Part shown: positions 1 to 64,000 of the stretch, piece after piece
How the letters are laid out: every line of letters starts with the position of its first letter
Position numbering within the stretch: position 1 is the stretch's first letter
Source of the DNA: an uncultured Gammaproteobacteria bacterium
GTDB taxonomy: Bacteria > Patescibacteriota > Microgenomatia > Daviesbacterales > UBA10151
Assembly: GCA_964500725.1 (NCBI GenBank)
Contig: CAZCNP010000004.1
Coordinates: 12,139-76,138, forward strand
DNA: 64,000 bases
Reading direction: 5' to 3'
The notes under the pieces: generated by a model
The model's database searches: none
Told to the model about the DNA's origin: nothing
The model's input: the letters and a program-made list of their open reading frames with translations, nothing else
Program-made: the position numbers and the translations under genes

Positions 1-642
1 GCCCTACTTTCTTTTCTAAAAATTAAATGGGATTTAAACTTGATAAATAATTTAGCCTATGAAGCAGAAAGAGTTTTCCATGGCAACCCCTCTGGTGGAG
101 ATAACTCAACTGTTGTTTTCGGAGGATTAATTTGGTTTAGAAAAGAAGATCCAAGTTTGAAATTAATTCAACCTTTGCAACTTACTATTCCCACCCAGTT
201 AGCTAAAAATTTTGTCTTAATCAACACAGGAACTCCAAAAGAAACTACTTTAGAAATGGTAACCTTAGTAAAAAATCTTTATAAAAAAAGACCAAATCTA
301 GTTGAAAAGTTCCTGACAAATCAGGAAAGCCTGGTAAGACAATTGTTAAATGTTATTAAAGAATGTAATGAGAAAGAATTTATTAAAATTATTAAAGCTG
401 GTGAACAGAATTTAGAAAGTATTGGTGTAGTTTCTCCTCTAGTTAAACCAATTATTAGAAAAATAGAACAAGCTGGTGGAGCTGCTAAAATCTGTGGGGC
501 TGGAGGCAAAACTGGCCCAACAGGAATACTACTTGCATACCATCAAGACAAAAGTAAATTAGAAAATATAGCCAAATCCTTTAACCTTTCCTTTTTCAGC
601 ACTGCTTTAGGAGTAGAAGGCATTGACAAAATGTACATTTAA
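1..642 (+). CDS. GHMP kinase family protein, C-terminal part (phosphomevalonate kinase-like); 5' end lies outside the window
   Basis: The reading frame is open back to position 1. The C-terminal glycine-rich motif KICGAGGKTGPTG is typical of GHMP kinases. The gene sits immediately upstream of mvk and mvaD. Confidence 0.5.
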   Translation, partial: ALLSFLKIKWDLNLINNLAYEAERVFHGNPSGGDNSTVVFGGLIWFRKEDPSLKLIQPLQLTIPTQLAKNFVLINTGTPKETTLEMVTLVKNLYKKRPNLVEKFLTNQESLVRQLLNVIKECNEKEFIKIIKAGEQNLESIGVVSPLVKPIIRKIEQAGGAAKICGAGGKTGPTGILLAYHQDKSKLENIAKSFNLSFFSTALGVEGIDKMYI

Positions 643-657
643 ATATACAATTAAAAT

Positions 658-921
658 ATGCTGTACATTACTACTACGGAGCTTAGAACTAAATCAAAAA
701 AACTAGTAGAAACTCTCAAGGAAGGTCGTTCTGTAAATTTAGTTCACAGGTCCAAGGTGGTGGGTGAAATTAAACCTAAAATTTATGATCCAAAACCATT
801 TAATGCAAAGAGGGTTTTAAAAATCATTGATAAGCTTAATCTTCCCAAGCTTACTCCCAGACAAATAGAAGCAAGATACAGGGCAGCTATGATGAAAAAA
901 CATGGCAAGAGTCTTTCTTGA
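658..921 (+). CDS. type II antitoxin (Phd/VapB-like)
   Basis: An 87-aa protein whose stop overlaps the start of the downstream PIN toxin. This is the typical antitoxin-toxin arrangement. Confidence 0.55.
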   Translation: MLYITTTELRTKSKKLVETLKEGRSVNLVHRSKVVGEIKPKIYDPKPFNAKRVLKIIDKLNLPKLTPRQIEARYRAAMMKKHGKSLS

Positions 922-1264
922 TACCAATTTTTATATTGATATAACTAAAAGAGCCAAGGAGAAATGGAGCTCTTTAGGGAAAAATTTACTGTTTATATCC
1001 CCTCTATCCACTCATATTCTATTTTATGCCCGCAAGCTAAAAGTTCCTGATCAAGAAATAAATGAACTTCAAGAAGAGTTTGGTATGGTACCCTTCACAA
1101 AATATATCCTTGAGAAAGCTTTAGAAGGTCCAACTAACGATTTAGAAGATAACATCCAGCTTCACTCTGCAGCAGAGGCTGATTGTGATGTCTTTTTAAC
1201 TGCTGATGCTAAACTGCTAAAAATGAGATTCTTTGGCAAGACTGAAATTAAATCTACCCTGTAA
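902..1264 (+). CDS. vapC: PIN-domain toxin VapC
   Basis: The N-terminus reads ARVFLDTNFYID with the conserved acidic residues, and TADAKLL near the C-terminus. The protein is 120 aa. Confidence 0.7.
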   Translation: MARVFLDTNFYIDITKRAKEKWSSLGKNLLFISPLSTHILFYARKLKVPDQEINELQEEFGMVPFTKYILEKALEGPTNDLEDNIQLHSAAEADCDVFLTADAKLLKMRFFGKTEIKSTL

Positions 1265-1316
1265 AATTTGTAATAATTTGCGCTAAAAGTTATAATTACC
1301 CTCAATGCCCAACTAA

Positions 1317-1703
1317 ATGAATAGGATTGAAGCTTCTGTAGAAAGATTCAAAAGCATCGCCAGGCTTACTGCAAACTCGCTAGTAGAGCCTCTGAGAAGT
1401 TCTGTTGTTTTATTTCATCTCGCTGGTTTAAAGACAGCTACTTATCCTTGGGTTCTACCAATTTCTGCCTCAGCAATTAGTTTTGCATTAACAAAGAATA
1501 CTACTCTATCTTTAGCACTTGGTGGTGGAGTATATATAGCAGAAGGCTTTGCTATAACAGCAGCAAATGAAGCTATCTTCAATAGAGCATCTTGTAAAAC
1601 TGTACAAATGAGGCAAGGAGCAAAAACAATAAGCCCCGAAGAACTGGCCAAACTTCTCACAGATGATAGCAAACCTAATAATGAAACTTATGAAGATCCA
1701 TAA
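1317..1703 (+). CDS. hypothetical protein
   Basis: A 128-aa ORF in the gap before mvk with no recognisable motif. Confidence 0.3.
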   Translation: MNRIEASVERFKSIARLTANSLVEPLRSSVVLFHLAGLKTATYPWVLPISASAISFALTKNTTLSLALGGGVYIAEGFAITAANEAIFNRASCKTVQMRQGAKTISPEELAKLLTDDSKPNNETYEDP

Positions 1704-1748
1704 AAGCATGTCTTTACAATTATTCAAAAGAAGGTAAAATCTTATAAG

Positions 1749-2738
1749 ATGAACAAGGTTACAGTTTCAGCACCAGGAAAATTAATGCTTTTGGGAGAAC
1801 ATGCTGTTGTGTATGGACAGCCATGCCTGGTAACTGCTGTGGGACAAAGAATGAAAGCAACAGTAGAGCTAACTGAGGAGGCTACTTTTCAGCTTGAAGC
1901 TCCTGATGTTAAAATTGAAGGCTACAGCAAGCCTATGTCCCAATTAGCCCAGGGTGATATTCCCAAAGGAGCAAAATTTGTAGAAATTGCTGTTAAAAAT
2001 TTTTCTGAAAAACACCCAATTGAAGGTGGTGTAAAGGTTAACACAGTCTCTGAATTTTCTTCTCAATTTGGATTTGGCTCCTCCTCTGCTTCTACTGTTT
2101 GTGTTATTAAAGCTCTCTCAGAAATTACTGGAGCAAATCTAGATAACAAATCAATTTTTGAATTGGCTTTTAAAACTGTGATAGATATTCAAGGCAAAGG
2201 CTCTGGATTTGATGTAGCTGCAGCTACATATGGAGGAACTCTATATTTTGTCATAGGAGGAAAAGTAATAGAACCTCTTCATATTGGCTCACTTCCCTTA
2301 ATTGTAGGTTATACAGGCATTAAATTTGATACTGTAGCTTTGATAAATGAAGTAGCCAAAAAGGCAGTAAAGTATCCTGAAGTTATAGATAATATTTATC
2401 AACAAATAGGAAGGTTGGTAGAAAAAGCTAAACAAACAGTATTGAACAAAGATTGGGCTACTTTAGGAGAGCTCATGGACTTTAACGAAGGTTACCTTGC
2501 TTCCCTAGGAGTAGAAAGTAATAAACTGGCTGCCATGATTTATGGAGCCAGAGAGGCTGGAGCTTATGGGAGTAAACTATCTGGAGCAGGTATTGGAGAT
2601 TGTATGATTTCCCTAGCTTCAGAAGATAGAACCCAAGCTGTTAAAGATGGAATAACTGCTGCCGATGGCCAAGTAATTGATATTGAAGCCAATGTAGAAG
2701 GAGTAAGAATCGAACATGGCGTCAAAGGAATGATTTAA
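1749..2738 (+). CDS. mvk: mevalonate kinase
   Basis: The N-terminal motif APGKLMLLGEHAVVYG is the mevalonate kinase signature. It also carries the GHMP motif GFGSSSAS and the C-terminal SKLSGAGIGDC. Confidence 0.85.
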   Translation: MNKVTVSAPGKLMLLGEHAVVYGQPCLVTAVGQRMKATVELTEEATFQLEAPDVKIEGYSKPMSQLAQGDIPKGAKFVEIAVKNFSEKHPIEGGVKVNTVSEFSSQFGFGSSSASTVCVIKALSEITGANLDNKSIFELAFKTVIDIQGKGSGFDVAAATYGGTLYFVIGGKVIEPLHIGSLPLIVGYTGIKFDTVALINEVAKKAVKYPEVIDNIYQQIGRLVEKAKQTVLNKDWATLGELMDFNEGYLASLGVESNKLAAMIYGAREAGAYGSKLSGAGIGDCMISLASEDRTQAVKDGITAADGQVIDIEANVEGVRIEHGVKGMI

Positions 2739-3154
2739 GGTAGCGTTTTGATGCCTACTTTTTTGAAATCTGAATCCAAACTGATAATGGAATCTATATT
2801 AAACCTTTTCATTAAAACTATAGTGGTAGCATCTGTTAGAGACAATTTATGCTCTGCGAACTTTTCTAAAGTTTCAAAAGCTTCAGCTTGAACCTGTTCA
2901 TCGACCCAAAGTTGGACTAAATTATTTTTTGCGATGCTATCTTTTATTAGATTGATAAACTGCTCTGTTATTTTGATATTAGTATCATAAATAAATCTGG
3001 TGACTGTTTCATCTATGACATCGTTTGAGGTACAAATTACTACACCATCTTTAATAAATCGTTTGATTAGGTTCTTAATATTTATATGTCTGGGTTGATC
3101 TGATCCTAAATATGAAATCCATGCTGAAGTATCCACAAAAATCTTACTGGCCAT
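2735..3154 (-). CDS. vapC: PIN-domain toxin VapC
   Basis: The N-terminus reads KIFVDTSAWISY and there is a C-terminal SLDSDF motif. The protein is 139 aa. Confidence 0.8.
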   Translation of the reverse strand: MASKIFVDTSAWISYLGSDQPRHINIKNLIKRFIKDGVVICTSNDVIDETVTRFIYDTNIKITEQFINLIKDSIAKNNLVQLWVDEQVQAEAFETLEKFAEHKLSLTDATTIVLMKRFNIDSIISLDSDFKKVGIKTLP

Positions 3155-3157
3155 GAG

Positions 3158-3409
3158 TTAATCTTTTAAATAAATTTCATCAATATTTTCAGCAATATTT
3201 TTACCAAACTTCGCGAAACCAGCCATCTTTAATAAAGGATTATTCTTAGCTCTGGTTTTGGCAAGCGCTTTAAGTAATTTAGAATATTGATCAGAGACTC
3301 TCTCTACAACATCCCTGATTATTTGTGAGCGGGACATACCAAGTTCTTTGGCCAAATCAGCCAGGGTGGAAACTGTATTGGGTTTTAAGTAAATCTGATA
3401 TCTTTGCAT
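3158..3409 (-). CDS. ribbon-helix-helix (CopG/VapB-type) antitoxin
   Basis: An 83-aa protein immediately upstream of the PIN gene on the same strand. The N-terminus YQIYLKPNTVSTLADLAKELGMSRSQIIRDVV looks like an RHH fold. Confidence 0.55.
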   Translation of the reverse strand: MQRYQIYLKPNTVSTLADLAKELGMSRSQIIRDVVERVSDQYSKLLKALAKTRAKNNPLLKMAGFAKFGKNIAENIDEIYLKD

Positions 3410-3473
3410 ATATACACCATATCATGAGTGGTGTATATTGTCAAGAGCCATAAGTTGAGCTATCATTGATCAC

Positions 3474-4454
3474 ATGAAAGCAACAGCCATTGGACCATCA
3501 GATATAGCACTAACCAAATACTGGGGCAGAAAAGATGAGGTCTTAAGACTACCTGAGAATGGTTCTATTTCCATGGTTTTAAGCAATCTTTTAACCACCA
3601 CCACAGTAGAGTTTTCCCCAGAATATAAAAAAGACCAAATTACTATAAATGGTGGAGGCTTGGAAGAGGGAGAAGCAGAAAGGGTTATTAAACATTTGGA
3701 CAGAATCAGAAAAATAGCCAAAATTGACTTAAAAGCTAAAGTAGTTTCCAAAAACAACTTTCCTATTGGCACAGGCCTGTCTTCTTCTGCTTCTGGCTTT
3801 GCTGCTTTAACTGTAGCTGCAAGCAGCGCAGCAGGTTTAAATTTATCAGAAAAAGAGTTATCAATTCTTTCTAGACAGGCCTCTGGATCCTCTTGTCGGC
3901 CTATTGCTGGGGGTTTTGTAGAGTGGCTGGATGGAAATACTTCCAATACTTCTTATGCCAAAACAATATTCCCTAAAAACTGGTGGAATATTGCAGATGT
4001 TGTAGCTGTTGTTTCTGAAGGCAGAAAAGAAGTACCTACTTCCACAGGTCATGCAAAAGCTCAATCCTCTCCTTTTCTAAAACTTAGGTTATCCAGAATG
4101 AAAGAAAAAAATAGATTAGTTAAAAAATATATTAAAGAAAGGGACTTTAAAGCTTTGGGAGAGTTAATAGAACAAGAAGCTTTAGAGCTGCATACCATCA
4201 TGCTAACCCAATACCCTCCTTTAATTTATTGGACTCCTGGAACTTTAACTATTATGAAATTAGTCTCACACTGGAGAGCAGAAGGAATTCCAGTTTACTT
4301 TACTATCAATACTGGTCAAAATATTCATCTTTTAACAGAGCAAAAAAATGTAGAAAAAGTTAAAGACAAACTTAAAAAGTTAGATTTTGTCAAAAATATT
4401 ATAGTAAATACTGCAGGCGAAGGAACCAGACTTTCTAAAGAACATTTATTTTAA
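3474..4454 (+). CDS. mvaD: diphosphomevalonate decarboxylase
   Basis: The motif IALTKYWGRKD matches the mevalonate decarboxylase consensus (IALIKYWGKRD-type). It carries the GHMP motif GLSSSASGFAAL and is 326 aa. Confidence 0.85.
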   Translation: MKATAIGPSDIALTKYWGRKDEVLRLPENGSISMVLSNLLTTTTVEFSPEYKKDQITINGGGLEEGEAERVIKHLDRIRKIAKIDLKAKVVSKNNFPIGTGLSSSASGFAALTVAASSAAGLNLSEKELSILSRQASGSSCRPIAGGFVEWLDGNTSNTSYAKTIFPKNWWNIADVVAVVSEGRKEVPTSTGHAKAQSSPFLKLRLSRMKEKNRLVKKYIKERDFKALGELIEQEALELHTIMLTQYPPLIYWTPGTLTIMKLVSHWRAEGIPVYFTINTGQNIHLLTEQKNVEKVKDKLKKLDFVKNIIVNTAGEGTRLSKEHLF

Positions 4455-4459
4455 GGTTA

Positions 4460-4700
4460 ATCTATAAAGCTATCAACACTAGGGAATCTTATCCTGCTTA
4501 GTAAACTTGCTCTTTCTATAGGGTCAGGCACATTTAAGAGGACAGGCTGCTGATCACCTGTCCTGGTAGAACGGAGAACACTAGCTCCTGAAACTACCTC
4601 CACTGTAGGCTCCTCACGGGATACTACCGCTTGGTCGTCACGAACTATCCTAAACTGTCCTTCACCTAGACTTTCTGTGCGTATTCCCATAGGTGTAAGA
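4460..4700. ncRNA. candidate structured non-coding RNA (unclassified); GC-rich island in a convergent intergenic gap
   Basis: GC content is locally much higher than the flanking sequence. There is an 8-bp hairpin aggacagg/cctgtcct plus several smaller hairpins. The 5' end (cactagggaat) and the 3' end (attcccatag) can pair into a closing helix. Confidence 0.3.
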
Positions 4701-4732
4701 AATGTACCTATATCAGGAATACTAAATTCCGC

Positions 4733-5254
4733 TTATCTTGTCAATAACTCAGCTGCTTCTCGTGCCCAAGGAGTATAATTTTGGGGGTTTTTGGCAATAT
4801 CTGCTAAAAAATCTCCTCTTTTTATCCATTTATACTCATAGCCTATATTTTGATCCAAATTAACTCCTCCATCATACTCACCAACTATAAGGTAACAGTG
4901 CTCATTCTCGCAAAGCTTCCCATATTGGGCAAAATAATTAAATACTCCCACTCTTTTTAAATTCTCAACTTTATCAATTTCCCATTCTTCTTGCAAGCAT
5001 CTTAAAGTTGCCTCTTCTATAGTCTCATCTGAACTATCAGACTTATGCAGAGGATGGGTAGCAGCTGTTAAATCCCAAATATTATCAAATATTTTATGTT
5101 TTCTTTTTTGCAGCAGCACTTCTCCTTTAGAATTATACAGAAGCGCAGCGATTGCCAGATGACGCTGACCTTTCCCTGTATGCCCTTTTTCTTTAAGAAT
5201 ATATTCTAAAAACTTTCCATTATCATCACAAGCTAAAATTATTTGTTTATTCAT
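4733..5254 (-). CDS. idi: probable isopentenyl-diphosphate delta-isomerase (type 1, Nudix family)
   Basis: A Nudix-box-like segment ETIEEATLRCLQEEWEI is present, with a conserved His/Cys/Glu pattern. The gene is next to the mevalonate genes. Confidence 0.55.
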   Translation of the reverse strand: MNKQIILACDDNGKFLEYILKEKGHTGKGQRHLAIAALLYNSKGEVLLQKRKHKIFDNIWDLTAATHPLHKSDSSDETIEEATLRCLQEEWEIDKVENLKRVGVFNYFAQYGKLCENEHCYLIVGEYDGGVNLDQNIGYEYKWIKRGDFLADIAKNPQNYTPWAREAAELLTR

Positions 5255-5267
5255 AAAAAATTTATTC

Positions 5268-6053
5268 TTAATGAGAAAATCCTAACAGCTGAAGAGATGT
5301 TACTGCCAGCCAAATTACCAAAACACCCAACAGCAGAAGTATCGTCTCAAGAAGCGCTACTGCTCTTTTATCTTCATTATGAATTTCTGGTATTAAATCT
5401 GATGCTGCTATATAGATAAAAAACCCAGCAGACAAAGATAGTAAAATAGGCAAAAACACCTCAATTGATTCTCCCACAAGATATGTAAGCAAAGCTCCAA
5501 CTAAGGCTGCCAGGGCACTTAAGAAATTTACCAGTAAAACTTTACTTCTTTTTATACCCCGATGAAGCAATATGCCAAAATCCCCTATTTCTTGAGGTAT
5601 TTCATGAGCTGCCACAGCCAAGGTGGTAACTATACCTAAAGGAATACTTACCAAAAAAGTGGCTGCAATTACTACTCCGTCAATAAAGTTATGCACACTA
5701 TCCCCTAAAATCACCAAAGGCACAATAGATTTGGCCTCTTTTTTTAATTCTGCAGAGGTATGACCATGATGGTGATGAAACCAGTGAATAAATCTTTCAA
5801 GTAAAAAGAAGGATAAAATGCCTATAAGCGTCCAGAGAAAAATATTAGTTCCTCCAAACTCCTCCGCATGTTCTTGCGCTTCGGGAAGCAAATCAAAAAA
5901 AGCTGTTCCAAGCAAAGCTCCAGCTGCAAACGAAGCAAGGTAATGAGATATTCTAATTGCCAGCTTTTCTCTTGCCAGCAATAGCACCCCTCCTACTAAA
6001 GCCACTACACTGCCAAGCAGGGTAAAAATTACAATATATGCCAAAACACTCAT
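5268..6053 (-). CDS. zupT: ZIP family zinc transporter
   Basis: A polytopic membrane protein with the ZIP motifs HNFIDG and HEIPQEIGDFG and a His-rich loop HHHHGH. Confidence 0.8.
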   Translation of the reverse strand: MSVLAYIVIFTLLGSVVALVGGVLLLAREKLAIRISHYLASFAAGALLGTAFFDLLPEAQEHAEEFGGTNIFLWTLIGILSFFLLERFIHWFHHHHGHTSAELKKEAKSIVPLVILGDSVHNFIDGVVIAATFLVSIPLGIVTTLAVAAHEIPQEIGDFGILLHRGIKRSKVLLVNFLSALAALVGALLTYLVGESIEVFLPILLSLSAGFFIYIAASDLIPEIHNEDKRAVALLETILLLLGVLVIWLAVTSLQLLGFSH

Positions 6054-6094
6054 TTCCCCATTCTAATTATAAATGAATTACTTGTCAAAGGAAA

Positions 6095-6847
6095 CTATTT
6101 TAAAAGAGGGTCTATAATTGCTTGAAAAGCAGAGTAAGGCTGAGCCCCAACTATAATTTGACCTGTGAAAGTACCCGAAGGATCAGATTTGCCAATGAAA
6201 AAAGATGGTGTCCCAGAAACTCCTGCTGTGCTACCATCAGAAGTATCCTTTTTAATCTCCTCTGCATATTTTGAAGAATCTGCGCAAGTTTTTAGAGTTG
6301 TTTGATTAATACCCTCCTCAGCAGCCAACTGGTAAACTTCGTCTTTGGTTAAACCATTTCCGTTAGATTTGGTTTTGGTAAATATGGCATCATGAAAGCT
6401 AAAGTAAGCGCTATCTCCCCCTTGTTCCCTGGCACAATTTGCTGCATTTGCTTCAAAAGTAGCCATGGGTTCATGAAAAGGCAAAGGATAATCCCTAAAA
6501 ACCATTTTAACTTTGCCTGTATCTATATAGTCTTTTTTCAACACAGGATAAACTTGATCAAAGTGTCTTTTACAAAAAGGGCACTCATAATCTGAAAATT
6601 CTACCAAAGTTACTGGAGCATCTTTATCTCCTATAACAGGGTCATCATCAACTGATATTTTAGCTGAGGTAGGTTGTGGGGCTTCCTGTTGAGGAAGGGC
6701 TGAAGCTGCAGGAACATTAGCTTGGGTACCTGCTGTCTTAGAACCTAATTTTATAATTCCTCCATGCATTAATATAGATACAGAAATTACAAAAGAACCT
6801 AGTAAAATTGCCACAGGGGTCGTTAAAAAGGAGCTTGATTTATCCAT
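6095..6847 (-). CDS. DsbA-family thiol:disulfide oxidoreductase (thioredoxin fold), membrane-anchored
   Basis: An N-terminal transmembrane segment is followed by the thioredoxin active site CPFC in the context EFSDYECPFCKR. Confidence 0.75.
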   Translation of the reverse strand: MDKSSSFLTTPVAILLGSFVISVSILMHGGIIKLGSKTAGTQANVPAASALPQQEAPQPTSAKISVDDDPVIGDKDAPVTLVEFSDYECPFCKRHFDQVYPVLKKDYIDTGKVKMVFRDYPLPFHEPMATFEANAANCAREQGGDSAYFSFHDAIFTKTKSNGNGLTKDEVYQLAAEEGINQTTLKTCADSSKYAEEIKKDTSDGSTAGVSGTPSFFIGKSDPSGTFTGQIIVGAQPYSAFQAIIDPLLK

Positions 6848-6917
6848 CGATATCTTAGTTTAAAAGAAGTAATATTTTATGTCAATGCACAGATACAAAT
6901 CTACGATTATTGTCTAT

Positions 6918-7181
6918 TTAGTCACTTAATCGTCTAGCAAGATCCTTAAAATCAATAATAGCGCCTTGCTGTTGTAATGATCCACCAAGTCTATCATCAC
7001 ATTTATTACATATAATTACTCCATCCGGACAAATCTCTTGAGCTTTTGTAGTATCGCGCAACACATCAACCACTTGTTCTGCAGTTAAAGACCTTTCTTG
7101 AACCACCTCACCTGCTAGTCCACTACTTTGACGACATACCCATGTGTGGGAAACTGGTGGTAAACATTTTTCTTTACCCAT
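6918..7181 (-). CDS. hypothetical small Cys-containing protein
   Basis: An 87-aa protein with five cysteines including CNKC. GC content is higher than in the surroundings. Confidence 0.3.
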   Translation of the reverse strand: MGKEKCLPPVSHTWVCRQSSGLAGEVVQERSLTAEQVVDVLRDTTKAQEICPDGVIICNKCDDRLGGSLQQQGAIIDFKDLARRLSD

Positions 7182-7217
7182 AAATATTGATATACTAAAT
7201 TATACTATAAAAGCGCT

Positions 7218-8042
7218 ATGGAAGCATCTTTGCAGTTACCAACTGAGCTTCGAGAAGCATTAACTTCTAGTCCAGTTTTGAGAATAGAAGCTAACGGTTA
7301 TAGAACAAGAGAAATTGTTCCTGTTAGAACCAATGACAAACTGGCTGATTGGCATTCTCTTAAAGGTGAAATTAACGTGGAAAAGGGTCCCCAGAGACAT
7401 TCAACTGATCCAAGTTTTGAAGTACTTTTTGACCCACTGACCCAACGATGGCTCAAGATAGCTCCTCCACATGCTCATCATTTTAATACCTATGTCCACA
7501 AACTCCAACTCAGCTCTCGTATCGGCCGTATTGCCTTGGATATCGCTGGTCTTCCAGATTTAGCAAATCAATTTGAAGATGCTAAAGTTGAAATTCGAGG
7601 AAGAGAAACATTTGGGTTTATATCACCTCATATTGGTCCTTCTTTAGAATATCTGCTTAAAACCTTAAAATCAGGCTCCTCAAAACCTACAGAAGCAAAA
7701 CAATTCTTGACGGCAGTCTATACTCAAGCTTTTTGGCAGGCACTCCGGCTTTATTTAGGTTATGGATTTTGGACTTATGATCCTAATCCAGGTAATATTC
7801 TTATTCGTAATGGTGATAATAAATTATTTATAGCTCCAATAGATTTTTCAAGTCCCGGGCAAGCTAAGGAAAATAAATTCAGCCAAGTGCCCATTATAGA
7901 CCGTAGGAGGCAATACCTACAAAAAAACCTCGATAACCTATACCACATTTTTAATAAGCAATGCGGTATAAATGGAATACCTTCCTTTAGTTACCCAGCC
8001 CAGCAGATAGGCGAGCTTATTGAAATTCAACTTTTATCTTAA
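7218..8042 (+). CDS. hypothetical protein with protein-kinase-like motifs
   Basis: The segment DPNPGNILI resembles a kinase catalytic loop, and a downstream IAPIDFSS resembles a DFG-like segment. GC content is higher than average. The assignment is weak. Confidence 0.4.
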   Translation: MEASLQLPTELREALTSSPVLRIEANGYRTREIVPVRTNDKLADWHSLKGEINVEKGPQRHSTDPSFEVLFDPLTQRWLKIAPPHAHHFNTYVHKLQLSSRIGRIALDIAGLPDLANQFEDAKVEIRGRETFGFISPHIGPSLEYLLKTLKSGSSKPTEAKQFLTAVYTQAFWQALRLYLGYGFWTYDPNPGNILIRNGDNKLFIAPIDFSSPGQAKENKFSQVPIIDRRRQYLQKNLDNLYHIFNKQCGINGIPSFSYPAQQIGELIEIQLLS

Positions 8043-8046
8043 ATTA

Positions 8047-8631
8047 TTAGTTAAACTGGTTCTGAGCTGACTCTATTCCCTGATCAAATAATATCTCTAT
8101 TACTTGTATTCCCTGTTTGATCATTTGTTTTACCTCAGATTTTTCCTTTGGTAAGAATTTCTCCAACACAAACTTTTCTGCAGAAAAAGAAATTCTTTTA
8201 TGTTCACCACTGTGAGATTTTTCATTACCTATCCCCAATCGCACCCTAATAAATTGGTCTGTTCCCAAAGAATTAATAATTGACTCCACCCCATGATGCC
8301 CTGCCCCACTGCCTCCTAACCTTACTTTAATCTTCCCTAAAGGTAAATCCAAATCATCATGAACAATTATTACATCCTCAGGAGGAATTTTATAGAAATT
8401 AACAATAGCAGCAACTGCAACTCCAGACTCATTCATATAAGTTTGAGGTCTTGCCAGAATTAAATCATTACCAACTTTTATCATCTCTGCCTTAAATTTA
8501 GCCTCAAAATCCCAATCTTCCAGATTATTTTTCCTTCTAAATTCCTCCAAAAGCTCAAATCCAAAATTATGCCTGGTATTTTTATACTTATCACCAGGAT
8601 TACCCAGCCCAACAATGAGAATCTTTTTCAT
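8047..8631 (-). CDS. pth: peptidyl-tRNA hydrolase
   Basis: The N-terminal motif LIVGLGNPGDKYKNTRHNFGF is the Pth signature. Confidence 0.9.
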   Translation of the reverse strand: MKKILIVGLGNPGDKYKNTRHNFGFELLEEFRRKNNLEDWDFEAKFKAEMIKVGNDLILARPQTYMNESGVAVAAIVNFYKIPPEDVIIVHDDLDLPLGKIKVRLGGSGAGHHGVESIINSLGTDQFIRVRLGIGNEKSHSGEHKRISFSAEKFVLEKFLPKEKSEVKQMIKQGIQVIEILFDQGIESAQNQFN

Positions 8632-8635
8632 TACT

Positions 8636-9415
8636 TCACGGGTTTAATACTTTCAAAATCTGATCATGTATCAAACCGTTAGAGGTTACAATTTCCAATC
8701 TCTTTTTTGACCAATCAATTTCCTCTCCTTTGCCATCAGTTACCCTGCCTCCAGCCTCGGTTATAATTACAGCACCTGCTATACAATCCCAAATATTGGT
8801 ATCTGTGGCAAACCCATCCAATACTCCATTTCCTACCAAAGCAAATATTAAAGCATCACCGCCTAAAGAAACCGGATAGCGAATCTTATTTAAAAACGGC
8901 ATGATATAAGTTTGAGTTTTTTTCATTCTTTTGGCCATATGGGCAAAATCAACTCCCAATACTGAATCTGATAAATCAGCAGTTTTGCTAACTGCTGTTT
9001 TTTTGCCATTTAAATAAGCTCCCTGCCCTTCAAAAGAATAATACAGATTATCCATTAAAGCCTGGTAAACTACTCCCAAGATAGGTTTTTCATCCTTTAA
9101 AAGGCCAATGGAAACTGAGAAAGTAGGCAACCCTACTGAAAAGACTATTGTTCCATCCAAAGGATCAATTACCCAGGTATATTCTGAACCATTCTGGGTT
9201 TCCCCTGCTTCTTCAGAAATAATATTATGTTTAGGAAAATTATCTTTTAAAGTTTTTAAGATTATTTTTTCTGCATCTAAATCAGCTTGGGTGGCAAAGT
9301 TGCTTTTTTCTCCTTTGACAAAATATTTATGTTTTTTCCCGTAATAGCCTAAGATAACTTGCCCAGCTTTTTTGGCTGCCTGCTTAGCAACTTCTAAAAG
9401 TTTTGACTCATCCAT
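8636..9415 (-). CDS. inositol monophosphatase family protein (SuhB-like)
   Basis: The motifs WVIDPLDGT and WDCIAGAVII are typical of the inositol monophosphatase family. Confidence 0.8.
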   Translation of the reverse strand: MDESKLLEVAKQAAKKAGQVILGYYGKKHKYFVKGEKSNFATQADLDAEKIILKTLKDNFPKHNIISEEAGETQNGSEYTWVIDPLDGTIVFSVGLPTFSVSIGLLKDEKPILGVVYQALMDNLYYSFEGQGAYLNGKKTAVSKTADLSDSVLGVDFAHMAKRMKKTQTYIMPFLNKIRYPVSLGGDALIFALVGNGVLDGFATDTNIWDCIAGAVIITEAGGRVTDGKGEEIDWSKKRLEIVTSNGLIHDQILKVLNP

Positions 9416-10073
9416 TTAGCAATTGTATCACCTCTTGATCTGTTACAGGCTCAAATTGATGGTAAAACTGACCTACAGCTTGGAAATATGCTGGTGCTTC
9501 CAATACCACTACCTGCTCAACCTCATCTTCAACTTTTTCTAAAGCGCTCTGACTTGCTATTGGCACAGCCAGTATGACTCTTGCCTGATGTCTTTTTAAG
9601 TATTCTATTGCAACTTGGGTTGTTGCTCCTGTGGCCATTCCATCATCTACTAAAATAATTGTTTTACCCCGAATATCTAGCAGCTTTTTACCTTGTCTAT
9701 ACAGCTTTTCTCTTCTGCTTATCTCTTGCCTTTCTTCCTCAATTTTTTCTTTTAAATCCTCTGCATCTAATTGCAGCGCTGAGAGTAGTTCCTCATCCCA
9801 AACTGCTTGTCCCTCAGAATCTAAAGCGCCTAATGCTAACTCAGGCTGTGTGGAAGCACCTATTTTCCTGGTGACAATAATATCCAAAGGTAGTTTGAGG
9901 ATTTTTGCTACCTCAGAGGCAACCACCACCCCACCTCTAGGAATCCCCAAGATAATATCAGCTTTAATAGCTTTTAATTTATTGGCCAGCAGCTTACCAG
10001 CAGACTGCCTATTTCTAAAAAGCTTCATTTCAGTCAAATAACCCCAACTGAGGCGCCTCTTTTTGTTCTTCAA
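9408..10073 (-). CDS. phosphoribosyltransferase (type I PRTase fold)
   Basis: The PRPP-binding motif ILVDDGMATGATT is present. Confidence 0.7.
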   Translation of the reverse strand: MKNKKRRLSWGYLTEMKLFRNRQSAGKLLANKLKAIKADIILGIPRGGVVVASEVAKILKLPLDIIVTRKIGASTQPELALGALDSEGQAVWDEELLSALQLDAEDLKEKIEEERQEISRREKLYRQGKKLLDIRGKTIILVDDGMATGATTQVAIEYLKRHQARVILAVPIASQSALEKVEDEVEQVVVLEAPAYFQAVGQFYHQFEPVTDQEVIQLLNG

Positions 10074-11328
10074 TCTTAGAACTGCCCTCAGCCCCCCAGA
10101 TTTTTACCACCCCATATACTCCATCATACCCTGGGTCAATTACCAAATCCCCTATTCTCACTTTACTAATTCCTTCTGCTATTTTATCCCCAGATACCTT
10201 GGCAATTTCCCTAATATCAACCTTTGTTAAAATCTTTATCTCGCTTCCTAAAATATTTGTTAACTTTTTATATTCATTTAAGACCTTTTGGGTTGTTGGA
10301 GCAGTTTGGTAAGCTTCTGCAATAATTTGTAAAAGCGGTACTAACATCCTATACCCTGCCTTCTGAGGAAAAGCTAAACTTTTGATAACCCCTTCCTTAT
10401 TTTCAATTTGTAAATCTTCATTTGACCTGCCAGCCAAAGCTTCTACCCTTTCCATTACCCCAACGGTTAATCCTCTGCCGCAAACAGGACACTTAGTTCC
10501 TTTGATTTTGGTATCTTCTGGCGAGTATTTCACATTACAACTTCTATGGCCAGTATAGTGATACTTACCCTCCTCTGGATAGAATTCGATAGTTCCAACT
10601 ATTTCCTGCTTTCTAATGGCCTGAAAGAGCCCTGAATACCCTAGGGAAACATCTTCTCCTATGACTGTTGATTCCCTACCCAAATTGGGCAAAGAATGAG
10701 CGTCTGAACAGGAAATAACTGACCTGCTGTCAAGCTCTTTTATCCTCCAATTCATTGCAGGGTCCGAGCTTAAACCAGTTTCTACTGCATAAATATAGGG
10801 AGTTAAATCCTCAAAAGCATCCTGTAAACTATCATATCCAGATTGGGAACCAAAAATCCCAAACCAGGGAGTCCAAGCATGCGAACAAATAAATAAAGCT
10901 TGCTCATCTATCTCTAAACACATCCGCAGTAAATCTTTAGAGGAAATCCCAACAATTGGCCTACCATCTGATGAAAGATTAGCCCGTTTGGCAAGAAGAG
11001 CTTGCTGCAGCTTAGCAGCAGATTCAAATGAAGGAAGAAATATTAAATTATGAACTCTTCTTACTGCCCCTTTATGGGAATAAATAGAAGAAACCTCTAC
11101 TGTTAAGACAAACTTAACATCTGAGGAATTATGAGTGAGAAATCCAGATCCATCTTCTTTTAACTGGCTTTTAAGTTCAGCAAACCATAAAGGGTGCAAA
11201 AAATCACCTGTGCCTAAAACATCAATTCCTTTTAGTTTGGCCCACTGCACCAAATTAGGCACATTTAATTGTTGGGAGCAGGCCCTACTAAACCTGGAAT
11301 GGATATGTAAATCTGCAATATATGCCAT
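10030..11328 (-). CDS. PHP-domain nuclease, EndoQ-like (TIGR00375-type)
   Basis: The N-terminal PHP motif ADLHIHSRFSRACS is followed by VLGTGDFLHPLW. There is an internal zinc-finger-like CPVCG. The protein is 432 aa. Confidence 0.6.
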   Translation of the reverse strand: MAYIADLHIHSRFSRACSQQLNVPNLVQWAKLKGIDVLGTGDFLHPLWFAELKSQLKEDGSGFLTHNSSDVKFVLTVEVSSIYSHKGAVRRVHNLIFLPSFESAAKLQQALLAKRANLSSDGRPIVGISSKDLLRMCLEIDEQALFICSHAWTPWFGIFGSQSGYDSLQDAFEDLTPYIYAVETGLSSDPAMNWRIKELDSRSVISCSDAHSLPNLGRESTVIGEDVSLGYSGLFQAIRKQEIVGTIEFYPEEGKYHYTGHRSCNVKYSPEDTKIKGTKCPVCGRGLTVGVMERVEALAGRSNEDLQIENKEGVIKSLAFPQKAGYRMLVPLLQIIAEAYQTAPTTQKVLNEYKKLTNILGSEIKILTKVDIREIAKVSGDKIAEGISKVRIGDLVIDPGYDGVYGVVKIWGAEGSSKIEEQKEAPQLGLFD

Positions 11329-11371
11329 GGCGCTATTTTAACATGTTTACAAAGTGTGTTAGTATTTTTAT

Positions 11372-11596
11372 ATGAGTGATGGAACTCCCAAAGAACCAGA
11401 TATAGCTGACCACGAAGGCACACTGTCCAAAGCATTCGGAAAGGGGTGGATGAACCAGTACAAGACAGACTATCGAGAGTTGAGTAAAAATCCTTCTGCA
11501 ACTGCTCCAGCAGCAAACACCAGTGAAAAACCAGCTCAACCTGCTCCCAAACAGCCCTTTTGGAAAAAAATTATTCCCTCCCGTTCCTCTGCCTAG
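11372..11596 (+). CDS. hypothetical small protein
   Basis: A 74-aa low-complexity ORF in a GC-richer stretch. Confidence 0.25.
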   Translation: MSDGTPKEPDIADHEGTLSKAFGKGWMNQYKTDYRELSKNPSATAPAANTSEKPAQPAPKQPFWKKIIPSRSSA

Positions 11597-13330
11597 TTAT
11601 TTTTTACCCTGAGTCTGATACATCTCTATTAGCTCTTTTACAGAAGTTGCATCTTCAACTTTTTTATCCTCTCCCCTAAATTTAACTAGCCTGGGAAATC
11701 TTAAAGCATAGCCTGGTTCTGTGCCTTGCTTGCCAGCAGTATGAACTGGAGATCTGGTAATCTCATCAGCCAACACTTCAATCACAATTTCTGGGCTAAT
11801 CCAAACAGATGGGATTAAAATAGAATTAACCCTGGCTGGTTTTTGATCTACTTTAATCTTGTCTGCTCTTTTGTGAATTTCCCTCCATTCCTCATCTGTT
11901 AAACCAGTGCCAATTTTAGAAACTGTCACAAACTCATCTTTATTTTTGTCATATACCCCTACCAGTAGCGCTCCTGCCCCAAATTCAACCCTCTTTCCTC
12001 TGCCAAAAATATACCCCAAAATCACACAATCAATAGTATCTTTTAACTCACCTGCAGAATGCCTTTTTAATTTTACCCAGTTAAAATTTCTGGCTCCTGC
12101 TTCATATTTAGAATCAGGGCGTTTGACTACCAATCCTTCTAAACCCTTAGAAATAGCATCATCTAACATTGTTTGCAGTTTGTCTGCCTTATCTATCATC
12201 TCTCCCCTCTCTACTAGCAAAGTGTCTCCACTTCCAACAGTCTTTTCTAAAATTTCTAACCTGTCTTTAAGCTCTAAATCAATTAAAGATTTACCATCTT
12301 TATATAAAATATCAAAACAAAAAGCCTTTAAAGGAATTTTTTTGGCCATCTCATCAATTTCATATTTTCTTCTTCTTTGAGTAGTTTCCTGGAAGGGCAA
12401 AAATTCATCTGAGGTTGGGTTAAAACCAATTGCCTCAGAGTCTAAAATAGCTGTTTTTGCCTTAATTTGTTTTTTAGCCCCTTCCACTATTTCAGGAAAC
12501 ATTGGAGTAGTCTCTTCTAAGTTTCTGGAAAAAAGTCTGACATTAGCTCCATCTTTGTGCACCTGAACGCGAAATCCATCTAACTTCCGTTGAGCATTTA
12601 CCACTCCTAGCTTCTCAATAACTTTTTCAGTAGTAGGCAATCTTTCAGCCAGCTGTGATCTAATTGGCCTGCCTACTGTTACATCTAATTTCTCAATTCC
12701 TTCCAGTCCCTTACTCCATAAAGTTTCTCCAATTAACCCCAAATCAGAAGTTTTATTATATGCCCCCTCAAGTAATTTCCTTTTGCTTTTATCTCCTAAT
12801 TTAAGCTTGGCAAAAGCATCCAAAATAGTTGGATCACCAATCCCAAGTCTTGATACTCCCAAAGGAATTCTCACTAAGTGCTTGGCTCCTACTGATTCCA
12901 CTTTTGAAAGCAACTCAGACAGTGTGGAAACCTTTTTTTCAACAGTCCCTTCCCCTGTCATCTTGGCAATATTTCTCAATGTTTCAAATACTTCATTTAC
13001 TGATAAATCACTTTTACTTTTTCCCTTGGATTTTTTACTTAATCTTAAGGCTACCAGCCCAAGATCACCTACCATACCATACTCTTTTAACACTTCTTCC
13101 CTGTCAATTTCATAAGCTCTAGCAATTGAAGCAGCCACCAACTTTTCACTCATCCCAATTTCTAAAGGTTCAAAAAAAGGCCCAACTCTGCCTTGAATCA
13201 AGTAAGAAACATGTCCAATCTCATTAAATTCCACTTGGGAGAAAAGCTCAGTTAAAATATCAATTAAGGCAAGCCTTGAGGAGGTTTCTTCCAGATGTTC
13301 AAAATACTGGGAAAGCTTAGAAAACAGCAT
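11597..13330 (-). CDS. lig: ATP-dependent DNA ligase
   Basis: The adenylation motif I KLDGFR appears in the context QRKLDGFRVQVHKDGANVRLFSRNLEE. The protein is 577 aa. Confidence 0.85.
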   Translation of the reverse strand: MLFSKLSQYFEHLEETSSRLALIDILTELFSQVEFNEIGHVSYLIQGRVGPFFEPLEIGMSEKLVAASIARAYEIDREEVLKEYGMVGDLGLVALRLSKKSKGKSKSDLSVNEVFETLRNIAKMTGEGTVEKKVSTLSELLSKVESVGAKHLVRIPLGVSRLGIGDPTILDAFAKLKLGDKSKRKLLEGAYNKTSDLGLIGETLWSKGLEGIEKLDVTVGRPIRSQLAERLPTTEKVIEKLGVVNAQRKLDGFRVQVHKDGANVRLFSRNLEETTPMFPEIVEGAKKQIKAKTAILDSEAIGFNPTSDEFLPFQETTQRRRKYEIDEMAKKIPLKAFCFDILYKDGKSLIDLELKDRLEILEKTVGSGDTLLVERGEMIDKADKLQTMLDDAISKGLEGLVVKRPDSKYEAGARNFNWVKLKRHSAGELKDTIDCVILGYIFGRGKRVEFGAGALLVGVYDKNKDEFVTVSKIGTGLTDEEWREIHKRADKIKVDQKPARVNSILIPSVWISPEIVIEVLADEITRSPVHTAGKQGTEPGYALRFPRLVKFRGEDKKVEDATSVKELIEMYQTQGKK

Positions 13331-13376
13331 AGATGGATTGTAATAAATCCTCTCGGTATTGTAAAATACCTACCCC

Positions 13377-13901
13377 ATGAGTTATCCTGAAATAATGCCA
13401 AACCTTTCTCCTGAGCAATCACCAATGCCAGAACAAAAAAACCCAAGAGAAACAGAATTAGAAGATCAATTACTGGCTATGTTCTATGATCTTATGGGAC
13501 CAAAAAGTCGTAATAAACCAGGTGCAATGGATATAATCCGCAGAAAGATACACCCATTTATAGCAGAACAAATCAGAAAAGAGAATGAATTAAAAACAGC
13601 AGCTACAGCAACTGGTCAAGCAGCTTTAACATCCATTACTGAAGAGTTAAGAGCACCTTTATCCCATTTTGTAGCATTTGCAGAGTTTGTACACTATGAT
13701 CCCAAAAAAGCAGTAAAGGTTGCAGAAGAATTTATTGGCGATGCGACAAAAAAATCTCTAAAAATAGTTGAAAGGTATGAGGAAGCTATAGCCTCAGGCG
13801 ATATTCGCCCTTCACCTCATGCTTTCCAACCTGGCACTACTGTTTTATCAGTTCATCCCTATTCCCAAGCTCAGGTAGATAAATCTGGCAATCCTACTTA
13901 A
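13377..13901 (+). CDS. hypothetical protein
   Basis: A 174-aa ORF with coding-like composition and no recognisable motif. Confidence 0.35.
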   Translation: MSYPEIMPNLSPEQSPMPEQKNPRETELEDQLLAMFYDLMGPKSRNKPGAMDIIRRKIHPFIAEQIRKENELKTAATATGQAALTSITEELRAPLSHFVAFAEFVHYDPKKAVKVAEEFIGDATKKSLKIVERYEEAIASGDIRPSPHAFQPGTTVLSVHPYSQAQVDKSGNPT

Positions 13902-15009
13902 GAACATATGCTGCCTTTTTAGTGCCACCACTCTTTTTCACCAAACCTTTTTGCCTTAAAAATTTTAGCTCCCTTAAAACTGTATCATCTGAATAATCTG
14001 GAAAGATTTTTCTAAACTCTTTATTTGATAAAGATTTATGCCTGTGAATGTATTCCATAATCATCATTTGTCTTTCGTTTAACATTAGCTGCTCGCCTAA
14101 TTTATCTTTAATTCTGGCATCTACAGAGATTCTTTGAACTTTTTCCTTAACCCTGCTTAATTCTATAGCCACCCCTTCTGTAAAATACTCCAGCCAGGGA
14201 GTTAAATCACGCTCATGAGTATCTAGCACCAGCTGGTTTGAAACAGCTTGTAGAGTCAAGTAATAATCCATTGGGTTTTCATCAAAGTATTCCTCAAACG
14301 AAAAGAATTTTCTGATATCATATCTATCTAAAAATAAAATTAATGTAGCCACAGCTCTGGCTACTCTACCATTTCCATCTACAAAAGGATGAATTCTAGC
14401 TAGTTCATAATGGATAATCCCAGCTTTGATAATTGGGTGAATTTGCTTCCCTTCATCTGAATTGATCCAATTAACTAAATCCTCTACCAAATATGGCACC
14501 TCTACTGCAGGAGGAGGTGTGTATGAAACCTGGCCAGTTTTGGTATTTTTAATTACCACCTGTCTTAACCTAAATTGCCCACAAGATTGTTCTGGCAAAA
14601 TCTTATCTGTGGTGAGTTTGTGCATTTCCAAAACGGTTTCTATAGTAAAACTGTAAGCACCTGATCCGCCAACCGCTGGACCAATTTGGGTTTGGACAGC
14701 ATCTATAAACTTTAAAACATTTCTGTAATTGATAACTTCCTGAACATCCCTGTCTCTGGCTATTACTTCCTGACCATCCAATACATCTTTAACTTCTTCA
14801 GGAGTTAAAGGGTTCCCCTCTAAATGAGTGCCATGATGGATAGTTCTTTCGATTGCTTCTTTTCTAAATTTAGCTTCCCAAGCAGGCACCAAAGGAGCAT
14901 TCATAATAATTTCTCTGGCAGCCTCAACTACACCAATGTCTTTTAATATTTTGTTAGTGATTGTATATTTGGGGACGAACATACCCTTATCTTCCCATAT
15001 TTCCCGCAA
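13894..15009 (-). CDS. Fic family protein (probable AMPylase) with a C-terminal winged-helix domain
   Basis: The canonical Fic motif HPFVDGNGRVARA is present. A candidate inhibitory-helix segment GTHLEGN lies upstream in the same protein, which would make it class II-like. Confidence 0.85.
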   Translation of the reverse strand: MREIWEDKGMFVPKYTITNKILKDIGVVEAAREIIMNAPLVPAWEAKFRKEAIERTIHHGTHLEGNPLTPEEVKDVLDGQEVIARDRDVQEVINYRNVLKFIDAVQTQIGPAVGGSGAYSFTIETVLEMHKLTTDKILPEQSCGQFRLRQVVIKNTKTGQVSYTPPPAVEVPYLVEDLVNWINSDEGKQIHPIIKAGIIHYELARIHPFVDGNGRVARAVATLILFLDRYDIRKFFSFEEYFDENPMDYYLTLQAVSNQLVLDTHERDLTPWLEYFTEGVAIELSRVKEKVQRISVDARIKDKLGEQLMLNERQMMIMEYIHRHKSLSNKEFRKIFPDYSDDTVLRELKFLRQKGLVKKSGGTKKAAYVLK

Positions 15010-15035
15010 AAAATCTAATATGGTAGTATTTTTGT

Positions 15036-15245
15036 ATGGAGTTTGTCCCAGAGCTTAATGATAAACAACTTGATAGAATTTCCGAATTCCTTTCTAACTT
15101 TTCACTTCTGGTAATTGCTACTCTAATCCTACCCAACATTTTCGGCCTCAATAAACCCAATATAAATGATCTAATATCAGGAATTTTGTTGACAATATTA
15201 ACCTTAACAATTAGTATGATAATACTAAGGAAAAATTATGAGTGA
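15036..15245 (+). CDS. hypothetical small membrane protein
   Basis: A 69-aa hydrophobic protein. Confidence 0.3.
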   Translation: MEFVPELNDKQLDRISEFLSNFSLLVIATLILPNIFGLNKPNINDLISGILLTILTLTISMIILRKNYE

Positions 15246-15314
15246 CTTGCAGACTTTTTATTTAATTGCAGCAATCGGGGTTTTGGCAATCTCCATTCTA
15301 GTTGCTCCCACTCT

Positions 15315-15587
15315 TTGGAAACGCTCAAAAAAGAAAAGAAAGTAGCGAAGCAAAAAGGCCTAGCTCCAGTATTAATAGTTCTGATCCTAGCAAGTCTCAT
15401 ACTGCTCATCCCTATACCCTATTACCAGAATAACGTGTTATGCCTACCAGGAGTTAATTGTCCAAAAGAAGGATGGTATTTTGGTGATCCTTTGTATAAA
15501 AAGATATATGCTTACTTTTATTCTATAAACAAACCAGGACCTACCGAATCTCTTATTGAAACCACCACACCACCTGTTAATCCTTAG
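15315..15587 (+). CDS. hypothetical small membrane protein
   Basis: A 90-aa protein with an N-terminal transmembrane segment. Confidence 0.3.
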   Translation: METLKKEKKVAKQKGLAPVLIVLILASLILLIPIPYYQNNVLCLPGVNCPKEGWYFGDPLYKKIYAYFYSINKPGPTESLIETTTPPVNP

Positions 15588-15825
15588 AAAACTTTTTCCA
15601 CTTTTAAATTCCTCCCCTAATCTAATTTATATTATTGGTATTGATACAAAATATGTTAAGTGGCGAAATTCAATGTAAACAAAAAATATTGATAATTTTG
15701 TCTCAGAAAACTCAATGAATCGAGACTAAACCAAATAACAAAATTATCACTAAGTGAGCAAGTTTCTACCGTGCGAACGCTTTTTTGCGACCAAACGAGC
15801 CACATTACTATTGCGGCCAAAAGTA

Positions 15826-18800
15826 TCAAGAAGAAACATATTCATCCCAGCTTTTGATTTGTAGATCTTCCATCTTTTTGGAAGCTAATGCTGAAGCTAA
15901 AAGTTCTGCTGCTTGTAAATTGGTAATAAGTGGTATACCTAAATCAACACAATTTCTTCTGATAATATACCCTTCTGTTTCCCCCATAGCTTGCTTTCCT
16001 TCAGATATATTTATTACCAAATCTATTCCCTCCTTTAAAAGATCCAAAACTGAAGGATGTTGATCTTCAAAAATCTTATAGATTCTGTTATTTTTAACAC
16101 CATTTTCAGTTAAAAACTTTGAGGTATGCTCTGTGGCATATATCTTTAACCCTAGACTTGCTAACACCTTAGCAGAAGCTAGCAAATCTAGCTTGTTTTT
16201 ATCTCCTCCAATTGATAAAAGAACCGAATTTTTAGGCATTTTAAAACCTGTTGCCAAAATTGCCTTCAAATACCCTTCTTGTAAATCATCCCCAAAACAA
16301 GCAACTTCTCCCGTGGAAGACATCTCTACCCTAAGCCTTGGATCTGCTCCTTTGATTCTACTAAAAGAAAACTGGGGTGCTTTTACACCTACATAATCTA
16401 AATCTATGGTTTTAAAATCACCTTTTATCTCTTCTCCTAACATAACCCTGGTTGCTAGCTCTACAAAATTATAGCCTGTGACTTTGGAGACAAATGGAAA
16501 AGAACGAGATGCTCTCAAATTCAGCTCTATCACCATGATTTTATTATCTTTGGCTAAAAACTGAATATTAAATGGGCCATTAATTTCTAAGGCTTTTAAA
16601 ATTTTTCTGGTAGCATTTTTCACTCTTCTAACAGTCTCCAGATATAATCTTTGAGGAGGCAGAACAATGGTTGCATCCCCTGAATGCACACCAGCATTTT
16701 CTACATGTTCAGAAATGGCATAAATTAACAAATCCCCTTTTACCCCTACTCCATCAACCTCAATTTCTTTAGCACCCTCTACGAATTTAGATATCACCAC
16801 AGGATGTTCGGTAGATATATCTGAAGCGCTTTTGAGAAACTTTTTCAACTCAGTAGCAGCATAGGCCACATTCATAGCAGATCCTGATAAAACATATGAG
16901 GGTCTAATTAGCACTGGATAGCCTATTTTTTTGGCAAAGGAAGCTGCATCCTCAACACTTTTTAGGCTTTGCCAGGCTGCTTGATCTATTCCTAATTTAT
17001 CCAAAAGCTTGGAGAACTTATCCCTATCTTCTGCCTGATCAATACTCTGAGCAGAGGTGCCTAGGATTTTATAGCCTGTCTGAAAACACTTCATAGCCAA
17101 ATTATTTGGCACTTGTCCGCCAAAACCTAAAACCAAACTAGCATCTTTTTCTATATCATAAATATCACTAACCCTCTCGTAGGTTAGCTGCTCAAAGTAT
17201 AGCTTATCTGCGCTATCATAATCTGTAGAAACTGTTTCAGGATTACAGTTGATAATAATGGTTTCTAGACCCTTAGAACGCAATGTTTGCGCACAAGTCA
17301 CAGAACACCAGTCAAATTCTACGGATGAACCAATTCTGTAAGGTCCAGAGCCTAAAACAATAGCCTTGTTAGTAGGCTCTTGCTTTTGCTCGCTTACCTC
17401 TGATTTATCTCCATGATAAGTTAAATACAAATAATTAGTTTTTGCTGGATATTCTCCTGCTAAAGTATCAATATGTTTTACCTGAGGAACTATTCCATGC
17501 TTTTTCCGATAATCTCTTATTTCCTGCTCACTTTTTTTGAACTTTCTGGCTATTACTTTATCTGAAAATCCCAACTTCTTTGCTTCCAGAATGGTTTTAT
17601 AGATGTTGGCTTTTAGCTGTTGGCTTTTAGCTGCTAATGGCAAATGGCCAATAGCCAGTAGCTCCCTCTCAAACTCGACCATCTCCTTAATTTGGTGTAA
17701 AAACCATGGATCAATACCTGTTGCTTCATAGATACTATCTACTGACTCCCCTTTTTCAAACCTTTTGGCTATTGCAAACAGTCTCTCTGTGGTAGGCAGC
17801 AGTTTAGTATCATCTACCTCATTTTCCAGCAGTCCATCCTGCCCAGTCTCCAACATTCTAATTGCTTTTTGCAAAACCTCAGGAAAACTTCTGCCTATTG
17901 CCATAACTTCTCCTACACTTTTCATTTCAGAACCTATTTGCTGTCTGGCTCCCACAAATTTTTGCAAATCCCATCTGGGAATTTTTACCACGATATAATC
18001 CAAACTTGGTTCAAAAAATGCAGAAGTCGATAAAGTCACACTGTTTTTTAACTCAGTTAGGTTGTAACCTAAACCAATTTTGGCAGCAATATAAGCCAGT
18101 GGATACCCGGTAGCTTTTGAGGCCAAAGCAGAAGAACGAGATAGCCTGGCATTAACTTCAATCACTCTATAGTCATTATTTGCAGGATTTAGGGCAAATT
18201 GAATATTACACTCTCCTATAATCCCTAGATGTTCAATTACTTGTAGGGAAAGTTTTCGCAAATAATAATACTGATAACTATTCAAGGTCTGTGAAGGCGC
18301 AACTACAATGCTTTCTCCTGTATGAATCCCCAGAGGATCAAAATTTTCCATGTTACAAACAGTAATTTTATTGCCTTGATTGTCCCTGACAACTTCATAT
18401 TCTATTTCTTTCCAATGCTTTAGATACTCCTCAACAGCAATTTGTGGGGCTTGTTTTAAAGCCAGTGCTACCATTTTGACAAATTCATCTTTACTATTTG
18501 CCACCCCAGACCCTAATCCCCCTAAAGAAAACCCTGATCTGATCAAAAGCGGATACCCCAGCTCCTCAGCAATCTTTAAAGCTTCATCAAGCGTGCGGGC
18601 AAATCCACCTTTTGGAACTTTAACCCTGATATTGCCAAGTTCGCGGGCAAACAGCTCTCTATCTTCGGTAATTTGGATACTTTTTACAGAAGAGCCTAAC
18701 ACTTTAATATTCCATTTTTTAAATACACCCATCTTATCCAAAGCCAACCCGCAATTTAGAGCAGTTTGCCCTCCAAAACCTAGGAAAATTCCATCTGGTT

Positions 18801-19035
18801 TTTCTTTCTCAATTACTTTTTGCACAAAATATGGGGTGACAGGCAGGAAATAAATTTTCTTTGCAAGCTCTTTTGAGGTTTGAATGGTGGCAATATTTGG
18901 GTTTATCAAAACTGCATCTATCCCTTCTTCTCTTAAGGCTTTCAGAGCTTGCGAACCAGAATAATCAAACTCACCTGCCTCGCCAATTTTTAATGCCCCA
19001 GAACCTAAAACAAGTACTTTTTTTAGCTTAATCAT
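15826..19035 (-). CDS. carB: carbamoyl-phosphate synthase large subunit
   Basis: A 1069-aa protein with two ATP-grasp halves. The N-terminus VLVLGSGALKIGEAGEFDYSGSQA matches CarB. Confidence 0.95.
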   Translation of the reverse strand: MIKLKKVLVLGSGALKIGEAGEFDYSGSQALKALREEGIDAVLINPNIATIQTSKELAKKIYFLPVTPYFVQKVIEKEKPDGIFLGFGGQTALNCGLALDKMGVFKKWNIKVLGSSVKSIQITEDRELFARELGNIRVKVPKGGFARTLDEALKIAEELGYPLLIRSGFSLGGLGSGVANSKDEFVKMVALALKQAPQIAVEEYLKHWKEIEYEVVRDNQGNKITVCNMENFDPLGIHTGESIVVAPSQTLNSYQYYYLRKLSLQVIEHLGIIGECNIQFALNPANNDYRVIEVNARLSRSSALASKATGYPLAYIAAKIGLGYNLTELKNSVTLSTSAFFEPSLDYIVVKIPRWDLQKFVGARQQIGSEMKSVGEVMAIGRSFPEVLQKAIRMLETGQDGLLENEVDDTKLLPTTERLFAIAKRFEKGESVDSIYEATGIDPWFLHQIKEMVEFERELLAIGHLPLAAKSQQLKANIYKTILEAKKLGFSDKVIARKFKKSEQEIRDYRKKHGIVPQVKHIDTLAGEYPAKTNYLYLTYHGDKSEVSEQKQEPTNKAIVLGSGPYRIGSSVEFDWCSVTCAQTLRSKGLETIIINCNPETVSTDYDSADKLYFEQLTYERVSDIYDIEKDASLVLGFGGQVPNNLAMKCFQTGYKILGTSAQSIDQAEDRDKFSKLLDKLGIDQAAWQSLKSVEDAASFAKKIGYPVLIRPSYVLSGSAMNVAYAATELKKFLKSASDISTEHPVVISKFVEGAKEIEVDGVGVKGDLLIYAISEHVENAGVHSGDATIVLPPQRLYLETVRRVKNATRKILKALEINGPFNIQFLAKDNKIMVIELNLRASRSFPFVSKVTGYNFVELATRVMLGEEIKGDFKTIDLDYVGVKAPQFSFSRIKGADPRLRVEMSSTGEVACFGDDLQEGYLKAILATGFKMPKNSVLLSIGGDKNKLDLLASAKVLASLGLKIYATEHTSKFLTENGVKNNRIYKIFEDQHPSVLDLLKEGIDLVINISEGKQAMGETEGYIIRRNCVDLGIPLITNLQAAELLASALASKKMEDLQIKSWDEYVSS

Positions 19036-20099
19036 AAGTTTTCCAAAAATTCATCAAATAAATATCCTGCATCAACTGGACCTGGGGAGGCTTCCGGGTG
19101 AAACTGAACTGCCATAAATGGCTTATTTTTATGTCTAATCCCCTCGTTTGTGCCATCATTTAGGTTAACAAACCACTCAATCCAATCTGCGCTTAAAGAA
19201 GTTGTATCAACTGCAAAACCATGATTTTGACTGGTTATGATAGCTTTTTTGCTAATTTGATCCTTTACTGGCTGATTATGACCCCTGTGACCAAATTTTA
19301 ATTTAAAAGTTTTCCCCCCAGCTGCCAAAGCAATAATTTGACTGCCTAAACAAATGCCAAAAGTGGGGATATTTTTATCTAGAAGTTTTTTAACATTTTC
19401 AATAGTTTTTTTAGCTTGCATTGGATCACCTGGACCATTTGAAACCATTACTCCATCAAACTTTAACCCCTCAGCTATAGGATCACAATCCCAAGGCACA
19501 ATTATAACCTGCACTCCCCTTTTAGTCAGGCTTCTGACAATATTTCCTTTAGTTCCACAATCTATTAAGATAATATTTTTCTTGCCGCTGCCAACAACTT
19601 CAATCTTCTCAACACTTACATTAGGCAAAACATTTTCCTTATTAGGATCATATTGAAGACGAGAATTGAATTGTCCATTTTCAATTTTCAATTTTCCATT
19701 TATTTCCATTCTTCCTAACATCACCCCATGGTCTCTTAGTTTAATAGTTAAAGCCCTGGTATCAATACCTTGCAAAGCAGGGATTTTTTCTTCTCTAAGC
19801 CAATCGCCTAAAGTTTTTTGGCTTTCAAAATGTGATAGGTTTTCAATATAATTTTGGACAATCAAACCCTTAACACGAATTTTGTTTGATTCCCAAAAAT
19901 CTTTTACTGGCACTCCATAATTTCCTTGTAAAGGATAAGTTAGAACTAAAATCTGCCCAAAATACGAAGGATCTGTCAATGATTCGGGGTAACCTACCAT
20001 TCCGGTGTTAAAAACTACCTCGCCTGAGGTGGAACCCTCAAACCCAAAACTTTGTCCTAAAAAAACTGTCCCATCGGACAGAATTAATCTACCCTGCAT
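19032..20099 (-). CDS. carA: carbamoyl-phosphate synthase small subunit (glutamine amidotransferase)
   Basis: The class I GATase triad context GICLGSQ is present, with a CarA-like N-terminal domain. The gene is translationally coupled to carB. Confidence 0.95.
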   Translation of the reverse strand: MQGRLILSDGTVFLGQSFGFEGSTSGEVVFNTGMVGYPESLTDPSYFGQILVLTYPLQGNYGVPVKDFWESNKIRVKGLIVQNYIENLSHFESQKTLGDWLREEKIPALQGIDTRALTIKLRDHGVMLGRMEINGKLKIENGQFNSRLQYDPNKENVLPNVSVEKIEVVGSGKKNIILIDCGTKGNIVRSLTKRGVQVIIVPWDCDPIAEGLKFDGVMVSNGPGDPMQAKKTIENVKKLLDKNIPTFGICLGSQIIALAAGGKTFKLKFGHRGHNQPVKDQISKKAIITSQNHGFAVDTTSLSADWIEWFVNLNDGTNEGIRHKNKPFMAVQFHPEASPGPVDAGYLFDEFLENL

Positions 20100-20115
20100 A
20101 TTTTTCTCCTGACTG

Positions 20116-21051
20116 CTATTTCAATCTTCCCAAAACTAAAGACAATAATGCTTCTCTTATATATAAACCATTCCTGGCTTGCTTAAAATAAATTGCGTTT
20201 GGATGCTCATCAAGGGATGAGTCAATTTCATTAATCCTGGGTAAAGGATGCATAAGTTTTAATCCTTTATCTAAGTATTTCTTAAAAGAAGCATCTAAAA
20301 TGAATTCATCTTTAACTTTTTTATATTCCTTTAAATCTTTAAACCTTTCTATTTGCACCCTGGTTTGATAAAGAAAATCAGCGTCCAAATCTTTTGGCAA
20401 ACGGTCATATTCTTCATACACCACTCCTCTTTCATCTAACACTTTGGTAAACTCCTCTGGCATTTTTAAGCTTTGGTGGGAGATAAAAATTTGTTTGACT
20501 TTAAAATGGGATAAAGCCACAGAAAGGGCATGAACAGTTCTGCCATATTTCAAATCACCCATAAAAGCTACTATAATTCCATCTAACTTGCCACCCTCTT
20601 TCATCATGGTGTAAAGATCAAGCATTGTTTGGGTAGGGTGTTGATTTGGGCCATCCCCAGCATTAATAACTGGAATTTGGGCTACTTCTGCTGCCTTCTT
20701 TGCTGAAAATGACTCCGGGTGTCTAATGATTAAAACATCAGCATAAGCATCCATAATCCTGATAGTATCGGAGAAGGTCTCACCTTTATGAATACTGGTT
20801 GACTCCGGATCATTAAAGCCTATTATGCCCATGCCTATTTTCTGAGCAGCAGATCTGAAAGATTGTTCTGTTCTGGTGGAAGGCTCAAAAAATAACACTG
20901 CTGCGATTTTACCCTGGGCAATGGTGTAGTTAGATCTATCACTTTTAACATATTGGGGATCAAATTTTTTGGCAGTTTTTAAAACATGAAGCAATTCTTC
21001 TTTGGAAAAATCACTTATATCTATAATGTCTCTGCCTTTAAAGCTTTTCAT
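20116..21051 (-). CDS. pyrB: aspartate carbamoyltransferase catalytic subunit
   Basis: The carbamoyl-phosphate binding motif STRTE/Q and the HPLP motif are both present. The protein is 311 aa. Confidence 0.9.
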   Translation of the reverse strand: MKSFKGRDIIDISDFSKEELLHVLKTAKKFDPQYVKSDRSNYTIAQGKIAAVLFFEPSTRTEQSFRSAAQKIGMGIIGFNDPESTSIHKGETFSDTIRIMDAYADVLIIRHPESFSAKKAAEVAQIPVINAGDGPNQHPTQTMLDLYTMMKEGGKLDGIIVAFMGDLKYGRTVHALSVALSHFKVKQIFISHQSLKMPEEFTKVLDERGVVYEEYDRLPKDLDADFLYQTRVQIERFKDLKEYKKVKDEFILDASFKKYLDKGLKLMHPLPRINEIDSSLDEHPNAIYFKQARNGLYIREALLSLVLGRLK

Positions 21052-21060
21052 AAAACCTTT

Positions 21061-21090
21061 AAAAAACCGCCCATTAGGCGGTCACTTTTT
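21061..21090. terminator. bidirectional rho-independent terminator or attenuator hairpin immediately upstream of pyrB
   Basis: A 6-bp GC-rich stem accgcc/ggcggt with a 5-nt loop is flanked by A6 on one side and T5 on the other. It lies about 15 nt upstream of the pyrB start codon. Confidence 0.5.
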
Positions 21091-21203
21091 ATCTATTAAA
21101 TTGTATATTTACAATGCATTTCACCATAACAATTTTCTAAATCTCCTGCTAGTTTAGTGCTAAAACCTCAATCTGTCAATATCTGCCTGATATTTAAGAA
21201 GAG

Positions 21204-21935
21204 CTATAACTCTTGATCAGGATCAGCTTTAAATTCCATCATACCCTGAACTTCTCCTCTGAGTACCTCAATATTACTCCTATAGAGCTCTTTCTTAGTC
21301 AATACAAATTCTGTTTTATCATCCCATAAATCAGGACCCTCTGTAATAAATCTATATCTTTCTTCTGGTAATTCTCTTCCTAATAATACCCAACCAAAAT
21401 CAAAGATAAATAGTTTATTGGCTCCATCAGGCTTTAGAATAAAACCCACTGAGTCTACTGATAATTTTATACCCTTGTCTGTTGCCTGCTTGCTTAAAAA
21501 TCCAATATCTTGAGGATCTGCAGGATCAAAATAGTGATTAAAGTCAGTTTCAGCCAATATCTTTCTCCAATTATCATTTAACACTGCATATCCTGATTCC
21601 ATAAAAAGATTCTTTTTACCCTCAGTTAGGTCAGTCATTAATATCCCCAGCATACCACTTGCATCTCTGCTCATCCTAAAAGTTGCAGGAACAGGTAATC
21701 CTGCCTCTTTTGCTGCCTGATGTCTCTCAACTAGAATTCCTGCTGTCTGGGGCAGATCTAAAACCTTATGGATTAAGTGAACCTTCCGTCTTCGTTCTCC
21801 TCTGGCTAGGGATACGTCTACATCAAAAATTTTACCCTCTGTACTACCTGGTCGTTCTCCAAGTTGCACAAGCTCCACTTTTGTTGGTCTGTAATCACCT
21901 CCTTTAATAACTTCAGTCTCTTTACGTTGATCCAT
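21204..21935 (-). CDS. hypothetical protein (possible kinase-like fold, DFG-like segment)
   Basis: A 243-aa protein with higher-than-local GC. The segment KLFIFDFGWVL is DFG-like. It lies in the accessory insert between pyrB and pyrC. Confidence 0.45.
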   Translation of the reverse strand: MDQRKETEVIKGGDYRPTKVELVQLGERPGSTEGKIFDVDVSLARGERRRKVHLIHKVLDLPQTAGILVERHQAAKEAGLPVPATFRMSRDASGMLGILMTDLTEGKKNLFMESGYAVLNDNWRKILAETDFNHYFDPADPQDIGFLSKQATDKGIKLSVDSVGFILKPDGANKLFIFDFGWVLLGRELPEERYRFITEGPDLWDDKTEFVLTKKELYRSNIEVLRGEVQGMMEFKADPDQEL

Positions 21936-21980
21936 AGTTATTCAGCACCATAAACTTCCCCAGGCAAGACTGTAATAAAC

Positions 21981-22244
21981 TTACGGTGATAATATACCCT
22001 TTTTAATATACTGTTTAATTAAAGACTGGTAGGGTATATTGATTTCATTAGCCTTCTCTTTAATCCTATTTAAAAGATATTCTGGGATCCTAATTGAAAT
22101 AGACCTAGTAGTTGGTTTTAAATTAGGAAAACTAACCCTTTCAAAATCAGAAGGTTCAAAATATTCAGAGAGATCTAATTTCCACCAGAACTCCCGTTCT
22201 TCATCCTCATTCTTAAATTTTGGTATCTTAAGCTGTTTCTTCAT
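21981..22244 (-). CDS. brnA: BrnA-type antitoxin
   Basis: The segment EDEEREFWWKLDLSEYFE and a C-terminal RHH-like region match the BrnA family. The gene is adjacent to a BrnT-like ORF. Confidence 0.65.
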   Translation of the reverse strand: MKKQLKIPKFKNEDEEREFWWKLDLSEYFEPSDFERVSFPNLKPTTRSISIRIPEYLLNRIKEKANEINIPYQSLIKQYIKKGILSP

Positions 22245-22422
22245 AATTCAACACCTCCTTTTTGTTAATATCTCTTACTGAAATTATCCTAATTTTCTTT
22301 CTTCTATAGGTAAACACTATGTAAAGTAATCTACCCTTCTTAGTCTTACCTAATATAATAAATCTTTCTTCATCTTTAGAATGAAATACGTCTTTATAGA
22401 TAACTTTTAAACAGACGCACAC
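22228..22422 (-). CDS. brnT: BrnT-like (DUF497) toxin, apparently N-terminally truncated (GTG start)
   Basis: The segment DEERFIILGKTKKGRLLYIVFTYRRKKIRIISVRDINKKE matches the conserved C-terminal two-thirds of BrnT. An in-frame stop lies immediately upstream of the start. Confidence 0.55.
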   Translation of the reverse strand: MCVCLKVIYKDVFHSKDEERFIILGKTKKGRLLYIVFTYRRKKIRIISVRDINKKEVLNYEETA

Positions 22423-22666
22423 ATCCCCTTGTTACTACAGACAAACCAGAATGGTTTTTTCTTGGATAAGGTCTAAAATACTCACCAAATATCCTGTTTA
22501 AATCCGTATTTTTTATATAATCTAAACTATACACTCTACTATTTCTGTCTTCGAGAAAATCCCAAAGAGATATTGGATCTGTTGGTAATTCCAAATACCC
22601 ATCACGCTGTGGAATATCAGGAAATAAAAATTCTCTCTGGGGTGTAATATCGGGTGACGTATTCAT
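22394..22666 (-). CDS. hypothetical protein
   Basis: A 90-aa ORF overlapping the start of the BrnT-like gene in another frame. It has no clear motif. Confidence 0.25.
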   Translation of the reverse strand: MNTSPDITPQREFLFPDIPQRDGYLELPTDPISLWDFLEDRNSRVYSLDYIKNTDLNRIFGEYFRPYPRKNHSGLSVVTRGCVRLFKSYL

Positions 22667-22670
22667 ATCC

Positions 22671-23015
22671 CTAAGTATATTCCTGAATTATTTTTTCAAT
22701 CTGTTGCTTGAGTACTGGTAAATCTTCTTTAATTGTCTTCCAAAGTATATCTAAATCAACTCCAAAATATTCATGTATTATCTTATTCCTCATACTAACC
22801 ATCTTGCCCCAGGGGATATCAGAGTATTTTTCTGCAGCTTCTTCAGGTATATTTCTGGCAGCCTCGCCCAGAATTTCTAGATTTCTTACAACAGCATCTA
22901 TTGTTTTCCAATCATTCTCCAAATCATTTAAAGAGAAATCTTTTGTGTAATCTTCAATTCTTAAAATAGAAGTTAGAATATCCTGTAGATAAAGAGTCAG
23001 CTCTCTTTTAGACAT
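22671..23015 (-). CDS. hepT: HepT (DUF86) RNase toxin
   Basis: The R(x4)HxY motif appears as RNKIIHEY. The protein is 114 aa and lies downstream of an MntA-type nucleotidyltransferase gene. Confidence 0.8.
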   Translation of the reverse strand: MSKRELTLYLQDILTSILRIEDYTKDFSLNDLENDWKTIDAVVRNLEILGEAARNIPEEAAEKYSDIPWGKMVSMRNKIIHEYFGVDLDILWKTIKEDLPVLKQQIEKIIQEYT

Positions 23016-23298
23016 AAATTACTTCTTGTAGGATTTCATTCTTAATGGCTGGTTTTAATGCCTTTTTGGTAACTAAATCAACTTTTTTACCAATTAATTT
23101 ACCTAAAAATTCTTCCAGTTCAATAAATTTAAAAAATCCTAAGGGTTTTGAGAATTCAACTAAAATATCAACATCACTTCCTTTTTTCTCTTCTCCTCTG
23201 CTGACAGAACCAAAGACGCCAATACTTTCTACACCATATTTGTTCCTTAAGGTGCTCATATTTTTATCAATTATGCTTGTAATTTGTTTTATCTGCAT
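23008..23298 (-). CDS. mntA: MntA-type nucleotidyltransferase antitoxin
   Basis: The minimal nucleotidyltransferase motif GSVSRGEEKKGSDVDILV is present. The likely start is the internal MQIKQ, because the longer ORF would overlap the pyrC start. Confidence 0.8.
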   Translation of the reverse strand: MQIKQITSIIDKNMSTLRNKYGVESIGVFGSVSRGEEKKGSDVDILVEFSKPLGFFKFIELEEFLGKLIGKKVDLVTKKALKPAIKNEILQEVIYV

Positions 23299-23305
23299 AG
23301 AAATA

Positions 23306-24373
23306 TTATACCACCACTTTCCCATATGGACCAAAGATATTTTGGCCATCGAAGGCAAGTTGACCTCTTAATACCACCTTTTTTATCCTTCCAGCCACTT
23401 CCATTCCAGCAAACGGCGTCCAGCCACATTTTGTTTGCAAATTCTTATCAGTAATTGTATATTTTTCTTCTAAATCTACTTCCACAAAAGTCTCAGGCTG
23501 CTCCTCTATCTTAAAAATCTTTTTCTGGTTTGTTGAAGTCAATTCTATCAGTCTTTCAATAGTTAGTTTTCCTTCATTTACTGCAGTTAACATTAAAGGC
23601 AAAGTTGTTTCCAAACCTGGTACTCCATAGATGGGTTTATCTGAATTTAATTTTTCCTCTTTAGTATGAGGAGCATGATCTGAGGCAATAATATCCACTA
23701 CTCCATCTGTAATTGCCTCCCACAAAGCATCTTGGTCTTGCCTGCTTGCCAGAGGCGGCCTCATCATGCCAAATGGACCCAGTTTTTTAACATCTTCCTC
23801 AGTTAAAAATAGATGATGAGCTGCTACTTCACAACTTACTTGTAATCCATCTTTTCTAGCTTGTTTAATAAGTTCAATTTCTTGCGCCAAAGACACATGG
23901 CAAACATGCAGTGTATTACCAAATTTTCTGGCTAAATTTATGGCTTTTTGCAAAGTATCCCCTTCTGCATGAACCATAAGTGGTTTATCCTTAGGCCAAT
24001 TTTTAAATACTTCATCCAAAACACTATCATTTTCCATCAGTAAATCTCCAGTAGTTGGATTCATATAAACTTTAAGTCCAAAAACTTTGTCTTTTACCTG
24101 ATTAAAAAACCCAATACTTTTGAGACTTGCTCCAAAATGGAATCCTACATCAGCATAAATTCTGCCTTTGGCTAAATCTTTCTTTTGCTGTAAAGTCTCT
24201 GGAGAAATGGTGGCAATAGGATTGTTGGGCATGTCCAAAACGCTAGTTATCCCCCCTGCAATAGCTGCTTTTGTTCCTGTCTCAAAGTCCTCTTTTTGAG
24301 TTGCTCCAGGCTCTCTTAAGTGAACATGAACATCAACAAGTCCTGGTAATTTAATAAGTTGCATTAACCACAT
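23306..24373 (-). CDS. pyrC: dihydroorotase
   Basis: The metal-binding motif VDVHVHLREPG is present, followed by the typical DMPN and AHHLFL regions. Confidence 0.9.
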   Translation of the reverse strand: MWLMQLIKLPGLVDVHVHLREPGATQKEDFETGTKAAIAGGITSVLDMPNNPIATISPETLQQKKDLAKGRIYADVGFHFGASLKSIGFFNQVKDKVFGLKVYMNPTTGDLLMENDSVLDEVFKNWPKDKPLMVHAEGDTLQKAINLARKFGNTLHVCHVSLAQEIELIKQARKDGLQVSCEVAAHHLFLTEEDVKKLGPFGMMRPPLASRQDQDALWEAITDGVVDIIASDHAPHTKEEKLNSDKPIYGVPGLETTLPLMLTAVNEGKLTIERLIELTSTNQKKIFKIEEQPETFVEVDLEEKYTITDKNLQTKCGWTPFAGMEVAGRIKKVVLRGQLAFDGQNIFGPYGKVVV

Positions 24374-24410
24374 TCTAACAAATGAGATAAGTTTTTGTTA
24401 GAATAAAAAC

Positions 24411-24680
24411 ATGACTAAAAAGAAAAACAGTAAAGGTCTTTTGCTTTATAGAGAATTTATTACTCAACTGGTAACTTTATCTACCTCAGCCTTTGGTTTA
24501 GCAGCAGCTTTGGCCTGGAATGAAACAATCCAGCAAGTAGTCAAAGATTTTGTCGAGCCTTCCTTACCAGGTTCAGGAATCTTATCAAGACTTATTTATG
24601 CTCTACTAGTTACCCTGCTGGCTGTGCTGGTTACTTTCCAACTCTCCCGCCTTGCCCAAAGATGGGGTATTAAAAAATAG
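24411..24680 (+). CDS. hypothetical small membrane protein
   Basis: An 89-aa protein with two predicted transmembrane helices. Confidence 0.35.
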   Translation: MTKKKNSKGLLLYREFITQLVTLSTSAFGLAAALAWNETIQQVVKDFVEPSLPGSGILSRLIYALLVTLLAVLVTFQLSRLAQRWGIKK

Positions 24681-24902
24681 TTATCTTAAAGCTCTCATAA
24701 AATCTTCCAGACTAATGTTGGCTTTTTTAATTTGAGCTTTTAAAAGAAATTGGGCTACTTCTTTATGAAGTGGAATGGACAAAGAAGGAGCATTTTGTTT
24801 TTGCAAAATAGCATGATCTCCAGAAGTATGAACATGAATATAGCCAAACTTTAAGAATGCTTTGACAGCATTTTTCCCAGAAATATTTGCGAGTTTAGGC
24901 AT
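24681..24902 (-). CDS. hicA: HicA-family mRNA interferase toxin
   Basis: A 73-aa protein with the context FGYIHVHTSGDHAIL, which is HicA/YcfA-like. It lies downstream of a HicB-like gene. Confidence 0.65.
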   Translation of the reverse strand: MPKLANISGKNAVKAFLKFGYIHVHTSGDHAILQKQNAPSLSIPLHKEVAQFLLKAQIKKANISLEDFMRALR

Positions 24903-25137
24903 TGAATACAGGAACTAAAGTATCTATAGATCTTTTAGCAAACTCTGAACCCTTTTCTTTTTTCAAATTCATTGCTTCCATATAGGCTCTAATTGCTTTT
25001 TCAACATTTTCTAATGCTTCTTTCTTAGTTTTCCCTTGAGACATACAACCATATAAATTCACCACATCAGCTACATAGCCTTTATATGTTTTATCATAAG
25101 TTAATTTAATTAAGAAGTCTAGTTTATCCTTTTGCAT
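24895..25137 (-). CDS. hicB: HicB-family antitoxin
   Basis: An 80-aa protein overlapping hicA by 8 nt. Its profile matches the HicB/UPF0150 fold. Confidence 0.6.
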   Translation of the reverse strand: MQKDKLDFLIKLTYDKTYKGYVADVVNLYGCMSQGKTKKEALENVEKAIRAYMEAMNLKKEKGSEFAKRSIDTLVPVFNA

Positions 25138-25144
25138 AACCTAA

Positions 25145-26194
25145 TTATACCACGATCTTTCCGTCCTCTACCTTTAAAATTCTGGAAGAATCTAAAAATT
25201 CTTGAGGAATATGTTCCAGTTCTACTGTAGCAATAATTGTCTGTTGCTTGCTAACTACATCTACTACATGTGCTCTATGAGAAGCATCCAGCTCAGAAAA
25301 AACATCATCCAAAAGCAGTATGGGTCGGGTGCCTAAAATTTTGGCCATATATTCAAGCTGGGCTAGCTTAAATGCTAATGTGGCTGTTCTTTGTTCACCA
25401 CGGGAGCCAAAATGGGCTAAATTACGCTCATCTTGTAGAATTTCAAAATCATCTCTATGCGGTCCAATTAAAGTAGCAGCTGCAACTATTTCCCTCCCGT
25501 TTGTTTCTATTAAATTTTCAACAGTAACCTCGGAAGGAATAAACTTAAAACTAAATCTGCCTAAGGGTTTTTCTAAAGCAGCAATAAACCCAAAAAATTC
25601 TTTTCTTTTGGCAGCAATTATTCTTCCTTGTTCTACTAATCCATCTGTCCAATAGGTTAGCTCATCCTTCCTGCTTATCCCCTCTCGGATTCTTTTTAAT
25701 ACCCTATTTCTAGCTGTTAAAAATTGTTCATAAATTGTTAAAGCCTTTTTATACGCTGAATCAATCTGGGCTAAACTTAAATCTAAATGCCACCTTCTAA
25801 GAGAGGGTGATCCAGTTACCATGTTAATATCCGAAGGATAAAAAATAACTGCCGGCAAATTACCAATAAAATCAACCACTCTTCTTGCTATTCCATTGAC
25901 CAACACCTTTTTCTTAAAACTAACTTCTTTAGTTGGCCTATTAATAATCACCATCAGCTGTGTATTGTTTTCCAAAACCCCCTCTACCCTGGCAAACTCC
26001 TCATTTCTTTTTATTAGCTCCTCTTCTATATCAGCGCGTAAAGATTTAGTGGTAGAAAGAAGATAAACAGCCTCCAATAAATTAGACTTACCAACAGCAT
26101 TATCACCTATTAAAATAGTTGGTCGGCTATCAAAGGTAAATTCTAAATTAGAATAGTTGCGGAAATTCGTTAAATTTAGCTTTTTGAGAAACAT
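25145..26194 (-). CDS. recF: DNA replication and repair protein RecF
   Basis: The Walker A region reads GDNAVGKSNLLEAVYLL. The protein has an SMC-like architecture and is 349 aa. Confidence 0.85.
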   Translation of the reverse strand: MFLKKLNLTNFRNYSNLEFTFDSRPTILIGDNAVGKSNLLEAVYLLSTTKSLRADIEEELIKRNEEFARVEGVLENNTQLMVIINRPTKEVSFKKKVLVNGIARRVVDFIGNLPAVIFYPSDINMVTGSPSLRRWHLDLSLAQIDSAYKKALTIYEQFLTARNRVLKRIREGISRKDELTYWTDGLVEQGRIIAAKRKEFFGFIAALEKPLGRFSFKFIPSEVTVENLIETNGREIVAAATLIGPHRDDFEILQDERNLAHFGSRGEQRTATLAFKLAQLEYMAKILGTRPILLLDDVFSELDASHRAHVVDVVSKQQTIIATVELEHIPQEFLDSSRILKVEDGKIVV

Positions 26195-26208
26195 ACCACC
26201 GAAGTATA

Positions 26209-27576
26209 CTACTTCCCTTCCCAGTGCCCCAAGCCTAGAAACTCTCTAACTCTGTAGGATAGATTTTCTTTTTTGAAAAATAAACTAGGCTTTAAACCAA
26301 ATAGGCCCAAACAGATAATAATTACCCCTAAACTTATAAATATCGGGGCAGTACCAAAAATATCAGCCAAGATGCCTGCCAGTAAAACAGGAACCAAAGC
26401 CAGTCCTGACATTGCCACACCTAAAACCGAAAATACTTTGCCTCTGTCTTCTTCAGGTGTATTTTCCTGCAGAACTGTTTGCGAGGGAACTAAAATAGAA
26501 ACCATGGCAATCCCCAACAAAAATGAGCCTACCACCAGTATTTTTGAAAGAGGAGGCTGATAGAAAAAAGGCAAAGGTTTGGGATGAGAAAAATAACGAA
26601 TAGCAGGAGAAATAAGAGGCGCAACTCCCATTAGGAAAAAAAGCAACCCTCCCAAGAGAATTCCTCTGGCAACCAATCTTCTCCTTATAAAACTAGCGCC
26701 AAATTTACCTAAGAGTATTCCTCCTATCACGATACCTATCCCAAGAGGCACCACTAACACATATGAGGCATCTGTGGCTTTAATTTGCAAAGCTTTTTCC
26801 AAAAATCCAGGCATCAGTACTGCCAAAATCCCCACTACCATTTGCACTCCCCCTAAGATCATTATTGATGTCAGCACTGGCAACTTTCCCCTAATTAACC
26901 TAATTGTTTCAGTAATTTCAAAAAGGCCAATCCTTTTAATCTCAGAGTATCTTTTTCTGCTCAAAGCTGCGATCAGCTGTTTCCCTTGCTGATCCGGGGT
27001 AGATTTGATAGAAGGAAAAGTCAAGGAAAGTAAAAAAGCCACAAAAAGGATAACTCCTCCTAGTACAAAAATCGTATTAATCCCTAGATTGCTGATTAAT
27101 GGTCCAGCCAAACCAAACCCCAGTAAAAAACAAGTATAAAGAGTGGCTGAAAAGATTGAATTAGCAGTTATTAACTGATGCTTTTTAACCACAATAGGTA
27201 TTGCTGAAGCCTCAGCAGGGGTATAAAATTGAGCCAAAGTGTTAATTAAAAAAGTTACCACCAAAATTGCCGGCAGACTTCCTTTTAAATAAATTAAACT
27301 AAACAGCAACAAACATAGGAAAAAATTGACCATTCTGATTATTTTGCGGCGATCTGTAACATCTACTAGTACCCCGCTAAATAGACCAAGGACAACTGCC
27401 GGAAGGTAGATGGCAAAAAGCAAGGCAGAAACAGCTGTATTTGAGTCTGTTAGTTTAAAAACCCAAATAATTAAAGCAAAATTTAAGGCATTATATGAAA
27501 GCTGAACTAAAATCTGGTTAACCCATAAATTTAAAAATCCCCGGTTTGCAAATACCGAGGTAAGTGTGTTTTTCAC
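26209..27576 (-). CDS. MFS transporter
   Basis: A 455-aa protein with about 12 predicted transmembrane helices. The D-R/K-x-G-R-R/K-like loop appears as VDVTDRRKII. Confidence 0.75.
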   Translation of the reverse strand: MKNTLTSVFANRGFLNLWVNQILVQLSYNALNFALIIWVFKLTDSNTAVSALLFAIYLPAVVLGLFSGVLVDVTDRRKIIRMVNFFLCLLLFSLIYLKGSLPAILVVTFLINTLAQFYTPAEASAIPIVVKKHQLITANSIFSATLYTCFLLGFGLAGPLISNLGINTIFVLGGVILFVAFLLSLTFPSIKSTPDQQGKQLIAALSRKRYSEIKRIGLFEITETIRLIRGKLPVLTSIMILGGVQMVVGILAVLMPGFLEKALQIKATDASYVLVVPLGIGIVIGGILLGKFGASFIRRRLVARGILLGGLLFFLMGVAPLISPAIRYFSHPKPLPFFYQPPLSKILVVGSFLLGIAMVSILVPSQTVLQENTPEEDRGKVFSVLGVAMSGLALVPVLLAGILADIFGTAPIFISLGVIIICLGLFGLKPSLFFKKENLSYRVREFLGLGHWEGK

Positions 27577-27588
27577 TATATAATTATA

Positions 27589-28458
27589 CTAGCTCTGACA
27601 ACTCGGACAAAAGTATGCGCCCCTTCCGCCCAACATGGTTTTCTTAATTTCTGTGCCGCATACCTTACATTTATGCTTATCTCTGCCATAAACAAAAGCA
27701 TAATCTAAAAAGTAACCTTTATGGCCTTCTGGATCCACAAAATGAGCTCGAGTTGATCCACCTCTTGCTATTCCTTCTTTTAAAGATTTTATTATTCCCT
27801 CAAAAAGAGCTTTAAACTGCTTATCTTGCAAATCTTTTACTTTGGTCCTGGGATCAATTTTGGCATTAAAGCATGCTTCATTTGCATAAATATTACCTAC
27901 CCCTGCTACCACTGATTGATCCATAATAGCTACTTTAACTGGCTGAGATTTATGTTTTAAGAGATTTGCTTTAAGAGTTTCCCAGGAAAACCCCTTCTCC
28001 AAAGGTTCTGGCCCTAATTTTTCCAACAAATTTTCAATTATCAATTTTCCATTTTCAATTACTTTAATCCAGCCAAACTTTCTCTGGTCATTAAAATATA
28101 GGTGCGACCCATCAGAAAAAGAAAATATTACCCTGGTATGAGTATTTGGCATTGCATCAACCATGTCAGGTGTAGGATGTCCTCCAATAAACCTTTCCCC
28201 TTTACCCTTCCTGCTTTCTCCTTTCCAGATTAGTTGTCCACTCATTTTTAGATGAAATAATAGAACTTTATCATCACTTACTTCTATGCCTAAAATCTTT
28301 GCCCTTCTCCATATATTGAGTATCTTTTGTCTCTCTACTTCATTAGGATTTCCTAGGAAAAATTTTTTGGATAAAATTTGGATTTTCTGGATTTTTGTAC
28401 CAATAATCCTCTTTTGCAAACCTAGCTTAATTATTTCAACCTCAGGAAGCTCTGGCAT
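27589..28458 (-). CDS. mutM: formamidopyrimidine-DNA glycosylase (Fpg/MutM family)
   Basis: The N-terminus reads MPELPEVE. The C-terminal zinc finger is CKVCGTEIKKTMLGGRGAYFCPSCQ. Confidence 0.85.
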   Translation of the reverse strand: MPELPEVEIIKLGLQKRIIGTKIQKIQILSKKFFLGNPNEVERQKILNIWRRAKILGIEVSDDKVLLFHLKMSGQLIWKGESRKGKGERFIGGHPTPDMVDAMPNTHTRVIFSFSDGSHLYFNDQRKFGWIKVIENGKLIIENLLEKLGPEPLEKGFSWETLKANLLKHKSQPVKVAIMDQSVVAGVGNIYANEACFNAKIDPRTKVKDLQDKQFKALFEGIIKSLKEGIARGGSTRAHFVDPEGHKGYFLDYAFVYGRDKHKCKVCGTEIKKTMLGGRGAYFCPSCQS

Positions 28459-28463
28459 CTTTT

Positions 28464-28811
28464 CTACTCCACTGGAACAACTTCTAACCCATTTTTACTG
28501 AATTTTAATACATTACTTCTGATTAATTTCTGTTTAAGATCCTTAAGGAAGAATTCAATTAGAAGATTAACCTTTAACGTGGGTATTTTAGGGAATGAAA
28601 AAATGACTACCTGTAAATTTTTAGGCTGATTTTTCAAAAAATCTTTATCAAAAGAGAGAACTATTCTTTTCTCTTTTAAAGCCATGCCTGCAACAGTTTT
28701 ATCAGATGACCCTTGAAGATTTTGCTGCTGAATAGTTTTAACAGAAAATCCAAGCTTTCTAATCTTAGTTACCAGAGGCTTGGGGAAATCTTCATCAGCG
28801 AGAAATTTCAT
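28464..28811 (-). CDS. DUF5615-like PIN-like putative toxin
   Basis: An N-terminal MKFLADEDF is characteristic of the family. The gene is paired with a DUF433-like gene directly upstream. Confidence 0.5.
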   Translation of the reverse strand: MKFLADEDFPKPLVTKIRKLGFSVKTIQQQNLQGSSDKTVAGMALKEKRIVLSFDKDFLKNQPKNLQVVIFSFPKIPTLKVNLLIEFFLKDLKQKLIRSNVLKFSKNGLEVVPVE

Positions 28812-29061
28812 GAGTATACAAAGTTATAGGAGATATATCTTCGCTCGCAGGTCTTGATTTTTGTGCCACTAATTTTTTGGCATAAGCTACAGCAGCATGT
28901 ATTTGCTCAGGAGCTAAATGAGGGTAATCTGCTAAAATCTCCTTTTCGCTCATTCCAGCGGACATTCTATCCAATATCAACTCAACAGAGATTCGCGTAC
29001 CTGCAACGATAGGTTTACCGCCTAAAATTTTTGGATCAGAGATAATCTGTGGTTTCCTCAT
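28795..29061 (-). CDS. DUF433-like putative antitoxin
   Basis: An 88-aa protein with DUF433-like PQIISDPKILGGKPIVAGTRISV, overlapping the downstream partner gene. Confidence 0.55.
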   Translation of the reverse strand: MRKPQIISDPKILGGKPIVAGTRISVELILDRMSAGMSEKEILADYPHLAPEQIHAAVAYAKKLVAQKSRPASEDISPITLYTHEISR

Positions 29062-29067
29062 AACTAT

Positions 29068-30078
29068 TTAATTATACCATCTATGGGAACGTTCTGGAGA
29101 CCGTGCTTCTGAAACTTTTTTGGCTCTTTCCAGGAAGGCTTTTTGGGCTGCTTCTTTGTTTTCCTGCTTACCTGCCCAAACTTTTAAGGCTTCATCTTGT
29201 AAGGCTCTGCCATAAGAATAGCTTAACTGCCAAGGACTACCGGGGATTGAGTTAATTTCTTTTAAGGTTTCTGTAGCCTCATCTGGAGTTTGACCACCAG
29301 ATAAAAAGACAATTCCAGGCACTTCTTTTGGTACTGCCTCTAAGAAAGTTTCTACTGTAGCTTGAGCTATTTCTTTACTGCTTGCTTGAGTAGGATTTTC
29401 TTTACCAGAAATGACCATGTTGGGTTTTAAGATCATTCCCTCTAAAACAACCTTGTGAAGCTTTAATCTTTCAAATACTGCTTTTAAGACTTTTGCTGTC
29501 GCTTCTTTACACTGTTCTAAACTATGCCCCCCATCCATTAACACTTCTGGTTCAACAATAGGCACTATATCCTGTTCCTGACAAAGAGCCGCATACCTGG
29601 CTAAACTTTCAGCATTAGCCTCTATACAAGTATCTGTTGGTATCCCCTCTCCAATGGTAATTACAGCCCTCCATTTGGCAAATTTTGCCCCCATCTCTTT
29701 ATATTCTATTAATCTATCTCTTAGATTATCCAGTCCTTCAGTAATTTTTTCTTCTTCAAAATTAGCCAACCTCCAGGCTCCTTTATCTACTTTTATTCCT
29801 GGGAGTATTCCTTTGCTTTGCAGATATTCTGGCACAGACTTACCATCAATTGATTGCCTGATAGTTTCATCATATAAAATTACCCCAGAAATATATTCTT
29901 CTATCCCAGGGGTCGCAAAAAGCATTCCTCTATATTTTAAGTTAGTTTCAGGAGTTGAAGTTACACCAATTTTGTCAAATCTTTTTTGAACAGTTTTAGA
30001 AGACTCATCAGCAGCCAGTATGCCTTTTCCAGGCGCAACCATAGCTTGGGCTGTTTGTTTTAACGAATTAATATTCAT
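29068..30078 (-). CDS. fba: fructose-bisphosphate aldolase, class I
   Basis: The class I aldolase signatures GKGILAADESS and KPNMV are present. Confidence 0.85.
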   Translation of the reverse strand: MNINSLKQTAQAMVAPGKGILAADESSKTVQKRFDKIGVTSTPETNLKYRGMLFATPGIEEYISGVILYDETIRQSIDGKSVPEYLQSKGILPGIKVDKGAWRLANFEEEKITEGLDNLRDRLIEYKEMGAKFAKWRAVITIGEGIPTDTCIEANAESLARYAALCQEQDIVPIVEPEVLMDGGHSLEQCKEATAKVLKAVFERLKLHKVVLEGMILKPNMVISGKENPTQASSKEIAQATVETFLEAVPKEVPGIVFLSGGQTPDEATETLKEINSIPGSPWQLSYSYGRALQDEALKVWAGKQENKEAAQKAFLERAKKVSEARSPERSHRWYN

Positions 30079-30082
30079 AAAT

Positions 30083-31036
30083 CTATCTGTGTAATTGCTG
30101 CTCTATCTTTACACCATCTGTTGAAACTGTCAAGGTAGTATGGGGGAGCAGATCAAACCATCTATTATCCCCTGTAATAGCAGATATTGATACAAAACAA
30201 TCTTGCTTTTTACCAGGAACCAAATCATTATTCGTCCATCTTTTTGCATTGATTTTCTTGTCAGGAGACCAGGCTTTTCCCTCTCCAACAGCGTCCAGGG
30301 CTTTGGCTGCTACTGCAGCCATTACTCCTTCTTCAAAACCTCCAATACCTACCACTAAATGAATGCCTTTTTTATGTTTTGCAGGGCTCATACAAGATAA
30401 AATAGAAGGCAAAAAATCCCCAGCTTTAAGCAGGATTAAATTGACTCCAAACTTTTGGGCAGCATTTATTAAATGCGCATTTCTATCCCGATCCATCATT
30501 ACTACATTTATTTCTGATGGTTTAACTTTGAAAGTACCCACTACTTCCGCTAGATTCTCCTCCAAAGGCTTGTCAATCGAAATTTTACCGGCAAGCTCTG
30601 GCGGACCAAACAATTTATCCATATAATCTGTATCAGGAGGGGTTGGCATTAAACCCTTATGTGATCCTACGGCTATAACGGAAACTGCTCCGGAAATATT
30701 AAGCTTGGCAGCTTTTGATCCTTCCACCACATCATTGACCATATCTAATCTCAAATTCCCGCTGCCAAATACTCCTTCTAAAGTCGGCAATGCTTCACCA
30801 TATTGATGTATATGTTTTCTGCCTTCAGAACCCACTACCTCTAAAACAAAAGGAACATCAGTTAAGGCGGTTCGCATTGCATCTACTCCGGCTTGATCGA
30901 TTAACTTTTCTCTTATCTTTGATTCTTCTTCTGTTAAAAGATCTTCCGAGGTAAAACCCTTTTCTTTGATAAGTCTCCAGACGGATAGAGCAGTCAATTG
31001 GGTAGCGCGGGTTATATAATCTCTTACTTTTTGCAT
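30083..31036 (-). CDS. glpX: probable fructose-1,6-bisphosphatase class II (GlpX-like)
   Basis: A 317-aa protein with GlpX-like length and profile. It sits next to fba. The assignment is moderate. Confidence 0.5.
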   Translation of the reverse strand: MQKVRDYITRATQLTALSVWRLIKEKGFTSEDLLTEEESKIREKLIDQAGVDAMRTALTDVPFVLEVVGSEGRKHIHQYGEALPTLEGVFGSGNLRLDMVNDVVEGSKAAKLNISGAVSVIAVGSHKGLMPTPPDTDYMDKLFGPPELAGKISIDKPLEENLAEVVGTFKVKPSEINVVMMDRDRNAHLINAAQKFGVNLILLKAGDFLPSILSCMSPAKHKKGIHLVVGIGGFEEGVMAAVAAKALDAVGEGKAWSPDKKINAKRWTNNDLVPGKKQDCFVSISAITGDNRWFDLLPHTTLTVSTDGVKIEQQLHR

Positions 31037-31058
31037 AAAGCCCTGAATCTAGGAAGCG

Positions 31059-31445
31059 CTAATTAGCAATAGCTGCAACAGGATCTGTTATATAAACAAA
31101 CTGACCATTCTTTTCTGCAATCAAAACAAAATAATATCTTTTATCGCTTCTTAAATAATCTACTGTAAAGGTATTAGTAGTATTAGCAACAGCTGGCAGA
31201 TTTAAAGCTCCCCATTTATATTCCCCTGGTTTAGGTCCATAAAGCAGAGCAAACTTGTCAGCGCTGCCATCGTTATAATATTTCAAGTTAATTTTTCTTA
31301 TCCTCCAGCTGGCCTCAGCTTTAAATTTATATTTACCAACTGGACCTCCTGTGATATTGGCTGCTGCATAAATTGGACTAATCAGTAAGATAAGGGTGGA
31401 AACTAAAAGAGTAAAACAAAATACTGCTTTTATTTTTAACTTCAT
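31059..31445 (-). CDS. hypothetical secreted protein
   Basis: An N-terminal signal peptide ending in AAA is present. The protein is 128 aa. Confidence 0.4.
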   Translation of the reverse strand: MKLKIKAVFCFTLLVSTLILLISPIYAAANITGGPVGKYKFKAEASWRIRKINLKYYNDGSADKFALLYGPKPGEYKWGALNLPAVANTTNTFTVDYLRSDKRYYFVLIAEKNGQFVYITDPVAAIAN

Positions 31446-31482
31446 ATATTCACACTAACATCCTAATTTAGGCATGTCAATA

Positions 31483-32535
31483 TTAGGATAGTTTAACTAC
31501 AAAGCTACTTTCCACCGCAGCACCTTTTTCAGTTGAACAAGCTGTTACTAATCTTAAACTTCCCTCTCTTAATTTACCTCCTAAATAAGGTTGCGCCTCT
31601 CCGTTGGTTGCCAAAACCTCTGTCAACCACTGATCTATTCTTAAAGTAGAACCAAATTCAACAGGCCCAATAAACTTTAAGTCTGCGCTTTGTATATCTA
31701 TATGGGTTCCTCTCTCTGCTAAACCTTCTAGCCTGGTAGTCAAGCTACCTAAGTCTATCAAACTACTTAAAACCCCTGGCGCTATTGAATCACCAAAACG
31801 AGTAAGTCTCCCATATCTCTCGTCTGAATCTTTTCTTTGTAACCCTCTATAAATTATTACTTTCCCAGTTTGATCATATTGAATATCCCCCTCTTCGTTT
31901 CTTGCTACCCAAGCATTTTTATCATGCAATGCTTGTTGATCGTCACTTACTTGGAATGTACGTTCACTTCTTGCTTGGGTTATTTCAAATCCATAGGCTG
32001 GGAATTCTTGAAGGATATTGCTTGGCCTTCGCACTACCCTGGCTGAAGCTATTTGTAAACGTGTGGGAAACGGATCAATTACCAATAAAGCCTCTCCGCT
32101 TGCAATACATTCTCCTTGATAACTTGCTTGGGTGGTAAAAGTTGCCTTTCCTAAAGTTTGACCTGTTTCATCTGGCACCACCATAGAGGCTGTATTTATA
32201 AAGCTTACTGCTCCATTGATATCGTGTACAGATCTAGCTAATCTAATACCATACTTTCCAAAAATAACTGTTGAATTACCTCCAGTTAATTGTGTTAATT
32301 CAGCAAAATCAGCAGAACTTGCATCCATCAAGGCCCATACTTTTGCTATTTCTATGGCGTTACGACGAGCTACCGAACTGATCTGAGACAATCTCTGCCC
32401 AGCTAAGGAAATTGATTGACGAGCTTTTCTATCAGTAACTTGGTGTATACTAACGAACCTATCACCTGTGTGTATACCTGCAACAGCAGAGAGATCTGAG
32501 CTATCACCTTTTACTTCTCTAAGTATTGTGGACAT
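31483..32535 (-). CDS. hypothetical protein (compositionally atypical)
   Basis: A 350-aa ORF with higher GC and different amino-acid usage from its neighbours. No motif was recognised. Confidence 0.5.
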   Translation of the reverse strand: MSTILREVKGDSSDLSAVAGIHTGDRFVSIHQVTDRKARQSISLAGQRLSQISSVARRNAIEIAKVWALMDASSADFAELTQLTGGNSTVIFGKYGIRLARSVHDINGAVSFINTASMVVPDETGQTLGKATFTTQASYQGECIASGEALLVIDPFPTRLQIASARVVRRPSNILQEFPAYGFEITQARSERTFQVSDDQQALHDKNAWVARNEEGDIQYDQTGKVIIYRGLQRKDSDERYGRLTRFGDSIAPGVLSSLIDLGSLTTRLEGLAERGTHIDIQSADLKFIGPVEFGSTLRIDQWLTEVLATNGEAQPYLGGKLREGSLRLVTACSTEKGAAVESSFVVKLS

Positions 32536-32655
32536 TTTTTATTAAGCAGTCCAATTAAAACTAAAATAACCTATTTAAAATGTATATATCTTTACTTTAC
32601 TCTTGTCAATAGATCTTTATCTGCAAACTCTACATTTATACTTTATAATAAAAAT

Positions 32656-33849
32656 ATGACAGAGTTTTCTCCCCAACAAGCAGTCGGGGAACTGTTACAA
32701 AATCAAACATCCCGTAATCGAACTACTGTTGAAGCTGTTAAACAACAAATTATTGACCAAAAAATTGGCCTAGCAAATGCCCAACAACAAATAGTAGGAA
32801 TTATAGCCATAGATCCTGATGCAGATTTACCAACCCTTCAATTGCACACCCAACAACTACTGGCTCCTCATAATCCCTCACAAGAACAAAAAGACTTTGC
32901 CAACGCCGTTTTAACAACTTATCATGATATCCATTCAAAAATTAAAATCCTTCGCCAAGAATACCCTGCAGACCAAGAATTAGTTAAAGCTTTGTTTGGT
33001 TTTATACCGAAAGGGACTACCCAAGCAATACAAGATCCTATTTCTTTTTATATTCGCTTTGCTAGTCTTGATGACTTTGTCAGAGCCTACAGAGGAAATC
33101 CTACGGAAGAACTCAGAGGCTATGATTATGATAAAGCAAAAGCAGTCCAGGCTTTTACGTGCGAACGATTAGGTCAACAAAAAGAATTGGAAGGGTTTGT
33201 AATGATTGAAAACGCCGGCTTTTTTGGGATTCGAAGGAGATTTGATCCTCATACTAATGAACGTTATCAACACGAACATCAACATGTTGTAGATTTCCTT
33301 TTTGAGAAAGCTACAGCAGAACCCATTCCTTGGGGTTCAACCAGAGGACTAGAAAGATATCGCAGATCTATGGAGATGCATAAACGGTTTGAATTAGATT
33401 TTCGATATGCTAAAACAGCAGAGGAACGCAAGGATATCATATTAAAGTTTGCTAGAGCGAAGAGAAAGACCTTAACTGACGCTAATTTTAAAAAGGAGCT
33501 ATTAGCCTTTACACAAGAAGGGACTTCTGTAGGCCATATCTCCAGAATGATGTTTCTACCTGCTTTCCTTAGTGGCTACAAAAGATTTCTTAATGAAGAT
33601 AGACAGTTTTTAAGAGACCTTATACCAGCAATCATTGGTTCTCAATATCAAGAATTAGGCGCACAAATAACTAAACAGGTCTATGATAAGGAATTTATGA
33701 TTATCCTAAAACAAGCATTAGATAGTATAAAATTGCTACGGCAATTATCTTTTACTGATAACCAAATAACTTCAATACTGATGCATGAAGATATGGATAA
33801 ATGGTATAAAACAACAACCAGAATACAAAAAGCCAGGCAAAATAGATAA
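32656..33849 (+). CDS. hypothetical protein (compositionally atypical, Q/R-rich)
   Basis: A 397-aa ORF transcribed divergently from the previous gene. No motif was recognised. Confidence 0.5.
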   Translation: MTEFSPQQAVGELLQNQTSRNRTTVEAVKQQIIDQKIGLANAQQQIVGIIAIDPDADLPTLQLHTQQLLAPHNPSQEQKDFANAVLTTYHDIHSKIKILRQEYPADQELVKALFGFIPKGTTQAIQDPISFYIRFASLDDFVRAYRGNPTEELRGYDYDKAKAVQAFTCERLGQQKELEGFVMIENAGFFGIRRRFDPHTNERYQHEHQHVVDFLFEKATAEPIPWGSTRGLERYRRSMEMHKRFELDFRYAKTAEERKDIILKFARAKRKTLTDANFKKELLAFTQEGTSVGHISRMMFLPAFLSGYKRFLNEDRQFLRDLIPAIIGSQYQELGAQITKQVYDKEFMIILKQALDSIKLLRQLSFTDNQITSILMHEDMDKWYKTTTRIQKARQNR

Positions 33850-33854
33850 AATCT

Positions 33855-34988
33855 TTATGGCTTAAGGTTTTCCTCTACTAATTCCAAAATTTCTTTTTTA
33901 AATCTTTCTTTAGAAAACTTTTCTGCATTTTTTCTGCAAACTTGGGGATCAAACTTTAGGCTTTCAAATTCATGCAAAGCTTTTATTAAGCTTCCTGTAT
34001 TAACCATCCCTGGACCACCATATAACAACCCAGTCTTTTTATCTTCCACTGTTTCTAAAAATCCACCAGATGAGGGAGCAATTACTGGAGTTCCTGCAGC
34101 CTGGGCTTCTATAGAGGTAATCCCAAAATCTTCATCTTCAGCAGCTACTATTAAAGCTTTCGCATTCTGCAGTAAAGTTACCCTTTCCTCATCAGACACC
34201 CAACCTAGAAAGTTCGTAGTTCGTAGTTTGTAGTTGGTAGATAGTTGCTTCAAATTTTCCATCTCCGGGCCGGTGCCTACTACTTTCAAGGGTAAACCTA
34301 ATCTACCGCAAGCTTCAACTACTACATCCGCCCCTTTTCCTCTAACCAATCTACTTAGTACTAAAAAGTAATTTTCCTTCCCCCTTTCCCCTTTATTCTT
34401 TACCCTAAATTCAGACAGATCAACAGGAGGATATATCACTACACTATCTCTTCTGTAAAACTTTTTAATCCTTTTTTGAATATTGTTAGAATTAGCCACT
34501 AATATATCTGGTCTTTGGGAAACTTCAAAATCATAAATTCTTAGAAAATGATTAGCCAACTCCCCTAAGACTCTAGTAACAGGGTTTTTCTTATAGTTAA
34601 AAGAGGTGACATAACCATATAAAAATCTAGGAGGGGTATGAATGTAGCTAATATGTAAAGTTTCTGGTTTGGTTATAACTGCCTTTGCTAGATAGGCTGC
34701 AGAGGAGGAAGAAATCACCAAATCAAACTCTCCCAAATCAAAGCTTTCAAACATCATGGGAGCAAACAACCTAAAAGGAGATAATAATTTATTTGCAAAA
34801 GGGAATTTCTGAAACCAGGAAGTCCTAATATCCCAACTTTTAAATCTTTTGCCATTCTCACCTAAACTCTCAGGGTTATAATAGGCAGTAAAAATGGGAG
34901 CTTCAGGGAAAATATCATGCAGAGCTTCCAATACCCTCTCAGCTCCCCCATATTCCCTTAAATAATCATGTGCCAACGCTACTTTCAT
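33855..34988 (-). CDS. glycosyltransferase family 4 (GT-B fold)
   Basis: The C-terminal GT4 signature EDFGITSIEAQAAGTPVIA is present. The gene carries an in-frame heptamer-repeat insertion at 34211-34247. Confidence 0.8.
   Translation of the reverse strand: MKVALAHDYLREYGGAERVLEALHDIFPEAPIFTAYYNPESLGENGKRFKSWDIRTSWFQKFPFANKLLSPFRLFAPMMFESFDLGEFDLVISSSSAAYLAKAVITKPETLHISYIHTPPRFLYGYVTSFNYKKNPVTRVLGELANHFLRIYDFEVSQRPDILVANSNNIQKRIKKFYRRDSVVIYPPVDLSEFRVKNKGERGKENYFLVLSRLVRGKGADVVVEACGRLGLPLKVVGTGPEMENLKQLSTNYKLRTTNFLGWVSDEERVTLLQNAKALIVAAEDEDFGITSIEAQAAGTPVIAPSSGGFLETVEDKKTGLLYGGPGMVNTGSLIKALHEFESLKFDPQVCRKNAEKFSKERFKKEILELVEENLKP
34211..34247. repeat. tandem heptamer repeat (AGTTNGT)x5 inside the GT4 gene, in frame
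   Basis: The sequence is agttcgt agttcgt agtttgt agttggt agatagt. It shares an identical 23-mer with the trpS gene (48757-48779). Confidence 0.8.
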
Positions 34989-34992
34989 AATT

Positions 34993-35060
34993 AGTGGCTA
35001 GTCGCTAGAGTCTAGAATCAAGCTTGAATTTATTTTCCTAGACTCTTAACTCTAGTCACT
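34993..35060. repeat. short palindromic repeat element (MITE/REP-like), intergenic copy
   Basis: The 5' arm agtggctagtcgctagagtctag and the 3' arm ctagactcttaactctagtcact are imperfect inverted repeats. The 20-mer agtggctagtcgctagagtc is identical to 37723-37742 inside polA. Confidence 0.7.
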
Positions 35061-35863
35061 TAACCCTCCTTTACTGCTTCAATTAATTGCTCAAAACTTA
35101 ATCTAGTTGGTTTGCTATCTGGAGCAGAAGATGAACCACAAATTACCATGTGGTGTGATTGGTGTAGAAACCATGAAGCCTCGGAATCTAACTCTTTTAC
35201 CCTTGTATAAATAGCTTCTATATCTTTATTTGGAGCAAAAAATTGAACTGAGGTATATTTTGGATCATACATTAAATAAAGATCCCCACCCTGCTCCCTG
35301 CAAAATTCCCTATCTACTGTTTCAGAAGAAACTGCAAAAGACTTACCAAATTTGGATTCAAACTCAACCCTTTTTTCCCAATCAATAATTGACTGTTCTC
35401 TCTTTTTCAAAACTTCCAAAATTCTATTTAAGATCTCCTCTCCTAACTCTACCGACTTTAAAGAAGACTCACTAGAATTATCTTTAGTTCTGATAAATGA
35501 TTGAATACTAAACTCATCAAATTGAGAATCTGGAGCTTTTCCTGTATCAATCAATTTATTCCACTCCACCAATTTTTCTAAAGCCTTTTGGGCAATCCCT
35601 TCAGGAATATAGCCTTCTTGTTTTAAATACTCATAAACCAAAGATCCAGCACAGGTTAGCAAACCTTCTTTATGTTCATCAAATTTACCTCCCCCAGTTC
35701 CTAAAAATATTTTGTCTTCATTTTCCTCTTTAGCTGCCAGGTCACGTGATGCAGAAACAAATTCTATTTTTGCCTCTTTAAAATCAGGATGATATTTTTT
35801 AAAAAGCCAAATAGCAGCAATATCATCCAGGTGAGGGTTAATATGTGTAACTAAGGTTTTCAT
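35060..35863 (-). CDS. hypothetical protein (weak DHH-phosphoesterase-like N-terminal motif)
   Basis: The N-terminus THINPHLDDIAAIW resembles DHH motif I. The assignment is not confident. Confidence 0.3.
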   Translation of the reverse strand: MKTLVTHINPHLDDIAAIWLFKKYHPDFKEAKIEFVSASRDLAAKEENEDKIFLGTGGGKFDEHKEGLLTCAGSLVYEYLKQEGYIPEGIAQKALEKLVEWNKLIDTGKAPDSQFDEFSIQSFIRTKDNSSESSLKSVELGEEILNRILEVLKKREQSIIDWEKRVEFESKFGKSFAVSSETVDREFCREQGGDLYLMYDPKYTSVQFFAPNKDIEAIYTRVKELDSEASWFLHQSHHMVICGSSSAPDSKPTRLSFEQLIEAVKEG

Positions 35864-35894
35864 ATATGTATAATGATACTATCTTAATTTTACC

Positions 35895-36827
35895 ATGCTC
35901 ATACTCAAAAAGCTTATTCTTGCCCCTTTTTTTGCAATTATTTTTGCTCTCTTAATTTATCAGCTTACCAGCTTATTAAAGTCTTACGATTTTGTTTTTT
36001 CTTTATCTTTAAACACTTTTACTAGTCTACTGATTCTGTCTGCTTTAATTTGTCTTTCAAGTTTTTTATTTATTCTATTTGCATCTTTATCGCAAGATTT
36101 AAAAATCACCCTACCGGCTACTTTACTCTTTGCTTTGATACCTTTAATCTTTTTGGATATATCTTTGGCATTAGTTTTGGTTGTGGCAATTTTTGTAAGT
36201 TTACTGCTCGCTAGTTTAAATTTAGCTACTAGTTTGAAAAGTTATTTAACCTTCCAGGCTGGAGATTTACTTGGACCTGCTATTAGACATTTATCAGGCT
36301 TTTTGATTTTATCTTTTTGTATAGTTTATTTTTTATCCTCCAGCAAATTAGTTAGTCAAAATGGATTTCAGATCCCCGATTCTTTAATTGATACTGCCTT
36401 AAAATTTAGTATGCCTGCAATCCCCAATAATCAACTTGATCAAGTACAAACAAGCCTTCCTCAAATCACCCCAGAACAACTAGATCTTTTAAAACAAAAC
36501 CCCGATTTACTAAGACAATCTGGTTTGGATCCTAAAATCCTGGATAGTTTAAGCAACCCACAAAAAAATACTCAATCACCAGCAAATTTAACCAATGACC
36601 TGATTAAACAAACAGTCAAGGATCAGATACAAGGCTTTTTAAAACCCTATCTAAGCTTTATTCCTGCAATTTTAGCAGTCCTGCTTTTTTTAACACTTCA
36701 ATCATTTACTTCTATTATCAATCTTCTAATCTATCCACTTCTCTCAGGAACATTTTATATTTTAGAAAAGTCAGGATTTATCAGGTATGAAACAGAACAA
36801 AGACCAGTCAAAAAAATGGTAGTTTAA
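35895..36827 (+). CDS. hypothetical polytopic membrane protein
   Basis: A 310-aa protein with several transmembrane helices and a Q/P-rich loop. Confidence 0.45.
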   Translation: MLILKKLILAPFFAIIFALLIYQLTSLLKSYDFVFSLSLNTFTSLLILSALICLSSFLFILFASLSQDLKITLPATLLFALIPLIFLDISLALVLVVAIFVSLLLASLNLATSLKSYLTFQAGDLLGPAIRHLSGFLILSFCIVYFLSSSKLVSQNGFQIPDSLIDTALKFSMPAIPNNQLDQVQTSLPQITPEQLDLLKQNPDLLRQSGLDPKILDSLSNPQKNTQSPANLTNDLIKQTVKDQIQGFLKPYLSFIPAILAVLLFLTLQSFTSIINLLIYPLLSGTFYILEKSGFIRYETEQRPVKKMVV

Positions 36828-37270
36828 CCGAACTTTCTAACTAACCTTTTTTTAAACACTGTCTCAAAATCATTATCAAAAGTAGCAAAATATTTAATTT
36901 GATTTTCTCTCATCATAAATAGATGATAAGCATCCCTGGCCCTAAGCTGATATTTTTCCATTAATTTTAGTACTTTTGTTTGTTTTTTAAGCTCAAGTGT
37001 AGAGTGAACTAAATTGATATTCTTAAGTTTCTTAATTTTGCCAAAACCTTTTTTCAAATCCTGTAATGCCTCCTTTTTAGGAAATTGAGAAAATCTTAAA
37101 GCATTATGGAAATATTCATCTAATACTAGCGCGGAAATAAATAATGCCCAATTCTGCAGTAAAAGACTAGATATTAATTCTACCGTCTTTTCGTGAAGCT
37201 CCGCAGACGGATTGGTAAAGTATAATAAAATATTAGTGTCAAGATAGCATTTTTTCATATCTCTCTTCAT
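36824..37270 (-). CDS. vapC: PIN-domain toxin VapC
   Basis: The N-terminus reads CYLDTNILLYF and a C-terminal FATFDNDF motif is present. Confidence 0.8.
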   Translation of the reverse strand: MKRDMKKCYLDTNILLYFTNPSAELHEKTVELISSLLLQNWALFISALVLDEYFHNALRFSQFPKKEALQDLKKGFGKIKKLKNINLVHSTLELKKQTKVLKLMEKYQLRARDAYHLFMMRENQIKYFATFDNDFETVFKKRLVRKFG

Positions 37271-37517
37271 ACCTTCTATCCAGCTCTTCCTTAATTTCTT
37301 CAGGGGTCAGATTTGATTTCAATCTAAGACCTACTGCCAAACTTCTAACAAATTTTCTAATTTCCTCTTCCCTATTTTTTTTCTTTCGTTTCAATATAAT
37401 ATTTCCCTGCTTTGCTTCAATTTTCATTTTTTGCCCAGGTTTAATCCCTAACTCCTTGGGTAAAGTTACCACAATAGAAGAACCAAGTTGAAAAGCTGTC
37501 ACTTCATCTTTTATCAT
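37239..37517 (-). CDS. AbrB/MazE-type (SpoVT/AbrB fold) antitoxin
   Basis: A 92-aa protein overlapping the downstream PIN gene. The N-terminus EVTAFQLGSSIVVTLPKELGIKPGQ is a swapped-hairpin-like segment. Confidence 0.6.
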   Translation of the reverse strand: MIKDEVTAFQLGSSIVVTLPKELGIKPGQKMKIEAKQGNIILKRKKKNREEEIRKFVRSLAVGLRLKSNLTPEEIKEELDRRYEERYEKMLS

Positions 37518-37550
37518 ATATATAATATTATCATTTTGATATATATCAAG

Positions 37551-39731
37551 TCAAATTGTAAGTGGCTTCATTTCTCCCCAATTAGGACCAATCTTGAGAT
37601 CAACTATTACTGGCACAGAAAGTTTTAGAGCATTTTCCATTTTATCTTTAACCATTTTGGCAGTCTCTTCTACAGATTTAGGATCACATTCAAATAACAG
37701 CTCATCATGAACCTGGAGGATCATCTGACAGGAGTGGCTAGTCGCTAGAGTCGAGAGTCTAGGAGGGGTATTTTCTTGACTCTTGACTCTAGACTCTAGA
37801 CTCTTATCTATTTCCACCATGGCTTTTTTGATCATGTCAGCGCTCGTCCCTTGAATGGGCATATTGACTGCTGCCCTTTCCCCTGCTGCTTTTAAGCTTC
37901 TATTGCCTACCTTTAGTTCTGGAATATATCTTCTTCTGCCCCAGAGAGTTTCTACATAGCCTTTTTCATATCCAAAAGCTAAAGTTTCCTGCATCCATTC
38001 CCTAACTTTGGGAAACTTTAAAAAATACTCAGCAATATATTCTCTGGCCATTTCATAGCTAATACCCAACTGTCTAGATAAAGCATGTGGGCCCTGTCCA
38101 TATAAAGTAGCAAAATTGATTGTTTTTCCTATCATTCTTTGCTGTCTTGTTACCTCATCTATTGGTACATTAAAAATATTGGCAGCAGTTGCAGCATGCA
38201 CATCCAACTCCTGCTCAAAGGCCTTTTTCAAACCTGGATCATCTGCCAAATGTGCCATAATCCTCAGCTCGATTTGGGAATAATCAGCTGCCAGCAAAAT
38301 TTTACCTTTGGGAGCTATAAAAGCTTTTCTAATTTCTCCTCCCATCTCACCTTTAATAGGGATGTTCTGCATGTTCGGATCTTTAGAAGAGAGCCTGCCT
38401 GTGGCTGCCCCTTCTACATTAAAGGTAGAATGGATTCTTCCTTTTTCGTCTGTATACTTTGGCAAAGCATCAATATAGGTGGAAACCAGCTTGAATAGCT
38501 GTCTGTATTCTAAAAGCAAAGGTATTACAGGATGAGCAGCAGATAGTTCATGCAGAGTAGCTTCATCTGTAGAACGGCCTGTTTTAGTCTTTCTTACTAC
38601 TGTTAAATTTAACTCATCAAAAAGTATCTCTGATAACTGCTTTGGACTGTTTATATTAAACTGATGTCCTACTTTTGAGTAAATATCTTGTTCTAAATCA
38701 ACTAATTTATCCTTTAGCTGCTTGCCAAACTTATTTAAAAACTTAAGGTCTATCAATACTCCAGCAGCAGACATTTTTTGCAAAACTTGTTCTACCTGCT
38801 TATCTAATTTAGCTGTCGCTGACAACTCCTCTTTGACAGCAGGCGTTTGATGTGTAAGAGCTGTTCCGCCAGGAATCCTTTCTATTAAGCTTTTAAATTC
38901 TAGCTCCTCAAATAATTTAATAACTTCCTGCTTGTCAAAATCATGCACTATACATTTTTCTAAATCCAAGCTTATAGGGGCTTTTAGATCTAAAGTCGCT
39001 AATTTTTTGCTAAGGGTTGCAGACTCTGCCCCTTCTGCCAATAGAGTCTGCGTTCTTTGGGGCAAAGTCTGTAGATTTTCTGCCTTATAAATTTCCTCTA
39101 CAGTCCCAAATTGGTGTATTAACTTGGTGGCTGTCACCTCTCCAATCCCATTTACCCCAGGAATATTATCTGAAGCATCTCCTGCTAAGCCTTTGTAATC
39201 CACCAGTTGCTTAGGAAAAAAGCCATACTTGGCAACAAATTCTTCTACTCCATACAAACCTACATCGTTAATAGTTTTTTTAGGCATAAATACCTTAATT
39301 TTTTTATCTATAAGCTGCATAATATCCCTATCACCTGTTACTACCACAATCTCTAAATTTTTATCTTTGTCTGCTTGAATAGCTAGTGTGCCAATTAAAT
39401 CATCTGCCTCAAAGCCTGCCAGGCTAAATTCGGGGATATTAAAGGCTTTGACTACTTCATGAACTCTTTTGTATTGGTTGAATAATCCATCATCTGCAGG
39501 ACCTCTAGTGGCTTTATATTGAGTATATGCCTGATGTCTGAAAGTAGGCCCTTTTTCATCCCAGGCAATGGCAATATATTCTGGATGCAGGTCTGAAACT
39601 ACCCGCAAAAGCATGGAAGAAAATCCATAAACAGCATTAACTAACTCCCCTGTTGAGGTAGTAAAAGGAGGTGTAGCATGATATGCCCTGTGAAGCAGGG
39701 CATTTCCATCAACCAAAACCAGTCTTTGCAT
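37551..39731 (-). CDS. polA: DNA polymerase I (5'-3' exonuclease plus polymerase domains)
   Basis: The N-terminus reads LVLVDGNALLHRAYHA. Motif C reads QVHDELLFE. The protein is 726 aa and carries an in-frame repeat-element insertion just before motif C. Confidence 0.95.
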   Translation of the reverse strand: MQRLVLVDGNALLHRAYHATPPFTTSTGELVNAVYGFSSMLLRVVSDLHPEYIAIAWDEKGPTFRHQAYTQYKATRGPADDGLFNQYKRVHEVVKAFNIPEFSLAGFEADDLIGTLAIQADKDKNLEIVVVTGDRDIMQLIDKKIKVFMPKKTINDVGLYGVEEFVAKYGFFPKQLVDYKGLAGDASDNIPGVNGIGEVTATKLIHQFGTVEEIYKAENLQTLPQRTQTLLAEGAESATLSKKLATLDLKAPISLDLEKCIVHDFDKQEVIKLFEELEFKSLIERIPGGTALTHQTPAVKEELSATAKLDKQVEQVLQKMSAAGVLIDLKFLNKFGKQLKDKLVDLEQDIYSKVGHQFNINSPKQLSEILFDELNLTVVRKTKTGRSTDEATLHELSAAHPVIPLLLEYRQLFKLVSTYIDALPKYTDEKGRIHSTFNVEGAATGRLSSKDPNMQNIPIKGEMGGEIRKAFIAPKGKILLAADYSQIELRIMAHLADDPGLKKAFEQELDVHAATAANIFNVPIDEVTRQQRMIGKTINFATLYGQGPHALSRQLGISYEMAREYIAEYFLKFPKVREWMQETLAFGYEKGYVETLWGRRRYIPELKVGNRSLKAAGERAAVNMPIQGTSADMIKKAMVEIDKSLESRVKSQENTPPRLSTLATSHSCQMILQVHDELLFECDPKSVEETAKMVKDKMENALKLSVPVIVDLKIGPNWGEMKPLTI
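37723..37796. repeat. short palindromic repeat element, intragenic in-frame copy within polA
   Basis: The 20-mer matches 34993-35012 exactly. Palindromic arms are built from ctagactc/gagtctag units. The element encodes an extra segment, roughly RVKSQENTPPRLSTLATSHS, in the PolA protein. Confidence 0.7.
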
Positions 39732-39748
39732 GAGGAAATTCTAACATA

Positions 39749-40753
39749 TTATCTAAATAGAGTTTTGGTATATTCTAAGTATTCAGGATAACCATTTTGA
39801 GCCATGTAAAACCACCACTCCACTCCCCAAAGATAGATAGAATCAAAACCAGTTTTTTGGGCGTACAAAACATTACCTTGTAAATCTTTTGCGCTAAATA
39901 ACCTGACTTGCTCATCCAAAGAAGTATCCAAAACCCCTATATTTGTCCAAGGCTCAGCCTGCAACTCAGAGATAAAAATCTTTTGATTGTTTGGAGCAAA
40001 GAGTTTCTTAACTAAGTTTGCTTTTGCTGGATACATCCACACCGGCAAAGGATATGTTATATACAAATTAAATAGCGAGCTGTATGAGCGCCTATATAGG
40101 GATATGCCTAAGATATCAGACAATTTCATTGGGTCTATCCAATCACTCCATTCTCCACTGTCTGTTGTAACTACTGGTCTACTATCCAGCTTTTTTACTA
40201 GATTAATTTCCTCTTGTAAGAATTTTATATCCGGGGTATCACAATTTTCACCAAACCAATAAGCAAATGGCTCATTTTCCACTTGCCAGGCTGAAATTAC
40301 ATCACTAGTTTTATATTTTTCTACTACAGCTTTTATAAACTCTAATACTTTTTGCTGCCTTTGGGTAATAGTTAAATCTTTTGCCCAGGTAGGAATATGA
40401 CACTCTGGCCAGCGAGGCTGTCTGCTGCCTAATACTAAAACTGCTTTCGCCTCTCTTTTACCAGCCTCCTTTATCAAAAAATCTGTCTCTGAAAAATCAT
40501 ATTGGGCTTTTTGGAATTCTATAGTGTCCCAATAACTGGTTAATCTTAAATTCCTCACCTTTAGATCATCCAAAATCTGAGTATAAACTTTTTGCCAATC
40601 CAAGTTTAAATACTTTGCATATCTAGGAGAAAAAGTCACCCCATATTCCACTTTTTGTGAGGAAGAGTATAACTGCTCATAGACTCTCCCTGAAATAAAT
40701 ATACTTACAAGAATAAATAGTGCTACTAGCGCGGAAAAAAAGATTATGCGCAT
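39749..40753 (-). CDS. putative glycoside hydrolase (TIM-barrel, GH5-like)
   Basis: An N-terminal signal or anchor is present. The catalytic-acid context WQVENEP is typical of clan GH-A. Confidence 0.5.
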   Translation of the reverse strand: MRIIFFSALVALFILVSIFISGRVYEQLYSSSQKVEYGVTFSPRYAKYLNLDWQKVYTQILDDLKVRNLRLTSYWDTIEFQKAQYDFSETDFLIKEAGKREAKAVLVLGSRQPRWPECHIPTWAKDLTITQRQQKVLEFIKAVVEKYKTSDVISAWQVENEPFAYWFGENCDTPDIKFLQEEINLVKKLDSRPVVTTDSGEWSDWIDPMKLSDILGISLYRRSYSSLFNLYITYPLPVWMYPAKANLVKKLFAPNNQKIFISELQAEPWTNIGVLDTSLDEQVRLFSAKDLQGNVLYAQKTGFDSIYLWGVEWWFYMAQNGYPEYLEYTKTLFR

Positions 40754-40774
40754 ACACTACTATCATAACTTGTT

Positions 40775-41560
40775 TTGGGAAAGATTGAAAATCTTAGTAT
40801 AATATTACTCATGCAGGCTAAAAAATTAAAAATAGCTTCAATAATCGTTACCTACAACCGTGTTAAAGAGGCTAAAGCCCAAATGGATATAATACGGGAG
40901 CTTTGGCAACCCCGTTTTGAAAGTATTGATATTTATCATGAGTTCAATGGCAGAAGAAATTGGTATAGAGAAAAGTATAAGGAGGATTTTTTACACTATC
41001 ATAAGAAGATGGCACATTTTTTTGGAGCAGGCTATATGTTAAACCAAGGAATACACCATGTTTTAACCTCATCTAAAAAATATGACTATATTATAGTCAC
41101 ATCAGCAGATACCTGGTTTTATGATCCGATCAAATTGAAGAGAATGATATTAACCTGCCATAAGAAAAAGATTCAACTTACTACATCTTTATGGATGGGC
41201 ATAGTCCTGGGAACAGAATTTTTTATCATTACCCCTGAACTGGCGAAAAAAGTTTTTCCCATCAAATTTATTCACACTATCAACAAATATCAATTTATCA
41301 ACTGGGTCCGTCCAGGCAAAATAGCTTTATTTGAAACCCTCTTTACATTACGAGTAATGAGGGTTTTAAAAAATCCGAATAAGATTTATTTAATACCTGG
41401 CCGTAGAACAGTTTGGCCAAGGAATAGATATTGGTCTGCTAATTTTTACGCCTCACATCACGATCGAGCTCAAAGGAAAAAAGATATCTTACCGCAAATC
41501 CACAATGTTCTAGGAAGCAGAATTGAGAAGATGCCAAGCCTCATTAGGTTCCTAGCCTAA
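40775..41560 (+). CDS. hypothetical protein, possible GT-A glycosyltransferase
   Basis: The segment ASIIVTYNR resembles the GT2 N-terminal motif. The start is probably the internal MQAKK. Confidence 0.35.
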   Translation: MGKIENLSIILLMQAKKLKIASIIVTYNRVKEAKAQMDIIRELWQPRFESIDIYHEFNGRRNWYREKYKEDFLHYHKKMAHFFGAGYMLNQGIHHVLTSSKKYDYIIVTSADTWFYDPIKLKRMILTCHKKKIQLTTSLWMGIVLGTEFFIITPELAKKVFPIKFIHTINKYQFINWVRPGKIALFETLFTLRVMRVLKNPNKIYLIPGRRTVWPRNRYWSANFYASHHDRAQRKKDILPQIHNVLGSRIEKMPSLIRFLA

Positions 41561-41569
41561 AACCGAGCT

Positions 41570-42328
41570 TTAGCGCTTGGGTTTGGTAAAATGCCCAAAT
41601 TCATATTCAACTCGGCTTCTTCTAAAACCATGCACTAGTAAATTAAACCCAAACATAATCATCTTTAAAGCATATTTTCTCCTGCCTTCTTGCTCAATTC
41701 GTCTAGTAGAAGTATACAATTTAACGCTTTTCAGAAAAAGCAACTCACCGCCAATACTGACAATTTTATTAACTATATGCGAATCCTCGCCCACCGCAAT
41801 CTCTTCATCAAAGCCACCGACTTTATTAAAAATTGCGCGTTTTATATATAAATTTCTGGCAGTAATAACAGGAAAAAAATATTTGGAAGCTCGAAAGAGT
41901 AAATCTTCAGTTGTAAAATAAATTGAATCTTTCCAATGTTTGGTATCAGGCAAATTGGAGGCTGCAGCCACATCAGGTTTTCTTGTTAATACCTCATTAA
42001 AATATTTTTCCAGAGCATTTTTTTCTCTTAACTCCATATCCGCATCAAGAAATAACAGATGAGGAGAGATAGTTTTTTTGACTCCGAAATTGCGCTGTCT
42101 GGCAACGGTATATTTAGAAATCCGGAAATACTGCAAACTTGGCATATTCATTTGCCTTTTTTTAATTTCAGCAATAGTTTTATCTTTTGAATATGCATCC
42201 ACCACCACCAGTTGCTGAGGTATAACTGTCTGACTGGCAATAGAATCAAGCAGCCTGCCTATAAAACGTTCCTCATTTAAAGCAGGAATAATTACGGCAA
42301 GATCAATTATGGTTTTAGAATAAGACAT
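41570..42328 (-). CDS. glycosyltransferase family 2
   Basis: The GT2 signatures VIIPALNEE, DADME (DxD) and a later ED motif are present. Confidence 0.8.
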   Translation of the reverse strand: MSYSKTIIDLAVIIPALNEERFIGRLLDSIASQTVIPQQLVVVDAYSKDKTIAEIKKRQMNMPSLQYFRISKYTVARQRNFGVKKTISPHLLFLDADMELREKNALEKYFNEVLTRKPDVAAASNLPDTKHWKDSIYFTTEDLLFRASKYFFPVITARNLYIKRAIFNKVGGFDEEIAVGEDSHIVNKIVSIGGELLFLKSVKLYTSTRRIEQEGRRKYALKMIMFGFNLLVHGFRRSRVEYEFGHFTKPKR

Positions 42329-42984
42329 TTTTGGACTCTTTCCGAAAGCACAGTTTTTTCCACTTCATTTAAAGCCGAGGACGAAGCTTCTTTAGCTAAA
42401 AAAGCACAGCTTTGCAATTGATATTTGCTAATCTTATCAGTCAAATGTGGTTTACTCAACTCAGTTAATTTATCAATTAGCTCTTTGTTCCATAAAGAAA
42501 CCCTGTTGACAGTAGATCTAATAGCCATTCTAGCCCGTTTATCTGAAACCTGATTGTAGATTGATTGCAACACACTCATTTGCTCATTTATTCTCCCTGT
42601 TACCTTCTCTATAGCTACCTCGTCTCTGATATTAATCATGCCTTTTAACTCTTGCAGGTGAAATAAATAGCGAATAAGAGTTGGTTCAATCAAATCCTGA
42701 CGAGCTTCAACTAAGCTTTTTGCCTCTCTTATTCTACGTGTGGCAAATTCCATTTGTCTGTAAGCTTTAATTTGACCGTTTCCAGCAAATTGCAGTTCAA
42801 ATATTTCCCTGACTGATTTTAAAAAATATAAAGGTGAAGCTGGAGTAATCTTTGACTCACCAATTGAATCAACTTGGGCATAAGCTGGAGTAATGTAAAA
42901 TGTAAAATGTAAAATGTAAAATGTAAAAAGCAGTAAAACCAATCTAATTGTAAATTGTACATTGTAAATTGTAAATTTTCTCAT
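42307..42984 (-). CDS. secreted hypothetical protein (DUF5667-like)
   Basis: A signal peptide is present. The motif SPLYFLKSVRE is typical of a family common in Patescibacteria. The 5' end of the gene contains heptamer tandem repeats. Confidence 0.4.
   Translation of the reverse strand: MRKFTIYNVQFTIRLVLLLFTFYILHFTFYITPAYAQVDSIGESKITPASPLYFLKSVREIFELQFAGNGQIKAYRQMEFATRRIREAKSLVEARQDLIEPTLIRYLFHLQELKGMINIRDEVAIEKVTGRINEQMSVLQSIYNQVSDKRARMAIRSTVNRVSLWNKELIDKLTELSKPHLTDKISKYQLQSCAFLAKEASSSALNEVEKTVLSERVQKCLILKP
42893..42977. repeat. heptamer tandem arrays (ATGTAAA)x5 and (ATTGTAA)x4
   Basis: The sequence runs aatgtaaaatgtaaaatgtaaaatgtaaaatgtaaaa ... attgtaaattgtacattgtaaattgtaaatt. It overlaps the signal-peptide codons of the 42307..42984 gene and lies downstream of the ABC exporter gene. 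Confidence 0.85.
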
Positions 42985-42994
42985 TACCCCTATT

Positions 42995-44779
42995 CTATCC
43001 TTTTAGTTCGTTTTGGGCAACAATTTTGGCATAAACCCCCTGTTTTGCAAGTAATTGGGCATGTGTCCCATGTTCAACTATTTTACCCTTCTCCATCACC
43101 AATATTTGGTCTGCGTTTTTTACAGTCGAGAGTCTATGAGCAATAATAACTTTGGTAAAAGAACGCTCTACTGATAGATCTTTTAAAGCTTGCTGAATCA
43201 GGCTTTCAGAATGTATATCTAAATGAGAAGTAGGTTCATCCATAATTAATATTTTTGGCTGAGGAAACAAAGACCTGGCTATTGCCAACCTTTGTCTTTG
43301 CCCACCTGATAATTTAACTCCCCTTTCCCCTATTTGAGTTTGATACCCTTGAGGAAGTTCAGCAATAAATTCATCTGCATATGCTAGCCTTGCAGCCTGA
43401 AAAACCTTTTGCTTAACATCAGAAAACTCTACTTTGCCTGCTCCATAAGAAATGATTTCCCAAACTTTTCTGTTTTGGACTGGAGAATCCTGAAAAACTA
43501 CTGAAGTTTGGCCTCTGTAACAATCTAGCTCTAAATCTTTTAAATTATATTTACCGTCAATAACTATTTGGCCCACTTGAGGGTCATAATACCTGCTTAA
43601 AAGTTTGGCGATGGTGGTTTTCCCAGAACCAGATTTACCCACCAAAGCTGTAAAAGAACCTGCAGGAATAGTAAAGCTGACATTTTTTAGGACTCCTTTT
43701 TTCTTATATGCAAAAGTTACATGTTTAAAACTGATTCTCCCTGCAATATCTACTGTAAGCGCACCGGGACTATTAACAATACTGGGCTTTTGAGACAGCA
43801 AGGAGATTACCCTATCCACTGGCTCAGAGGCATCAATCGCTCTTTCATAAATCCAGCCCAATTGAAAAATATTGGAATAGGCTCTTTCAGTTAAAGAAAT
43901 TAAAAACACCAAGCTTCCTACAGTTATTAATCCCAACCTAATTTCATAAATACCTACTATCAAAAGCACGGCATACATAAATTCTATGCTCAAACTCCTT
44001 AAAAACCCATTGATCATATGCAACCTAAACTCTTTTACGGAAAAAGCTTTAATCTCGTCCCAAATTGAGGAGAAGGTTTTGGCCTCCCTGTCTTCTTGAG
44101 CAAAAGCTTTTACTACTGTAATATTTGTCAGCGTATCCCCTATCTCACCTGAGGAGGTTTCATAAGCATTATGACGCGCCTCCCTAAATTTATGAGTAGT
44201 TTGATAAGTCTTGAACATATTTATAATGAAAGGGATTAAAGAAAGAGTAAAAATAATTCCAAAAATCCAGTTAACAAAAATCATCAACACTCCACTAACA
44301 ATAAGTTGGATTACCACAGGTTGAAAACTCCAACCATAGGTGGCTAAAAGATCAATTAATTTATCCCTTCCTTTGTTAACAATATTGATTTTATTACCAG
44401 TATTTTCTCTTTCATGGTAATCCAAAGAAAGCTGCAACATCTTATTAAAAGTTTGCCTGGAGACATATTGCTCAGACTTCCATAGAAGCCTTACCAAAAC
44501 AATATCTATTAAGTAATCAATGATCAAAGATAAAATCCTGATTCCTATTAAGCCTCCAATTACCAAAGCTGCTGATTTAAAAGTTAAAAGACCTTTGGTA
44601 GAAATTAACAGATCCAGTATTTTTCCAAAAAGGTATGGGGCTATCATCCTGACTATTTGGAAAATTACAGTTATGAAGACAATAGAATAGAAATCCCTAC
44701 GAAAGGGCTTCATCAAAAGCCATATTTTTTGTAATACATTCATTCTCTTTGATCGTAACATATCTTCCTCTCTTACCAT
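42995..44779 (-). CDS. ABC transporter, fused permease/ATP-binding protein (exporter type)
   Basis: A 6-TM N-terminal domain is followed by the Walker A GKSGSGKTT, the ABC signature LSGGQRQRLAIARSL and the Walker B ILIMDEPTS. Confidence 0.9.
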   Translation of the reverse strand: MVREEDMLRSKRMNVLQKIWLLMKPFRRDFYSIVFITVIFQIVRMIAPYLFGKILDLLISTKGLLTFKSAALVIGGLIGIRILSLIIDYLIDIVLVRLLWKSEQYVSRQTFNKMLQLSLDYHERENTGNKINIVNKGRDKLIDLLATYGWSFQPVVIQLIVSGVLMIFVNWIFGIIFTLSLIPFIINMFKTYQTTHKFREARHNAYETSSGEIGDTLTNITVVKAFAQEDREAKTFSSIWDEIKAFSVKEFRLHMINGFLRSLSIEFMYAVLLIVGIYEIRLGLITVGSLVFLISLTERAYSNIFQLGWIYERAIDASEPVDRVISLLSQKPSIVNSPGALTVDIAGRISFKHVTFAYKKKGVLKNVSFTIPAGSFTALVGKSGSGKTTIAKLLSRYYDPQVGQIVIDGKYNLKDLELDCYRGQTSVVFQDSPVQNRKVWEIISYGAGKVEFSDVKQKVFQAARLAYADEFIAELPQGYQTQIGERGVKLSGGQRQRLAIARSLFPQPKILIMDEPTSHLDIHSESLIQQALKDLSVERSFTKVIIAHRLSTVKNADQILVMEKGKIVEHGTHAQLLAKQGVYAKIVAQNELKG

Positions 44780-44780
44780 T

Positions 44781-44812
44781 AAAAAACCAGCCTGCTTAAG
44801 CTGGTTTCCATA
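44781..44812 (-). terminator. hairpin plus U-tract (minus-strand terminator/attenuator) just upstream of the ABC exporter start
   Basis: The stem accagc/gctggt (aaaccagcctgcttaagctggttt) is followed on the minus strand by TTTTTT. Confidence 0.4.
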
Positions 44813-44814
44813 AT

Positions 44815-44846
44815 TTTAAATTGTAAATTATAAATTTTAAATTTCT
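44815..44846. repeat. TGTAAAT-like heptamer repeat tract
   Basis: The tract ttttaaattgtaaattataaattttaaattt is related to the array at 42947-42977. It sits on the other side of the ABC exporter gene. Confidence 0.6.
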
Positions 44847-45111
44847 TCCATTTTTAGTTTAAAAGTTATGGAAATTCCCCTCGCTTGAAGAGAAAAACCA
44901 GCGAAAATATTTAACTTAGGTACGTGTATTGCCATATACAGGTTGATTTCCAACTTTGGTTTGAGGGAAACTGGCCAAGAAGGAGTTTAAACCTTTTGAG
45001 TACAAATTGTCAACTTTTGCTACAATCAAACTAATGGCCATAATTTACACTAAGCATGCAAACGAAATGTTAGTTGTTAGGGACATCAATAAAAAGTAAA
45101 ATACAATAACT

Positions 45112-45345
45112 ATGAAAATCTCTTATGATAAAAAAATAGATGCCATGTATATTTACCTGACCTCTAACAAAAAGCGGATTACTGAAACTAAAGAGTTAGA
45201 TGATGGTTGGATTGCTGACTATGCTGGTGAAGAACTAGTAGGGATCGAAATTCTTGATGCCTCTAAAGTTTTAGGATCAAAATTGGGGCTGAAATCAACT
45301 AATAAGTCAAATTATACTGCAGCTATCCCCCACAAAATCCGCTAA
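45112..45345 (+). CDS. DUF2283-like small protein
   Basis: The N-terminus KISYDKKIDAMYIYL matches the YDxexDalYI pattern. Confidence 0.55.
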   Translation: MKISYDKKIDAMYIYLTSNKKRITETKELDDGWIADYAGEELVGIEILDASKVLGSKLGLKSTNKSNYTAAIPHKIR

Positions 45346-45364
45346 AAAGCATTGTATGATTTAT

Positions 45365-45589
45365 TTAGAAATGCAACCCTGGCATTATGCCATTTCTTTC
45401 AATATCTTCAGTATTTTCTGCTGCTGTTCTAGATTGCGCTAACATTGCTGCATAATCCTTTTTCTCTGATCTGGCTAAAATAGCTGCCAATGGCACAGAT
45501 AGAATTAAAGCGCCTACTGCAGCTATACCTATTCTGGGTAAAAGCGGTCCGAGGGCTTGCCTATTAGAAGAAGCATCTACTGAAAACAC
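45365..45589 (-). CDS. hypothetical small protein
   Basis: A 74-aa ORF that may be spurious. Confidence 0.2.
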   Translation of the reverse strand: MFSVDASSNRQALGPLLPRIGIAAVGALILSVPLAAILARSEKKDYAAMLAQSRTAAENTEDIERNGIMPGLHF

Positions 45590-45718
45590 AAATTCATATA
45601 AACCAAGGATTGTAGCAATCTTCTAAACTTAGATTTAACTTCTTAAATAACTCAACGCTGCAAAGATCATTTCAGATTGTTTTTTACTGGTGATAGTAGC
45701 TATTTTATTCATGCAAGG

Positions 45719-47563
45719 CTACTTCTTTTTTCCTACTATTTTTTCAAACTCATCAGATTCCAGGGTCTCTTTCTCTAGAAGTTGCTTGGCAACAGCATCA
45801 AGCTTTGTTTTATATTTTCTGAGTAAAGCTTGGGCTTGAGAATAACCCGCATCCATAATCTTTTTTATCTCTGCATCTACTGCGTCATGCATTTTTGGAG
45901 ACATCTCTCCTCCCTCATCCATCCCTCTCCATATCCCAAACATTGGCCTTGGGTTTATACTAAGAGGGCCTAAAGAGGACATTCCATATTGAGTTACCAT
46001 TGCTCTGGCAATATTGGTCGCAACTTCGATATCAGAAGCTGCTCCGGTAGAAATATCTTTAAATATTAAGTTTTCAGCTGCCTGCCCACCTAAGGCAGCA
46101 GTAATTTGCTCCACCAAACGGGATTTGCTTTCGTTTGACCTATCCTCTGTGGGAGGGAATAATGTGTGTCCCCCAGACATACCTCTGGAAACAATAGAAA
46201 TACGGTGGACTGGATCAACATTTTTCAAAAAGTGGCCAACAACAGCATGCCCTGCCTCATGGTAAGCTGCCAATTTTCTATCACGCTCAGACTGCATCCT
46301 CTTTCTTTGTGGACCTAATTTTTCCTTTGTTGCAGCTTCTTCCAAATCTTTATTATCTATGGCAGTTTTACCTTCCCTGGCTGCTAAAATTGCTGCCTCA
46401 TTTAGCATATTAGCCAAATCTGCTCCGGAAAACCCTACAGTTCTTCTGGCTAGTTTTTCAGTTGAAACTTCTTTGGTAAAAGGTTTACCCTTCATATGCA
46501 GTTCAATAATGGCTTTTCTTTCCTGCAAATCAGGCAAAGACAGCATCACTCGCCTGTCAAAACGCCCTGGCCTTATCAACGCTGCATCTAGCAAATCTGG
46601 CCTATTCGTAGCAGCAATAATAATCACCCGATCATTAGGAGTAAACCCGTCCATTTCCACTAAAATCTGATTTAAGGTTTGCTCTCTTTCATCATGTCCT
46701 CCAGAAATTCCCATACCTCTTTGTCTACCAATTGATTCAATCTCATCCACAAAAATAATAGCTGGGGCTGCCTTTTTGGCCTGGGCAAACATATCCCTAA
46801 CCCTAGCTGCTCCAACTCCAACTAACATTTCCATAAACTCTGACCCTGCTATAGAGAAAAATGGCACTCCAGCCTCCCCTGCTATTGCGCGCGCCAATAA
46901 AGTCTTTCCAACACCCGCCGGACCAACTAAAAGCACTCCTCTTGGGATTCTGGCTCCTAAAGCCTTAAATTTATCTGGGGTTTTAAGAAATTCCACTATC
47001 TCAGAAAGCTCTTTTTTGGCTTCTTCTGCTCCTGCTACATCTGTAAACTTGATTTGTGGCTGGTCTTTAGTAAACAACCTGGCTCTGCTTTGGGCAAAGG
47101 AAAAAATACCCTGGGCTCCTTCCCTGGCATTCCTAAAAAGCAAAAACATCAGTCCCACCAGTATCAAAATTGGCAAAACTGCTGATAAAATCCCAATCCA
47201 AGCCTGCTGTAAAGACAGGTCTTTCACTTCAATAGTCACAGTTTTGGGATCTACCCCTGAGGATTCCAATATTTTATAAATTGATTCTCCAGCTTCTTTA
47301 CGAGATATAAGCTTTTGATCAGAACCTTTTACCTCAGCTGTAATTTTATCCCCTTCTAAAGAGATCTTTTGGACTTTTCCTTCTTTGACATCAGAAACTA
47401 TTTGAGAAATAGGAACTTCATTGCTTAAAGAGGTGGAAGGACTCCCTGAAACTTGGTAGAAGAAAATCAAGGCAGCCACAGCAATTAGGATATAAACAAT
47501 CAAGCCCTTAAAAATGGAAAAGAATTTTTTATTTAGGTTAATTTTCCTCTTGCCATTTGCCAT
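45719..47563 (-). CDS. ftsH: ATP-dependent zinc metalloprotease FtsH
   Basis: A transmembrane N-terminus is followed by the AAA Walker [24 protein letters not shown], an SRH region and the zinc motif HEAGHAVV. Confidence 0.95.
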
Positions 47564-47603
47564 AATACCGGCAATTTTAGCACACTGGAGGTTAAATCGC
47601 TAG

Positions 47604-47924
47604 CTACCGGATTTTTGATCCTGGAGGAACTTTTTGGGATGGTTTTAGGAAAATAGGTTTGTTGTTATCTGCGCACAAAATCATCCCTTGAGACTCTAAA
47701 CCCATCATCATCCTTGGTTCTAAATTAGCTACCACAACCGCTTGTTTGCCTTTCAAATCTTCGCTCTTATACCATTGTTTTATGCCTGCCAGAATCTGTC
47801 TAGGTTGTTCTTCCCCTAAATCCACCTTTAGTTTAATTAGTTTCTCAGATCCTTCTATATCCTCTGCCTCCAGAACAGTACCAACTTTTAATTCAACCTT
47901 GGCAAAGTCTTCTATTGCAATCAT
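47604..47924 (-). CDS. tRNA-binding domain protein (CsaA / EMAP-II-like)
   Basis: The segment FAKVELKVGTVLEAE is typical of the OB-fold tRNA-binding domain. Confidence 0.7.
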   Translation of the reverse strand: MIAIEDFAKVELKVGTVLEAEDIEGSEKLIKLKVDLGEEQPRQILAGIKQWYKSEDLKGKQAVVVANLEPRMMMGLESQGMILCADNNKPIFLKPSQKVPPGSKIR

Positions 47925-48274
47925 AGTTGCTCCAACCCTAATACTAATTTCACTGCTTCTTCCACTTCTTGCAGCTTACTTTTGGAGATCTGCCCAATCT
48001 TTTTAATTAAACGATCCTGATCAATACTTCTAATAAGTACTGGCACTAAAACAGAGTGCTCATCAAAACCTCTTGGTTTGCCTAAATCTATGATCTCGGA
48101 AGTATAAGAAACAGGCACTATTGAACTACTCGGTATAACAATTACATGATATGTACCTTGATTAACGCTGTTATCCGAAATTATTAGAGCAGGTCGTTTT
48201 TTATGAATTTCCCTACCAAATGCAGGCTCTAAATTAACTACCCAAAATTCCCCTCTTGTAATTAGTTTGGCCAT
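47921..48274 (-). CDS. mazF: MazF/PemK-family endoribonuclease toxin
   Basis: The segment RGEFWVVNLEPAFGREIHKKRPALIIS is MazF/PemK-like. Confidence 0.8.
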   Translation of the reverse strand: MAKLITRGEFWVVNLEPAFGREIHKKRPALIISDNSVNQGTYHVIVIPSSSIVPVSYTSEIIDLGKPRGFDEHSVLVPVLIRSIDQDRLIKKIGQISKSKLQEVEEAVKLVLGLEQL

Positions 48275-48492
48275 CCTTCAATCTCAGTAGCTTTCCACTC
48301 TTCAGCAATTTTTTTATAAAAGTCTCTATTAATTTTTAAACTTTTAATAAGCTCTTTTTTAAGATTTCTCTTGGGTAACTTTTCTCTAACAGCATTTGCT
48401 ATAAACTTGCTTCTTTTTTTAGCAGGAATAGCCCTTTTCAGGTCTCTAGCCAATTCATATGGTAAAGTAATATTTAATCTTTGAGCTTGCAT
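48262..48492 (-). CDS. antitoxin (RHH/MazE-like) of the MazF pair
   Basis: A 76-aa protein whose N-terminus NITLPYELARDLKRAIP looks RHH-like. It overlaps the mazF start. Confidence 0.5.
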   Translation of the reverse strand: MQAQRLNITLPYELARDLKRAIPAKKRSKFIANAVREKLPKRNLKKELIKSLKINRDFYKKIAEEWKATEIEGWPN

Positions 48493-48528
48493 AATTCACC
48501 CTCCTTAATACACACTAATTATACACAC

Positions 48529-49524
48529 TTATTTAAAGTAGTCAAGTTTCATGGCCTTTTTAACTTCAGCCAAAGTCTTTTGGGCTTCTGCCCGGGCTTT
48601 GTCAGTTCCCTCTTTTAATATCTTTTCTACCAATTCTGGCTGGGTTTCATATTCAGCTCTCTTTTTTCTAATTGGATCCAAGAAATTATTTAAAACTTGG
48701 ACTAGATATTTTTTTACCTCAATATCCCCTACTTGGCCCCTTGAGTAAAGTAGTTTGTAGTTCGTAGTTTGTAGTTGGTCGCTCTCAGACCCAAAAGCAT
48801 CAAGATATATAAAAACAGGGTTTCCCTCTACATGTCCTGGGTCTGTAGCTTTTATTCTAGTAGGGTCTGTATACATACTCATCACTTTTTTTTCTACTTC
48901 CTCAGTTGAATCAGTTAAAAAAATGGCATTATTTAAAGATTTTCCCATTTTAGCTTGGCCATCTATACCTGGTAAAGTTGGCACCTCCCCTATCAAAGGT
49001 TCAGGGATAGGAAAAACTTCTCCATAAGTGCTATTAAACTTAATGGCAATATCCCTAGCATATTCCACATGAGCTTTTTGGTCTTTTCCTACAGGCACTA
49101 GATTAGCCCGAGGAAGCAAAATATCTGCAGCCATTAAAACTGGGTAATAAAATAAACCCACAGTATCTTCAGACCCTTGGTCTAATTTTTCCTTTAAAGC
49201 AGGCTGCCTGGCAATCAAAGCTCTAGGGGTTAAAACACTTAAAAAATAAGCCAGCTCTAACACTTCTGGAACTTGGGATTGGATAAAAAAGGTAACTTTA
49301 TTAGGATCTAACCCCACAGATAAATACCCTAACATCAATCCTTTAATATTTTCTTCCAGCTGATCTGCTTTATTAAAATGAGTAGTCAGAGCATGGAGAT
49401 CTACCAAGGGTATAAACATTTCATACTCATCTTGCAGTTTAACCCTATTTTTTAAAGAACCAATGTAATTACCCAGATGAAAACTATCATTGGTAGGCCT
49501 ATCCCCTGTTAAAATCCGTTTCAT
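48529..49524 (-). CDS. trpS: tryptophan--tRNA ligase
   Basis: A class I HIGH-like signature TGDRPTNDSFHLGNYIG is present, with the KMGKS-like KMGKSLNNA. It contains an in-frame heptamer-repeat insertion. Confidence 0.95.
   Translation of the reverse strand: MKRILTGDRPTNDSFHLGNYIGSLKNRVKLQDEYEMFIPLVDLHALTTHFNKADQLEENIKGLMLGYLSVGLDPNKVTFFIQSQVPEVLELAYFLSVLTPRALIARQPALKEKLDQGSEDTVGLFYYPVLMAADILLPRANLVPVGKDQKAHVEYARDIAIKFNSTYGEVFPIPEPLIGEVPTLPGIDGQAKMGKSLNNAIFLTDSTEEVEKKVMSMYTDPTRIKATDPGHVEGNPVFIYLDAFGSESDQLQTTNYKLLYSRGQVGDIEVKKYLVQVLNNFLDPIRKKRAEYETQPELVEKILKEGTDKARAEAQKTLAEVKKAMKLDYFK
48749..48780. repeat. tandem heptamer repeat (AGTTNGT)x4 inside trpS, in frame
   Basis: The sequence is agtagtttgtagttcgtagtttgtagttggtc. 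A 23-mer is identical to GT4 gene positions 34216-34238. It encodes the segment ...QLQTTNYKLLYS.... Confidence 0.8.
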
Positions 49525-49970
49525 GATTTATTTCCTTTTACCATATCTTCTTTAATTAGCTCTTCGGCAAGCTTCAACCCTTGTTTGGTATAAAAACCAT
49601 CATAGGTAAATACACCATCAGCTTTAATTTTTTTAGCAACAACTGCTACTGAACAATCAATTAGCGTATTTTTCTTGCTTCCCTTAGGATTAAATAGCGC
49701 AGCTGAGTTCTTTAAAATACCCTCATCAACAATATGAACTAACAATTGGTCATTTTTAATCATCTCAATAAGCTGAGTAGTTACCGCAGGTGACGGTAAC
49801 ACACGTTGAAATAGTGATATTATTTCAAAAAGTACTGAAGTGGGATAAATAAGCTTAAAACTTTGGGCAATTAATTGCTCAAATGTCCTGGTTGCTTTAG
49901 GATTTAGTGGATCGTTAGGATTATATAAAGCAAAAATAGCATCTGAGTCAACTACCACAGCTTTAACCAT
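49521..49970 (-). CDS. PIN-domain toxin (VapC-like)
   Basis: The N-terminal acidic-residue context VVVDSDAIFAL is followed by a second conserved D context. It lies downstream of a Phd-type antitoxin gene. Confidence 0.65.
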   Translation of the reverse strand: MVKAVVVDSDAIFALYNPNDPLNPKATRTFEQLIAQSFKLIYPTSVLFEIISLFQRVLPSPAVTTQLIEMIKNDQLLVHIVDEGILKNSAALFNPKGSKKNTLIDCSVAVVAKKIKADGVFTYDGFYTKQGLKLAEELIKEDMVKGNKS

Positions 49971-50238
49971 ATAATATACTGTCTGCCCTTTCGCGCAAAT
50001 CAGATGGTAAACTTTTCAACTGCTCTCTGCTGTCACTTGCTAATTTAAGCATATCTAAAGAAGCCTGCAAAGCCTTAGTTTGCTTCAGTTTCTCTAAATC
50101 CTCGAGGCTAATAATTGCGGCTTGAGGCTTATTGTTAGTAGTTAAAACTACTGCATGTTTTTTGGTCTTAACAGCTTCAATGATAGATTTATAAGACTTC
50201 TGCAGATTTCTGGCTGGCATAGTATGGGTATTTAACAT
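49963..50238 (-). CDS. Phd/YefM-type antitoxin
   Basis: A 91-aa protein with a Phd-like N-terminus. It overlaps the downstream PIN gene. Confidence 0.6.
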   Translation of the reverse strand: MLNTHTMPARNLQKSYKSIIEAVKTKKHAVVLTTNNKPQAAIISLEDLEKLKQTKALQASLDMLKLASDSREQLKSLPSDLRERADSILYG

Positions 50239-50265
50239 AGTAACATGCTACCAAATATGATATCA

Positions 50266-50295
50266 TTTGTCAATATCAATAAGCAATATCATTCA
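50266..50295. promoter_or_regulatory. putative promoter/operator of the Phd-PIN operon (copy 1)
   Basis: The sequence tttgtcaatatcaataagcaatatcattca contains the direct repeat CAATATCA twice. It is 29/30 identical to 50999-51028, upstream of the second Phd-PIN operon. Confidence 0.5.
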
Positions 50296-50326
50296 TTTGT
50301 AAGCCTATCCCCTGTAAGAATTCTTT

Positions 50327-50710
50327 TCACGCTAATTTTAACCCTTGTATCCTTTTAAAATGATTCATATTCCTAGTTAGTAATGTTAGATTATTTTCCA
50401 GAGCAACTGAGGCAATCAAAAGGTCAAAATCTTCCAGTCGTTTCCCATCCTTTTCCAACTCAGCTTTGATTTTACCAAATTCTATCATAATCTCATCATT
50501 TAGATTTAACATACCAAGATTAAGTATATTCAAAGTATATTTTAACAGTTCATAGGATTTTGTTGGATTATCTGATTTATAAACACCATATAATAATTCC
50601 CCCAAAGTAATAATACTAATTGCTGCTCCTTTTTCTAGGATATCTTTATCAAGGAATTTTTTCTTTCTTAAATGATCAACTAGAATATCTGTATCAAGTA
50701 AGTATTTCAT
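50327..50710 (-). CDS. vapC: PIN-domain toxin VapC
   Basis: The N-terminus reads KYLLDTDILVDHL and a C-terminal LLTRNMNHF motif is present. Confidence 0.8.
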   Translation of the reverse strand: MKYLLDTDILVDHLRKKKFLDKDILEKGAAISIITLGELLYGVYKSDNPTKSYELLKYTLNILNLGMLNLNDEIMIEFGKIKAELEKDGKRLEDFDLLIASVALENNLTLLTRNMNHFKRIQGLKLA

Positions 50711-50968
50711 CTACAAAAGAGGTGGGATCTTTCTCCTACGGGAATGACGGAACTTGGTAACATCAGGAAAATCAGGTAAAATCCCAAAAGTGGCATCAAG
50801 CGCCTTTTTAATATCCATTTTACCCGTCTTTGGCTTTTTAACAGGCACAATCTCGGCAATAGGTTTACCATGTTTTTCTATTATAGTGACTGTTTCATTA
50901 TAGTAGACTGAATTTAACACTGCAGAAAGTTTATTTTTCAGTTCAGTAGCGGAAATTGTGTTAATCAT
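50711..50968 (-). CDS. Phd/YefM-type antitoxin
   Basis: An 85-aa protein that directly abuts the PIN gene. The N-terminus ISATELKNKLSAVL is Phd-like. Confidence 0.6.
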   Translation of the reverse strand: MINTISATELKNKLSAVLNSVYYNETVTIIEKHGKPIAEIVPVKKPKTGKMDIKKALDATFGILPDFPDVTKFRHSRRRKIPPLL

Positions 50969-50998
50969 AATATATACATTTTAGCCAAAATGGCCATT

Positions 50999-51028
50999 TT
51001 TGTCAATATCAGTAAGCAATATCATTCA
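50999..51028. promoter_or_regulatory. putative promoter/operator of the Phd-PIN operon (copy 2)
   Basis: The sequence tttgtcaatatcagtaagcaatatcattca is a near-identical copy of 50266-50295. Confidence 0.5.
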
Positions 51029-51098
51029 GAACCAATATAATAGCTAAAAGATATCGCCTGGGGATAAAAATACGAGGTTTCAATACTCTCTTAAATTA

Positions 51099-51584
51099 TC
51101 AGATTACACTGTCAATTTTTATACCTATGTTAGGCGGAGTTTCAGGACAGGCTAGCCTACAGGGTAAACCTAATCTTCTTCCTATTTCGGTTTTTATTTC
51201 TTGAAGGCGTATATTAAAAAAGCTGCCAGCGAAGATCACTTCCCGATCTCGCTCCTCCCTGCTTATAGGAGAAACTGCGCATTCTTGTAGGACCACTCCA
51301 CCGCCGATAACATGGCTCGGTGTAAGAGCTTCAACCTCTCTCACAGGGTATGTATTAGCTTCGAACTGTCCTGTCTCTGGATTAATATCTAAGGCTTGAA
51401 AAAAATCACCCTCTTGTGAGACTACTAGGGTCGACCGTACGCCAGCAAGCCTACCAGCTAAGAATTGATAAACTCTAAAGGGCCTCCCTGAATCTATACC
51501 CTGTCTTAACATTACTGACTCGAGCTCTTGTCTATTCAGAACTTGAGTTACCCTAGGTCTTTCATTTACTAATCTATCTACCAT
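51099..51584 (-). CDS. hypothetical protein in a GC-rich islet
   Basis: A 161-aa ORF with markedly higher GC than the surroundings. No motif was recognised. Confidence 0.4.
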   Translation of the reverse strand: MVDRLVNERPRVTQVLNRQELESVMLRQGIDSGRPFRVYQFLAGRLAGVRSTLVVSQEGDFFQALDINPETGQFEANTYPVREVEALTPSHVIGGGVVLQECAVSPISREERDREVIFAGSFFNIRLQEIKTEIGRRLGLPCRLACPETPPNIGIKIDSVI

Positions 51585-51861
51585 AATATTCTCCTTAAAT
51601 TGTCATTTAGACAACTTAACCCACAAAAAAACCGCTCCTATTTTTGAAGCGGCTTGAGTAGAAAAATTCCTTTTTTCAAGGTTTTCCTCATTCAAACCAC
51701 TCTTCAGTAATGAAGAGGTGCCTAAGTAATTTAAAGCTGTAAACAAATATATTCATATTTACTTTAACAATAATCATATCGTTAAAAGCTTATCAATACT
51801 AATATTATGCTATAGGTTCTACCCAAAGTCAAGTGGTTGTGGTATATTTAGGCCTCAAATT

Positions 51862-52866
51862 ATGCTGGCTGTTTTAAAAGAAAAAAAAGCTCCTGGTGTA
51901 ACAATTACTGATGTACCTATTCCTGAGCCCCAAAAAGATGAAGTGCTGGTTAAAATTATCTATGCTTCAATTTGTGGAACAGATATAGGGATCTATGACT
52001 GGATTCCTTGGGCTGCAGCCCATATTAAGCCTCCAACCATAATTGGCCATGAAATAGTAGGAAAAGTCGTTCAAGTAAATAGCAACACCAAAACAGACCT
52101 TAAAGCAGGAGACCTTGTTTCTTCAGAAACTCATATTTTTTGTTTAAATTGTTATCAATGTATGATTAAAAACTATCATATCTGCGAGAATATGAACCTG
52201 TTTGGCATTGGCAGGGAGGGTGGTTTTGCCCAATATGCCACTATCCCCTTGCGAACTACCTGGAAAAATGATCCCAAAATCCCAGTTGAGTTTATGAGTG
52301 TACAAGAGCCTTTAGGCAATGCTGTTCATTGTGTTACCAAAGCAGGAGTAAAGAACAAAAAAGTCTTAGTAATGGGTTTAGGACCAGTTGGACTTTGCGC
52401 TGGAGCAGTTAGCAAAGCTATGGGAGCCAAAGAGGTAGTTGGAATAAATGATGAGCCTTACAGAAGAAAAATTGCCAAGAAAATGGGTTTTGACAGAATT
52501 TTAGGCAAGCTGCCAGAAAAAGAGTATGGTAGTTTTGATGTAGTTTTGGAAATGAGTGGCAATAGATTAGGTATAGATGTGGCCTTTGATGCAGCCAGAA
52601 TTGGGGGTAAATTTGTGGCCTTTGGGATCCCTAAAGAATCAGTCACTATTGATTGGGGCAAATATATGATCAACAAAGAGCTAACTATTTTATCTGTATT
52701 TGGCAGAAGGCTGTGGGAAACTTGGAGACAAACCAGCCAACTTTTAAAGTCAAATAAAATAAATCTTGCTCCCCTAATTACCCACAAATTTGCTTTAAAA
52801 GATTTTGAAAAAGCTATGGCCCTTATGAAAAGTAGAAGGTGTGGTAAAATCCTGCTCAAACCGTAG
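51862..52866 (+). CDS. tdh: L-threonine 3-dehydrogenase (zinc-dependent MDR family)
   Basis: The zinc site CGTD appears as [13 protein letters not shown], with GHE further on. It is followed by kbl, the classic tdh-kbl pairing. Confidence 0.8.
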
Positions 52867-52868
52867 TT

Positions 52869-54056
52869 ATGACAGATTTCTATAAAAATCTAACAAACTC
52901 ACTGTCTAATAAAAAGCCTTTTGTAATCTCTTCAGGAGAAGGAGCGTATTTGACTATTGATGGTAAAAAAAGGCTGAATTTTTGTTCTAGTCACTACTTA
53001 GGTTTGGCTGTAGCAAACAGAATCAAAAAAGCCATTGTAAAAGCAGTAGATAAATATGGGGTAGGTACTGGCTACCGGACATTGGCAGGCAACCATATTT
53101 TGCACCTGCAACTAGAAGAGGCTTTGGCTAAATTCAAAAAAGCAGAAGCAGCAATTATTTTAACAGGAGGTTATATGGCCAACTGCGCTGCCATCCAAAC
53201 TATCATAGGCAAAGAAGATATTGTGATCTCTGATGAGTTAAATCATGCCTCCATTATTGATGCTGTAAGACTTTCCCAGGTTAAAAATAAGCTGATTTAT
53301 AAGCATAAAGATACGGGTGAGCTGGAAGAGAGACTCAAAGAAGCCATCAAACTACAAAAAACCCTTAAAGGAAATGGTGAAAAACCAGTGATTTTAATTG
53401 TGACTGATGGAGTTTTTTCGATGGATGGAGATTTAGCTCCCCTGCCAGAAATTGTGAAACTGGCTAAAAAATACCAAGCTTTAACCATGGTTGATGATGC
53501 GCACGGTGAAGGAGTTTTAGGCAAAGGCGGCAGGGGCATTGTTGATCACTATAGCCTGCATGGCCAAGTAGATATTGAAGTAGGCACTCTGTCTAAAGCA
53601 TTTAGTGTCATGGGTGGGTTTATTACTGGCCAAAAGGTATTGATTGATTATTATAAACAAAAAGCCAGGCAATTTTTATTCTCCAATGCTTTAACAATTC
53701 CGGATACTGCTGCTATTTTAGAAGGAGTGAAAATTTTATCAGCTTCAGATAAACTGGTTAAAACTTTATGGAGTAACACAAATTATCTAAAATCAGAGTT
53801 TAAAAAATTAGGCTTTGATATAGGAGAATCTCTTACTCCGATTACCCCAGTTATGCTGCCAAATGAAGATATTGCAAAAGAGTTTAGCTTAAAACTTTTT
53901 AATTTAGGAGTGCTAGCTACCCCTATTGTTTTCCCAATGGTAGCCAAAGATAAAGCCAGAATCAGAGTTATCCCTTCAGCAGCTCACACCAAATTAGATA
54001 TGGAATTTGGTATTAAGGCGTTTGAAAAAGTCGGCAAAGCTTTAAAAGTAATTTAA
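52869..54056 (+). CDS. kbl: 2-amino-3-ketobutyrate CoA ligase (glycine C-acetyltransferase)
   Basis: Conserved blocks read [37 protein letters not shown] and the PLP-lysine region GTLSKAF. These run in parallel with known Kbl proteins. Confidence 0.85.
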
Positions 54057-55342
54057 ATCTTTTTTCTAAACTGCTCGTAGCTTGTTAAAACTGGAGTATG
54101 TTCTGAAGTTTGATATTCCTGCTTAACTAAAATCTTGGTATCATCTTTTATGTCTTGATGCAACACTACCCCAGGGCCTACTAAAGAATTTGATCCCACT
54201 CTAACGCCTGGCATAGTGGAAGCATTTACTCCAATCCTGGCTCCCCTGCCAGCTATTAAGCCTAATTTATTCCTGCCTGTATCAATTTTTTGTTCAGCAA
54301 CTTTTATTGTTTGGTTATCTAACCTTAAATTTGCCAGCACAGCTCCGGAGCCCATCCCAAAATCCCCTTCTATAACCGAATCACCAATATAGTTGGTGTG
54401 AAACCAGCAATTTGCTCCAATATAGCTCCTAGTAATATCAGAGTTAAAACCAGTTACACAGCCTGCTTCTAAATCAACTTCTCTGATCATTGAGTTATTG
54501 CCCACAATACAATTTTTTCCAATATATGCAGGCCCTTTTATAGCTGCTCCTTCAAAAACCTTTGCCCCCTCCTCTATGATTACTTTACCCTCTATAATAG
54601 CTTTACTGGACACCTTAGCCCCTGGGGATATTTCTTGCTCAACCTGGGATAAAAAGTAAGTTGTAATATCTAAAATATGCCAGGGATATTTTAGAGGAAG
54701 CCATACCCCGCTATACTTGGCAAATCTGACTTTCAACCCATCTTGAATCATTTGATCCAAGGCCACCTCATACACATCATCTTTGCTGCTTTTAGCTTTT
54801 TGTAAATAATTTATAAGCTGTTGGCCATCTTTAAAGTAGTCAACCACTAATTTAACTAAATCTGAGGGCTCATTTCCTTCCCCTGGCTTTTCTACTATAC
54901 CCTCTACCCTATCCCCTAAACCCTTTTTTATATACCCTCCGGGAAAATACTTTTTAACTTGTAATCCTGTCAGGACTATATCTGCCTCTTGAACATTTAC
55001 AACTCCCTCAAATATTTTAGGCTCTATGACATCTTCCGCATTTATTATTACAAGTTCTCCGTCTAGCAAATCTTTGGCAGACAGTATTGCATCAGACATA
55101 CCTGTAGGCTCATTTTGCAGTCTAATCTGAAACTTCAGATTCAAGCTTTGAGCAATCTCGGCAATTGCCCCTTTGCTGCTTTCTTTGGTCACAATAATAA
55201 ATTGGTCAAAATTAGCTATTTGAGAGAGATGTTTTAAGTTGTGGTAAATCAGAGGTTGTCCTAAAAATGGCAGCAGGTATTTTTCTTCAACAATAGGCCA
55301 CATTCTCTTACCCTCCCCTGCTGCCAAAACCAAAATTTGCAT
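54053..55342 (-). CDS. sugar-phosphate nucleotidyltransferase with a C-terminal left-handed beta-helix (GlmU-like two-domain protein)
   Basis: The N-terminal NTP-transferase motif [13 protein letters not shown] is present. The C-terminal half has hexapeptide repeats. Confidence 0.7.
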
Positions 55343-55365
55343 ATAAATATTATATCAGGACTAAA

Positions 55366-57693
55366 TTATTTATTCTTTAGCTGACTGATTAAATATTCCC
55401 TAAATCCAGAGGGTCTGGAAAAAGCTATAACCTCTTTTATTCCTTTTTCTTTAGCGTACAAGAGGGCTTGTTCAATTAAAAGAATACTTGGTCTTTGGGT
55501 ATTGGAACGGATGATTTTGACGTTTTCTAAGCCTGGATATTTCATTAACACATTGTAACCCATGGAAGACTGATCCTGATCTCTGCCACCCTCTAATATC
55601 TTCCATACTATCGCCCCAGGCAGACCTCCCTTACTCTGACGATGAAAGTTTAAAACATGATCTAAATCTGAATTAACATACCATTCAATCTTTTCTTTAG
55701 CCAGCTGCGCTAACTTTTCTTTATCAATCCCATTAGTTTGCAGGTTTTGCTGCTCACCCTTTTTAGACAATCTAACAGAAATAGCCACACAAACCAGAGC
55801 ATCCCCATTTGGATCATTATTTTGTAAAGTACCACCATCTGTGGCTTGTTCCCAACTGGTTAAAGACTCCGCAATTTGGCTTTTTAGCCTGATACAAGAC
55901 AATGTTCCTACCAACCCTAATTTTTCTTCAAACACCCCTAGCAAAACTCCATTTTCAGCCCTACTGGCAAATTCAGATAAAGGAGCTTTCAAAGGAGCAA
56001 AACGCTCATTATTAATCTCTGTTGCAGTTTTTAAAATCTCAGTTTCTGTAGACAAAATCTGTCTAACAAAGTAGCGCTTCTCTTCCTGGCCTTCTTTTAA
56101 TAGCTTATCCACCTTTTTTTTAGTCTCAAACCTTTGGATTTTACCTGTAGAAGTCTTTGGTAAACTCTCAAAAACAAATACTTTTTTTGGCACCTCATAG
56201 GCAGAAATTCCTGTTATCTTACCCTCTTGTCCAGCCTCAATAATTTGTTTTACTAGAACTTGTCCATCAATTCCTTTTTTAGGAACAATTGCAGCACCTA
56301 CTTCCTCCCCCATTCTTACATCTTCAATCCCCACTACTGCCACCTCATCAATCCCAGGAAAATTTTTAAGCAAACTATCCTCAATTGCAGAGGGAGACAA
56401 ATTTACCCCACCCTTGATAATGATTTCTTTTATTCTACCAATCAAAAAGAAATACTTTTTTCCATCAATTATTTTAAAATATCCTAAATCCCCAGAATGA
56501 AACCAGCCTTTTTTAAATGCTTTGGCAGTTTCTTCAGGATTGTTTAAATAACCATCGGCCAAAACAGGACCGCTCATGCACACTTCTCCATGTTCCCCTT
56601 CCTTCTTTTCATTGTTATCTTGATCCATTACAGCTATTTCATCATTGGCAAGATGCACACCGATAGTATTTATCTTAACCATTTTTTGATAATCCTTTTC
56701 AGGCAAATCAACAGGCACACCAGCCACTCTTAAGGCAGTCTCTGTTTGACCATAGCCTTGAACTACCCTAATACCAAATGTTTTATAAAACCTTAAAGTT
56801 TCCTCAGGCAAAACTGGAGCTGAACCAATACAAATTCTTTTAAAAGAAGTTACATCCAGTTTTTCTGCTTTAAACTCATCATAGCGGGTTAATAAATCGT
56901 GTAAGATAGTAGGCACAATACTAGTATTGGTGGCCTTGTACTTTGCTGCTATCTGCCAAAATTTAGAAGCTGAGTAACGGGAATTTAGAATAATAGTCCC
57001 TCCTGCCAATAGTGTGGCCAAACAGAATTCAGTGGAGTTGATATGATGCAGAGGCAGCACAATATTAAACCTAGTATTCACATCCATCCTTTGCCAATCA
57101 ACAATACCTAAAGCATTTAAAAGACAAGCTTTAGTTGATAAAAGCACCCCTTTAGGCATGGCTGTTGTTCCTGAAGTATATAAAACAACATAATGAGTAT
57201 CTAAAGATTGATTATAATGATCTTCTGTAGTTTCTACAGGTAATAATTTCTCAAATTCTGCAAAATCAGACCAAGAAAAAATCTTAATAGGATAAATTTT
57301 TTCTATTTCTACCAGTTCTGCCTGCTTGTTGTCTTCTTCTAATTTAATAAAAAGGGCTTTAGAGCTTGTGTCCTTAAGTTTGAATACTTTTCTTTCTAAG
57401 GTATCTCTTTTTGAGTCCAAAGGCACAGTAGTTGCCCCAATTAAGGCACCAGCTAGTTCAAATAACAATACTTCTGGGGTATTGTTCATCAAAATTGCAT
57501 ACCTATCTCCTTTTTTAATACCTAAATTAGTTAAAAATGAAGCGGTTTGGGCTACCAATTTATATAATTTTTTATAGGAAATTATTTGCTCTTTATCAGA
57601 ATCAACAGAAGCAGCAATTATTGCCTGCTTGTCTGCAAACCTTTGAGCATGATTTTCCAGAAGTTGTCCAATTGATTGCAAATCATTTTGCAT
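55366..57693 (-). CDS. AMP-dependent synthetase/ligase (ANL superfamily) fused to a ~250-aa C-terminal domain (possibly GNAT-like acyltransferase)
   Basis: The AMP-binding motif YTSGTTAMPKGV and further ANL core motifs are present. A C-terminal extension of about 250 aa ends ...ILLIEQALLYAKEKGIKEVIAFSRP. Confidence 0.75.
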   Translation of the reverse strand: MQNDLQSIGQLLENHAQRFADKQAIIAASVDSDKEQIISYKKLYKLVAQTASFLTNLGIKKGDRYAILMNNTPEVLLFELAGALIGATTVPLDSKRDTLERKVFKLKDTSSKALFIKLEEDNKQAELVEIEKIYPIKIFSWSDFAEFEKLLPVETTEDHYNQSLDTHYVVLYTSGTTAMPKGVLLSTKACLLNALGIVDWQRMDVNTRFNIVLPLHHINSTEFCLATLLAGGTIILNSRYSASKFWQIAAKYKATNTSIVPTILHDLLTRYDEFKAEKLDVTSFKRICIGSAPVLPEETLRFYKTFGIRVVQGYGQTETALRVAGVPVDLPEKDYQKMVKINTIGVHLANDEIAVMDQDNNEKKEGEHGEVCMSGPVLADGYLNNPEETAKAFKKGWFHSGDLGYFKIIDGKKYFFLIGRIKEIIIKGGVNLSPSAIEDSLLKNFPGIDEVAVVGIEDVRMGEEVGAAIVPKKGIDGQVLVKQIIEAGQEGKITGISAYEVPKKVFVFESLPKTSTGKIQRFETKKKVDKLLKEGQEEKRYFVRQILSTETEILKTATEINNERFAPLKAPLSEFASRAENGVLLGVFEEKLGLVGTLSCIRLKSQIAESLTSWEQATDGGTLQNNDPNGDALVCVAISVRLSKKGEQQNLQTNGIDKEKLAQLAKEKIEWYVNSDLDHVLNFHRQSKGGLPGAIVWKILEGGRDQDQSSMGYNVLMKYPGLENVKIIRSNTQRPSILLIEQALLYAKEKGIKEVIAFSRPSGFREYLISQLKNK

Positions 57694-57699
57694 ATTAAG

Positions 57700-57772
57700 T
57701 ACCAGGGGTGGGGTGCGCGCCCACGACCGCCGGGATATGAATCCGGTGCTCTACTAGCTGAGCTACCCTGGC
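57700..57772 (-). tRNA. tRNA(CAU) (elongator Met-like) with a non-canonical T-loop
   Basis: A 73-nt cloverleaf forms on the minus strand. The acceptor is GCCAGGG/CCCTGGT, the D-arm GCTC-AGCTAGTA-GAGC and the anticodon arm CCGGA-TTCATAT-CCCGG. The T-arm is GTGGG-CGCGCAC-CCCAC, which lacks T54, psi55 and A58, and the D-loop has A18 instead of G18. Confidence 0.5.
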
Positions 57773-57838
57773 ATAAATCCTGAATAAGGGAATTTTATCA
57801 TATTGACTACCTATAACCCACTGGTTTACTGTTAAACT

Positions 57839-59212
57839 ATGACTTCTAATAAAATCCTGGAAACAGTAGTCAGCGCTCCAGCAATTATGCTGGATAAAAC
57901 AATTGACACTTCCAAACAAATTACACAAACCTTCAATTCCCACAAACACTTTGGCCAGGCCAAACAATATTGGAAAAGCCTTGGTCCAGGCTTAACAACT
58001 GGCGCAGCAGATGATGATCCTTCTGGCATTACTACCTATTCTCAGGTAGGAGCAGCTTACGGCTTTAACTTTTTATGGCTGGCTCCGTATTCTTTTCCTT
58101 TAATGGCAGTAATCCAGGAAATGTGTGCTAGGATTGGACTTGTCACTGGTCGGGGCCTGGCAGCAAATATCAGACAAAACTACCCTAGGTGGGTTTTGTA
58201 TATTGCTACCCTTTTACTCTTTGTTGCCAATACATTAAATATTGGCGCAGATTTAGGAGCAATGGCCAAAGCAACCCAGCTGCTACTGCCTCAAGCTAGC
58301 TTCACCACTCTAATTTTAGGCTTTACTATCATCAGCTTAGCTCTGCAAATATTTACCACATATGAAAAATATGCCAAGTACTTAAAATGGTTAGCCTTAA
58401 TCCTTTTATCCTATGTTTTTTCTGCCCTTACTATCAATATAAACTGGGTAGAGGTGCTGCAAAAATCTATCATTCCTACCATTGTTATATCTAAAGATCA
58501 AATATTTTTAATCACTGCTGTTTTAGGAACCACTATTTCACCTTATTTATTTTTCTGGCAAACTTCACAGGAAGTTGAAGAACAAATTTTAGATGGCAAG
58601 ACTACCCTAAAACTTCGTCAGGCTGAAACAACCCGCCAGGAAGTTAAAAATATGAGAACAGATGTCTGGTCAGGGATGTTTTTATCAAATTTAGTCATGT
58701 TTTTTATCATTGCAGCTGCAGCAGCCACTTTAAACACCCATGGGATAACCAATATTACCAATGCTGCTCAAGCAGCAGAGGCTTTAAGACCAATAGCTGG
58801 AGAAAAAACTTATCTGCTTTTTGCCTTAGGAGTTATTGGAACAGGCATGTTGGCAGTTCCCATCTTGGCAGGATCTGCCTCTTATGCTCTATCTGAATGT
58901 ATGGGCTGGAAATTTGGGCTGTATAGAAAGCTACGCGAGGCTAATGCTTTTTATGGCGTAATTATTATCTCCACCGGTATCGGACTGCTTATTAACCTAC
59001 TGGGATTTGATACCATCAAGGCATTAATCTATTCTGCTGTGTTAAACGGCCTAATGGCTCCTGTAATTTTAACTTTAATAGTATTACTAAGCAGTAATTC
59101 TAAAATTATGGATAAATGGGTGAATGGAAGAATTACTAATATTCTTGGCTGGGCAGTTGTGGCTTTGATGAGCTTGGCAGGCATAGCAACGATTGTTTCA
59201 CTACTTACATAA
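57839..59212 (+). CDS. mntH: NRAMP-family divalent metal transporter (MntH-like)
   Basis: The NRAMP signature LGPGLTTGAADDDPSGITTYSQVGA is present, and there are about 11 transmembrane helices. Confidence 0.85.
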   Translation: MTSNKILETVVSAPAIMLDKTIDTSKQITQTFNSHKHFGQAKQYWKSLGPGLTTGAADDDPSGITTYSQVGAAYGFNFLWLAPYSFPLMAVIQEMCARIGLVTGRGLAANIRQNYPRWVLYIATLLLFVANTLNIGADLGAMAKATQLLLPQASFTTLILGFTIISLALQIFTTYEKYAKYLKWLALILLSYVFSALTININWVEVLQKSIIPTIVISKDQIFLITAVLGTTISPYLFFWQTSQEVEEQILDGKTTLKLRQAETTRQEVKNMRTDVWSGMFLSNLVMFFIIAAAAATLNTHGITNITNAAQAAEALRPIAGEKTYLLFALGVIGTGMLAVPILAGSASYALSECMGWKFGLYRKLREANAFYGVIIISTGIGLLINLLGFDTIKALIYSAVLNGLMAPVILTLIVLLSSNSKIMDKWVNGRITNILGWAVVALMSLAGIATIVSLLT

Positions 59213-59437
59213 GTTAAGCTTCTCTTTTTTACTCCAACTTTTGATTTCAGCCTCTCTTTTTAAAGCCTCTGGATGAGTAATTATTTTTTCCTGATACACA
59301 ATTCTAAGCGGTGGATGAGATCTGGTGTATCTGCCACCCTTCCCTTTTTTATGTTCGTTAAATCTTTTTTGAAGATTATTAGTAATTCCTGTATATAAAC
59401 TTCCATCTTGGCAGAGCAAAATATATACAACCCACAT
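59201..59437 (-). CDS. GIY-YIG nuclease family protein
   Basis: The segment VVYILLCQDGSLYTGITNNLQKRFNEHKKGKGGRYT is the GIY-YIG motif with the conserved Arg, Glu and Asn. The protein is 78 aa. Confidence 0.8.
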   Translation of the reverse strand: MWVVYILLCQDGSLYTGITNNLQKRFNEHKKGKGGRYTRSHPPLRIVYQEKIITHPEALKREAEIKSWSKKEKLNLCK

Positions 59438-59463
59438 TTAGTAATTATATGTTACAATATGCA

Positions 59464-59535
59464 CGCGGGGAAGTGTAACGGCTGCACACAAGGCTCATAA
59501 TCTTGAGGCAGTAGGTTCAACTCCTACCCCCGCAA
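59464..59535 (+). tRNA. tRNA-Met (CAU), initiator-like (C1xA72 mismatch)
   Basis: A 72-nt cloverleaf with acceptor CGCGGGG...CCCCGCA and A73, the same ends as bacterial tRNA-fMet. The anticodon loop is CTCATAA and the T-loop TTCAACT. Confidence 0.75.
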
Positions 59536-59548
59536 CACAATTTAGTCC

Positions 59549-59842
59549 TTGAAAAGTCCTGAAATTGGTGCTATACTAGCTTCAATGATTACTCAACAAA
59601 CTCAGATAAAAATAAATCTTCCTCTAGCTCTTAAAGAATTTTTGGAGAGCAAAGCCAACAAATTTGGCATGCCTTTAGCAGGTTATATCAAACATTTAAT
59701 GTTAAAAGATGTAGAAGAAATGGAATATCCTGTATTTGAAGCATCTGATAGAACTATCCGAAAAGCCAAGGAGGCTTTAAAGAATAAAGATAAGTCCATA
59801 CTAGTGGAAGATATTGATGGATTTTTCAAAAATCTAAAATAA
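59549..59842 (+). CDS. antitoxin of a RelE/ParE-type pair (RHH-like)
   Basis: Its stop overlaps the start of the downstream RelE/ParE-like toxin gene. The true start is likely the internal MITQQT. Confidence 0.45.
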   Translation: MKSPEIGAILASMITQQTQIKINLPLALKEFLESKANKFGMPLAGYIKHLMLKDVEEMEYPVFEASDRTIRKAKEALKNKDKSILVEDIDGFFKNLK

Positions 59843-60114
59843 TGCAAATCCGGCTGGACGGAAAGCTTCAAAAAGAACTTGAAGTCCTAAGTAAAAAAGA
59901 TCTAAAGCTTTTTAAGAAAGTTCAGAAACAACTAAATCTTTTTGCTGACAATCCCAAACATAAATCGCTTCGTGTTCATAAACTTTCAGGAGAACTCGAG
60001 AATATGCGAAGTATTTCTATTACTAAAAGTATAAGAATGAGTTATTTACAAAACGGTAATGAAGCTTACTTTTTTGATATTGGAACTCATGATGAAGTTT
60101 ATAGAAAAAAATAG
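59842..60114 (+). CDS. RelE/ParE-family toxin
   Basis: A 90-aa protein with C-terminal ...YFFDIGTHDEVYRK, a typical RelE/ParE ending. Confidence 0.65.
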   Translation: MQIRLDGKLQKELEVLSKKDLKLFKKVQKQLNLFADNPKHKSLRVHKLSGELENMRSISITKSIRMSYLQNGNEAYFFDIGTHDEVYRKK

Positions 60115-60115
60115 G

Positions 60116-60466
60116 TTATTTGAAGAATAGTTTTAACCAGCCTAACCAGTTTGGCAGTCTGATTTGAGCAGAAGAACTAACTCCTAAGATCGTTTTTAAT
60201 TTTTCCTCAGGAATAACTACTACAGTCTCCCCTTTTTTGGCAAATCCTAATTTATTTCTCACCTCTTGCTCAATAAATTCAGGAGATTGTATTAAAGAAA
60301 GCTCTTTTTTTAACTGCCGGTTTTTGATCTCCAGCTTGTAAACTACCTCTGCAGCTTGAGACAGCCTCTCCCCTGACTTGGCTGTCTCAACAGCTTGAGT
60401 AATTAAGTTATACCCTATTATTAAACTTACTAAAATTATCAATCCTAAACTGATCTTTTTGATCAT
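60116..60466 (-). CDS. septum-formation initiator family protein (FtsB/DivIC-like)
   Basis: An N-terminal transmembrane helix is followed by a coiled coil LEIKNRQLKKELSLIQSPEFIEQEVR. Confidence 0.5.
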   Translation of the reverse strand: MIKKISLGLIILVSLIIGYNLITQAVETAKSGERLSQAAEVVYKLEIKNRQLKKELSLIQSPEFIEQEVRNKLGFAKKGETVVVIPEEKLKTILGVSSSAQIRLPNWLGWLKLFFK

Positions 60467-60484
60467 AATTTTAAAAATTGTGTA

Positions 60485-61384
60485 TTGACATCTATAACCT
60501 ATAACATTATAATATGTATTATGATTACTCTACGCGATGCACACCAGCAATTCATTGGACACCTTAAAGGCAAATCCAGAGCCTCAGCTACTATCTTAGC
60601 TTATGGCAAAGACATTGATCAACTGGTAAGCTATTTACAAGACTTGGGCAAAACAGATCCAAAAAGTGTAACAACTGAGGATTTAGTAGCTTTTATGCAA
60701 AAGTTGAGCAAAGAAGACTACACCCCAAAATCAATCTCTAGAAAAACTAACTCTACTAAAACCTTCTTCAAATATTTAAAAACATCAAACATTATTGATG
60801 CTGACCCAGCCACTAACTTAGAACACCCAAAATTTGAAAATAAACCCCCTAGGATTTTAACCAAATTAGAATACCGCAGTCTGCGCGATGCAGCCAGAGC
60901 AGATACTAGAATGATAGCAGTTATAGAATTGCTTTTACAAACTGGCATTAGAATTGGAGAACTTGCCAAACTCAGGGTTGAGGATATTGATTTGGAAAAC
61001 CTCACACTTCATGTTCCCCTATTTGAAGACACCAGAGAAAGAACTATCCCATTAAATAAATCAGCAGCTGAAGCCATTAAAAATTACCTTCCCAAAAGAG
61101 CAAAAACTCCAAATCATGCCCTTTTTGTCACCAAAACTGGCAGACCTTTACTTATTAGAAATATCAGAACTGCCATTGATAGATACTTTAGGGTAGCTGG
61201 TATTAAAGGAGCTAAAGTTAATGATTTAAGACACACTTGGGTAGCTTTTCAATTACAAGCAGGTGTTCCTATGACTATGGTTTCAAAACTTGCAGGTCAC
61301 AAAAGACTCTCCACCACTGAAAAATACCTTCAATTTATCCAGGGACAAACAGTTGAAGGTAAAGTCAAATTAGAAGAGCTTTAA
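60485..61384 (+). CDS. tyrosine recombinase (XerC/XerD-like, phage-integrase family)
   Basis: The catalytic region reads LRHTWVAFQLQAGVPMTMVSKLAGHKRLSTTEKYLQ, with R, H..R and Y. An N-terminal SAM-like domain is present. Confidence 0.85.
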   Translation: MTSITYNIIICIMITLRDAHQQFIGHLKGKSRASATILAYGKDIDQLVSYLQDLGKTDPKSVTTEDLVAFMQKLSKEDYTPKSISRKTNSTKTFFKYLKTSNIIDADPATNLEHPKFENKPPRILTKLEYRSLRDAARADTRMIAVIELLLQTGIRIGELAKLRVEDIDLENLTLHVPLFEDTRERTIPLNKSAAEAIKNYLPKRAKTPNHALFVTKTGRPLLIRNIRTAIDRYFRVAGIKGAKVNDLRHTWVAFQLQAGVPMTMVSKLAGHKRLSTTEKYLQFIQGQTVEGKVKLEEL

Positions 61385-61681
61385 ATTCTTGCCAGCAGCC
61401 TTTAGCGATATTCCTATTAGGTACATTATATATAGCAGAATAAGGCTTAATCCAAAAGTCATTATAGATACTATTAGATACTGAGTCATCTCATTATGTT
61501 GATAAAAACCAGCTGCTGTTCCTATCCAAACACTAATCATAAATGGAAACAGAGGAATAAATGCTAACCATAAAATAAGGTCTGAAGAGATTATCCATAA
61601 CAGAAAAAATAGGATAAAACAAAAAAGAGTCCATAATCCAGCTAGTAAGAGAAGTATACGGAACGAGAGAGGTTTATTCAT
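61370..61681 (-). CDS. hypothetical membrane protein
   Basis: A 103-aa protein with three predicted transmembrane helices. Confidence 0.4.
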   Translation of the reverse strand: MNKPLSFRILLLLAGLWTLFCFILFFLLWIISSDLILWLAFIPLFPFMISVWIGTAAGFYQHNEMTQYLIVSIMTFGLSLILLYIMYLIGISLKAAGKNLKLF

Positions 61682-61700
61682 ATGCGGTCAGACCTGGATT

Positions 61701-61774
61701 TGGTAGGCCCGGAAGGAATCGAACCCTCGTCTTGACTGTATAAGAATCAGGTATTACCATTATACGACGGGCCT
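61701..61774 (-). tRNA. tRNA-Ile (UAU)
   Basis: A 74-nt cloverleaf with encoded CCA. The acceptor is AGGCCCG/CGGGCCT with A73, the D-arm GTAT-AATGGTA-ATAC, the anticodon arm TGATT-CTTATAC-AGTCA (anticodon TAT) and the T-arm GAGGG-TTCGATT-CCTTC. Confidence 0.6.
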
Positions 61775-61805
61775 GCCGCTAATTGTACCAAAGATTCCAG
61801 AAAAA

Positions 61806-63983
61806 CTACAACTGGGCTCTTGAGGCTACCTCTGCTTCTACTTGGGTCACATCTTTGCCAAACTTTAACCTAGATAACTCTCTGATTGCCTGGCCTATTT
61901 GAGGATTTAACATTGCTTGCCATTTTTTCATATCTTTGGTGGTATCCAGTGAAAATGGCACCACTGGTTCACCATGAACAATAGTTTTAATATAAGCATG
62001 AGGAGATTCTATATTTACCAAATCAGCCTCAGTAAAAGTGGGGGAAAATTCATGCTGCAGGTAATTGGCATCAGTAACTCCCACTCTAAAGCCAATTACT
62101 GTACCCACATTACCAAAAACAGCATTTTTTAAATCCTCCCCAATTTGGCCAATAAATTGGTTAGCCACAGTTAAATTAAGTCTATATTTTCTAGCCTCAG
62201 ATAAAATATCTGCAAAAGTATCTGTGGCAAAATTTTGGAACTCGTCAACATACAAATAAAAATCTCTTCTTTTTTCCATATCCATATCCGATCGGGACAT
62301 GGCTGCTTGCAAAATTTTGGGGACCAAAATTAATCCCAGGAAGTTGGAATTTTCCTCCCCTATTCTTCCCTTTGATAAATTCATAATCAAAATTTTACCC
62401 TCATCCATAACTTGTCTTAAGTTAAAAGCAGACTTTGATTGACCAATAATATTTCTCATCATCCTATTGGTAACAAAACGGCCAAACTTGGAAACTGTGT
62501 AGTCCAACACTTCTGATTTATGAAAATCTGTAGTTTGGGCAATTTGATCTGTCCAATAACGCCTAACCACTGGATCAGAAACTTTTGGCAGCAATTCTCT
62601 GACAAAATTAGCATCAGTCATCAGCCTAACCACTTCAACAAAAGTAGCTCCAGGGCTGCTCATTGCAGTCAACATCGCATTTCTGACCCCATGCTCAAAA
62701 CGGGGACCAATAATACCTGTTTTATTAGGATCAAACAGCTTATACATCAAACCAATAATAGAGGCTACCACAAAATGTTTTTGCTCCTCAGTGTAGGATT
62801 CAAGCATGTTTAAACCAAAAGGCCTACTCATATCTGAAGGGTCAAAATAAATAACATCTTCAGATCTGTGGGAAGGAATAAGCTGCAGCAACTCCTCTGC
62901 TGCATCCCCATGTGGGTCAATAAAACACAATCCTTTTCCTGCTAAAATATCCTGCAGCATTAAACTTTTCAAAAGCTCTGATTTACCAGTTCCTGTTCTA
63001 CCAATAATATACATATGCCTGCGCCTATCATCCTCTGATAAATAGACAGGTCTTTCAACACCTCGAAAAACTGATTTACCTAAATAAAGACCAGAGGTAG
63101 GAATTTTTTCCGGGGCTGGAGCCCTTTTGGAAGAAAGCCAGCTGATATAGGGTGTTTCTACGGACTTATTTGGAAGATGCAAAATCGAAGCAAGCTCATC
63201 TGCTGTTAAAACCGAAACCTTACTATACCTTGGCATATATCGGTAAATAAAATCAGTTAAAAATCCCTTTTCAGAATAAACCTTTGCCCCAGAGAAAGAA
63301 TTGTAGGGACCGCTAAATTGTTCAAAAGCTGCTTTGATATTAGTAAGATGCGCCTTGGCAGATTCAGCTGAAGTGCTTGAAGTCACAATCCTGATACTAG
63401 TTTCAAAGCCTGCCTTAGAGAGTTTTCCTTCCACTGCTTCGAGCTGTTTTGCATCTGGTGGGGCTTTAGGATTTTTCTCATCTCCTGGGTCTTTTTCTTT
63501 TTTCAGCCACTTTTTACCAATATCTTTCCAAGTGCTATCAGCTGGAGAAATCATCATCTGAATAGCTGCGCCTTCGTTTACCTGCATTTTGGCCAAAGCT
63601 GAGGTAACAGCAGAAAGAGGGTCTGTAGGCAAGTCTCTAAAAGTTTTAATTGGAAAATGATCAGCGCCTTTTAACTTTAGTTGGGCATAAGCTGTTTCTC
63701 CTACTTCAGAAAAAATATTATATTCAGGAACTTCTTTAATTTCTGCATCAGGGTATGCTCCATGAATTTGTTTTTCTACTAAATCTTGATGCGCTCTATG
63801 ACAGGATATAAAAAACCTTATAGACTCATGCAAGGCCACAATCTCAAAAGATAAATGGGGCTGTGGAGTAAACATAGACAACATCCCCCCAGATTTTCTT
63901 AAGGAGGCAAAGGTGGCAAAAAGTTGTTCAGCAGCATCAATTTTGATTTCATTTCCGCGCGGGACTTTTATCTGCAGAAGCAC
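61806..63983 (-). CDS. HerA/FtsK-like P-loop ATPase (DUF87-type; T4SS coupling-protein/VirD4-like family)
   Basis: The Walker A region MYIIGRTGTGKSELLKSL is followed by CFIDPHGD and the Walker B FYLYVDEFQNF. An N-terminal domain of about 330 aa precedes them. Confidence 0.5.
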   Translation of the reverse strand: MLLQIKVPRGNEIKIDAAEQLFATFASLRKSGGMLSMFTPQPHLSFEIVALHESIRFFISCHRAHQDLVEKQIHGAYPDAEIKEVPEYNIFSEVGETAYAQLKLKGADHFPIKTFRDLPTDPLSAVTSALAKMQVNEGAAIQMMISPADSTWKDIGKKWLKKEKDPGDEKNPKAPPDAKQLEAVEGKLSKAGFETSIRIVTSSTSAESAKAHLTNIKAAFEQFSGPYNSFSGAKVYSEKGFLTDFIYRYMPRYSKVSVLTADELASILHLPNKSVETPYISWLSSKRAPAPEKIPTSGLYLGKSVFRGVERPVYLSEDDRRRHMYIIGRTGTGKSELLKSLMLQDILAGKGLCFIDPHGDAAEELLQLIPSHRSEDVIYFDPSDMSRPFGLNMLESYTEEQKHFVVASIIGLMYKLFDPNKTGIIGPRFEHGVRNAMLTAMSSPGATFVEVVRLMTDANFVRELLPKVSDPVVRRYWTDQIAQTTDFHKSEVLDYTVSKFGRFVTNRMMRNIIGQSKSAFNLRQVMDEGKILIMNLSKGRIGEENSNFLGLILVPKILQAAMSRSDMDMEKRRDFYLYVDEFQNFATDTFADILSEARKYRLNLTVANQFIGQIGEDLKNAVFGNVGTVIGFRVGVTDANYLQHEFSPTFTEADLVNIESPHAYIKTIVHGEPVVPFSLDTTKDMKKWQAMLNPQIGQAIRELSRLKFGKDVTQVEAEVASRAQL

Positions 63984-64000
63984 AAACTGTAGAGATTCTT

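Follow-up and report, generated by a model that had tools for sequence, protein, structure and literature searches.

The first 5,254 nucleotides of the 64-kb stretch of DNA analyzed here (the window), which comes from a Candidatus Daviesbacteria genome, make up the second half of a gene cluster for isoprenoid precursors (mevalonate pathway) that is conserved in Microgenomates; three of the four pathway enzymes encoded there deviate from the textbook catalytic residues, which deserves testing. The joint explanation preferred here, held with slightly better than even confidence, is that of the two GHMP kinases the first (K1) acts as mevalonate kinase (MVK) and the second (K2) as phosphomevalonate kinase (PMK), that the decarboxylase (MDD) works on mevalonate diphosphate (DMD), that the terminal Nudix protein is an IPP isomerase (IDI) devoid of the usual Cys, and that the toxin-antitoxin (TA) cassettes found between these genes are selfish insertions. 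Established are the genes present, their families, the residues at the sites discussed, the synteny and that one cassette is mobile, whereas all enzymatic activities, the roles of K1 and K2 and the neutrality of the cassettes are inferred.

According to this scheme, mevalonate would be phosphorylated by K1 (positions 1–642) and mevalonate 5-phosphate by K2 (1749–2738), a paralogue derived from MVK that lacks the Mg-binding Glu. MDD (3474–4454) would convert mevalonate diphosphate to IPP notwithstanding the presence of Asn at the usual catalytic Asp, and the Cys-less IDI-like protein (4733–5254) would interconvert IPP and DMAPP by means of a base other than Cys67, for which the covarying Asp61 is a candidate. 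The product may then be used by the prenyl synthases of the cluster and lead to the undecaprenyl carrier.

The full cluster comprises, in this order, UppS and a trans-prenyl synthase (divergent), HMGR, HMGS, an archaeal-type thiolase (AACT), DUF35, K1, K2, MDD and the convergent IDI-like gene. An identical architecture occurs in 57 related loci of the K2 type, and the arrangement in the window is constant across 13 contigs from several samples. All of the open reading frames listed in the original prediction are present at their coordinates, and family models, synteny in the 57 loci and the literature bear out the prediction that a CPR bacterium, here of the Microgenomates, carries a mevalonate-pathway cluster in this region. 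The Microgenomates cluster has already been described (Hoshino and Gaucher, 2018, Mol Biol Evol; PMC6107057) and, with inserted TA cassettes, is in itself ordinary. It shares with the present one archaeal-type AACT, HMGS, HMGR-I, two GHMP kinases of the MVK/PMVK class, DPMD and IDI-I homologues and synteny with a cis-prenyl synthase, IPK being found in some genomes only; the strain of the window differs in having TA cassettes within the operon. Two broader statements of the prediction do not hold. The route is not archaeal in type, as its lower part is of the bacterial/eukaryotic kind (two GHMP kinases, a decarboxylase and a type-1 IDI-like protein) and the archaeal-like portion is confined to the upstream thiolase, HMGS and DUF35 genes outside the window, in agreement with the published account; also, the pathway is typical of Microgenomates and not of CPR bacteria generally (PMC6107057). 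Added here to that picture are the alternative K2 and IPK modules, the lack of the MVK Mg-binding Glu in K2, the Asn at the catalytic Asp of K2-linked decarboxylases and the absence of Cys67 from the Daviesbacteria "IDI-I".

The window opens within K1 (1..642, plus strand) and contains the 3' two-thirds (C-terminal 213 codons) of this MVK-family GHMP kinase of 313 amino acids, whose full-length protein (P0121) is 100% identical to the fragment. K1 was not recognizable as the PMK it had been taken for: it passes the MVK equivalog model TIGR00549 (183.5 bits, cutoff 163), is below the cutoffs of two PMK models (72 and 55 bits) and retains Lys9, His16, Glu123 (equivalent to rat E193) and Asp134. 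K2 (1749..2738, plus strand), an MVK-family GHMP kinase of 329 amino acids that carries SAPGKLMLLGEHAVVYG, likewise exceeds the TIGR00549 cutoff (209 bits) and scores below those of the PMK models (85 and 86 bits); its best match in the PDB is M. mazei MVK (149 bits). Neither kinase fits the known GHMP PMK families (TIGR01220, NF040957, TIGR01219). The Mg-coordinating Glu of MVKs (rat E193, Leishmania major E144; PMC1851959) is kept by K1 in 100% of 66 homologues whereas in K2 it is replaced by V144, with Val in 97% of 57 homologues. K2 retains the GEH histidine, reader of the C3 centre of mevalonate, which fits a mevalonate-derived substrate. K2 and IPK are mutually alternative in 62 of 63 clusters, K1 being the kinase common to both types. 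For instance, in the clusters termed type B (L031 and L047) the upstream half is identical and is followed by K1-MDD-IPK, and K2 does not occur within 10 kb (related loci were viewed over about 20 kb each, and these genomes could carry a K2-like MVK elsewhere); the same order occurs in L078, L079, and L086. For such a set to provide every step of an MVK/PMD/IPK route, K1 has to be the MVK. On the basis of these sister clusters and of the missing Mg-binding Glu, a feature of K2 alone, the roles of MVK for K1 and PMK for K2 are the more likely ones. The earlier naming of 1749–2738 as MVK agrees with the family model, but the comparative evidence suggests PMK.

MDD (3474..4454, plus strand) is a mevalonate (di)phosphate decarboxylase homologue of 326 amino acids with MVD-like_N and MDD_C domains that scores 263 bits with TIGR01240 (cutoff 171). 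Compared with classical DMDs it has Asn279 instead of the catalytic Asp and His193 instead of Met; Asn at the former position is found in 54 of the 58 K2-linked homologues, including that of the window. Against a functional enzyme, P. torridus MBD became inactive when its catalytic Asp was changed to Asn; in favour of one, S. solfataricus DMD D281N is still active (PMC9254496). Judging from the residues and family relationships, MDD most likely acts as a DMD despite Asn279. R19 and H193 occupy both sites mutated in 6N0Z. Among solved structures, MDD is most closely related to a phosphomevalonate decarboxylase (PMD), and its His193 is PMD-like, both of which point away from a DMD.

If similarity were the only criterion, the MVK would be K2, which is probably also what Hoshino and Gaucher imply, and the classical assignment (1749–2738 as MVK and the truncated 1–642 as a divergent PMK, the rest as in the preferred explanation) is possible, though the odds are against it. 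It would account for the higher scores of K2 on both MVK models (209 and 245 vs. 183 and 142 bits), for the match of solved archaeal MVKs to K2 at 149 bits and to K1 at 78–88 bits and for the greater divergence of K1, as expected of a gene with a newly acquired function; in addition, the literature places the CPR MVK with archaeal MVK. However, K1, too, scores above the cutoff of the MVK equivalog and below those of the PMK models, it has the Mg-binding Glu that K2 has lost, and it is the sole kinase of otherwise complete MDD plus IPK clusters. With the classical MVK, PMK, DMD, and IDI pathway of eukaryotes, Gram-positive bacteria and Sulfolobales the window has in common two GHMP kinases, one GHMP decarboxylase, an isomerase and no IPK; it differs in the lack of a kinase from the known PMK families and of the isomerase Cys. 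A haloarchaeal/Chloroflexi-type route that bypasses the PMK step, in which MDD would be a PMD making isopentenyl phosphate and an IPK encoded elsewhere, or K2 as a GHMP-type IPK, would make IPP, is improbable. Anaerolinea thermophila PMD (PDB 6N0X) is the best solved match of MDD (293 bits vs. 226 for the best DMD), His193 is shared with this enzyme and with all 9 IPK-linked homologues, the K1-MDD-IPK set of this route is exactly that carried by sister Microgenomates clusters, and the alternation of K2 and IPK is also compatible with K2 having replaced IPK. Nevertheless, the window cluster has K2 in place of IPK, with no IPK in the 64 kb or within 10 kb in the 57 K2-type loci, and the score with the PMD model NF040704 (196 bits) is far under its cutoff of 475. 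Moreover, the K2-linked MDDs form a derived, Asn-bearing clade apart from the IPK-linked ones. Within this clade His is no longer strictly kept (Q 39, H 13, M 8 among the homologues of all loci), and at the other specificity site, which is Asn in Anaerolinea PMD and was engineered to Lys in 6N0Z, the residue is basic (K or R) throughout. K2 also keeps the His for the C3 centre of mevalonate, a centre absent from isopentenyl phosphate.

The last gene (4733..5254, minus strand) encodes an IDI-like Nudix protein of 173 amino acids. IDI families are its best matches, although it scores below both curated cutoffs (NF002995, 68.9 vs. 127 bits; TIGR02150, 59.4 vs. 105.8 bits) and reaches about one third of the score of the canonical IDIs of sister lineages (up to 220 bits). 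Its structure model (pLDDT 94.5) has E. coli IDI as best match (TM 0.80, rmsd 2.4 Å). The type-1 enzyme of E. coli (PDB 1HX3/1NFS) and the window protein share the ligands His25, His32, His69, Glu114, and Glu116 as well as Tyr104, Trp161, and Glu87 (E. coli numbering); H25, H32, H67, E116, E118, Y107, and W163 are the conserved residues of the latter, and this set of metal ligands, Glu, Tyr, and Trp is complete and invariant among homologues. The differences are an invariant Asp at position 63, a 5-residue insertion after His69 and, above all, the replacement of Cys67 by Ala65 in the window protein and by Ser, Ile, or Thr in relatives. Type-1 IDIs are generally held to require Cys67, and no Cys-less IDI is known to have been characterized. 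Of the two catalytic residues, Cys and Glu, by which the original prediction would tell an IPP isomerase from a generic Nudix hydrolase, the Glu is retained and the Cys is missing. Of 97 sequences without Cys67, 92 have an acidic residue at position 63, and of 61 sequences with it, 59 have a non-acidic one there; these are raw counts without correction for shared ancestry and may go back to one early divergence.

It is doubtful that the Nudix protein has a role other than isomerization (e.g., as a hydrolase of prenyl or other diphosphates, or as a binding or regulatory protein), with DMAPP supplied by another enzyme. The catalytic Cys is absent from all 120 of its closest homologues, both IDI cutoffs are missed by a protein whose canonical counterparts in sister lineages score well above them, and IDI-like Nudix proteins with hydrolase activity exist, such as the NCBIfam family Nud_hyd_Meth, which presumably originates from an IPP/DMAPP hydrolase of Methanosarcina mazei. 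This family, however, gives only 21.6 bits with the window protein, whose Nudix hydrolase box has just one conserved Glu and whose full IDI site is invariant. In addition, the canonical and Cys-less forms (8 and 30 loci, respectively) occupy the same cluster slots and never co-occur, and no other IDI candidate is present within the window; a type-2 IDI or an IPK could be encoded elsewhere in the genome, beyond these 64 kb.

The K1-K2 and K2-MDD junctions of the window, of 1106 and 735 nt, are filled by two PIN-type TA cassettes and an orphan ORF. The original description of two VapBC-type pairs set between pathway genes applies fully to the second pair; the first is interposed and PIN-type as well, but its toxin is sub-threshold for PIN and its antitoxin falls outside all described families. 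In both a small antitoxin gene lies directly upstream of the PIN-domain gene and overlaps or abuts it, as in VapBC type II systems, and presence differs between genomes. PIN1 (902..1264, plus strand), a VapC-like putative toxin of 120 amino acids, is under the Pfam gathering scores (PIN, 21.7 vs. 23.6 bits; PIN_3, 21.8 bits), although many homologues bear precomputed PF13470 or PF01850 assignments and the structures matched by its AlphaFold model (pLDDT 76.5) are nearly all of VapC/PIN type (TM 0.58–0.66); it is a short PIN with three (D7, D83, D102), not four, invariant acidic residues. Its putative antitoxin partner AT1 (658..921, plus strand; 87 amino acids), which overlaps PIN1 by 20 nt and always accompanies it in other genomes, has no match in Pfam, NCBIfam or PDB, and its N-terminus gave no significant alignment to Phd/YefM antitoxins (hhalign, 1.7% probability). 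A putative orphan ORF of 128 amino acids (1317..1703, plus strand) without family match or homologue follows in a variable cassette, whose flanks (71 and 37 nt) are ~90% identical to those of locus L006 and whose interior is unrelated. PIN2 (2735..3154, minus strand; 139 amino acids; Pfam PIN, 52.6 bits), a predicted VapC-type toxin whose stop codon overlaps that of K2, is preceded at 3 nt by RHH2 (3158..3409, minus strand; 83 amino acids), a ribbon-helix-helix antitoxin of VapB/CopG type (Pfam RHH_1, 26 bits, above 20.5). Orthologous PIN2 cassettes (78–83% identity) lie at this junction also in L013 and L005, RHH2 being 84% identical to its L013 counterpart. The 64-nt divergent intergenic region that follows (3410..3473) contains promoter-like hexamers in both directions (3444–3416, minus; 3438–3466, plus), which are consensus matches only and not enriched over shuffled sequences. 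Another putative orphan ORF (4457..4690, minus strand; 77 amino acids), downstream of the IDI-like gene, is predicted by gene callers in contigs of the same strain and has neither a family match nor a homologue in related loci.

TA proteins are more similar between genomes (77–84%) than the flanking enzymes (60–78%), and the occurrence of the AT1/PIN1 cassette in unrelated contexts in other genomes indicates that it is mobile and contradicts its strict linkage to mevalonate clusters. The window encodes at least 11 TA pairs, with at least 9 Pfam-supported pairs in the 58.7 kb outside this region; at this high density about 0.8–0.9 pairs are expected per 5.25 kb, so that the two observed are close to chance (Poisson P about 0.2) and the cluster is not enriched. 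TA presence varies between lineages but is not strictly strain-specific, a possibility raised originally, since the same cassettes recur at the same junctions in a few other Daviesbacteria (L004, L018, L019, and L021; L005 and L013). This recurrence at the same two junctions, the stability of the arrangement in the 13 contigs and the unusual conservation of PIN1 (73–84% over 120 clusters) would be expected if the cassettes were functionally tied to the operon, for instance by stabilizing the cluster as addiction modules or by regulating isoprenoid synthesis in response to stress. Such a tie is nevertheless very improbable: most related clusters have no TA genes at these junctions, a given junction holds different TA types or families in different genomes, one cassette is located in unrelated contexts elsewhere and the local TA density equals the background. 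The cassettes would rather be mobile bystanders outside the pathway, presumably neutral.

Of 62 related loci, 30 have overlapping K1 and K2 genes and a further 12 have them at most 100 nt apart; K2 and MDD overlap in 32 of 57. Under the preferred explanation, the TA cassettes and orphan ORFs would be selfish mobile elements inserted into junctions that in about half of the relatives are overlaps of a few bases. Their main effect would be to break translational coupling, and each downstream gene would consequently depend on its own promoter or on read-through.

The ORFs named in the original prediction for this distal mevalonate cluster were all recovered. They comprise a partial GHMP kinase (K1, 1–642, plus strand), a second GHMP kinase (K2, 1749–2738, plus strand), a decarboxylase homolog with the domains MVD-like_N and MDD_C (MDD, 3474–4454, plus strand), a Nudix protein that matches IPP isomerase families best (the IDI-like protein, 4733–5254, minus strand) and two toxin-antitoxin (TA) pairs (658–1264 and 2735–3409). 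The K1 stretch covers the 213 C-terminal codons of a GHMP kinase of 313 aa, whose full-length form from Candidatus Daviesbacteria (P0121) is 100% identical. The names borne by identical proteins assign the window to a genome of Candidatus Daviesbacteria (Microgenomates, CPR). The proteins of the window were mapped onto 70 related loci taken from species-representative genomes, with about 20 kb seen per locus, and the order K1-K2-MDD is kept in 57 of them. Upstream in the closest relative (L006), the opposite strand encodes an undecaprenyl-diphosphate synthase and a trans-prenyl synthase, after which come HMG-CoA reductase (HMGR), HMG-CoA synthase, thiolase and a DUF35/OB-fold protein; on a contig of the same strain as the window the DUF35 gene lies directly 5' of K1.

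Neither the cluster nor the TA insertions are new in kind, and both are ordinary in themselves. A CPR mevalonate cluster of this type is described by Hoshino and Gaucher (2018; PMC6107057), who find it frequent in Microgenomates and seldom present in Parcubacteria. The original prediction had called the arrangement an archaeal-type route typical of CPR bacteria; it is a mevalonate cluster of CPR, but the label "archaeal-type" fits only in part, the lower half present in the window being of the bacterial/eukaryotic type. The archaeal anhydromevalonate-phosphate pathway includes a phosphomevalonate dehydratase, a UbiD-type decarboxylase and isopentenyl phosphate kinase (IPK) instead of enzymes of the diphosphomevalonate decarboxylase (DMD) family, and this cluster uses a DMD-family decarboxylase. 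No IPK, canonical IDI or IDI-2 was detected among the window ORFs checked, using window-wide tblastn with IPK and canonical IDI as queries and a Pfam scan that left out about 20 large ORFs. Thus the observation was confirmed while its interpretation was supported in part. Automatic annotation names both kinases "mevalonate kinase" and the IDI-like gene only "NUDIX domain-containing protein", a warning that pathway steps are mislabeled in these genomes. A literature search for work linking Patescibacteria, IDI and the mevalonate pathway returned no paper.

By profile, both kinases are mevalonate kinases (MVK) and neither is a phosphomevalonate kinase (PMK). Full-length K1 (P0121) and K2 score 183.5 and 209.1 bits, respectively, on the MVK equivalog TIGR00549 (cutoff 163.05). 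On the GHMP-type PMK models K1 reaches 72.4 bits with TIGR01220 (cutoff 165.7) and 55.4 bits with NF040957 (cutoff 500), and K2 attains 85.3 and 85.9 bits with the same models and 26.2 bits with TIGR01219 (cutoff 377). Pathway logic would be the sole basis for a PMK role of either kinase. The catalytic set of MVKs consists of a Lys, the His of the GEH motif, a Ser, a Mg-binding Glu (rat E193) and an Asp (rat D204). K1 possesses the whole set (K9, H16, S90/S91, E123, and D134), conserved in 88–100% of 66 homologs, and K2 departs from it at the Glu only, with Val (V144) in 97% of 57 homologs and the Lys, His, Ser and Asp kept. This Glu is the Mg2+ ligand of MVKs (Glu193 in rat, Glu144 in L. major; PMC1851959), and it occurs in all the solved MVKs aligned and in 100% of the 66 K1 homologs (E123). 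K1 and K2 alike retain the Lys and Asp, as well as the GEH histidine, which reads the mevalonate C3 center.

The gene content of other clusters also bears on the assignment. In two related loci (L031, 8369–11117, and L047) the upstream half is identical and is followed by K1-MDD-IPK without K2; L047 (10001–11914) encodes K1 and MDD as a single fused protein of 637 aa, and the IPK-linked MDD homolog of L031 lies at 9337–10314. The IPK of these loci scores 192 bits on NF040647, above its cutoff, and three loci from a metagenome scan (L078, L079, and L086) show the K1-MDD-IPK order as well. No IPK was found near the 57 K2-type clusters within the approximately 20 kb seen per locus, and a single locus (L085, 1951–5537) contains IPK-K1-K2-MDD. 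Together with AACT, HMGS, and HMGR, the set K1, MDD and IPK makes a complete route of the Chloroflexi/haloarchaeal type only if K1 is the MVK, in which case K2 and IPK would be alternative modules. On account of these clusters without K2 and of the Glu pattern, K1 is probably the MVK and K2 a PMK derived from an MVK. The reverse assignment made in the original prediction (K2 as MVK and K1 as PMK) is possible but rather doubtful: K2 is globally closer to the solved archaeal MVKs (149 bits vs. 78–88 bits for K1), but K1 is the sole kinase of the K1-MDD-IPK clusters and has the Mg-binding Glu where K2 has Val. Both proteins are GHMP kinases as claimed, but the PMK identity of K1 was not supported, as K1 passes the MVK cutoff and fails the PMK models. 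Two further loci (L076 and L080) carry MDD-IPK pairs with no adjoining kinase.

The decarboxylase passes the DMD equivalog TIGR01240 (263.3 bits vs. a cutoff of 171.35) and fails the phosphomevalonate decarboxylase (PMD) model NF040704 (MvaD; 195.9 bits vs. a cutoff of 475), and the IPK partner is missing from the ORFs checked. Its closest solved relative is the PMD of Anaerolinea thermophila (6N0X, 293 bits), the best true DMD reaching 226 bits. The catalytic Asp of the reference enzymes (S. solfataricus D281, Anaerolinea PMD D280), which lies in the motif T-x-D-A-G-P, is replaced in the window by Asn279 (FTINTGQN vs. YTLDAGPN). Asn occupies this position in 54 of 58 K2-linked homologs, that of the window included, and the Asp is kept by every IPK-linked homolog. 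A functional DMD with Asn279 is plausible but not assured by analogy with characterized enzymes, because the D281N variant of S. solfataricus DMD retains DMD activity (with D281T or D281V the enzyme becomes a 3-kinase) whereas D309N abolishes the activity of the P. torridus bisphosphate decarboxylase (Aoki et al., PMC9254496). Two substitutions, Asn to Lys and His to Met, distinguish the engineered Anaerolinea PMD 6N0Z from the wild-type enzyme; at these sites MDD has Arg19, which is basic and DMD-like, and His193, which is PMD-like. In 59 of 60 homologs from the related loci the first site carries K or R; the second site is Gln in 39, His in 13 and Met in 8, and it is His in 9 of 9 IPK-linked homologs and in the Anaerolinea PMD.

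The IDI-like protein (173 aa) conserves the E. coli IDI residues His25, His32, His69, Glu114, Glu116, Tyr104, Trp161, and Glu87. The metal ligands (His25/His32/His69/Glu114), Glu116, Tyr104 and Trp161 are invariant or nearly so in its 120 closest homologs. The catalytic Cys67 is replaced by Ala65, and the best PDB sequence matches of the protein are entries of the C67A mutant. This position is occupied by Ala in 100 and Ser in 20 of the 120 closest homologs, and by Cys in none; it is A, S, I, or T in all of the closest 25 or so representatives (50% clustering level) drawn from a library of 1.8 billion proteins, in which proteins with the canonical W-[ST]-N-x-C-C-x-H-P appear at lower scores only. 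The catalytic Cys and Glu, proposed to distinguish an IDI from a generic Nudix hydrolase, gave a mixed outcome, since the Glu is present and the Cys absent. The curated IDI models NF002995 and TIGR02150 give 68.9 bits (cutoff 127) and 59.4 bits (cutoff 105.8); they give 219.6 and 155.1 bits for the canonical IDI of one related locus (L053) and 220 and 155 bits for those of Levybacteria clusters.

Whether this protein acts as an isomerase was weighed on its fold, its Nudix box and its genomic distribution. The best match of its predicted model (pLDDT 94.5) is E. coli IDI (1HX3; TM 0.80, 2.4 Å). A non-isomerase role is a serious rival, with the missing Cys and the failed IDI models on its side. 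As for a hydrolase, the Nudix pyrophosphohydrolase box is GX5EX7REUXEEXGU with catalytic glutamates, and the window protein reads E77-x7-R85-C-L-Q-E-E-W-E-I, which departs from it; across the family a single box Glu, equivalent to E. coli E87, is conserved, unlike the Glu that follows the Arg and the first of the EE pair, and this argues against hydrolase activity. The canonical and the Cys-less forms occur in 8 and 30 loci, respectively, none having both, and the two forms take up the same positions in the cluster, following MDD or preceding HMGR. In raw counts that ignore kinship, residue 63 (E. coli numbering; Asp61 in the window) is acidic in 92 of 97 sequences lacking Cys67 and non-acidic in 59 of 61 sequences with it. 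On balance, the reading of the IDI-like protein as the isomerase of the cluster, using a different base, is the one we lean toward, with moderate confidence.

Another Nudix gene, of about 165 aa, lies between K2 and MDD in at least nine Microgenomates clusters (L024, 11990–12487; L058, 11906–12406; L066, 11886–12386; L067, L068, L011, L030, L035, and L004). Its hydrolase box (RE.xEE.GI) is nearly canonical, and among NCBIfam models it matches IDI and YfcD best, in both cases with a score under the cutoff. In L003 (11934–13442) it is fused to MDD in one 502-aa protein matching Nudix and DMD models, and the same slot of L007 (12501–14003) holds a 500-aa ORF that matches MDD plus, at its 5' end, the IDI/Nudix query. 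The slot is occupied in the window by the second TA cassette.

That the TA pairs are wedged between biosynthetic genes was borne out. K1 and K2 overlap in 30 of 62 related loci and are at most 100 nt apart in 12 more, and K2 and MDD overlap in 32 of 57; in the window the corresponding gaps measure 1106 and 735 nt, so the cassettes sit within a normally tightly coupled operon. The pair in the second gap (minus strand) consists of the antitoxin gene RHH2 (3158–3409; RHH_1, 26 bits) and the toxin gene PIN2 (2735–3154; PIN, 52.6 bits), both above Pfam thresholds. The antitoxin gene is immediately upstream of the PIN toxin gene with a 3-nt gap, as expected of a predicted VapBC module. The pair in the first gap (plus strand) is formed by AT1 (658–921), a putative antitoxin of 87 aa without a family match, and PIN1 (902–1264), which scores about 21.7 bits on PIN and PIN_3, just below the Pfam threshold. 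The AlphaFold model of PIN1 (120 aa, pLDDT 76.5) matched almost only VapC/PIN structures and many of its 629 homologs have a precomputed PIN annotation, so that a PIN-fold putative toxin with a small upstream partner in a two-gene unit would also correspond to VapBC. Profile searches of the PDB with PIN1 and AT1 gave nothing significant, nor did hhalign reach significance when AT1 was compared with Phd and PIN1 with other PINs, these comparisons being too shallow. Sequence conservation in the PIN1 family is unusually high for a toxin and exceeds that of the neighboring pathway enzymes, the top 120 clusters at the 90% level (P0391–P0510) being 73–84% identical.

AT1/PIN1 behaves as a mobile cassette, as other genomes carry the unit (87 aa plus 120–122 aa, the two genes overlapping by 20 nt) in three unrelated contexts. 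It is present at the same junction in L004, L018, L019, and L021, and the PIN2/RHH2 cassette is also found in L005 and L013. Synteny had been proposed as a means to see whether the pairs are strain-specific insertions: their presence does vary between genomes, but the cassettes recur in several other loci. A different PIN pair occupies the same or neighboring junctions on the other strand in L004, L006, and L021, and pairs resembling Phd/RelE, RelE-like, and BrnT/BrnA modules, assigned by eye, occur in L005, L010, and L028. In the closest relative, L006, that other PIN pair is accompanied by a remnant of AT1, and the K2-MDD junction is free of insertions, which points to fast TA turnover. Between genomes the TA proteins are 77–84% identical vs. 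60–78% for the flanking enzymes. A search for direct or inverted repeats or element ends flanking the cassettes gave only short, chance-level matches. Promoter-like hexamers precede AT1, the orphan ORF of the first gap, K2 (site at 1713–1740), RHH2, and MDD (site at 3438–3466), although promoter and terminator counts are not enriched over shuffles and these sites are suggestive only.

Other features of the region were also noted. The spacer 1265–1748 and its counterpart in L006 (10198–10755) are about 90% identical over the first 71 and last 37 nt and differ in the interior; their ORFs (128 aa in the window, 164 aa in L006) both start with MNRIE and are otherwise unrelated. The spacer looks like a replaceable cassette between conserved ends. 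Fragment copies of the K2 and MDD 3' ends lie among TA cassettes in L010 (10451–11120), about 3.6 kb downstream of the intact MDD, which suggests recombination tied to cassette turnover. A putative 77-aa ORF (4457–4690, minus strand) is situated between the convergent genes for MDD and the IDI-like protein, where the GC content is locally higher; both it and the 128-aa ORF were rejected as conserved genes, no homologs having been found.

At least nine further Pfam-supported TA pairs occur elsewhere in the window, of the families BrnT/CopG, HepT/MNT, HicAB, DUF5615/DUF433, PIN/MazE, MazF, PIN/Phd (two pairs) and YafQ-like (21981–22422, 22671–23358, 24681–25137, 28464–29061, 36824–37517, 47921–48492, 49521–50238, 50327–50968, and 59549–60114). 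TA genes make up about a quarter of the 83 called ORFs, the two pairs of the mevalonate region included. With such numbers, two pairs in 5.25 kb (expected 0.8–0.9, P ~0.2) are close to the background rate, and an enrichment in the cluster was rejected. The window also encodes, on the minus strand, an ATP-dependent DNA ligase of the archaeal/eukaryotic type (11597–13330), a class I fructose-bisphosphate aldolase (29068–30078), a Fic/DOC protein (13894–15009), a tRNA-Ile with anticodon TAT (61701–61774, ARAGORN) and a third tRNA (57700–57772) detected with Rfam and absent from the ARAGORN list.

The functions predicted computationally for K2, MDD and the IDI-like protein can be joined in a tentative reading that we consider rather unlikely as a whole. 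The lower mevalonate pathway of Microgenomates would run on enzymes each of which breaks a textbook catalytic rule: a PMK recruited from an MVK paralog that lost the Mg-binding Glu, a diphosphomevalonate decarboxylase operating with Asn in place of the catalytic Asp, and a type-1 IPP isomerase operating without the catalytic Cys, whose base may be the Asp that covaries at position 63 (E. coli numbering). The coexistence in one lineage of K1-MDD(Asp)-IPK, IPK-K1-K2-MDD, and K1-K2-MDD(Asn) could then represent living intermediates of the transition from PMD/IPK to PMK/DMD proposed on theoretical grounds by Aoki et al. (2022; PMC9254496).

The interest of the region lies in the non-canonical residues of these three proteins and in the K2/IPK alternation, not in the TA cassettes, and it is these features that make the proposed transition between pathway variants directly testable. 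No other route to the undecaprenyl carrier, which the cell wall requires, is obvious in Microgenomates, and yet the decarboxylase and the isomerase candidate each lack a residue considered catalytic and the PMK is not recognizable as such. If the enzymes are active, they would define a type-1 IDI mechanism that does not depend on Cys and a DMD that naturally carries Asn, and they would also supply natural intermediates with which to test how the PMD/IPK and PMK/DMD routes interconvert in the evolution of isoprenoid biosynthesis.

Follow-up and report, generated by a model that had tools for sequence, protein, structure and literature searches.

The stretch of DNA analysed here (64,000 nucleotides, hereafter the window) encodes on its minus strand the catalytic chain of aspartate carbamoyltransferase, PyrB (20116–21051, 311 aa; TIGR00670, 3.4e-102; PF02729 and PF00185), followed by the ORFs of carA (19032–20099) and carB (15826–19035), the distal genes of a pyrB-carA-carB unit. 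Upstream lies the dihydroorotase gene pyrC (23306–24373; TIGR00857, 1.9e-84), whose 355-aa product has a normal length for the clade (352–361 aa) and orthologues in 11 related loci. The host is a member of Candidatus Daviesbacteria (CPR). All ORFs of the pyrC-pyrB region lie on the minus strand, and the ORFs and the hairpin reported in an initial annotation are all present, the coordinates, strand and families of the ORFs being borne out by the ORF list, Pfam and NCBIfam.

The comparison set consisted of 25 Ca. Daviesbacteria loci, with leader counts taken over 26 genomes. The gene order MFS-recF-orf89-pyrC-[variable]-pyrB-carA-carB-fic is conserved across the 25 loci, and carA and carB are syntenic downstream of pyrB in every locus compared. 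The initial annotation had regarded pyrC and pyrB as normally contiguous and as parts of a single pyrimidine operon that had been split. Contiguity is found in only three of the 23 assessable loci (L002, L016 and L024, with the genes some 135 nt apart), and in 12 loci pyrC is absent between recF and pyrB. Since a dedicated pyrB promoter and terminator stand between the two genes even where they are adjacent, pyrC and pyrB do not form one simple operon. The view of the intervening segment as accessory fares better: to judge by gene order it is accessory, because pyrC abuts pyrB in three genomes and the cargo of the gap changes elsewhere. Across the 25 loci the backbone is common and the cargo variable. 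Between 139 bp and 8.2 kb separate recF from pyrB, and the cargo in relatives includes MntA/HepT, BrnTA, HicAB, ParE-type, DUF5615/PIN-like and PBECR3/DUF2283 genes as well as argH-argG-argF.

Directly after pyrC are genes for a putative MntA nucleotidyltransferase antitoxin (23008–23298, 96 aa; PF01909, 1.4e-17; NF047752) and a putative HepT toxin (22671–23015, 114 aa; PF01934, 5.9e-31, full length), a type VII toxin-antitoxin (TA) pair that the initial annotation had already named HepT/MntA. MntA carries the GSx10DxD motif, which reads GSVSRGEEKKGSDVD in its translation, and HepT the Rx4HxY motif (RNKIIHEY). The order MntA-HepT, the 8-nt overlap of the two ORFs, both motifs and the full-length domain matches are those of HepT/MntA type VII systems. 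The start of MntA had to be moved. It is most likely the ATG at 23298, 7 nt past the pyrC stop codon, and not the TTG at 23358, because both L009 and L018 have a 96-aa homologue, the PADLOC profile PDC-S09 (1.6e-31, positions 1–96 of 98) spans residues 1–96, and the TTG overlaps pyrC. In L009 and L018 full-length HepT homologues directly follow MntA. The window pair looks intact; unlike the HepT/MntA equivalogs it scores 48–49 bits against an NCBIfam cut-off of 60, which marks it as a divergent member.

The next open frame, orf90 (22394–22666, 90 aa), consists of unique sequence in place of the 5' end of BrnT. It matches itself alone among 5.8 billion proteins, belongs to no Pfam, NCBIfam, PADLOC or PHROGs family, and neither tblastn nor blastn finds it in a related locus; previously left unassigned, it is doubtful as a gene. 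It is followed by a BrnT toxin remnant of at most 64 aa (22228–22422) and a BrnA/CopG-type antitoxin (21981–22244, 87 aa). The latter is intact and full length (PF12441, 1.6e-29, positions 2–78 of 79) and is 81–86% identical to BrnA of L012 and L020. With BrnT upstream, overlapping ORFs, an intact BrnA and close homologues in sister genomes the module resembles BrnT/BrnA type II TA systems; unlike these, its toxin is devoid of the N-terminal third and of its native upstream region. The loss of the BrnT N-terminus had been suspected from the start, and the profiles agree: PF04365 is matched at positions 33–77 of 77 only and phrog_4399 at 33–88 of 90. About 36 N-terminal residues are missing, among them the N-terminal FEWDxGN motif of the intact homologues, which have 97–100 aa, and DNA homology of the window to the BrnTA module of L020 starts at 22403. 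An alternative start giving a full-length BrnT (DUF497) protein is ruled out by two in-frame stops directly upstream. The BrnTA module of the window is a remnant, an orphan antitoxin with a toxin fragment.

The last gene before the pyrB leader, orph243 (21204–21935), encodes 243 aa. It falls outside all Pfam, NCBIfam, PADLOC and PHROGs families, and no sequence-level match to Pfam or PDB was found. Its only close homologue, at 84% identity, is in L001, the closest relative, and an exhaustive HMMER search added 25 distant relatives. With a dN/dS of 0.14 against the L001 copy, orph243 is a real, conserved gene. Like members of the protein-kinase-like superfamily the predicted protein is bilobal and has a glycine-rich loop (LGxGxEG), a β3 lysine (K57, largely conserved), a catalytic-loop aspartate (D161) and a DFG aspartate (D179-F-G), both aspartates being invariant. 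Their spacing of 18 residues equals that of D166 and D184 in PKA. The AF2 model (pLDDT 88.7, pTM 0.87) gave 49 PDB matches at E ≤ 1e-3 in Foldseek, essentially all of them kinase or pseudokinase domains with a probability of about 1.0, led by the pseudokinase ROP5 and the EGFR/ErbB4 kinase domains; the bilobal kinase fold is recovered at modest TM-scores (0.35–0.50), and comparison with BFVD had the same kinase-like outcome. Unlike protein kinases, the protein has only about 240 aa and a much reduced C-lobe, and the family alignment shows a hydrophobic residue instead of Asn at D+5 and no conserved αC Glu. This model gives confidence in a minimal protein-kinase-like fold for orph243, a member of a small family that Pfam does not include, so that its original description as a kinase-like orphan with a DFG-like segment holds at the level of the fold. 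It had also been called GC-richer. This is true relative to the AT-rich TA genes of the insert (GC 0.28–0.32) and not relative to the 45 large ORFs of the window (GC 0.374 ± 0.022, GC3 0.285 ± 0.034); with a GC of 0.381 and a GC3 of 0.258 orph243 is not compositionally foreign.

The recF-pyrB interval is probably a variable region in which small TA modules and other cargo come and go, replace one another and decay. MntA/HepT occurs without other modules in L009 and L018, as does BrnTA in L020 and L012, and L001 shows a simple deletion of window positions 21997–22922 that cuts HepT to 30 aa. In the present genome the cargo that has gathered after pyrC, co-directional and nearly gapless, comprises HepT/MntA, the orf90 stretch, the BrnT remnant with BrnA, and the kinase-like gene. 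That all six ORFs arrived on a single, recently integrated mobile element is very improbable: the low GC of the TA genes (0.28–0.32) and the synonymous divergence of the window copy of orph243 from that of L001 (0.60, about half the 1.03–1.10 of flanking core genes) would suit such an event, but the insert has none of the marks of a mobile element or genomic island (no integrase or transposase gene among its ORFs or Pfam matches, no tRNA nearby, no flanking direct or inverted repeats beyond chance-level 14–31-mers), and the modules occur separately and differently combined in relatives, which points to piecemeal gain and loss. A build-up of TA genes and a kinase-like gene between pyrC and pyrB is ordinary; the hairpin before pyrB is more interesting, and the island and the pyrB leader would be two separate, neighbouring things.

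The transcription start, the termination and the uORF translation considered below are predicted from the sequence of this leader. The putative pyrB promoter (21151–21179) matches the consensus at 10 of 12 positions, with a –35 box TTGACA (21179–21174), a 17-nt spacer and a –10 box TAAACT (21156–21151); TTGACA-N16–18-TAAA(C/A)T precedes pyrB in all 26 genomes, including two that have no leader. Past the –10 box, a uORF of 12 codons (MVKCIVNIQFNR; 21089–21127) begins with the ATG at 21127 and closes with a TAA (21091–21089) that ends 5 nt before a terminator stem. This hairpin with its T-tract occupies 21061–21083: the stem (21083–21065, arms GACCGCCU/GGGCGGUU, loop AAU) has 8 pairs from G21083 to U21065 and a folding energy of –12.1 kcal/mol (z = –2.75 against shuffles), T6 lies at 21066–21061, and the stem ends 13 nt and T6 9 nt before the pyrB ATG. 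The hairpin had been placed at 21061–21090, about 15 nt from pyrB, and described as bidirectional; its presence is confirmed, at the positions just given, and the window does have A5 before the stem and T6 after it, a look specific to this genome, since elsewhere no A-run precedes the stem.

A full leader, that is, promoter, ATG, a uORF of 12–27 codons, GC hairpin and T6–8, precedes pyrB in 24 of the 26 genomes; in L011 and L017 all of the leader is gone, with AATTTG retained directly before pyrB. In an alignment of 25 sequences 95% of the cells are paired, against 77% for shuffled and 35–55% for slid controls, and 5 of 7 pairs show compensatory changes. Over the 510 kb searched, the hairpin model (R1) matches only before pyrB, once in each locus, and conservation of the T-tract equals that of the stem. 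The uORF ATG is invariant in the alignment. The hairpin starts 39–49 nt after this ATG (43–46 nt in 21 of 24 leaders), even though the ATG itself lies anywhere between 11 and 24 nt past the –10 box. All 24 leaders keep the uORF frame open to the hairpin, the other two frames usually closing within 1–37 nt; the chance of an open frame is about 0.28 per leader, giving p ~1e-3 at an effective number of about 5 sequences, the relatedness of the 24 leaders weakening the statistics. Stop placement is heterogeneous, from 5 nt before the stem to 40 nt past its 5' base: 16 leaders have a stop that ends –2 to +5 nt from the stem, 5 have one within the loop and 3 one beyond the T-tract, so that 8/24 uORFs end inside or beyond the hairpin. 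No Shine-Dalgarno sequence was found for the uORF, which would need near-leaderless initiation because in most genomes it lies only about 4–6 nt from the predicted transcription start site. The encoded peptide is poorly conserved; as TTTAATAG, the leader element conserved best, falls in one reading frame in some leaders and in another in others, part of the leader conservation is at the nucleotide level.

Judged from these comparisons the hairpin is a pyrB leader element or attenuator and did not arrive with the insert, since the promoter is present in 26/26 genomes, the hairpin is kept whatever lies upstream and it is coupled to a conserved uORF. Of the two functions first offered for it, insulation of pyrB from the insert or pyr-type attenuation, the second is the better match, albeit with no PyrR site, and in this genome the hairpin would in addition stop read-through from the co-directional genes of the insert. 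The reading we favour, and to which the balance of the evidence tips, is that of a variable island next to a conserved pyrB leader acting as an attenuator of the pyrE/pyrBI kind, its terminator being blocked whenever a ribosome occupies the uORF.

Control of the leader terminator in trans, by a PyrR-like RNA-binding protein or a small-molecule riboswitch and with an irrelevant uORF, is unlikely. PyrR-type attenuation is the common form of pyr control in many non-enteric bacteria, and in Bacillus and other Gram-positive pyr operons it too relies on a terminator in the 5' leader; the conservation of TTTAATAG whatever the frame could mark a binding site. However, RF00515 (the PyrR site) has no Rfam match at the gathering threshold in the window, and neither it nor any other Rfam family matches 20950–21300 even at E ≤ 10. 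Nor was an anti-antiterminator detected, or any conserved structure besides the terminator, which the window leader forms independently in its predicted fold; the AU-rich leader offers no antiterminator partner for the GC-rich stem. The invariant ATG, the constant ATG-stem distance and the always-open frame would also be left unexplained.

There is similarly little probability that the hairpin acts mainly after transcription, on mRNA stability or pyrB translation initiation, or as a constitutive partial terminator with sensing elsewhere, for example by reiterative transcription at (A/G)TTTATG. The stem does end just 13 nt before the pyrB ATG, and the A/G-TTT-ATG conserved after the –10 box recalls AATTTG, the initially transcribed sequence of E. 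coli pyrBI, which is also what L011 and L017 retain. Yet a GC stem with T6–8 is a canonical intrinsic terminator whose T-tract is conserved like its stem, and the open frame and the placement of its stop codon would have no explanation. It is quite improbable that the hairpin is a plain terminator insulating pyrB from pyrC, the TA genes and orph243, with incidental leader features: these genes are all co-directional in the window, no other terminator-like site was found between pyrC and pyrB, and an A-run on one side faces a T-run on the other, but the hairpin lies downstream of a promoter common to all 26 genomes, is no less conserved next to an upstream neighbour on the opposite strand (L014, L022 and L025) or in an unrelated context (L023), and has only 9 nt between its T-tract and the pyrB ATG, which puts it in the path of every pyrB transcript.

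Attenuation by a ribosome on the uORF has its precedents in enteric bacteria. Read-through at the UTP-modulated, translation-coupled rph-pyrE attenuator of E. coli reportedly depends on the ribosome reaching the upstream stop (Bonekamp et al. 1984). The Daviesbacteria leader has no sequence similarity to that attenuator; it shares with it an intrinsic terminator before a pyrimidine gene and the stop of an upstream ORF beside the stem, and in E. coli the proximity of the rph stop codon to the attenuator determines pyrE attenuation (PMC2784333). Unlike rph-pyrE, it has a dedicated short uORF with its own promoter in place of a full-length gene, precedes pyrB-carAB and belongs to a CPR host. Placing a stop codon 5 bp ahead of a terminator lowers termination in E. 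coli from about 90% to less than 10%, an effect that needs coupled translation and is gone beyond about 27 nt (PMC4824070); in 24/24 leaders the uORF stop lies within that distance upstream of the stem or further downstream. As in E. coli and Salmonella pyrBI, a promoter, a leader ORF and a terminator between them and the pyr gene, a few nt before pyrB, make up the leader (24/26 genomes), the terminator being its only conserved helix, and in L012, L016 and L020 the uORF extends across the hairpin like the 44-codon leader peptide of pyrBI (PMC4824070). Unlike pyrBI, the leader is about 75–95 nt instead of about 150 nt long, and its uORF of 12–27 codons mostly stops before the stem, has no Shine-Dalgarno sequence and may be near-leaderless.

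On the attenuator reading, the pyrB-carA-carB unit would be served by its own promoter, a short AU-rich leader that contains the 12-codon uORF, and, 9 nt short of the pyrB start, an intrinsic terminator. RNA polymerase from this promoter would terminate at the hairpin and T-tract unless a translating ribosome were close behind; a ribosome at or near the uORF stop would cover the 5' arm of the stem, block the hairpin and allow transcription into pyrB-carAB. At low UTP, RNA polymerase would move slowly across the U/A-rich leader and T-tract and the ribosome could close the gap, as at pyrE and pyrBI of E. coli. This analogy makes UTP sensing suggestive at best, the U content of the leader (0.28–0.50, with runs of 2–6 plus T6–8) being not clearly above that of ordinary AT-rich intergenic DNA. 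The promoter, mini-ORF and terminator together probably constitute a pyrimidine-sensing attenuator as yet undescribed in Ca. Daviesbacteria, at which read-through would rise when pyrimidines are low.

The hairpin in front of pyrB (20116–21051, minus strand) is real. Its coding-strand sequence is GACCGCCU-AAU-GGGCGGUU (21083–21065), with a folding energy of -12.1 kcal/mol (z = -2.75), and it is followed by a T6 tract which ends 9 nt ahead of the pyrB ATG. For comparison, a PyrB scan with one genome per species yielded 25 loci from Candidatus Daviesbacteria and related Microgenomates (L001–L025), the PyrB proteins of which are 60–94% identical to that of the window. A promoter, TTGACA-N16-18-TAAA(C/A)T, lies upstream of pyrB in all 26 sequences. 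In 24 of them there come next, in this order, an ATG that never varies, AU-rich sequence, a GC hairpin of 7–8 pairs (-10.5 to -14.3 kcal/mol) and T6–8. The T-tract is usually 0–13 nt from pyrB; in L004, L005, L006, L007, L010, L013, L018 and L019 GC-rich palindromic MITE-like inserts of 24–182 nt, such as GTCATCCTGAGCGAGCG..GAGTCGAAGGATC and TTCTGGACA.GCCAGAATGACA, separate the two. These inserts lengthen the 5' UTR and do not remove the leader.

An alignment made by MAFFT only misplaced the hairpin (3 pairs by RNAalifold), and the leaders were therefore realigned with a model of explicit structure. Stem cells are paired in 95% of cases in the model-fitted alignment, against 77% after shuffling and 35–55% when the partners were slid. 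Compensatory substitutions occur at five of the seven stem pairs; CCGCC/GGCGG versus CCCGC/GCGGG is one case. Over 510 kb the covariance model of the leader found exactly one copy per locus, always before pyrB. A weak match at window 53750–53822 (E 0.8) falls within coding sequence, has no hairpin and is attributed to chance. No second conserved helix or antiterminator was found in the leader, and Rfam, PyrR site included, gave no match to it.

The leader is kept whether pyrC, toxin–antitoxin (TA) genes, argF or an opposite-strand gene (L014, L022, L025) lies upstream, and also in L023, where pyrB occupies an unrelated neighbourhood with an arginyl-tRNA synthetase; the leader is accordingly a part of pyrB, not of the insert between pyrC and pyrB. 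Since the hairpin is downstream of pyrB's own promoter, it is not the terminator of an upstream gene. The initial annotation had offered the choice of an insulator or an attenuator. What stands is a conserved terminator in the pyrB leader; in the window, read-through transcripts from the insert or pyrC would meet the same terminator, so that insulation is a side effect there and not the origin of the element. At L011:9960–10010 and L017:5100–5150 the whole leader, attenuator included, is absent and the promoter is retained. In these two loci pyrB (TTG GGC ATC...) starts 9 nt past the -10 box TAAACT, exactly where the other 24 have the ATG of a short upstream ORF (uORF), which suggests that this position can serve as a translation start, with initiation that would be near-leaderless.

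The distance from the -10 box to this ATG is 11–13 nt in most genomes and 21–24 nt in the group to which the window belongs, and 43–46 nt separate the ATG from the 5' base of the stem in 21 of the 24 leaders. The frame set by the ATG is open up to the hairpin in every one of the 24, while the remaining two frames are usually closed within 1–37 nt. The stop codon ends -2 to +5 nt from the stem in 16 leaders, inside the hairpin loop in five and past the T-tract in three. By composition-matched shuffling a frame is open that far with a chance of ~0.28 per sequence, giving a joint chance of ~1e-3 at an effective sequence number of 5.2; this number was taken from the model, identity clustering of these AT-rich leaders being uninformative (all of them link). 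The value of 6e-14 obtained by treating the 24 as independent is too optimistic. In the window the uORF runs from the ATG at 21127 to a TAA at 21089 (MVKCIVNIQFNR), its stop ending 5 nt short of the stem. Between genomes the peptides resemble one another only loosely (MxK[KR]x[IF][FV]...). The best-conserved nucleotide motif of the leader, TTTAATAG (window 21093–21100), lies inside the uORF and encodes FNR or LIV, depending on the genome; being translated in two frames, it must be conserved at the nucleotide level too. The uORF has no Shine-Dalgarno sequence and would be nearly leaderless in most genomes, and pyrB itself mostly lacks such a sequence (GAAAAAAATG).

The comparison thus establishes, at the level of sequence, a conserved promoter, an equally conserved predicted terminator, which has to be crossed by every pyrB transcript, and a short ORF, conserved too, ending at that terminator. 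We propose that transcription would mostly end at this terminator, except when a ribosome translating the uORF followed closely enough to mask the stem's 5' arm. When UTP is scarce, RNA polymerase would move more slowly through the U/A-rich leader and the T-tract; the ribosome could then catch up, and transcription of pyrB-carAB would rise. The response to low UTP, put forward by analogy, is the weakest step of this proposal; the U content of the leader is not clearly unusual. A geometry of this kind has been put to experiment in E. coli: termination fell from ~90% to <10% when a stop codon was shifted from 28 to 5 bp ahead of a terminator, an effect which required coupled translation and was lost beyond ~27 nt; amino-acid attenuators, by contrast, have >20 bp between leader ORF and terminator (PMC4824070). 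Known pyrimidine attenuators behave alike: that of pyrE depends on the rph stop codon adjoining it (PMC2784333), and in pyrBI the leader-peptide ORF extends across the attenuator (PMC4824070). Comparative analysis points to the same working logic in the Daviesbacteria leader, which is much shorter than those of pyrE and pyrBI, carries a mini-uORF and shares no sequence with them.

According to the ORF calls, every gene across 15826–26194 of the window is on the minus strand. Profile searches placed carA and carB downstream of pyrB, and identified pyrC (23306–24373), a full-length CopG/BrnA antitoxin (21981–22244), a BrnT matching the C-terminal 45 of 77 profile positions (22228–22422), HepT (22671–23015) and a MntA-type nucleotidyltransferase. 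Upstream of pyrC are a HicA/HicB pair (24681–25137) and then recF. Neither orph243 (a 243-aa ORF, 21204–21935) nor orf90 (90 aa, 22394–22666) had a match in Pfam, NCBIfam, PADLOC or PHROGs. For MntA the most probable start is the ATG at 23298, giving 96 aa, because its homologues are 96 aa long and PADLOC PDC-S09 matches end to end; the TTG at 23358 chosen initially would make it overlap pyrC. Both HepT and MntA look functional, their translations having kept the catalytic motifs RNKIIHEY and GSx10DxD, respectively. Elsewhere in the window (61701–61774, minus strand) there is a tRNA-Ile with anticodon TAT, an uncommon bacterial way to decode AUA.

When the window proteins were mapped on the related loci, the backbone order was found to be kept: MFS transporter, recF, the small and oppositely oriented gene orf89, pyrC, a stretch that differs between loci, pyrB, carA, carB and fic. 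The distance from recF to pyrB varies from 139 bp to 8.2 kb. Leaving out L003 (contig end) and L023 (different context), pyrC lies ~135 nt from pyrB in L002, L016 and L024, is followed by 0.7–5.7 kb of other material before pyrB in eight loci, and is missing from the recF–pyrB interval in twelve. The view that pyrC and pyrB are normally contiguous is thus correct for three relatives and overstated for the clade. The cargo of the interval includes MntA/HepT (L009, L018), BrnT/BrnA (L012, L020, L021), HicAB (L010, L012, L021), a ParE-type pair (L006), DUF5615/PIN-like genes (L017, L025), PBECR3/DUF2283 pairs (L015, L016) and secreted proteins. HicA/HicB in L010 and L021 are placed differently relative to pyrC than in the window; TA turnover has therefore occurred on both sides of pyrC. 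The genes argH-argG-argF, specifying the lyase, argininosuccinate synthase and OTCase, lie directly before the pyrB leader at L005:6437–9913, L010:6467–9817 and L013:2075–4592, and are inverted at L021:4293–8114; this puts the two pathways that consume carbamoyl phosphate, for arginine and for pyrimidines, beside carAB.

The gene order of the window is not repeated in its relatives, and the pyrC–pyrB segment is therefore accessory, as first supposed. No integrase, tRNA or flanking repeats were found at the insert, and its modules occur separately in other loci; piecemeal gain and loss fits better than arrival as a single mobile element. The island's TA modules are of the ordinary types II and VII and are at various stages of decay.

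The closest relative, L001 (PyrB 94%), has pyrC, MntA, HepT residues 1–30, orph243 and pyrB. Its DNA lacks the equivalent of window 21997–22922 (the remainder of HepT, orf90, the BrnT remnant and BrnA) with a clean junction; L001 has therefore undergone a later deletion, and the fuller arrangement was that of the common ancestor. MntA at L001:8576–8968 is longer by ~100 nucleotides, and ORF calling gave nothing intact of 60 aa or more there. With HepT truncated and no intact ORF in the MntA region, the entire type VII module appears to be decaying there. Intact BrnT proteins in L012, L020 and L021 are 97–100 aa long and start with FEWDxGN. In the window, DNA homology to them begins only at 22403, two stops lie immediately upstream in frame, and the upstream sequence, that of orf90, is unique; BrnT is therefore reduced to a remnant here, next to an antitoxin that is intact. 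The PF04365 profile, too, is matched C-terminally only, bearing out the suspected loss of the N-terminus, and the in-frame stops rule out an alternative start giving a full-length protein. As a real conserved gene orf90 can be rejected: it matched only itself among 5.8 billion proteins, was found in no related locus and is probably not functional. A second, independent N-truncated BrnT (69 aa) adjoins an intact BrnA at L020:2352–2561; loss of toxin sequence beside a retained antitoxin has thus happened more than once in this clade. Ordinary as it is, the island documents turnover and erosion of TA modules at one chromosomal hot spot.

The gene orph243 is real, with a dN/dS of 0.14 against its L001 orthologue and no internal stops. 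It had been described as GC-richer; its GC (0.381) and GC3 (0.258) are within the range of 45 large window ORFs (0.374 ± 0.022 and 0.285 ± 0.034), and on these grounds a foreign origin is rejected. Between the window and L001 its dS is 0.60, as against 1.03–1.10 for pyrB, pyrC and carA, and the MntA/HepT DNA (window 22923–23491) is 88–92% identical. The dS of orph243, about half that of the core genes, and this high identity hint at an island that arose after the window and L001 lineages split or was exchanged between them, possibly recently.

A word-indexed search recovered the L001 orthologue as the single relative of orph243; an exhaustive HMMER search found 25 distant ones (217–274 aa). 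Their alignment displays the motifs LGxGxEG, GLPVPxTFR and GILMTDLT, a conserved lysine (K57) and two invariant aspartates, D161 and D179 (the latter in DFG), spaced by 18 residues as in PKA. A single-sequence structure prediction (pLDDT 35) was discarded in favour of a confident AlphaFold model using the family alignment (pLDDT 88.7, pTM 0.87). Its best structural matches among PDB and viral proteins are nearly all kinases or pseudokinases (probability ~1.0, E 3e-5 to 1e-3, TM 0.35–0.50). The family alignment lacks the Asn five residues past the catalytic Asp and the conserved alphaC Glu; the description of orph243 as a kinase-like orphan is right at the level of the predicted fold. A profile of the 25-member family gave no meaningful match to Pfam or PDB sequences. 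The neighbours of four distant members are unrelated housekeeping genes (Pth, ribosomal proteins, PLD), with no TA or pyr link and no functional clue. By its predicted fold orph243 represents a new small kinase-like family within a known superfamily, and adds to the fold families beyond Pfam's present coverage.

We know of no description of a pyrB leader of this kind in CPR bacteria (Patescibacteria, including Ca. Daviesbacteria), and full-text literature searches found no published one. These organisms, which possess very few transcription factors, cannot be cultured by themselves, and to our knowledge almost nothing is known of their metabolic regulation; a conserved cis-acting leader recognisable from sequence offers a concrete, testable hypothesis about it. 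In genome annotation, a "terminator" immediately ahead of a biosynthetic gene should not be assigned to the end of the gene upstream. It is possible, if somewhat on the doubtful side, that a minimal attenuator which needs no regulatory protein governs the synthesis of carbamoyl phosphate and pyrimidines in Ca. Daviesbacteria, and perhaps in further CPR bacteria: the ribosome terminating on a near-leaderless uORF of 12–17 codons would mask an intrinsic terminator a few nt before pyrB, and L011 and L017 would be natural attenuator-deletion variants. It is as possible that orph243 defines a new family of minimal kinase-like proteins confined to bacteria of this kind. With such an attenuator, the enterobacterial logic of "repression without repressors" would extend to ultra-small genomes.

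What the first reader, a model, noticed from the sequence alone, without database searches (positions are those of the whole stretch)
31483..33849. Divergently transcribed pair of compositionally atypical genes of unknown function
The ORFs at 31483..32535 (-) and 32656..33849 (+) are GC-richer and use a different amino-acid palette (Q/R/E-rich) from their neighbours. No family was recognised by eye. They share a 120-bp AT-rich divergent promoter region. This is a candidate horizontally acquired two-gene module (effector/immunity, regulator/target, or a novel system).
Basis: seen in the sequence. Interest (0 to 1): 0.55.

Follow-up and report, generated by a model that had tools for sequence, protein, structure and literature searches.

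The report
Hotdog enzyme beside orphan zinc-protease-like gene
Two back-to-back genes in a Candidatus Daviesbacteria genome are a very divergent MaoC-type double-hotdog hydratase and a divergent member of an undescribed HExxH (zinc-protease-like) family; they lie in a hypervariable slot and are neither a conserved two-gene system nor compositionally foreign DNA.

Summary
Both ORFs and the 120-bp, 80% AT spacer are real. They are HY383_04595 and HY383_04600 of a Ca. Daviesbacteria MAG.

The "GC-richer" claim fails. GC3 (0.245, 0.256) is below the window mean (0.281) and codon usage is ordinary. Only the amino-acid make-up is unusual: Arg is preferred over Lys, B is Gln-rich, and A has high GC2. 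All A relatives share that high GC2.

A (350 aa) is a fused double-hotdog protein of MaoC/hydratase-2 type. The Asp-His-Gly triad (D199, H204, G254) is invariant in its five-member family. Three Daviesbacteria contigs carry an A homologue in the same GT4-to-glpX slot, without B.

B (397 aa) belongs to a family of about 370 clusters with no Pfam or NCBIfam model; every member with a source name is from Patescibacteria. D140, H206-E207-x-x-H210 are invariant and E281 nearly so. Its confident AF2 model (pLDDT 91) has no Foldseek match. The domain also occurs inside giant multi-enzyme proteins.

A and B never co-occur elsewhere: 0 of 37 B loci and 0 of 4 A loci. The slot is empty, or holds toxin-antitoxin pairs or other genes, in the 47 relatives compared.

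Verdict: two unrelated accessory enzymes, adjacent only in this lineage. Interest is modest and rests mainly on the uncharacterised HExxH family.

The parts
31483..32535 (-). Gene A (HY383_04595, 350 aa): divergent fused double-hotdog protein of MaoC / hydratase-2 type
   Evidence: ORF. Only a self hit in the word-indexed search. Four distant relatives at 30-36% identity. Pfam MaoC_dehydratas hits are weak: E 0.014 here, 3e-5 and 6e-5 in two relatives. The family profile hits PhaJ 5cpg (E 4.8e-4) and AF1124 (E 7e-4). The AF2 model has two hotdog repeats. Foldseek E is about 1e-10 to double-hotdog hydratases and thioesterases.
31924..31941 (-). Codons for D199-Q-Q-A-L-H204, the hydratase-2-like Asp...His(+5) dyad of A
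   Evidence: Translation checked. D199, Q201 and H204 are invariant in the five-member family. hhalign places them on the GDxxPxH motif of the bona fide MaoC protein in L011. Motif definition is from PMC3823801.
31774..31776 (-). Codon for G254 of A, the candidate third member of the catalytic triad at the start of the central hotdog helix
   Evidence: Invariant G254-V255. It aligns with the HG of PhaJ 'IAHGML'. It lies about 32 residues further from the His than in canonical enzymes.
32536..32655 (.). 120-bp, 80% AT divergent spacer. On the + strand, TATAAT (32644-32649) ends 6 nt before the ATG of B. On the - strand, TTGACA (32609-32604), a 17-nt gap, then TATACA (32586-32581) lie upstream of A.
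   Evidence: Sequence, AT content, hexamers. The consensus scan reported no site inside the spacer. Promoter roles are inference. Other genes in the window also have a TATAAT-like box just before the ATG, and few have a Shine-Dalgarno motif. No Rfam match.
32656..33849 (+). Gene B (HY383_04600, 397 aa): domain-only, divergent member of an unnamed HExxH family; every member with a source name is from Patescibacteria
   Evidence: ORF. Only a self hit in the word-indexed search. The exhaustive phmmer run found 375 hits for A+B together; nearly all of the 150 listed match B, at 21-32% identity over its full length. No Pfam, NCBIfam, PADLOC or PHROG family matches B or its relatives. AF2 model has pLDDT 91 and pTM 0.90. 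No Foldseek hit with E < 0.5 in PDB or BFVD.
33271..33285 (+). Codons for H206-E-H-Q-H210, the HExxH motif of B
   Evidence: Translation checked. H206, E207 and H210 are invariant in 138 and in 69 aligned relatives. The motif lies at the start of predicted helix 202-220, just after a four-stranded sheet at 122-186.
33496..33498 (+). Codon for E281 of B, the candidate third metal ligand ('KDEILAY' in the family consensus)
   Evidence: 99% conserved. It lies in predicted helix 255-287. Codon checked. Its 3-D proximity to the His pair was not measured.
33073..33075 (+). Codon for D140 of B, an invariant Asp of unknown role
   Evidence: Conserved in 100% of relatives. Codon checked.
31059..31445 (-). 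128-aa protein with a hydrophobic N-terminus, also a variable occupant of the slot between A and glpX
   Evidence: ORF. No family; fn3 match is weak (E 0.18). Among the related loci its only homologue is in L011, at a different position (74% identity).
33855..34988 (-). GT4 glycosyltransferase, the conserved right-hand border of the slot. Its stop lies 5 bp from the stop of B (convergent).
   Evidence: Pfam Glycos_transf_1, E 3e-28. Found in 80 related loci.
30083..31036 (-). glpX-type fructose-1,6-bisphosphatase, the conserved left-hand border of the slot
   Evidence: Pfam FBPase_glpX, E 1.1e-40. It follows GT4 in about 30 relatives.

Best explanation
The two genes are unrelated accessory enzymes. 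They are neighbours only in this Daviesbacteria lineage, in a hypervariable slot between a conserved GT4 glycosyltransferase and glpX.

Gene A
- A is a fused double-hotdog protein of the MaoC / (R)-hydratase-2 type.
- It keeps the Asp-His-Gly catalytic triad (D199, H204, G254). About 32 residues are inserted after the His.
- By inference it hydrates or dehydrates an enoyl/3-hydroxyacyl thioester.
- It is the fast-diverging resident of this slot. Homologues sit at the same position and on the same strand in three other Daviesbacteria contigs.

Gene B
- B is the minimal, domain-only form of an unnamed family. Every member with a source name is from Patescibacteria.
- Its invariant residues (H206-E207-x-x-H210, E281, D140) and their placement (a beta-sheet, then the motif helix) point to a cytoplasmic zincin-like, gluzincin-type metallohydrolase, most likely a peptidase.
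- In this lineage B lies between GT4 and A on the opposite strand. That creates the 120-bp divergent spacer.
- B probably uses a host-typical TATAAT-N6-ATG start, which would give a leaderless mRNA.

Shown: the homologies, the conserved residues, the slot variability and the lack of co-occurrence.
Inferred: catalytic activities, substrates, promoter use and the order of events.
For: Identity and rarity
- Searches give only self hits and name the organism.
- One search recovers both families.

Gene A
- D199, Q201, H204, G254 and V255 are invariant.
- Weak but repeated MaoC Pfam hits in three of five members.
- The family profile hits PhaJ 5cpg and AF1124 in the PDB.
- The model has two hotdog repeats.
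- Foldseek E is about 1e-10 to MFE-2 hydratase 2, the 4e3e MaoC dehydratase, Rv0216 and FatA.
- Triad definition comes from PMC3823801.
- L089: GT4 (75%) -> A homologue (32%) -> glpX (82%). L090 and L088 have the same layout.
- L011 carries a bona fide 277-aa MaoC_dehydratas protein (59 bits) in the same slot. It aligns motif-to-motif with A.

Gene B
- D140, H206, E207 and H210 are invariant; E281 is 99% conserved.
- The model has pLDDT 91, with a sheet at 122-186 followed by the HExxH helix at 202-220 and E281 on helix 255-287.
- No transmembrane segment in B. Neither B nor the N-terminal extensions of its relatives are hydrophobic.

No functional link
- 37 B loci lack any hotdog ORF and any recurrent neighbour.
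- Four A loci lack B.

Variable slot
- The GT4-to-next-gene gap ranges from 2 bp to 3.3 kb across 47 relatives.
- It holds Gp49/HTH_3 pairs, RHH/PIN pairs, a SorC-like gene or ORFans.

Native composition and expression signals.
Against: Gene A
- It does not reach Pfam's gathering score (15.5 against 27 bits).
- The motif Asn is Gln, the Pro is missing, and the His-to-Gly spacing is non-canonical.
- The window's own copy has Pro where relatives have the His of 'xHGV'.
- The model is of low confidence (pLDDT 62; residues 157-204, which include the dyad, are below 50). The fold call is sound but active-site geometry is not.
- hhalign to the L011 MaoC protein gives only 17.7% probability (E 0.0014).

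Gene B
- No zincin was recovered by any search: Foldseek, a PDB profile search, Pfam or NCBIfam scans of 69 members, or hhalign against FtsH, HtpX and M10 from related loci.
- The peptidase assignment therefore rests on a five-residue motif, one conserved Glu and the secondary-structure order.
- The near-invariant Tyr309 is Lys in B. A Tyr sits one residue earlier.

History
- With no close homologue of B anywhere, neither insertion nor loss can be dated or polarised.
- Absence of co-occurrence does not exclude a lineage-specific functional coupling through the shared spacer.
Confidence: 0.6

Rival explanations
1. A and B form a functional two-gene system (effector/immunity, toxin/antitoxin, or enzyme plus processing protease), co-regulated from the shared divergent spacer.
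For: They are immediate neighbours with one 120-bp, 80% AT spacer. Both are absent from the related loci at this position. The slot often holds toxin-antitoxin pairs in relatives. The B domain occurs in giant proteins beside lipase, C39-like peptidase and PP2C domains, which is an effector-like context.
Against: Co-occurrence is zero. No hotdog ORF at E <= 10 lies within about 4-6 kb (less on short contigs) of the 37 B-family genes, 219 kb in all. No B lies next to the four A homologues. There are no PADLOC hits. Both proteins are enzyme-sized, with catalytic motifs of unrelated chemistries. B relatives sit among housekeeping genes.
Confidence: 0.07
2. The pair, or B alone, is a recently acquired horizontal island from a compositionally different donor.
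For: Absent from all 80 related loci. The nearest B relative is only 28% identical. The dinucleotide signature is mildly high, at the 93.5th percentile. Arg-over-Lys usage and the high GC2 of A would fit a more GC-rich origin followed by amelioration.
Against: GC3 and synonymous codon usage are host-like. The GC2 and Arg bias is shared by all A relatives in their own genomes. There are no integrase, tRNA or meaningful flanking repeats. There are no relatives in phage, plasmid or viral-contig collections. B has the genome's usual start architecture. The one contig that seemed to show the pair in a second species (L002) is explained by a shared exact 36-mer in the assembly graph.
Confidence: 0.12
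3. B is not a peptidase. Its HExxH and Glu belong to another kind of metal site or to a non-catalytic helical scaffold, and the family has a different function, for example a regulatory or nucleic-acid-related one.
For: No similarity to any zincin was found by fold search or by profile search. The protein is mostly long helices. HExxH alone is a short motif.
Against: The motif is invariant across about 140 relatives at 21-32% identity, together with a near-invariant Glu 71 residues downstream and an invariant Asp. It starts a helix directly after a beta-sheet, the order seen in zincins (the zincin topology is from general knowledge). The domain is combined with other hydrolase domains in giant proteins.
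Confidence: 0.3
4. A is a catalytically inactive or structural double hotdog, as reported for Rv0216, or a thioesterase rather than a hydratase.
For: The Foldseek hits include Rv0216 (2bi0) and acyl-ACP thioesterases with E-values similar to those of hydratases. The motif is degenerate (Gln for Asn, no Pro) and there is a 32-residue insertion. Patescibacteria generally lack fatty-acid pathways (general knowledge).
Against: The Asp, His and Gly of the hydratase triad are the invariant residues of a family that otherwise keeps only about 30-36% identity. Sequence-level hits are to MaoC/PhaJ, not to thioesterase families.
Confidence: 0.25

Closest known systems
MaoC-like (R)-specific enoyl-CoA hydratase / hydratase 2 (Pfam PF01575), in its fused double-hotdog form (MFE-2 hydratase 2 domain 1pn2/1s9c; Chloroflexus MaoC dehydratase 4e3e; M. 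tuberculosis Rv0216 2bi0 and 3khp)
   Same: Two hotdog repeats in about 350 aa. The catalytic domain is C-terminal. There is an Asp...His(+5) dyad and a Gly at the start of the central helix. A bona fide MaoC protein occupies the same genomic slot in L011.
   Different: Below Pfam's threshold. Gln replaces the motif Asn, and there is no Pro. About 32 residues are inserted between the His and the 'RFG.PI.HGV' segment. Only five members were found at 50% clustering, apparently all in Daviesbacteria-like contexts. Substrate is unknown in an organism not expected to run beta-oxidation or fatty-acid synthesis.
Gluzincin-type zinc metallopeptidases (HExxH plus a downstream Glu). The long His-to-Glu spacing and an 'E-x-x-A' context recall family M48 (HtpX/Ste24); this is from memory and is a lead only.
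   Same: An invariant HExxH starts a helix preceded by a beta-sheet. A near-invariant Glu lies on a later helix 71 residues downstream, in 'DEILAY'.
   Different: No detectable sequence or fold similarity to any peptidase family. The protein is soluble with no membrane segments. It has a large helical N-terminal bundle. Named members are all from Patescibacteria. The domain also occurs inside proteins of 1,400-3,000 aa.
Small variable 'islets' at fixed chromosomal positions that collect toxin-antitoxin pairs and orphan genes
   Same: The slot after GT4 holds nothing, Gp49/HTH_3 pairs, RHH/PIN pairs, a SorC-like gene, a MaoC gene or ORFans in different Daviesbacteria.
   Different: No integrase, tRNA or repeat boundaries. 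The contents here are two enzyme-sized genes rather than a toxin-antitoxin pair.

Membership tests
MaoC-like hydratase 2 (PF01575) | Scores above the Pfam gathering threshold (27 bits) | tested here: not met
   A scores 15.5 bits (E 0.014). Relatives P0003 and P0019 score 23.1 and 24.0 bits.
MaoC-like hydratase 2 (PF01575) | Catalytic Asp and His five residues apart in the hydratase 2 motif (S-G-D-x-N-x-L-H) | tested here: met
   D199 and H204 are invariant in all five family members. They align on the GDFSPVH of the L011 MaoC protein. Motif is from PMC3823801. The Asn is replaced by the invariant Q201.
MaoC-like hydratase 2 (PF01575) | Conserved Gly at the N-terminus of the central hotdog helix, about 18 residues after the His | tested here: inconclusive
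   G254 is invariant and aligns with the HG of PhaJ. It lies 50 residues after H204 because of an insertion. The model is below pLDDT 50 in this region, so the geometry is unknown.
MaoC-like hydratase 2 (PF01575) | Hotdog fold; for the fused type, a double hotdog | tested here: met
   The AF2 secondary structure shows two helix-plus-four-strand units. Foldseek gives 163 PDB hits at E <= 0.001. The top hits are double-hotdog hydratases and thioesterases, with TM 0.4-0.5.
MaoC-like hydratase 2 (PF01575) | Enoyl-thioester hydratase activity | not testable with these tools
   Needs an enzyme assay.
Zincin / gluzincin metallopeptidases | HExxH motif on an alpha-helix | tested here: met
   H206, E207 and H210 are invariant, within predicted helix 202-220.
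Zincin / gluzincin metallopeptidases | Third metal ligand (Glu) on a later helix, facing the His pair | tested here: inconclusive
   E281 is 99% conserved and lies on helix 255-287.
Zincin / gluzincin metallopeptidases | Zincin fold superposable on solved members | tested here: not met
Zincin / gluzincin metallopeptidases | Sequence membership in a described peptidase family | tested here: not met
   No peptidase family appeared in Pfam or NCBIfam scans of B and 68 relatives or in the PDB profile search. hhalign against FtsH, HtpX and M10 aligned only the 7-residue motif.
Two-gene defence / toxin-immunity module | The two families recur together in other genomes | tested here: not met
   0 of 37 B-family loci have an A-like or MaoC-like ORF. 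0 of 4 A-family loci have B. B loci share no recurrent neighbour family.
Two-gene defence / toxin-immunity module | Match to a known defence-system component | tested here: not met
   PADLOC gave no hit at E <= 1. PHROGs gave only one weak hit for A, at E 0.068.
Horizontally acquired genomic island | Nucleotide composition or codon usage deviating from the host | tested here: not met
   GC3 is 0.245 and 0.256 against 0.281 +/- 0.037. Codon-usage z is -0.19 and -1.08, and delta* is at the 93.5th percentile.
Horizontally acquired genomic island | Absent from the same position in related genomes | tested here: met
   Absent from all 80 related loci. A homologues are present in the slot in three metagenomic contigs only.
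Horizontally acquired genomic island | Mobility signatures (integrase, tRNA target, direct repeats) | tested here: not met
   Repeats are short and at chance level. The nearest tRNA is about 26 kb away. No neighbouring gene has a mobility domain.

The most novel reading that the evidence does not exclude
The B family is a new structural class of metal-dependent hydrolase, with HExxH plus Glu on a fold that matches no solved structure. It would be largely confined to Patescibacteria. It would act both as a stand-alone cytoplasmic enzyme and as a catalytic module of giant multi-enzyme proteins (with GDSL lipase, C39-like peptidase or PP2C domains) that these episymbionts may use on host cells. 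In this lineage, the copy beside the fast-evolving hotdog enzyme would be a divergent, neofunctionalised offshoot.
Probability: 0.2. Interest if true: 0.6.

Novelty: new variant of a known kind. Interest (0 to 1): 0.3.

Why it matters
As a two-gene system it does not matter, because the pairing is a local accident.

Three by-products have some value.
- B family: about 370 clusters at 50% identity, with an invariant HExxH motif and a confident predicted structure. It has no Pfam or NCBIfam model and no Foldseek match in PDB or BFVD. It is a concrete candidate for a new metallohydrolase family in Patescibacteria, a group whose protein families are still largely unannotated. Its presence in giant multi-enzyme proteins gives a handle on those proteins.
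- A family: a MaoC-type enzyme that keeps its catalytic triad while diverging to about 32% identity between genomes whose flanking genes are 75-82% identical. This is unusually fast evolution for a metabolic-looking enzyme in organisms not expected to use acyl-CoA pathways.
- The slot after GT4: a clean example of a fixed hypervariable position without mobile-element hallmarks.

Tried and rejected
- Word-indexed homology searches returned only self hits, even with the A-family profile. The exhaustive phmmer run, fed A+B as one concatenated query, was what found relatives.
- PADLOC, PHROGs and NCBIfam gave nothing. A Pfam scan of 69 B relatives gave only scattered helical noise.
- The B-profile search of PDB sequences returned only coiled-coil noise.
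- hhalign of the B family against FtsH (28 sequences), one HtpX and one M10 protease from fetched loci aligned only the motif.
- Alignments A1 and A2 were too diverse for the metagenome locus scan. A tighter B sub-alignment, A3, worked.
- Considered and rejected: Logan contig L002 shows the A-B pair moving between species.
  - L002 joins A-B (100% identical) to a GT4 allele that is 99.8% identical to genome L021.
  - The two genomes share an exact 36-mer (33882-33917, FSKERFKKEILE).
  - A k=31 graph (the k value is assumed from memory of how Logan contigs are built, not reported by a tool) would end the A-B unitig at 33911, exactly where contigs from five samples stop.
  - It is most likely an assembly join.
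- Considered and rejected: the high GC of A as a sign of foreign DNA. The excess is at codon position 2 and is shared by the whole family.
- Literature searches for HEXXH with Patescibacteria, Daviesbacteria with metalloprotease, and CPR giant proteins with metalloprotease found no paper.
- No relatives in viral contigs, phage records or plasmids.
- No Rfam match in the spacer.
Full report
**What is there**

The window (36.7% GC) carries the two ORFs exactly as described. A lies at 31483..32535 on the minus strand (350 aa). B lies at 32656..33849 on the plus strand (397 aa). They are separated by 120 bp that is 80% AT, against a mean of 66% for 29 other spacers in the window. Exact-match look-ups identify them as HY383_04595 and HY383_04600, both "hypothetical protein", of a Candidatus Daviesbacteria MAG. 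Identical copies occur in Logan assemblies of at least seven sequencing runs.

**Composition**

The claim of higher GC does not hold.
- Among 59 non-overlapping ORFs of at least 100 aa, A is 0.400 GC (mean 0.364, sd 0.030) and B is 0.369.
- At synonymous third positions both are slightly below the mean: 0.245 and 0.256 against 0.281 +/- 0.037.
- A log-likelihood measure of synonymous codon choice gives z = -0.19 for A and -1.08 for B.
- The dinucleotide signature of the 2.4-kb region is at the 93.5th percentile of sliding windows.

What is unusual is the protein composition.
- R/(R+K) is 0.68 and 0.52, against 0.33 +/- 0.14.
- B has the highest Gln content in the window (8.8%).
- A has GC2 of 0.459, which is +2.3 sd.
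- Glu is not enriched.
- All four A relatives show the same high GC2 and low GC3 in their own genomes. This is a family trait, not a sign of foreign DNA.

**Finding relatives**

Word-indexed searches of 5.8 billion proteins found only the proteins themselves. I then ran an exhaustive phmmer search of 1.84 billion cluster representatives, with A and B joined into one query. It returned 375 hits at E <= 0.001. Four of the 150 listed cover A (P0003, P0004, P0007, P0019; 30-36% identity). The rest cover B over its whole length at 21-32% identity.

**Gene A**

Sequence evidence:
- The five-member alignment keeps 27 invariant residues. They include D199, Q201 and H204, then T245-R-F247 and G254-V255.
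- Pfam MaoC_dehydratas hits the C-terminal part weakly in three of the five members. The E-values are 0.014, 5.8e-5 and 3.1e-5, all below the 27-bit threshold.
- The family profile hits two solved MaoC-type hotdogs: PhaJ 5cpg (E 4.8e-4) and AF1124 (E 7e-4). The alignment places "RFG.PI.HGV" on "F..RIAHGM".

Catalytic triad:
- The hydratase 2 motif and its triad (Asp, His five residues later, Gly about 18 residues further) are described in PMC3823801.
- In the A family the Asp and His have the right spacing, and the Gly is invariant.
- About 32 residues are inserted after the His. Gln replaces the motif Asn.

Structure:
- The AF2 model from five sequences is of modest quality (pLDDT 62, pTM 0.64).
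- It shows two helix-plus-four-strand units.
- Foldseek finds 163 PDB chains at E <= 0.001. The top hits, at E about 1e-10, include MFE-2 hydratase 2 (1pn2, 1s9c), the Chloroflexus MaoC dehydratase 4e3e, Rv0216 (2bi0), 3khp and plant acyl-ACP thioesterases.

I conclude that A is a fused double hotdog of the MaoC lineage. Hydratase or dehydratase chemistry is the best guess. A thioesterase or an inactive scaffold are rivals.

**Gene B**

Conserved residues:
- In alignments of 138 and 69 relatives, D140, H206, E207 and H210 are invariant.
- E281 is 99% conserved.
- P118, G120, P128, E185, Q209, Y309 and W383 are at least 90% conserved.
- B keeps all of these except Y309. It has Lys there and a Tyr one residue earlier.

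Predicted structure:
- The AF2 model is confident (pLDDT 91, pTM 0.90).
- It has an N-terminal bundle of long helices.
- A four-stranded sheet follows (122-126, 131-135, 166-169, 182-186).
- The HExxH helix (202-220) comes next, followed by further helices. One of them (255-287) carries E281.
- This order is what zincins show (general knowledge).

No search linked the family to any peptidase.
- Pfam, NCBIfam, PADLOC and PHROGs on B gave nothing.
- Pfam and NCBIfam on all 69 aligned members gave nothing consistent.
- A profile search of PDB sequences gave only noise.
- Foldseek against PDB and BFVD had a best E of 0.55.
- hhalign against FtsH, HtpX and M10 proteins taken from fetched loci aligned only the motif.

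Other features of the family:
- B has no hydrophobic segment. The 110-130-residue N-terminal extensions of many relatives are charged and low in complexity.
- The few named members are from Niyogibacteria and "Patescibacteria group".
- The domain also lies inside proteins of 1,400-3,000 aa. One of these also has GDSL-lipase and C39-like peptidase domains, and another has a PP2C phosphatase.

I read B as a cytoplasmic metal-dependent hydrolase, probably a gluzincin-like peptidase, of a family that has not been described.

**Genomic context**

I used the adjacent GT4 glycosyltransferase to fetch 80 related loci from species-representative genomes. They are mostly Daviesbacteria, at 44-83% GT4 identity.
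- The order polA - p310 - p267 - GT4 - glpX - aldolase - ... - fpg is conserved in about 30-40 of them.
- Neither A nor B was found in any of them, by tblastn or by family HMMs.
- Across the 47 relatives compared, the gap after GT4 ranges from 2 bp to 3.3 kb.
- In different genomes it holds Gp49/HTH_3 pairs (5-6 genomes), RHH/PIN pairs (3), a SorC-like gene, ORFans, or a bona fide 277-aa MaoC_dehydratas protein (L011, 59 bits).

Three of the four A homologues lie in this same slot and on the same strand as the flanking genes.
- L089 reads GT4 (75% identical to the window's) - A homologue (32%) - glpX (82%).
- L090 and L088 have the same layout. The fourth homologue (L091) is elsewhere in its genome.
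- None of the four has a B neighbour.

So A is a fast-diverging, patchily retained resident of the slot. B, together with the 128-aa gene at 31059-31445, is extra in this lineage.

**Test of the two-gene module idea**

I examined 37 B-family loci, 219 kb in total: 34 from a metagenome scan plus three from exact look-ups.
- They contain no A-like or MaoC-like ORF even at E <= 10.
- No neighbour family recurs in more than 5 loci.
- B relatives sit among ribosomal-protein, cell-division, pseudouridine-synthase and similar genes.

The pairing is therefore unique to this genome.

**Mobility**

- Repeats around the pair are at chance level.
- The nearest tRNA genes are about 26 kb away.
- There is no Rfam match.
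- There are no relatives in viral contigs, phage records or plasmids.

One Logan contig, L002, joins the 100%-identical A-B segment to a GT4 allele that is 99.8% identical to another species' genome, L021.
- The two GT4 genes share an exact 36-mer at 33882-33917, encoding FSKERFKKEILE.
- A k=31 de Bruijn graph (the k value is assumed from memory of how Logan contigs are built) would end the A-B unitig at 33911. Contigs from five other samples stop exactly there.
- I therefore treat L002 as an assembly join, not as evidence of transfer.

**Expression signals (inference only)**

- The consensus scan found no site within the spacer.
- A perfect TATAAT lies at 32644-32649, 6 nt before the ATG of B.
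- On the other strand, TTGACA-N17-TATACA lies about 45 nt upstream of A.
- Only 15 of 59 genes have even a loose Shine-Dalgarno motif. Several others have a TATAAT-like box just before the ATG.
- B therefore looks adapted to the host's usual, probably leaderless, start architecture.

**Verdict**

The most useful product is the definition of an unannotated HExxH family with a confident but unmatched predicted fold. The second is a fast-evolving MaoC-like double hotdog that keeps its catalytic triad.

Noticed in passing
window 28464-29061 (-) and 36824-37517 (-): Two toxin-antitoxin-like pairs. The first is DUF433 (88 aa) with DUF5615/PIN-like (115 aa). The second is MazE-like (92 aa) with PIN (148 aa). 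The second pair is present in only a few relatives.
   Followed up: partly
window 51099-51584 (-): A 161-aa ORF is the strongest compositional outlier of the 59 ORFs in the window (GC 0.434, R/(R+K) 0.90, Q+R+E 25.5%). It has no Pfam match. It is more atypical than either gene of the finding.
   Followed up: partly
window 61701-61774 (-): A tRNA-Ile with anticodon TAT (UAU), an uncommon way for bacteria to read AUA.
   Followed up: no
window-wide; e.g. upstream of the genes starting at 32656 (+), 40811 (+), 55342 (-) and 60521 (+): Few genes have a Shine-Dalgarno motif (15 of 59 by a loose pattern). Several have a TATAAT-like box ending 6-9 nt before the ATG, which suggests frequent leaderless or very short-leader mRNAs.
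   Followed up: partly
L002 (Logan SRR12113385) against window 33882-33917 and L021: A probable chimeric public contig. The A-B segment is joined to another Daviesbacteria species' GT4 through an exact shared 36-mer. Assuming k=31, this also predicts why contigs from five samples all end at 33911.
   Followed up: yes
related loci L008-L058, the region just after the GT4 match: The position after GT4 is hypervariable across Daviesbacteria. It is empty, or holds Gp49/HTH_3 pairs, RHH/PIN pairs, a SorC-like regulator, a MaoC dehydratase or ORFans. Several occupants show the same Arg-rich, high-GC1/2, low-GC3 pattern.
   Followed up: partly
proteins P0134 (3039 aa; locus L129 8001-17120), P0081 (2400 aa), P0021 (1436 aa): Giant proteins carry the B-type HExxH domain together with other domains: GDSL lipase plus C39-like peptidase in P0134, PP2C phosphatase in P0081, and a weak CdiI_2 match in P0021. 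Most of their length has no Pfam match.
   Followed up: partly
window 31059-31445 (-): A 128-aa protein with a hydrophobic N-terminus (signal-peptide-like) and a weak fibronectin-III resemblance. Its only homologue in the related loci (L011, 74% identity) lies at a different position, upstream of polA.
   Followed up: no
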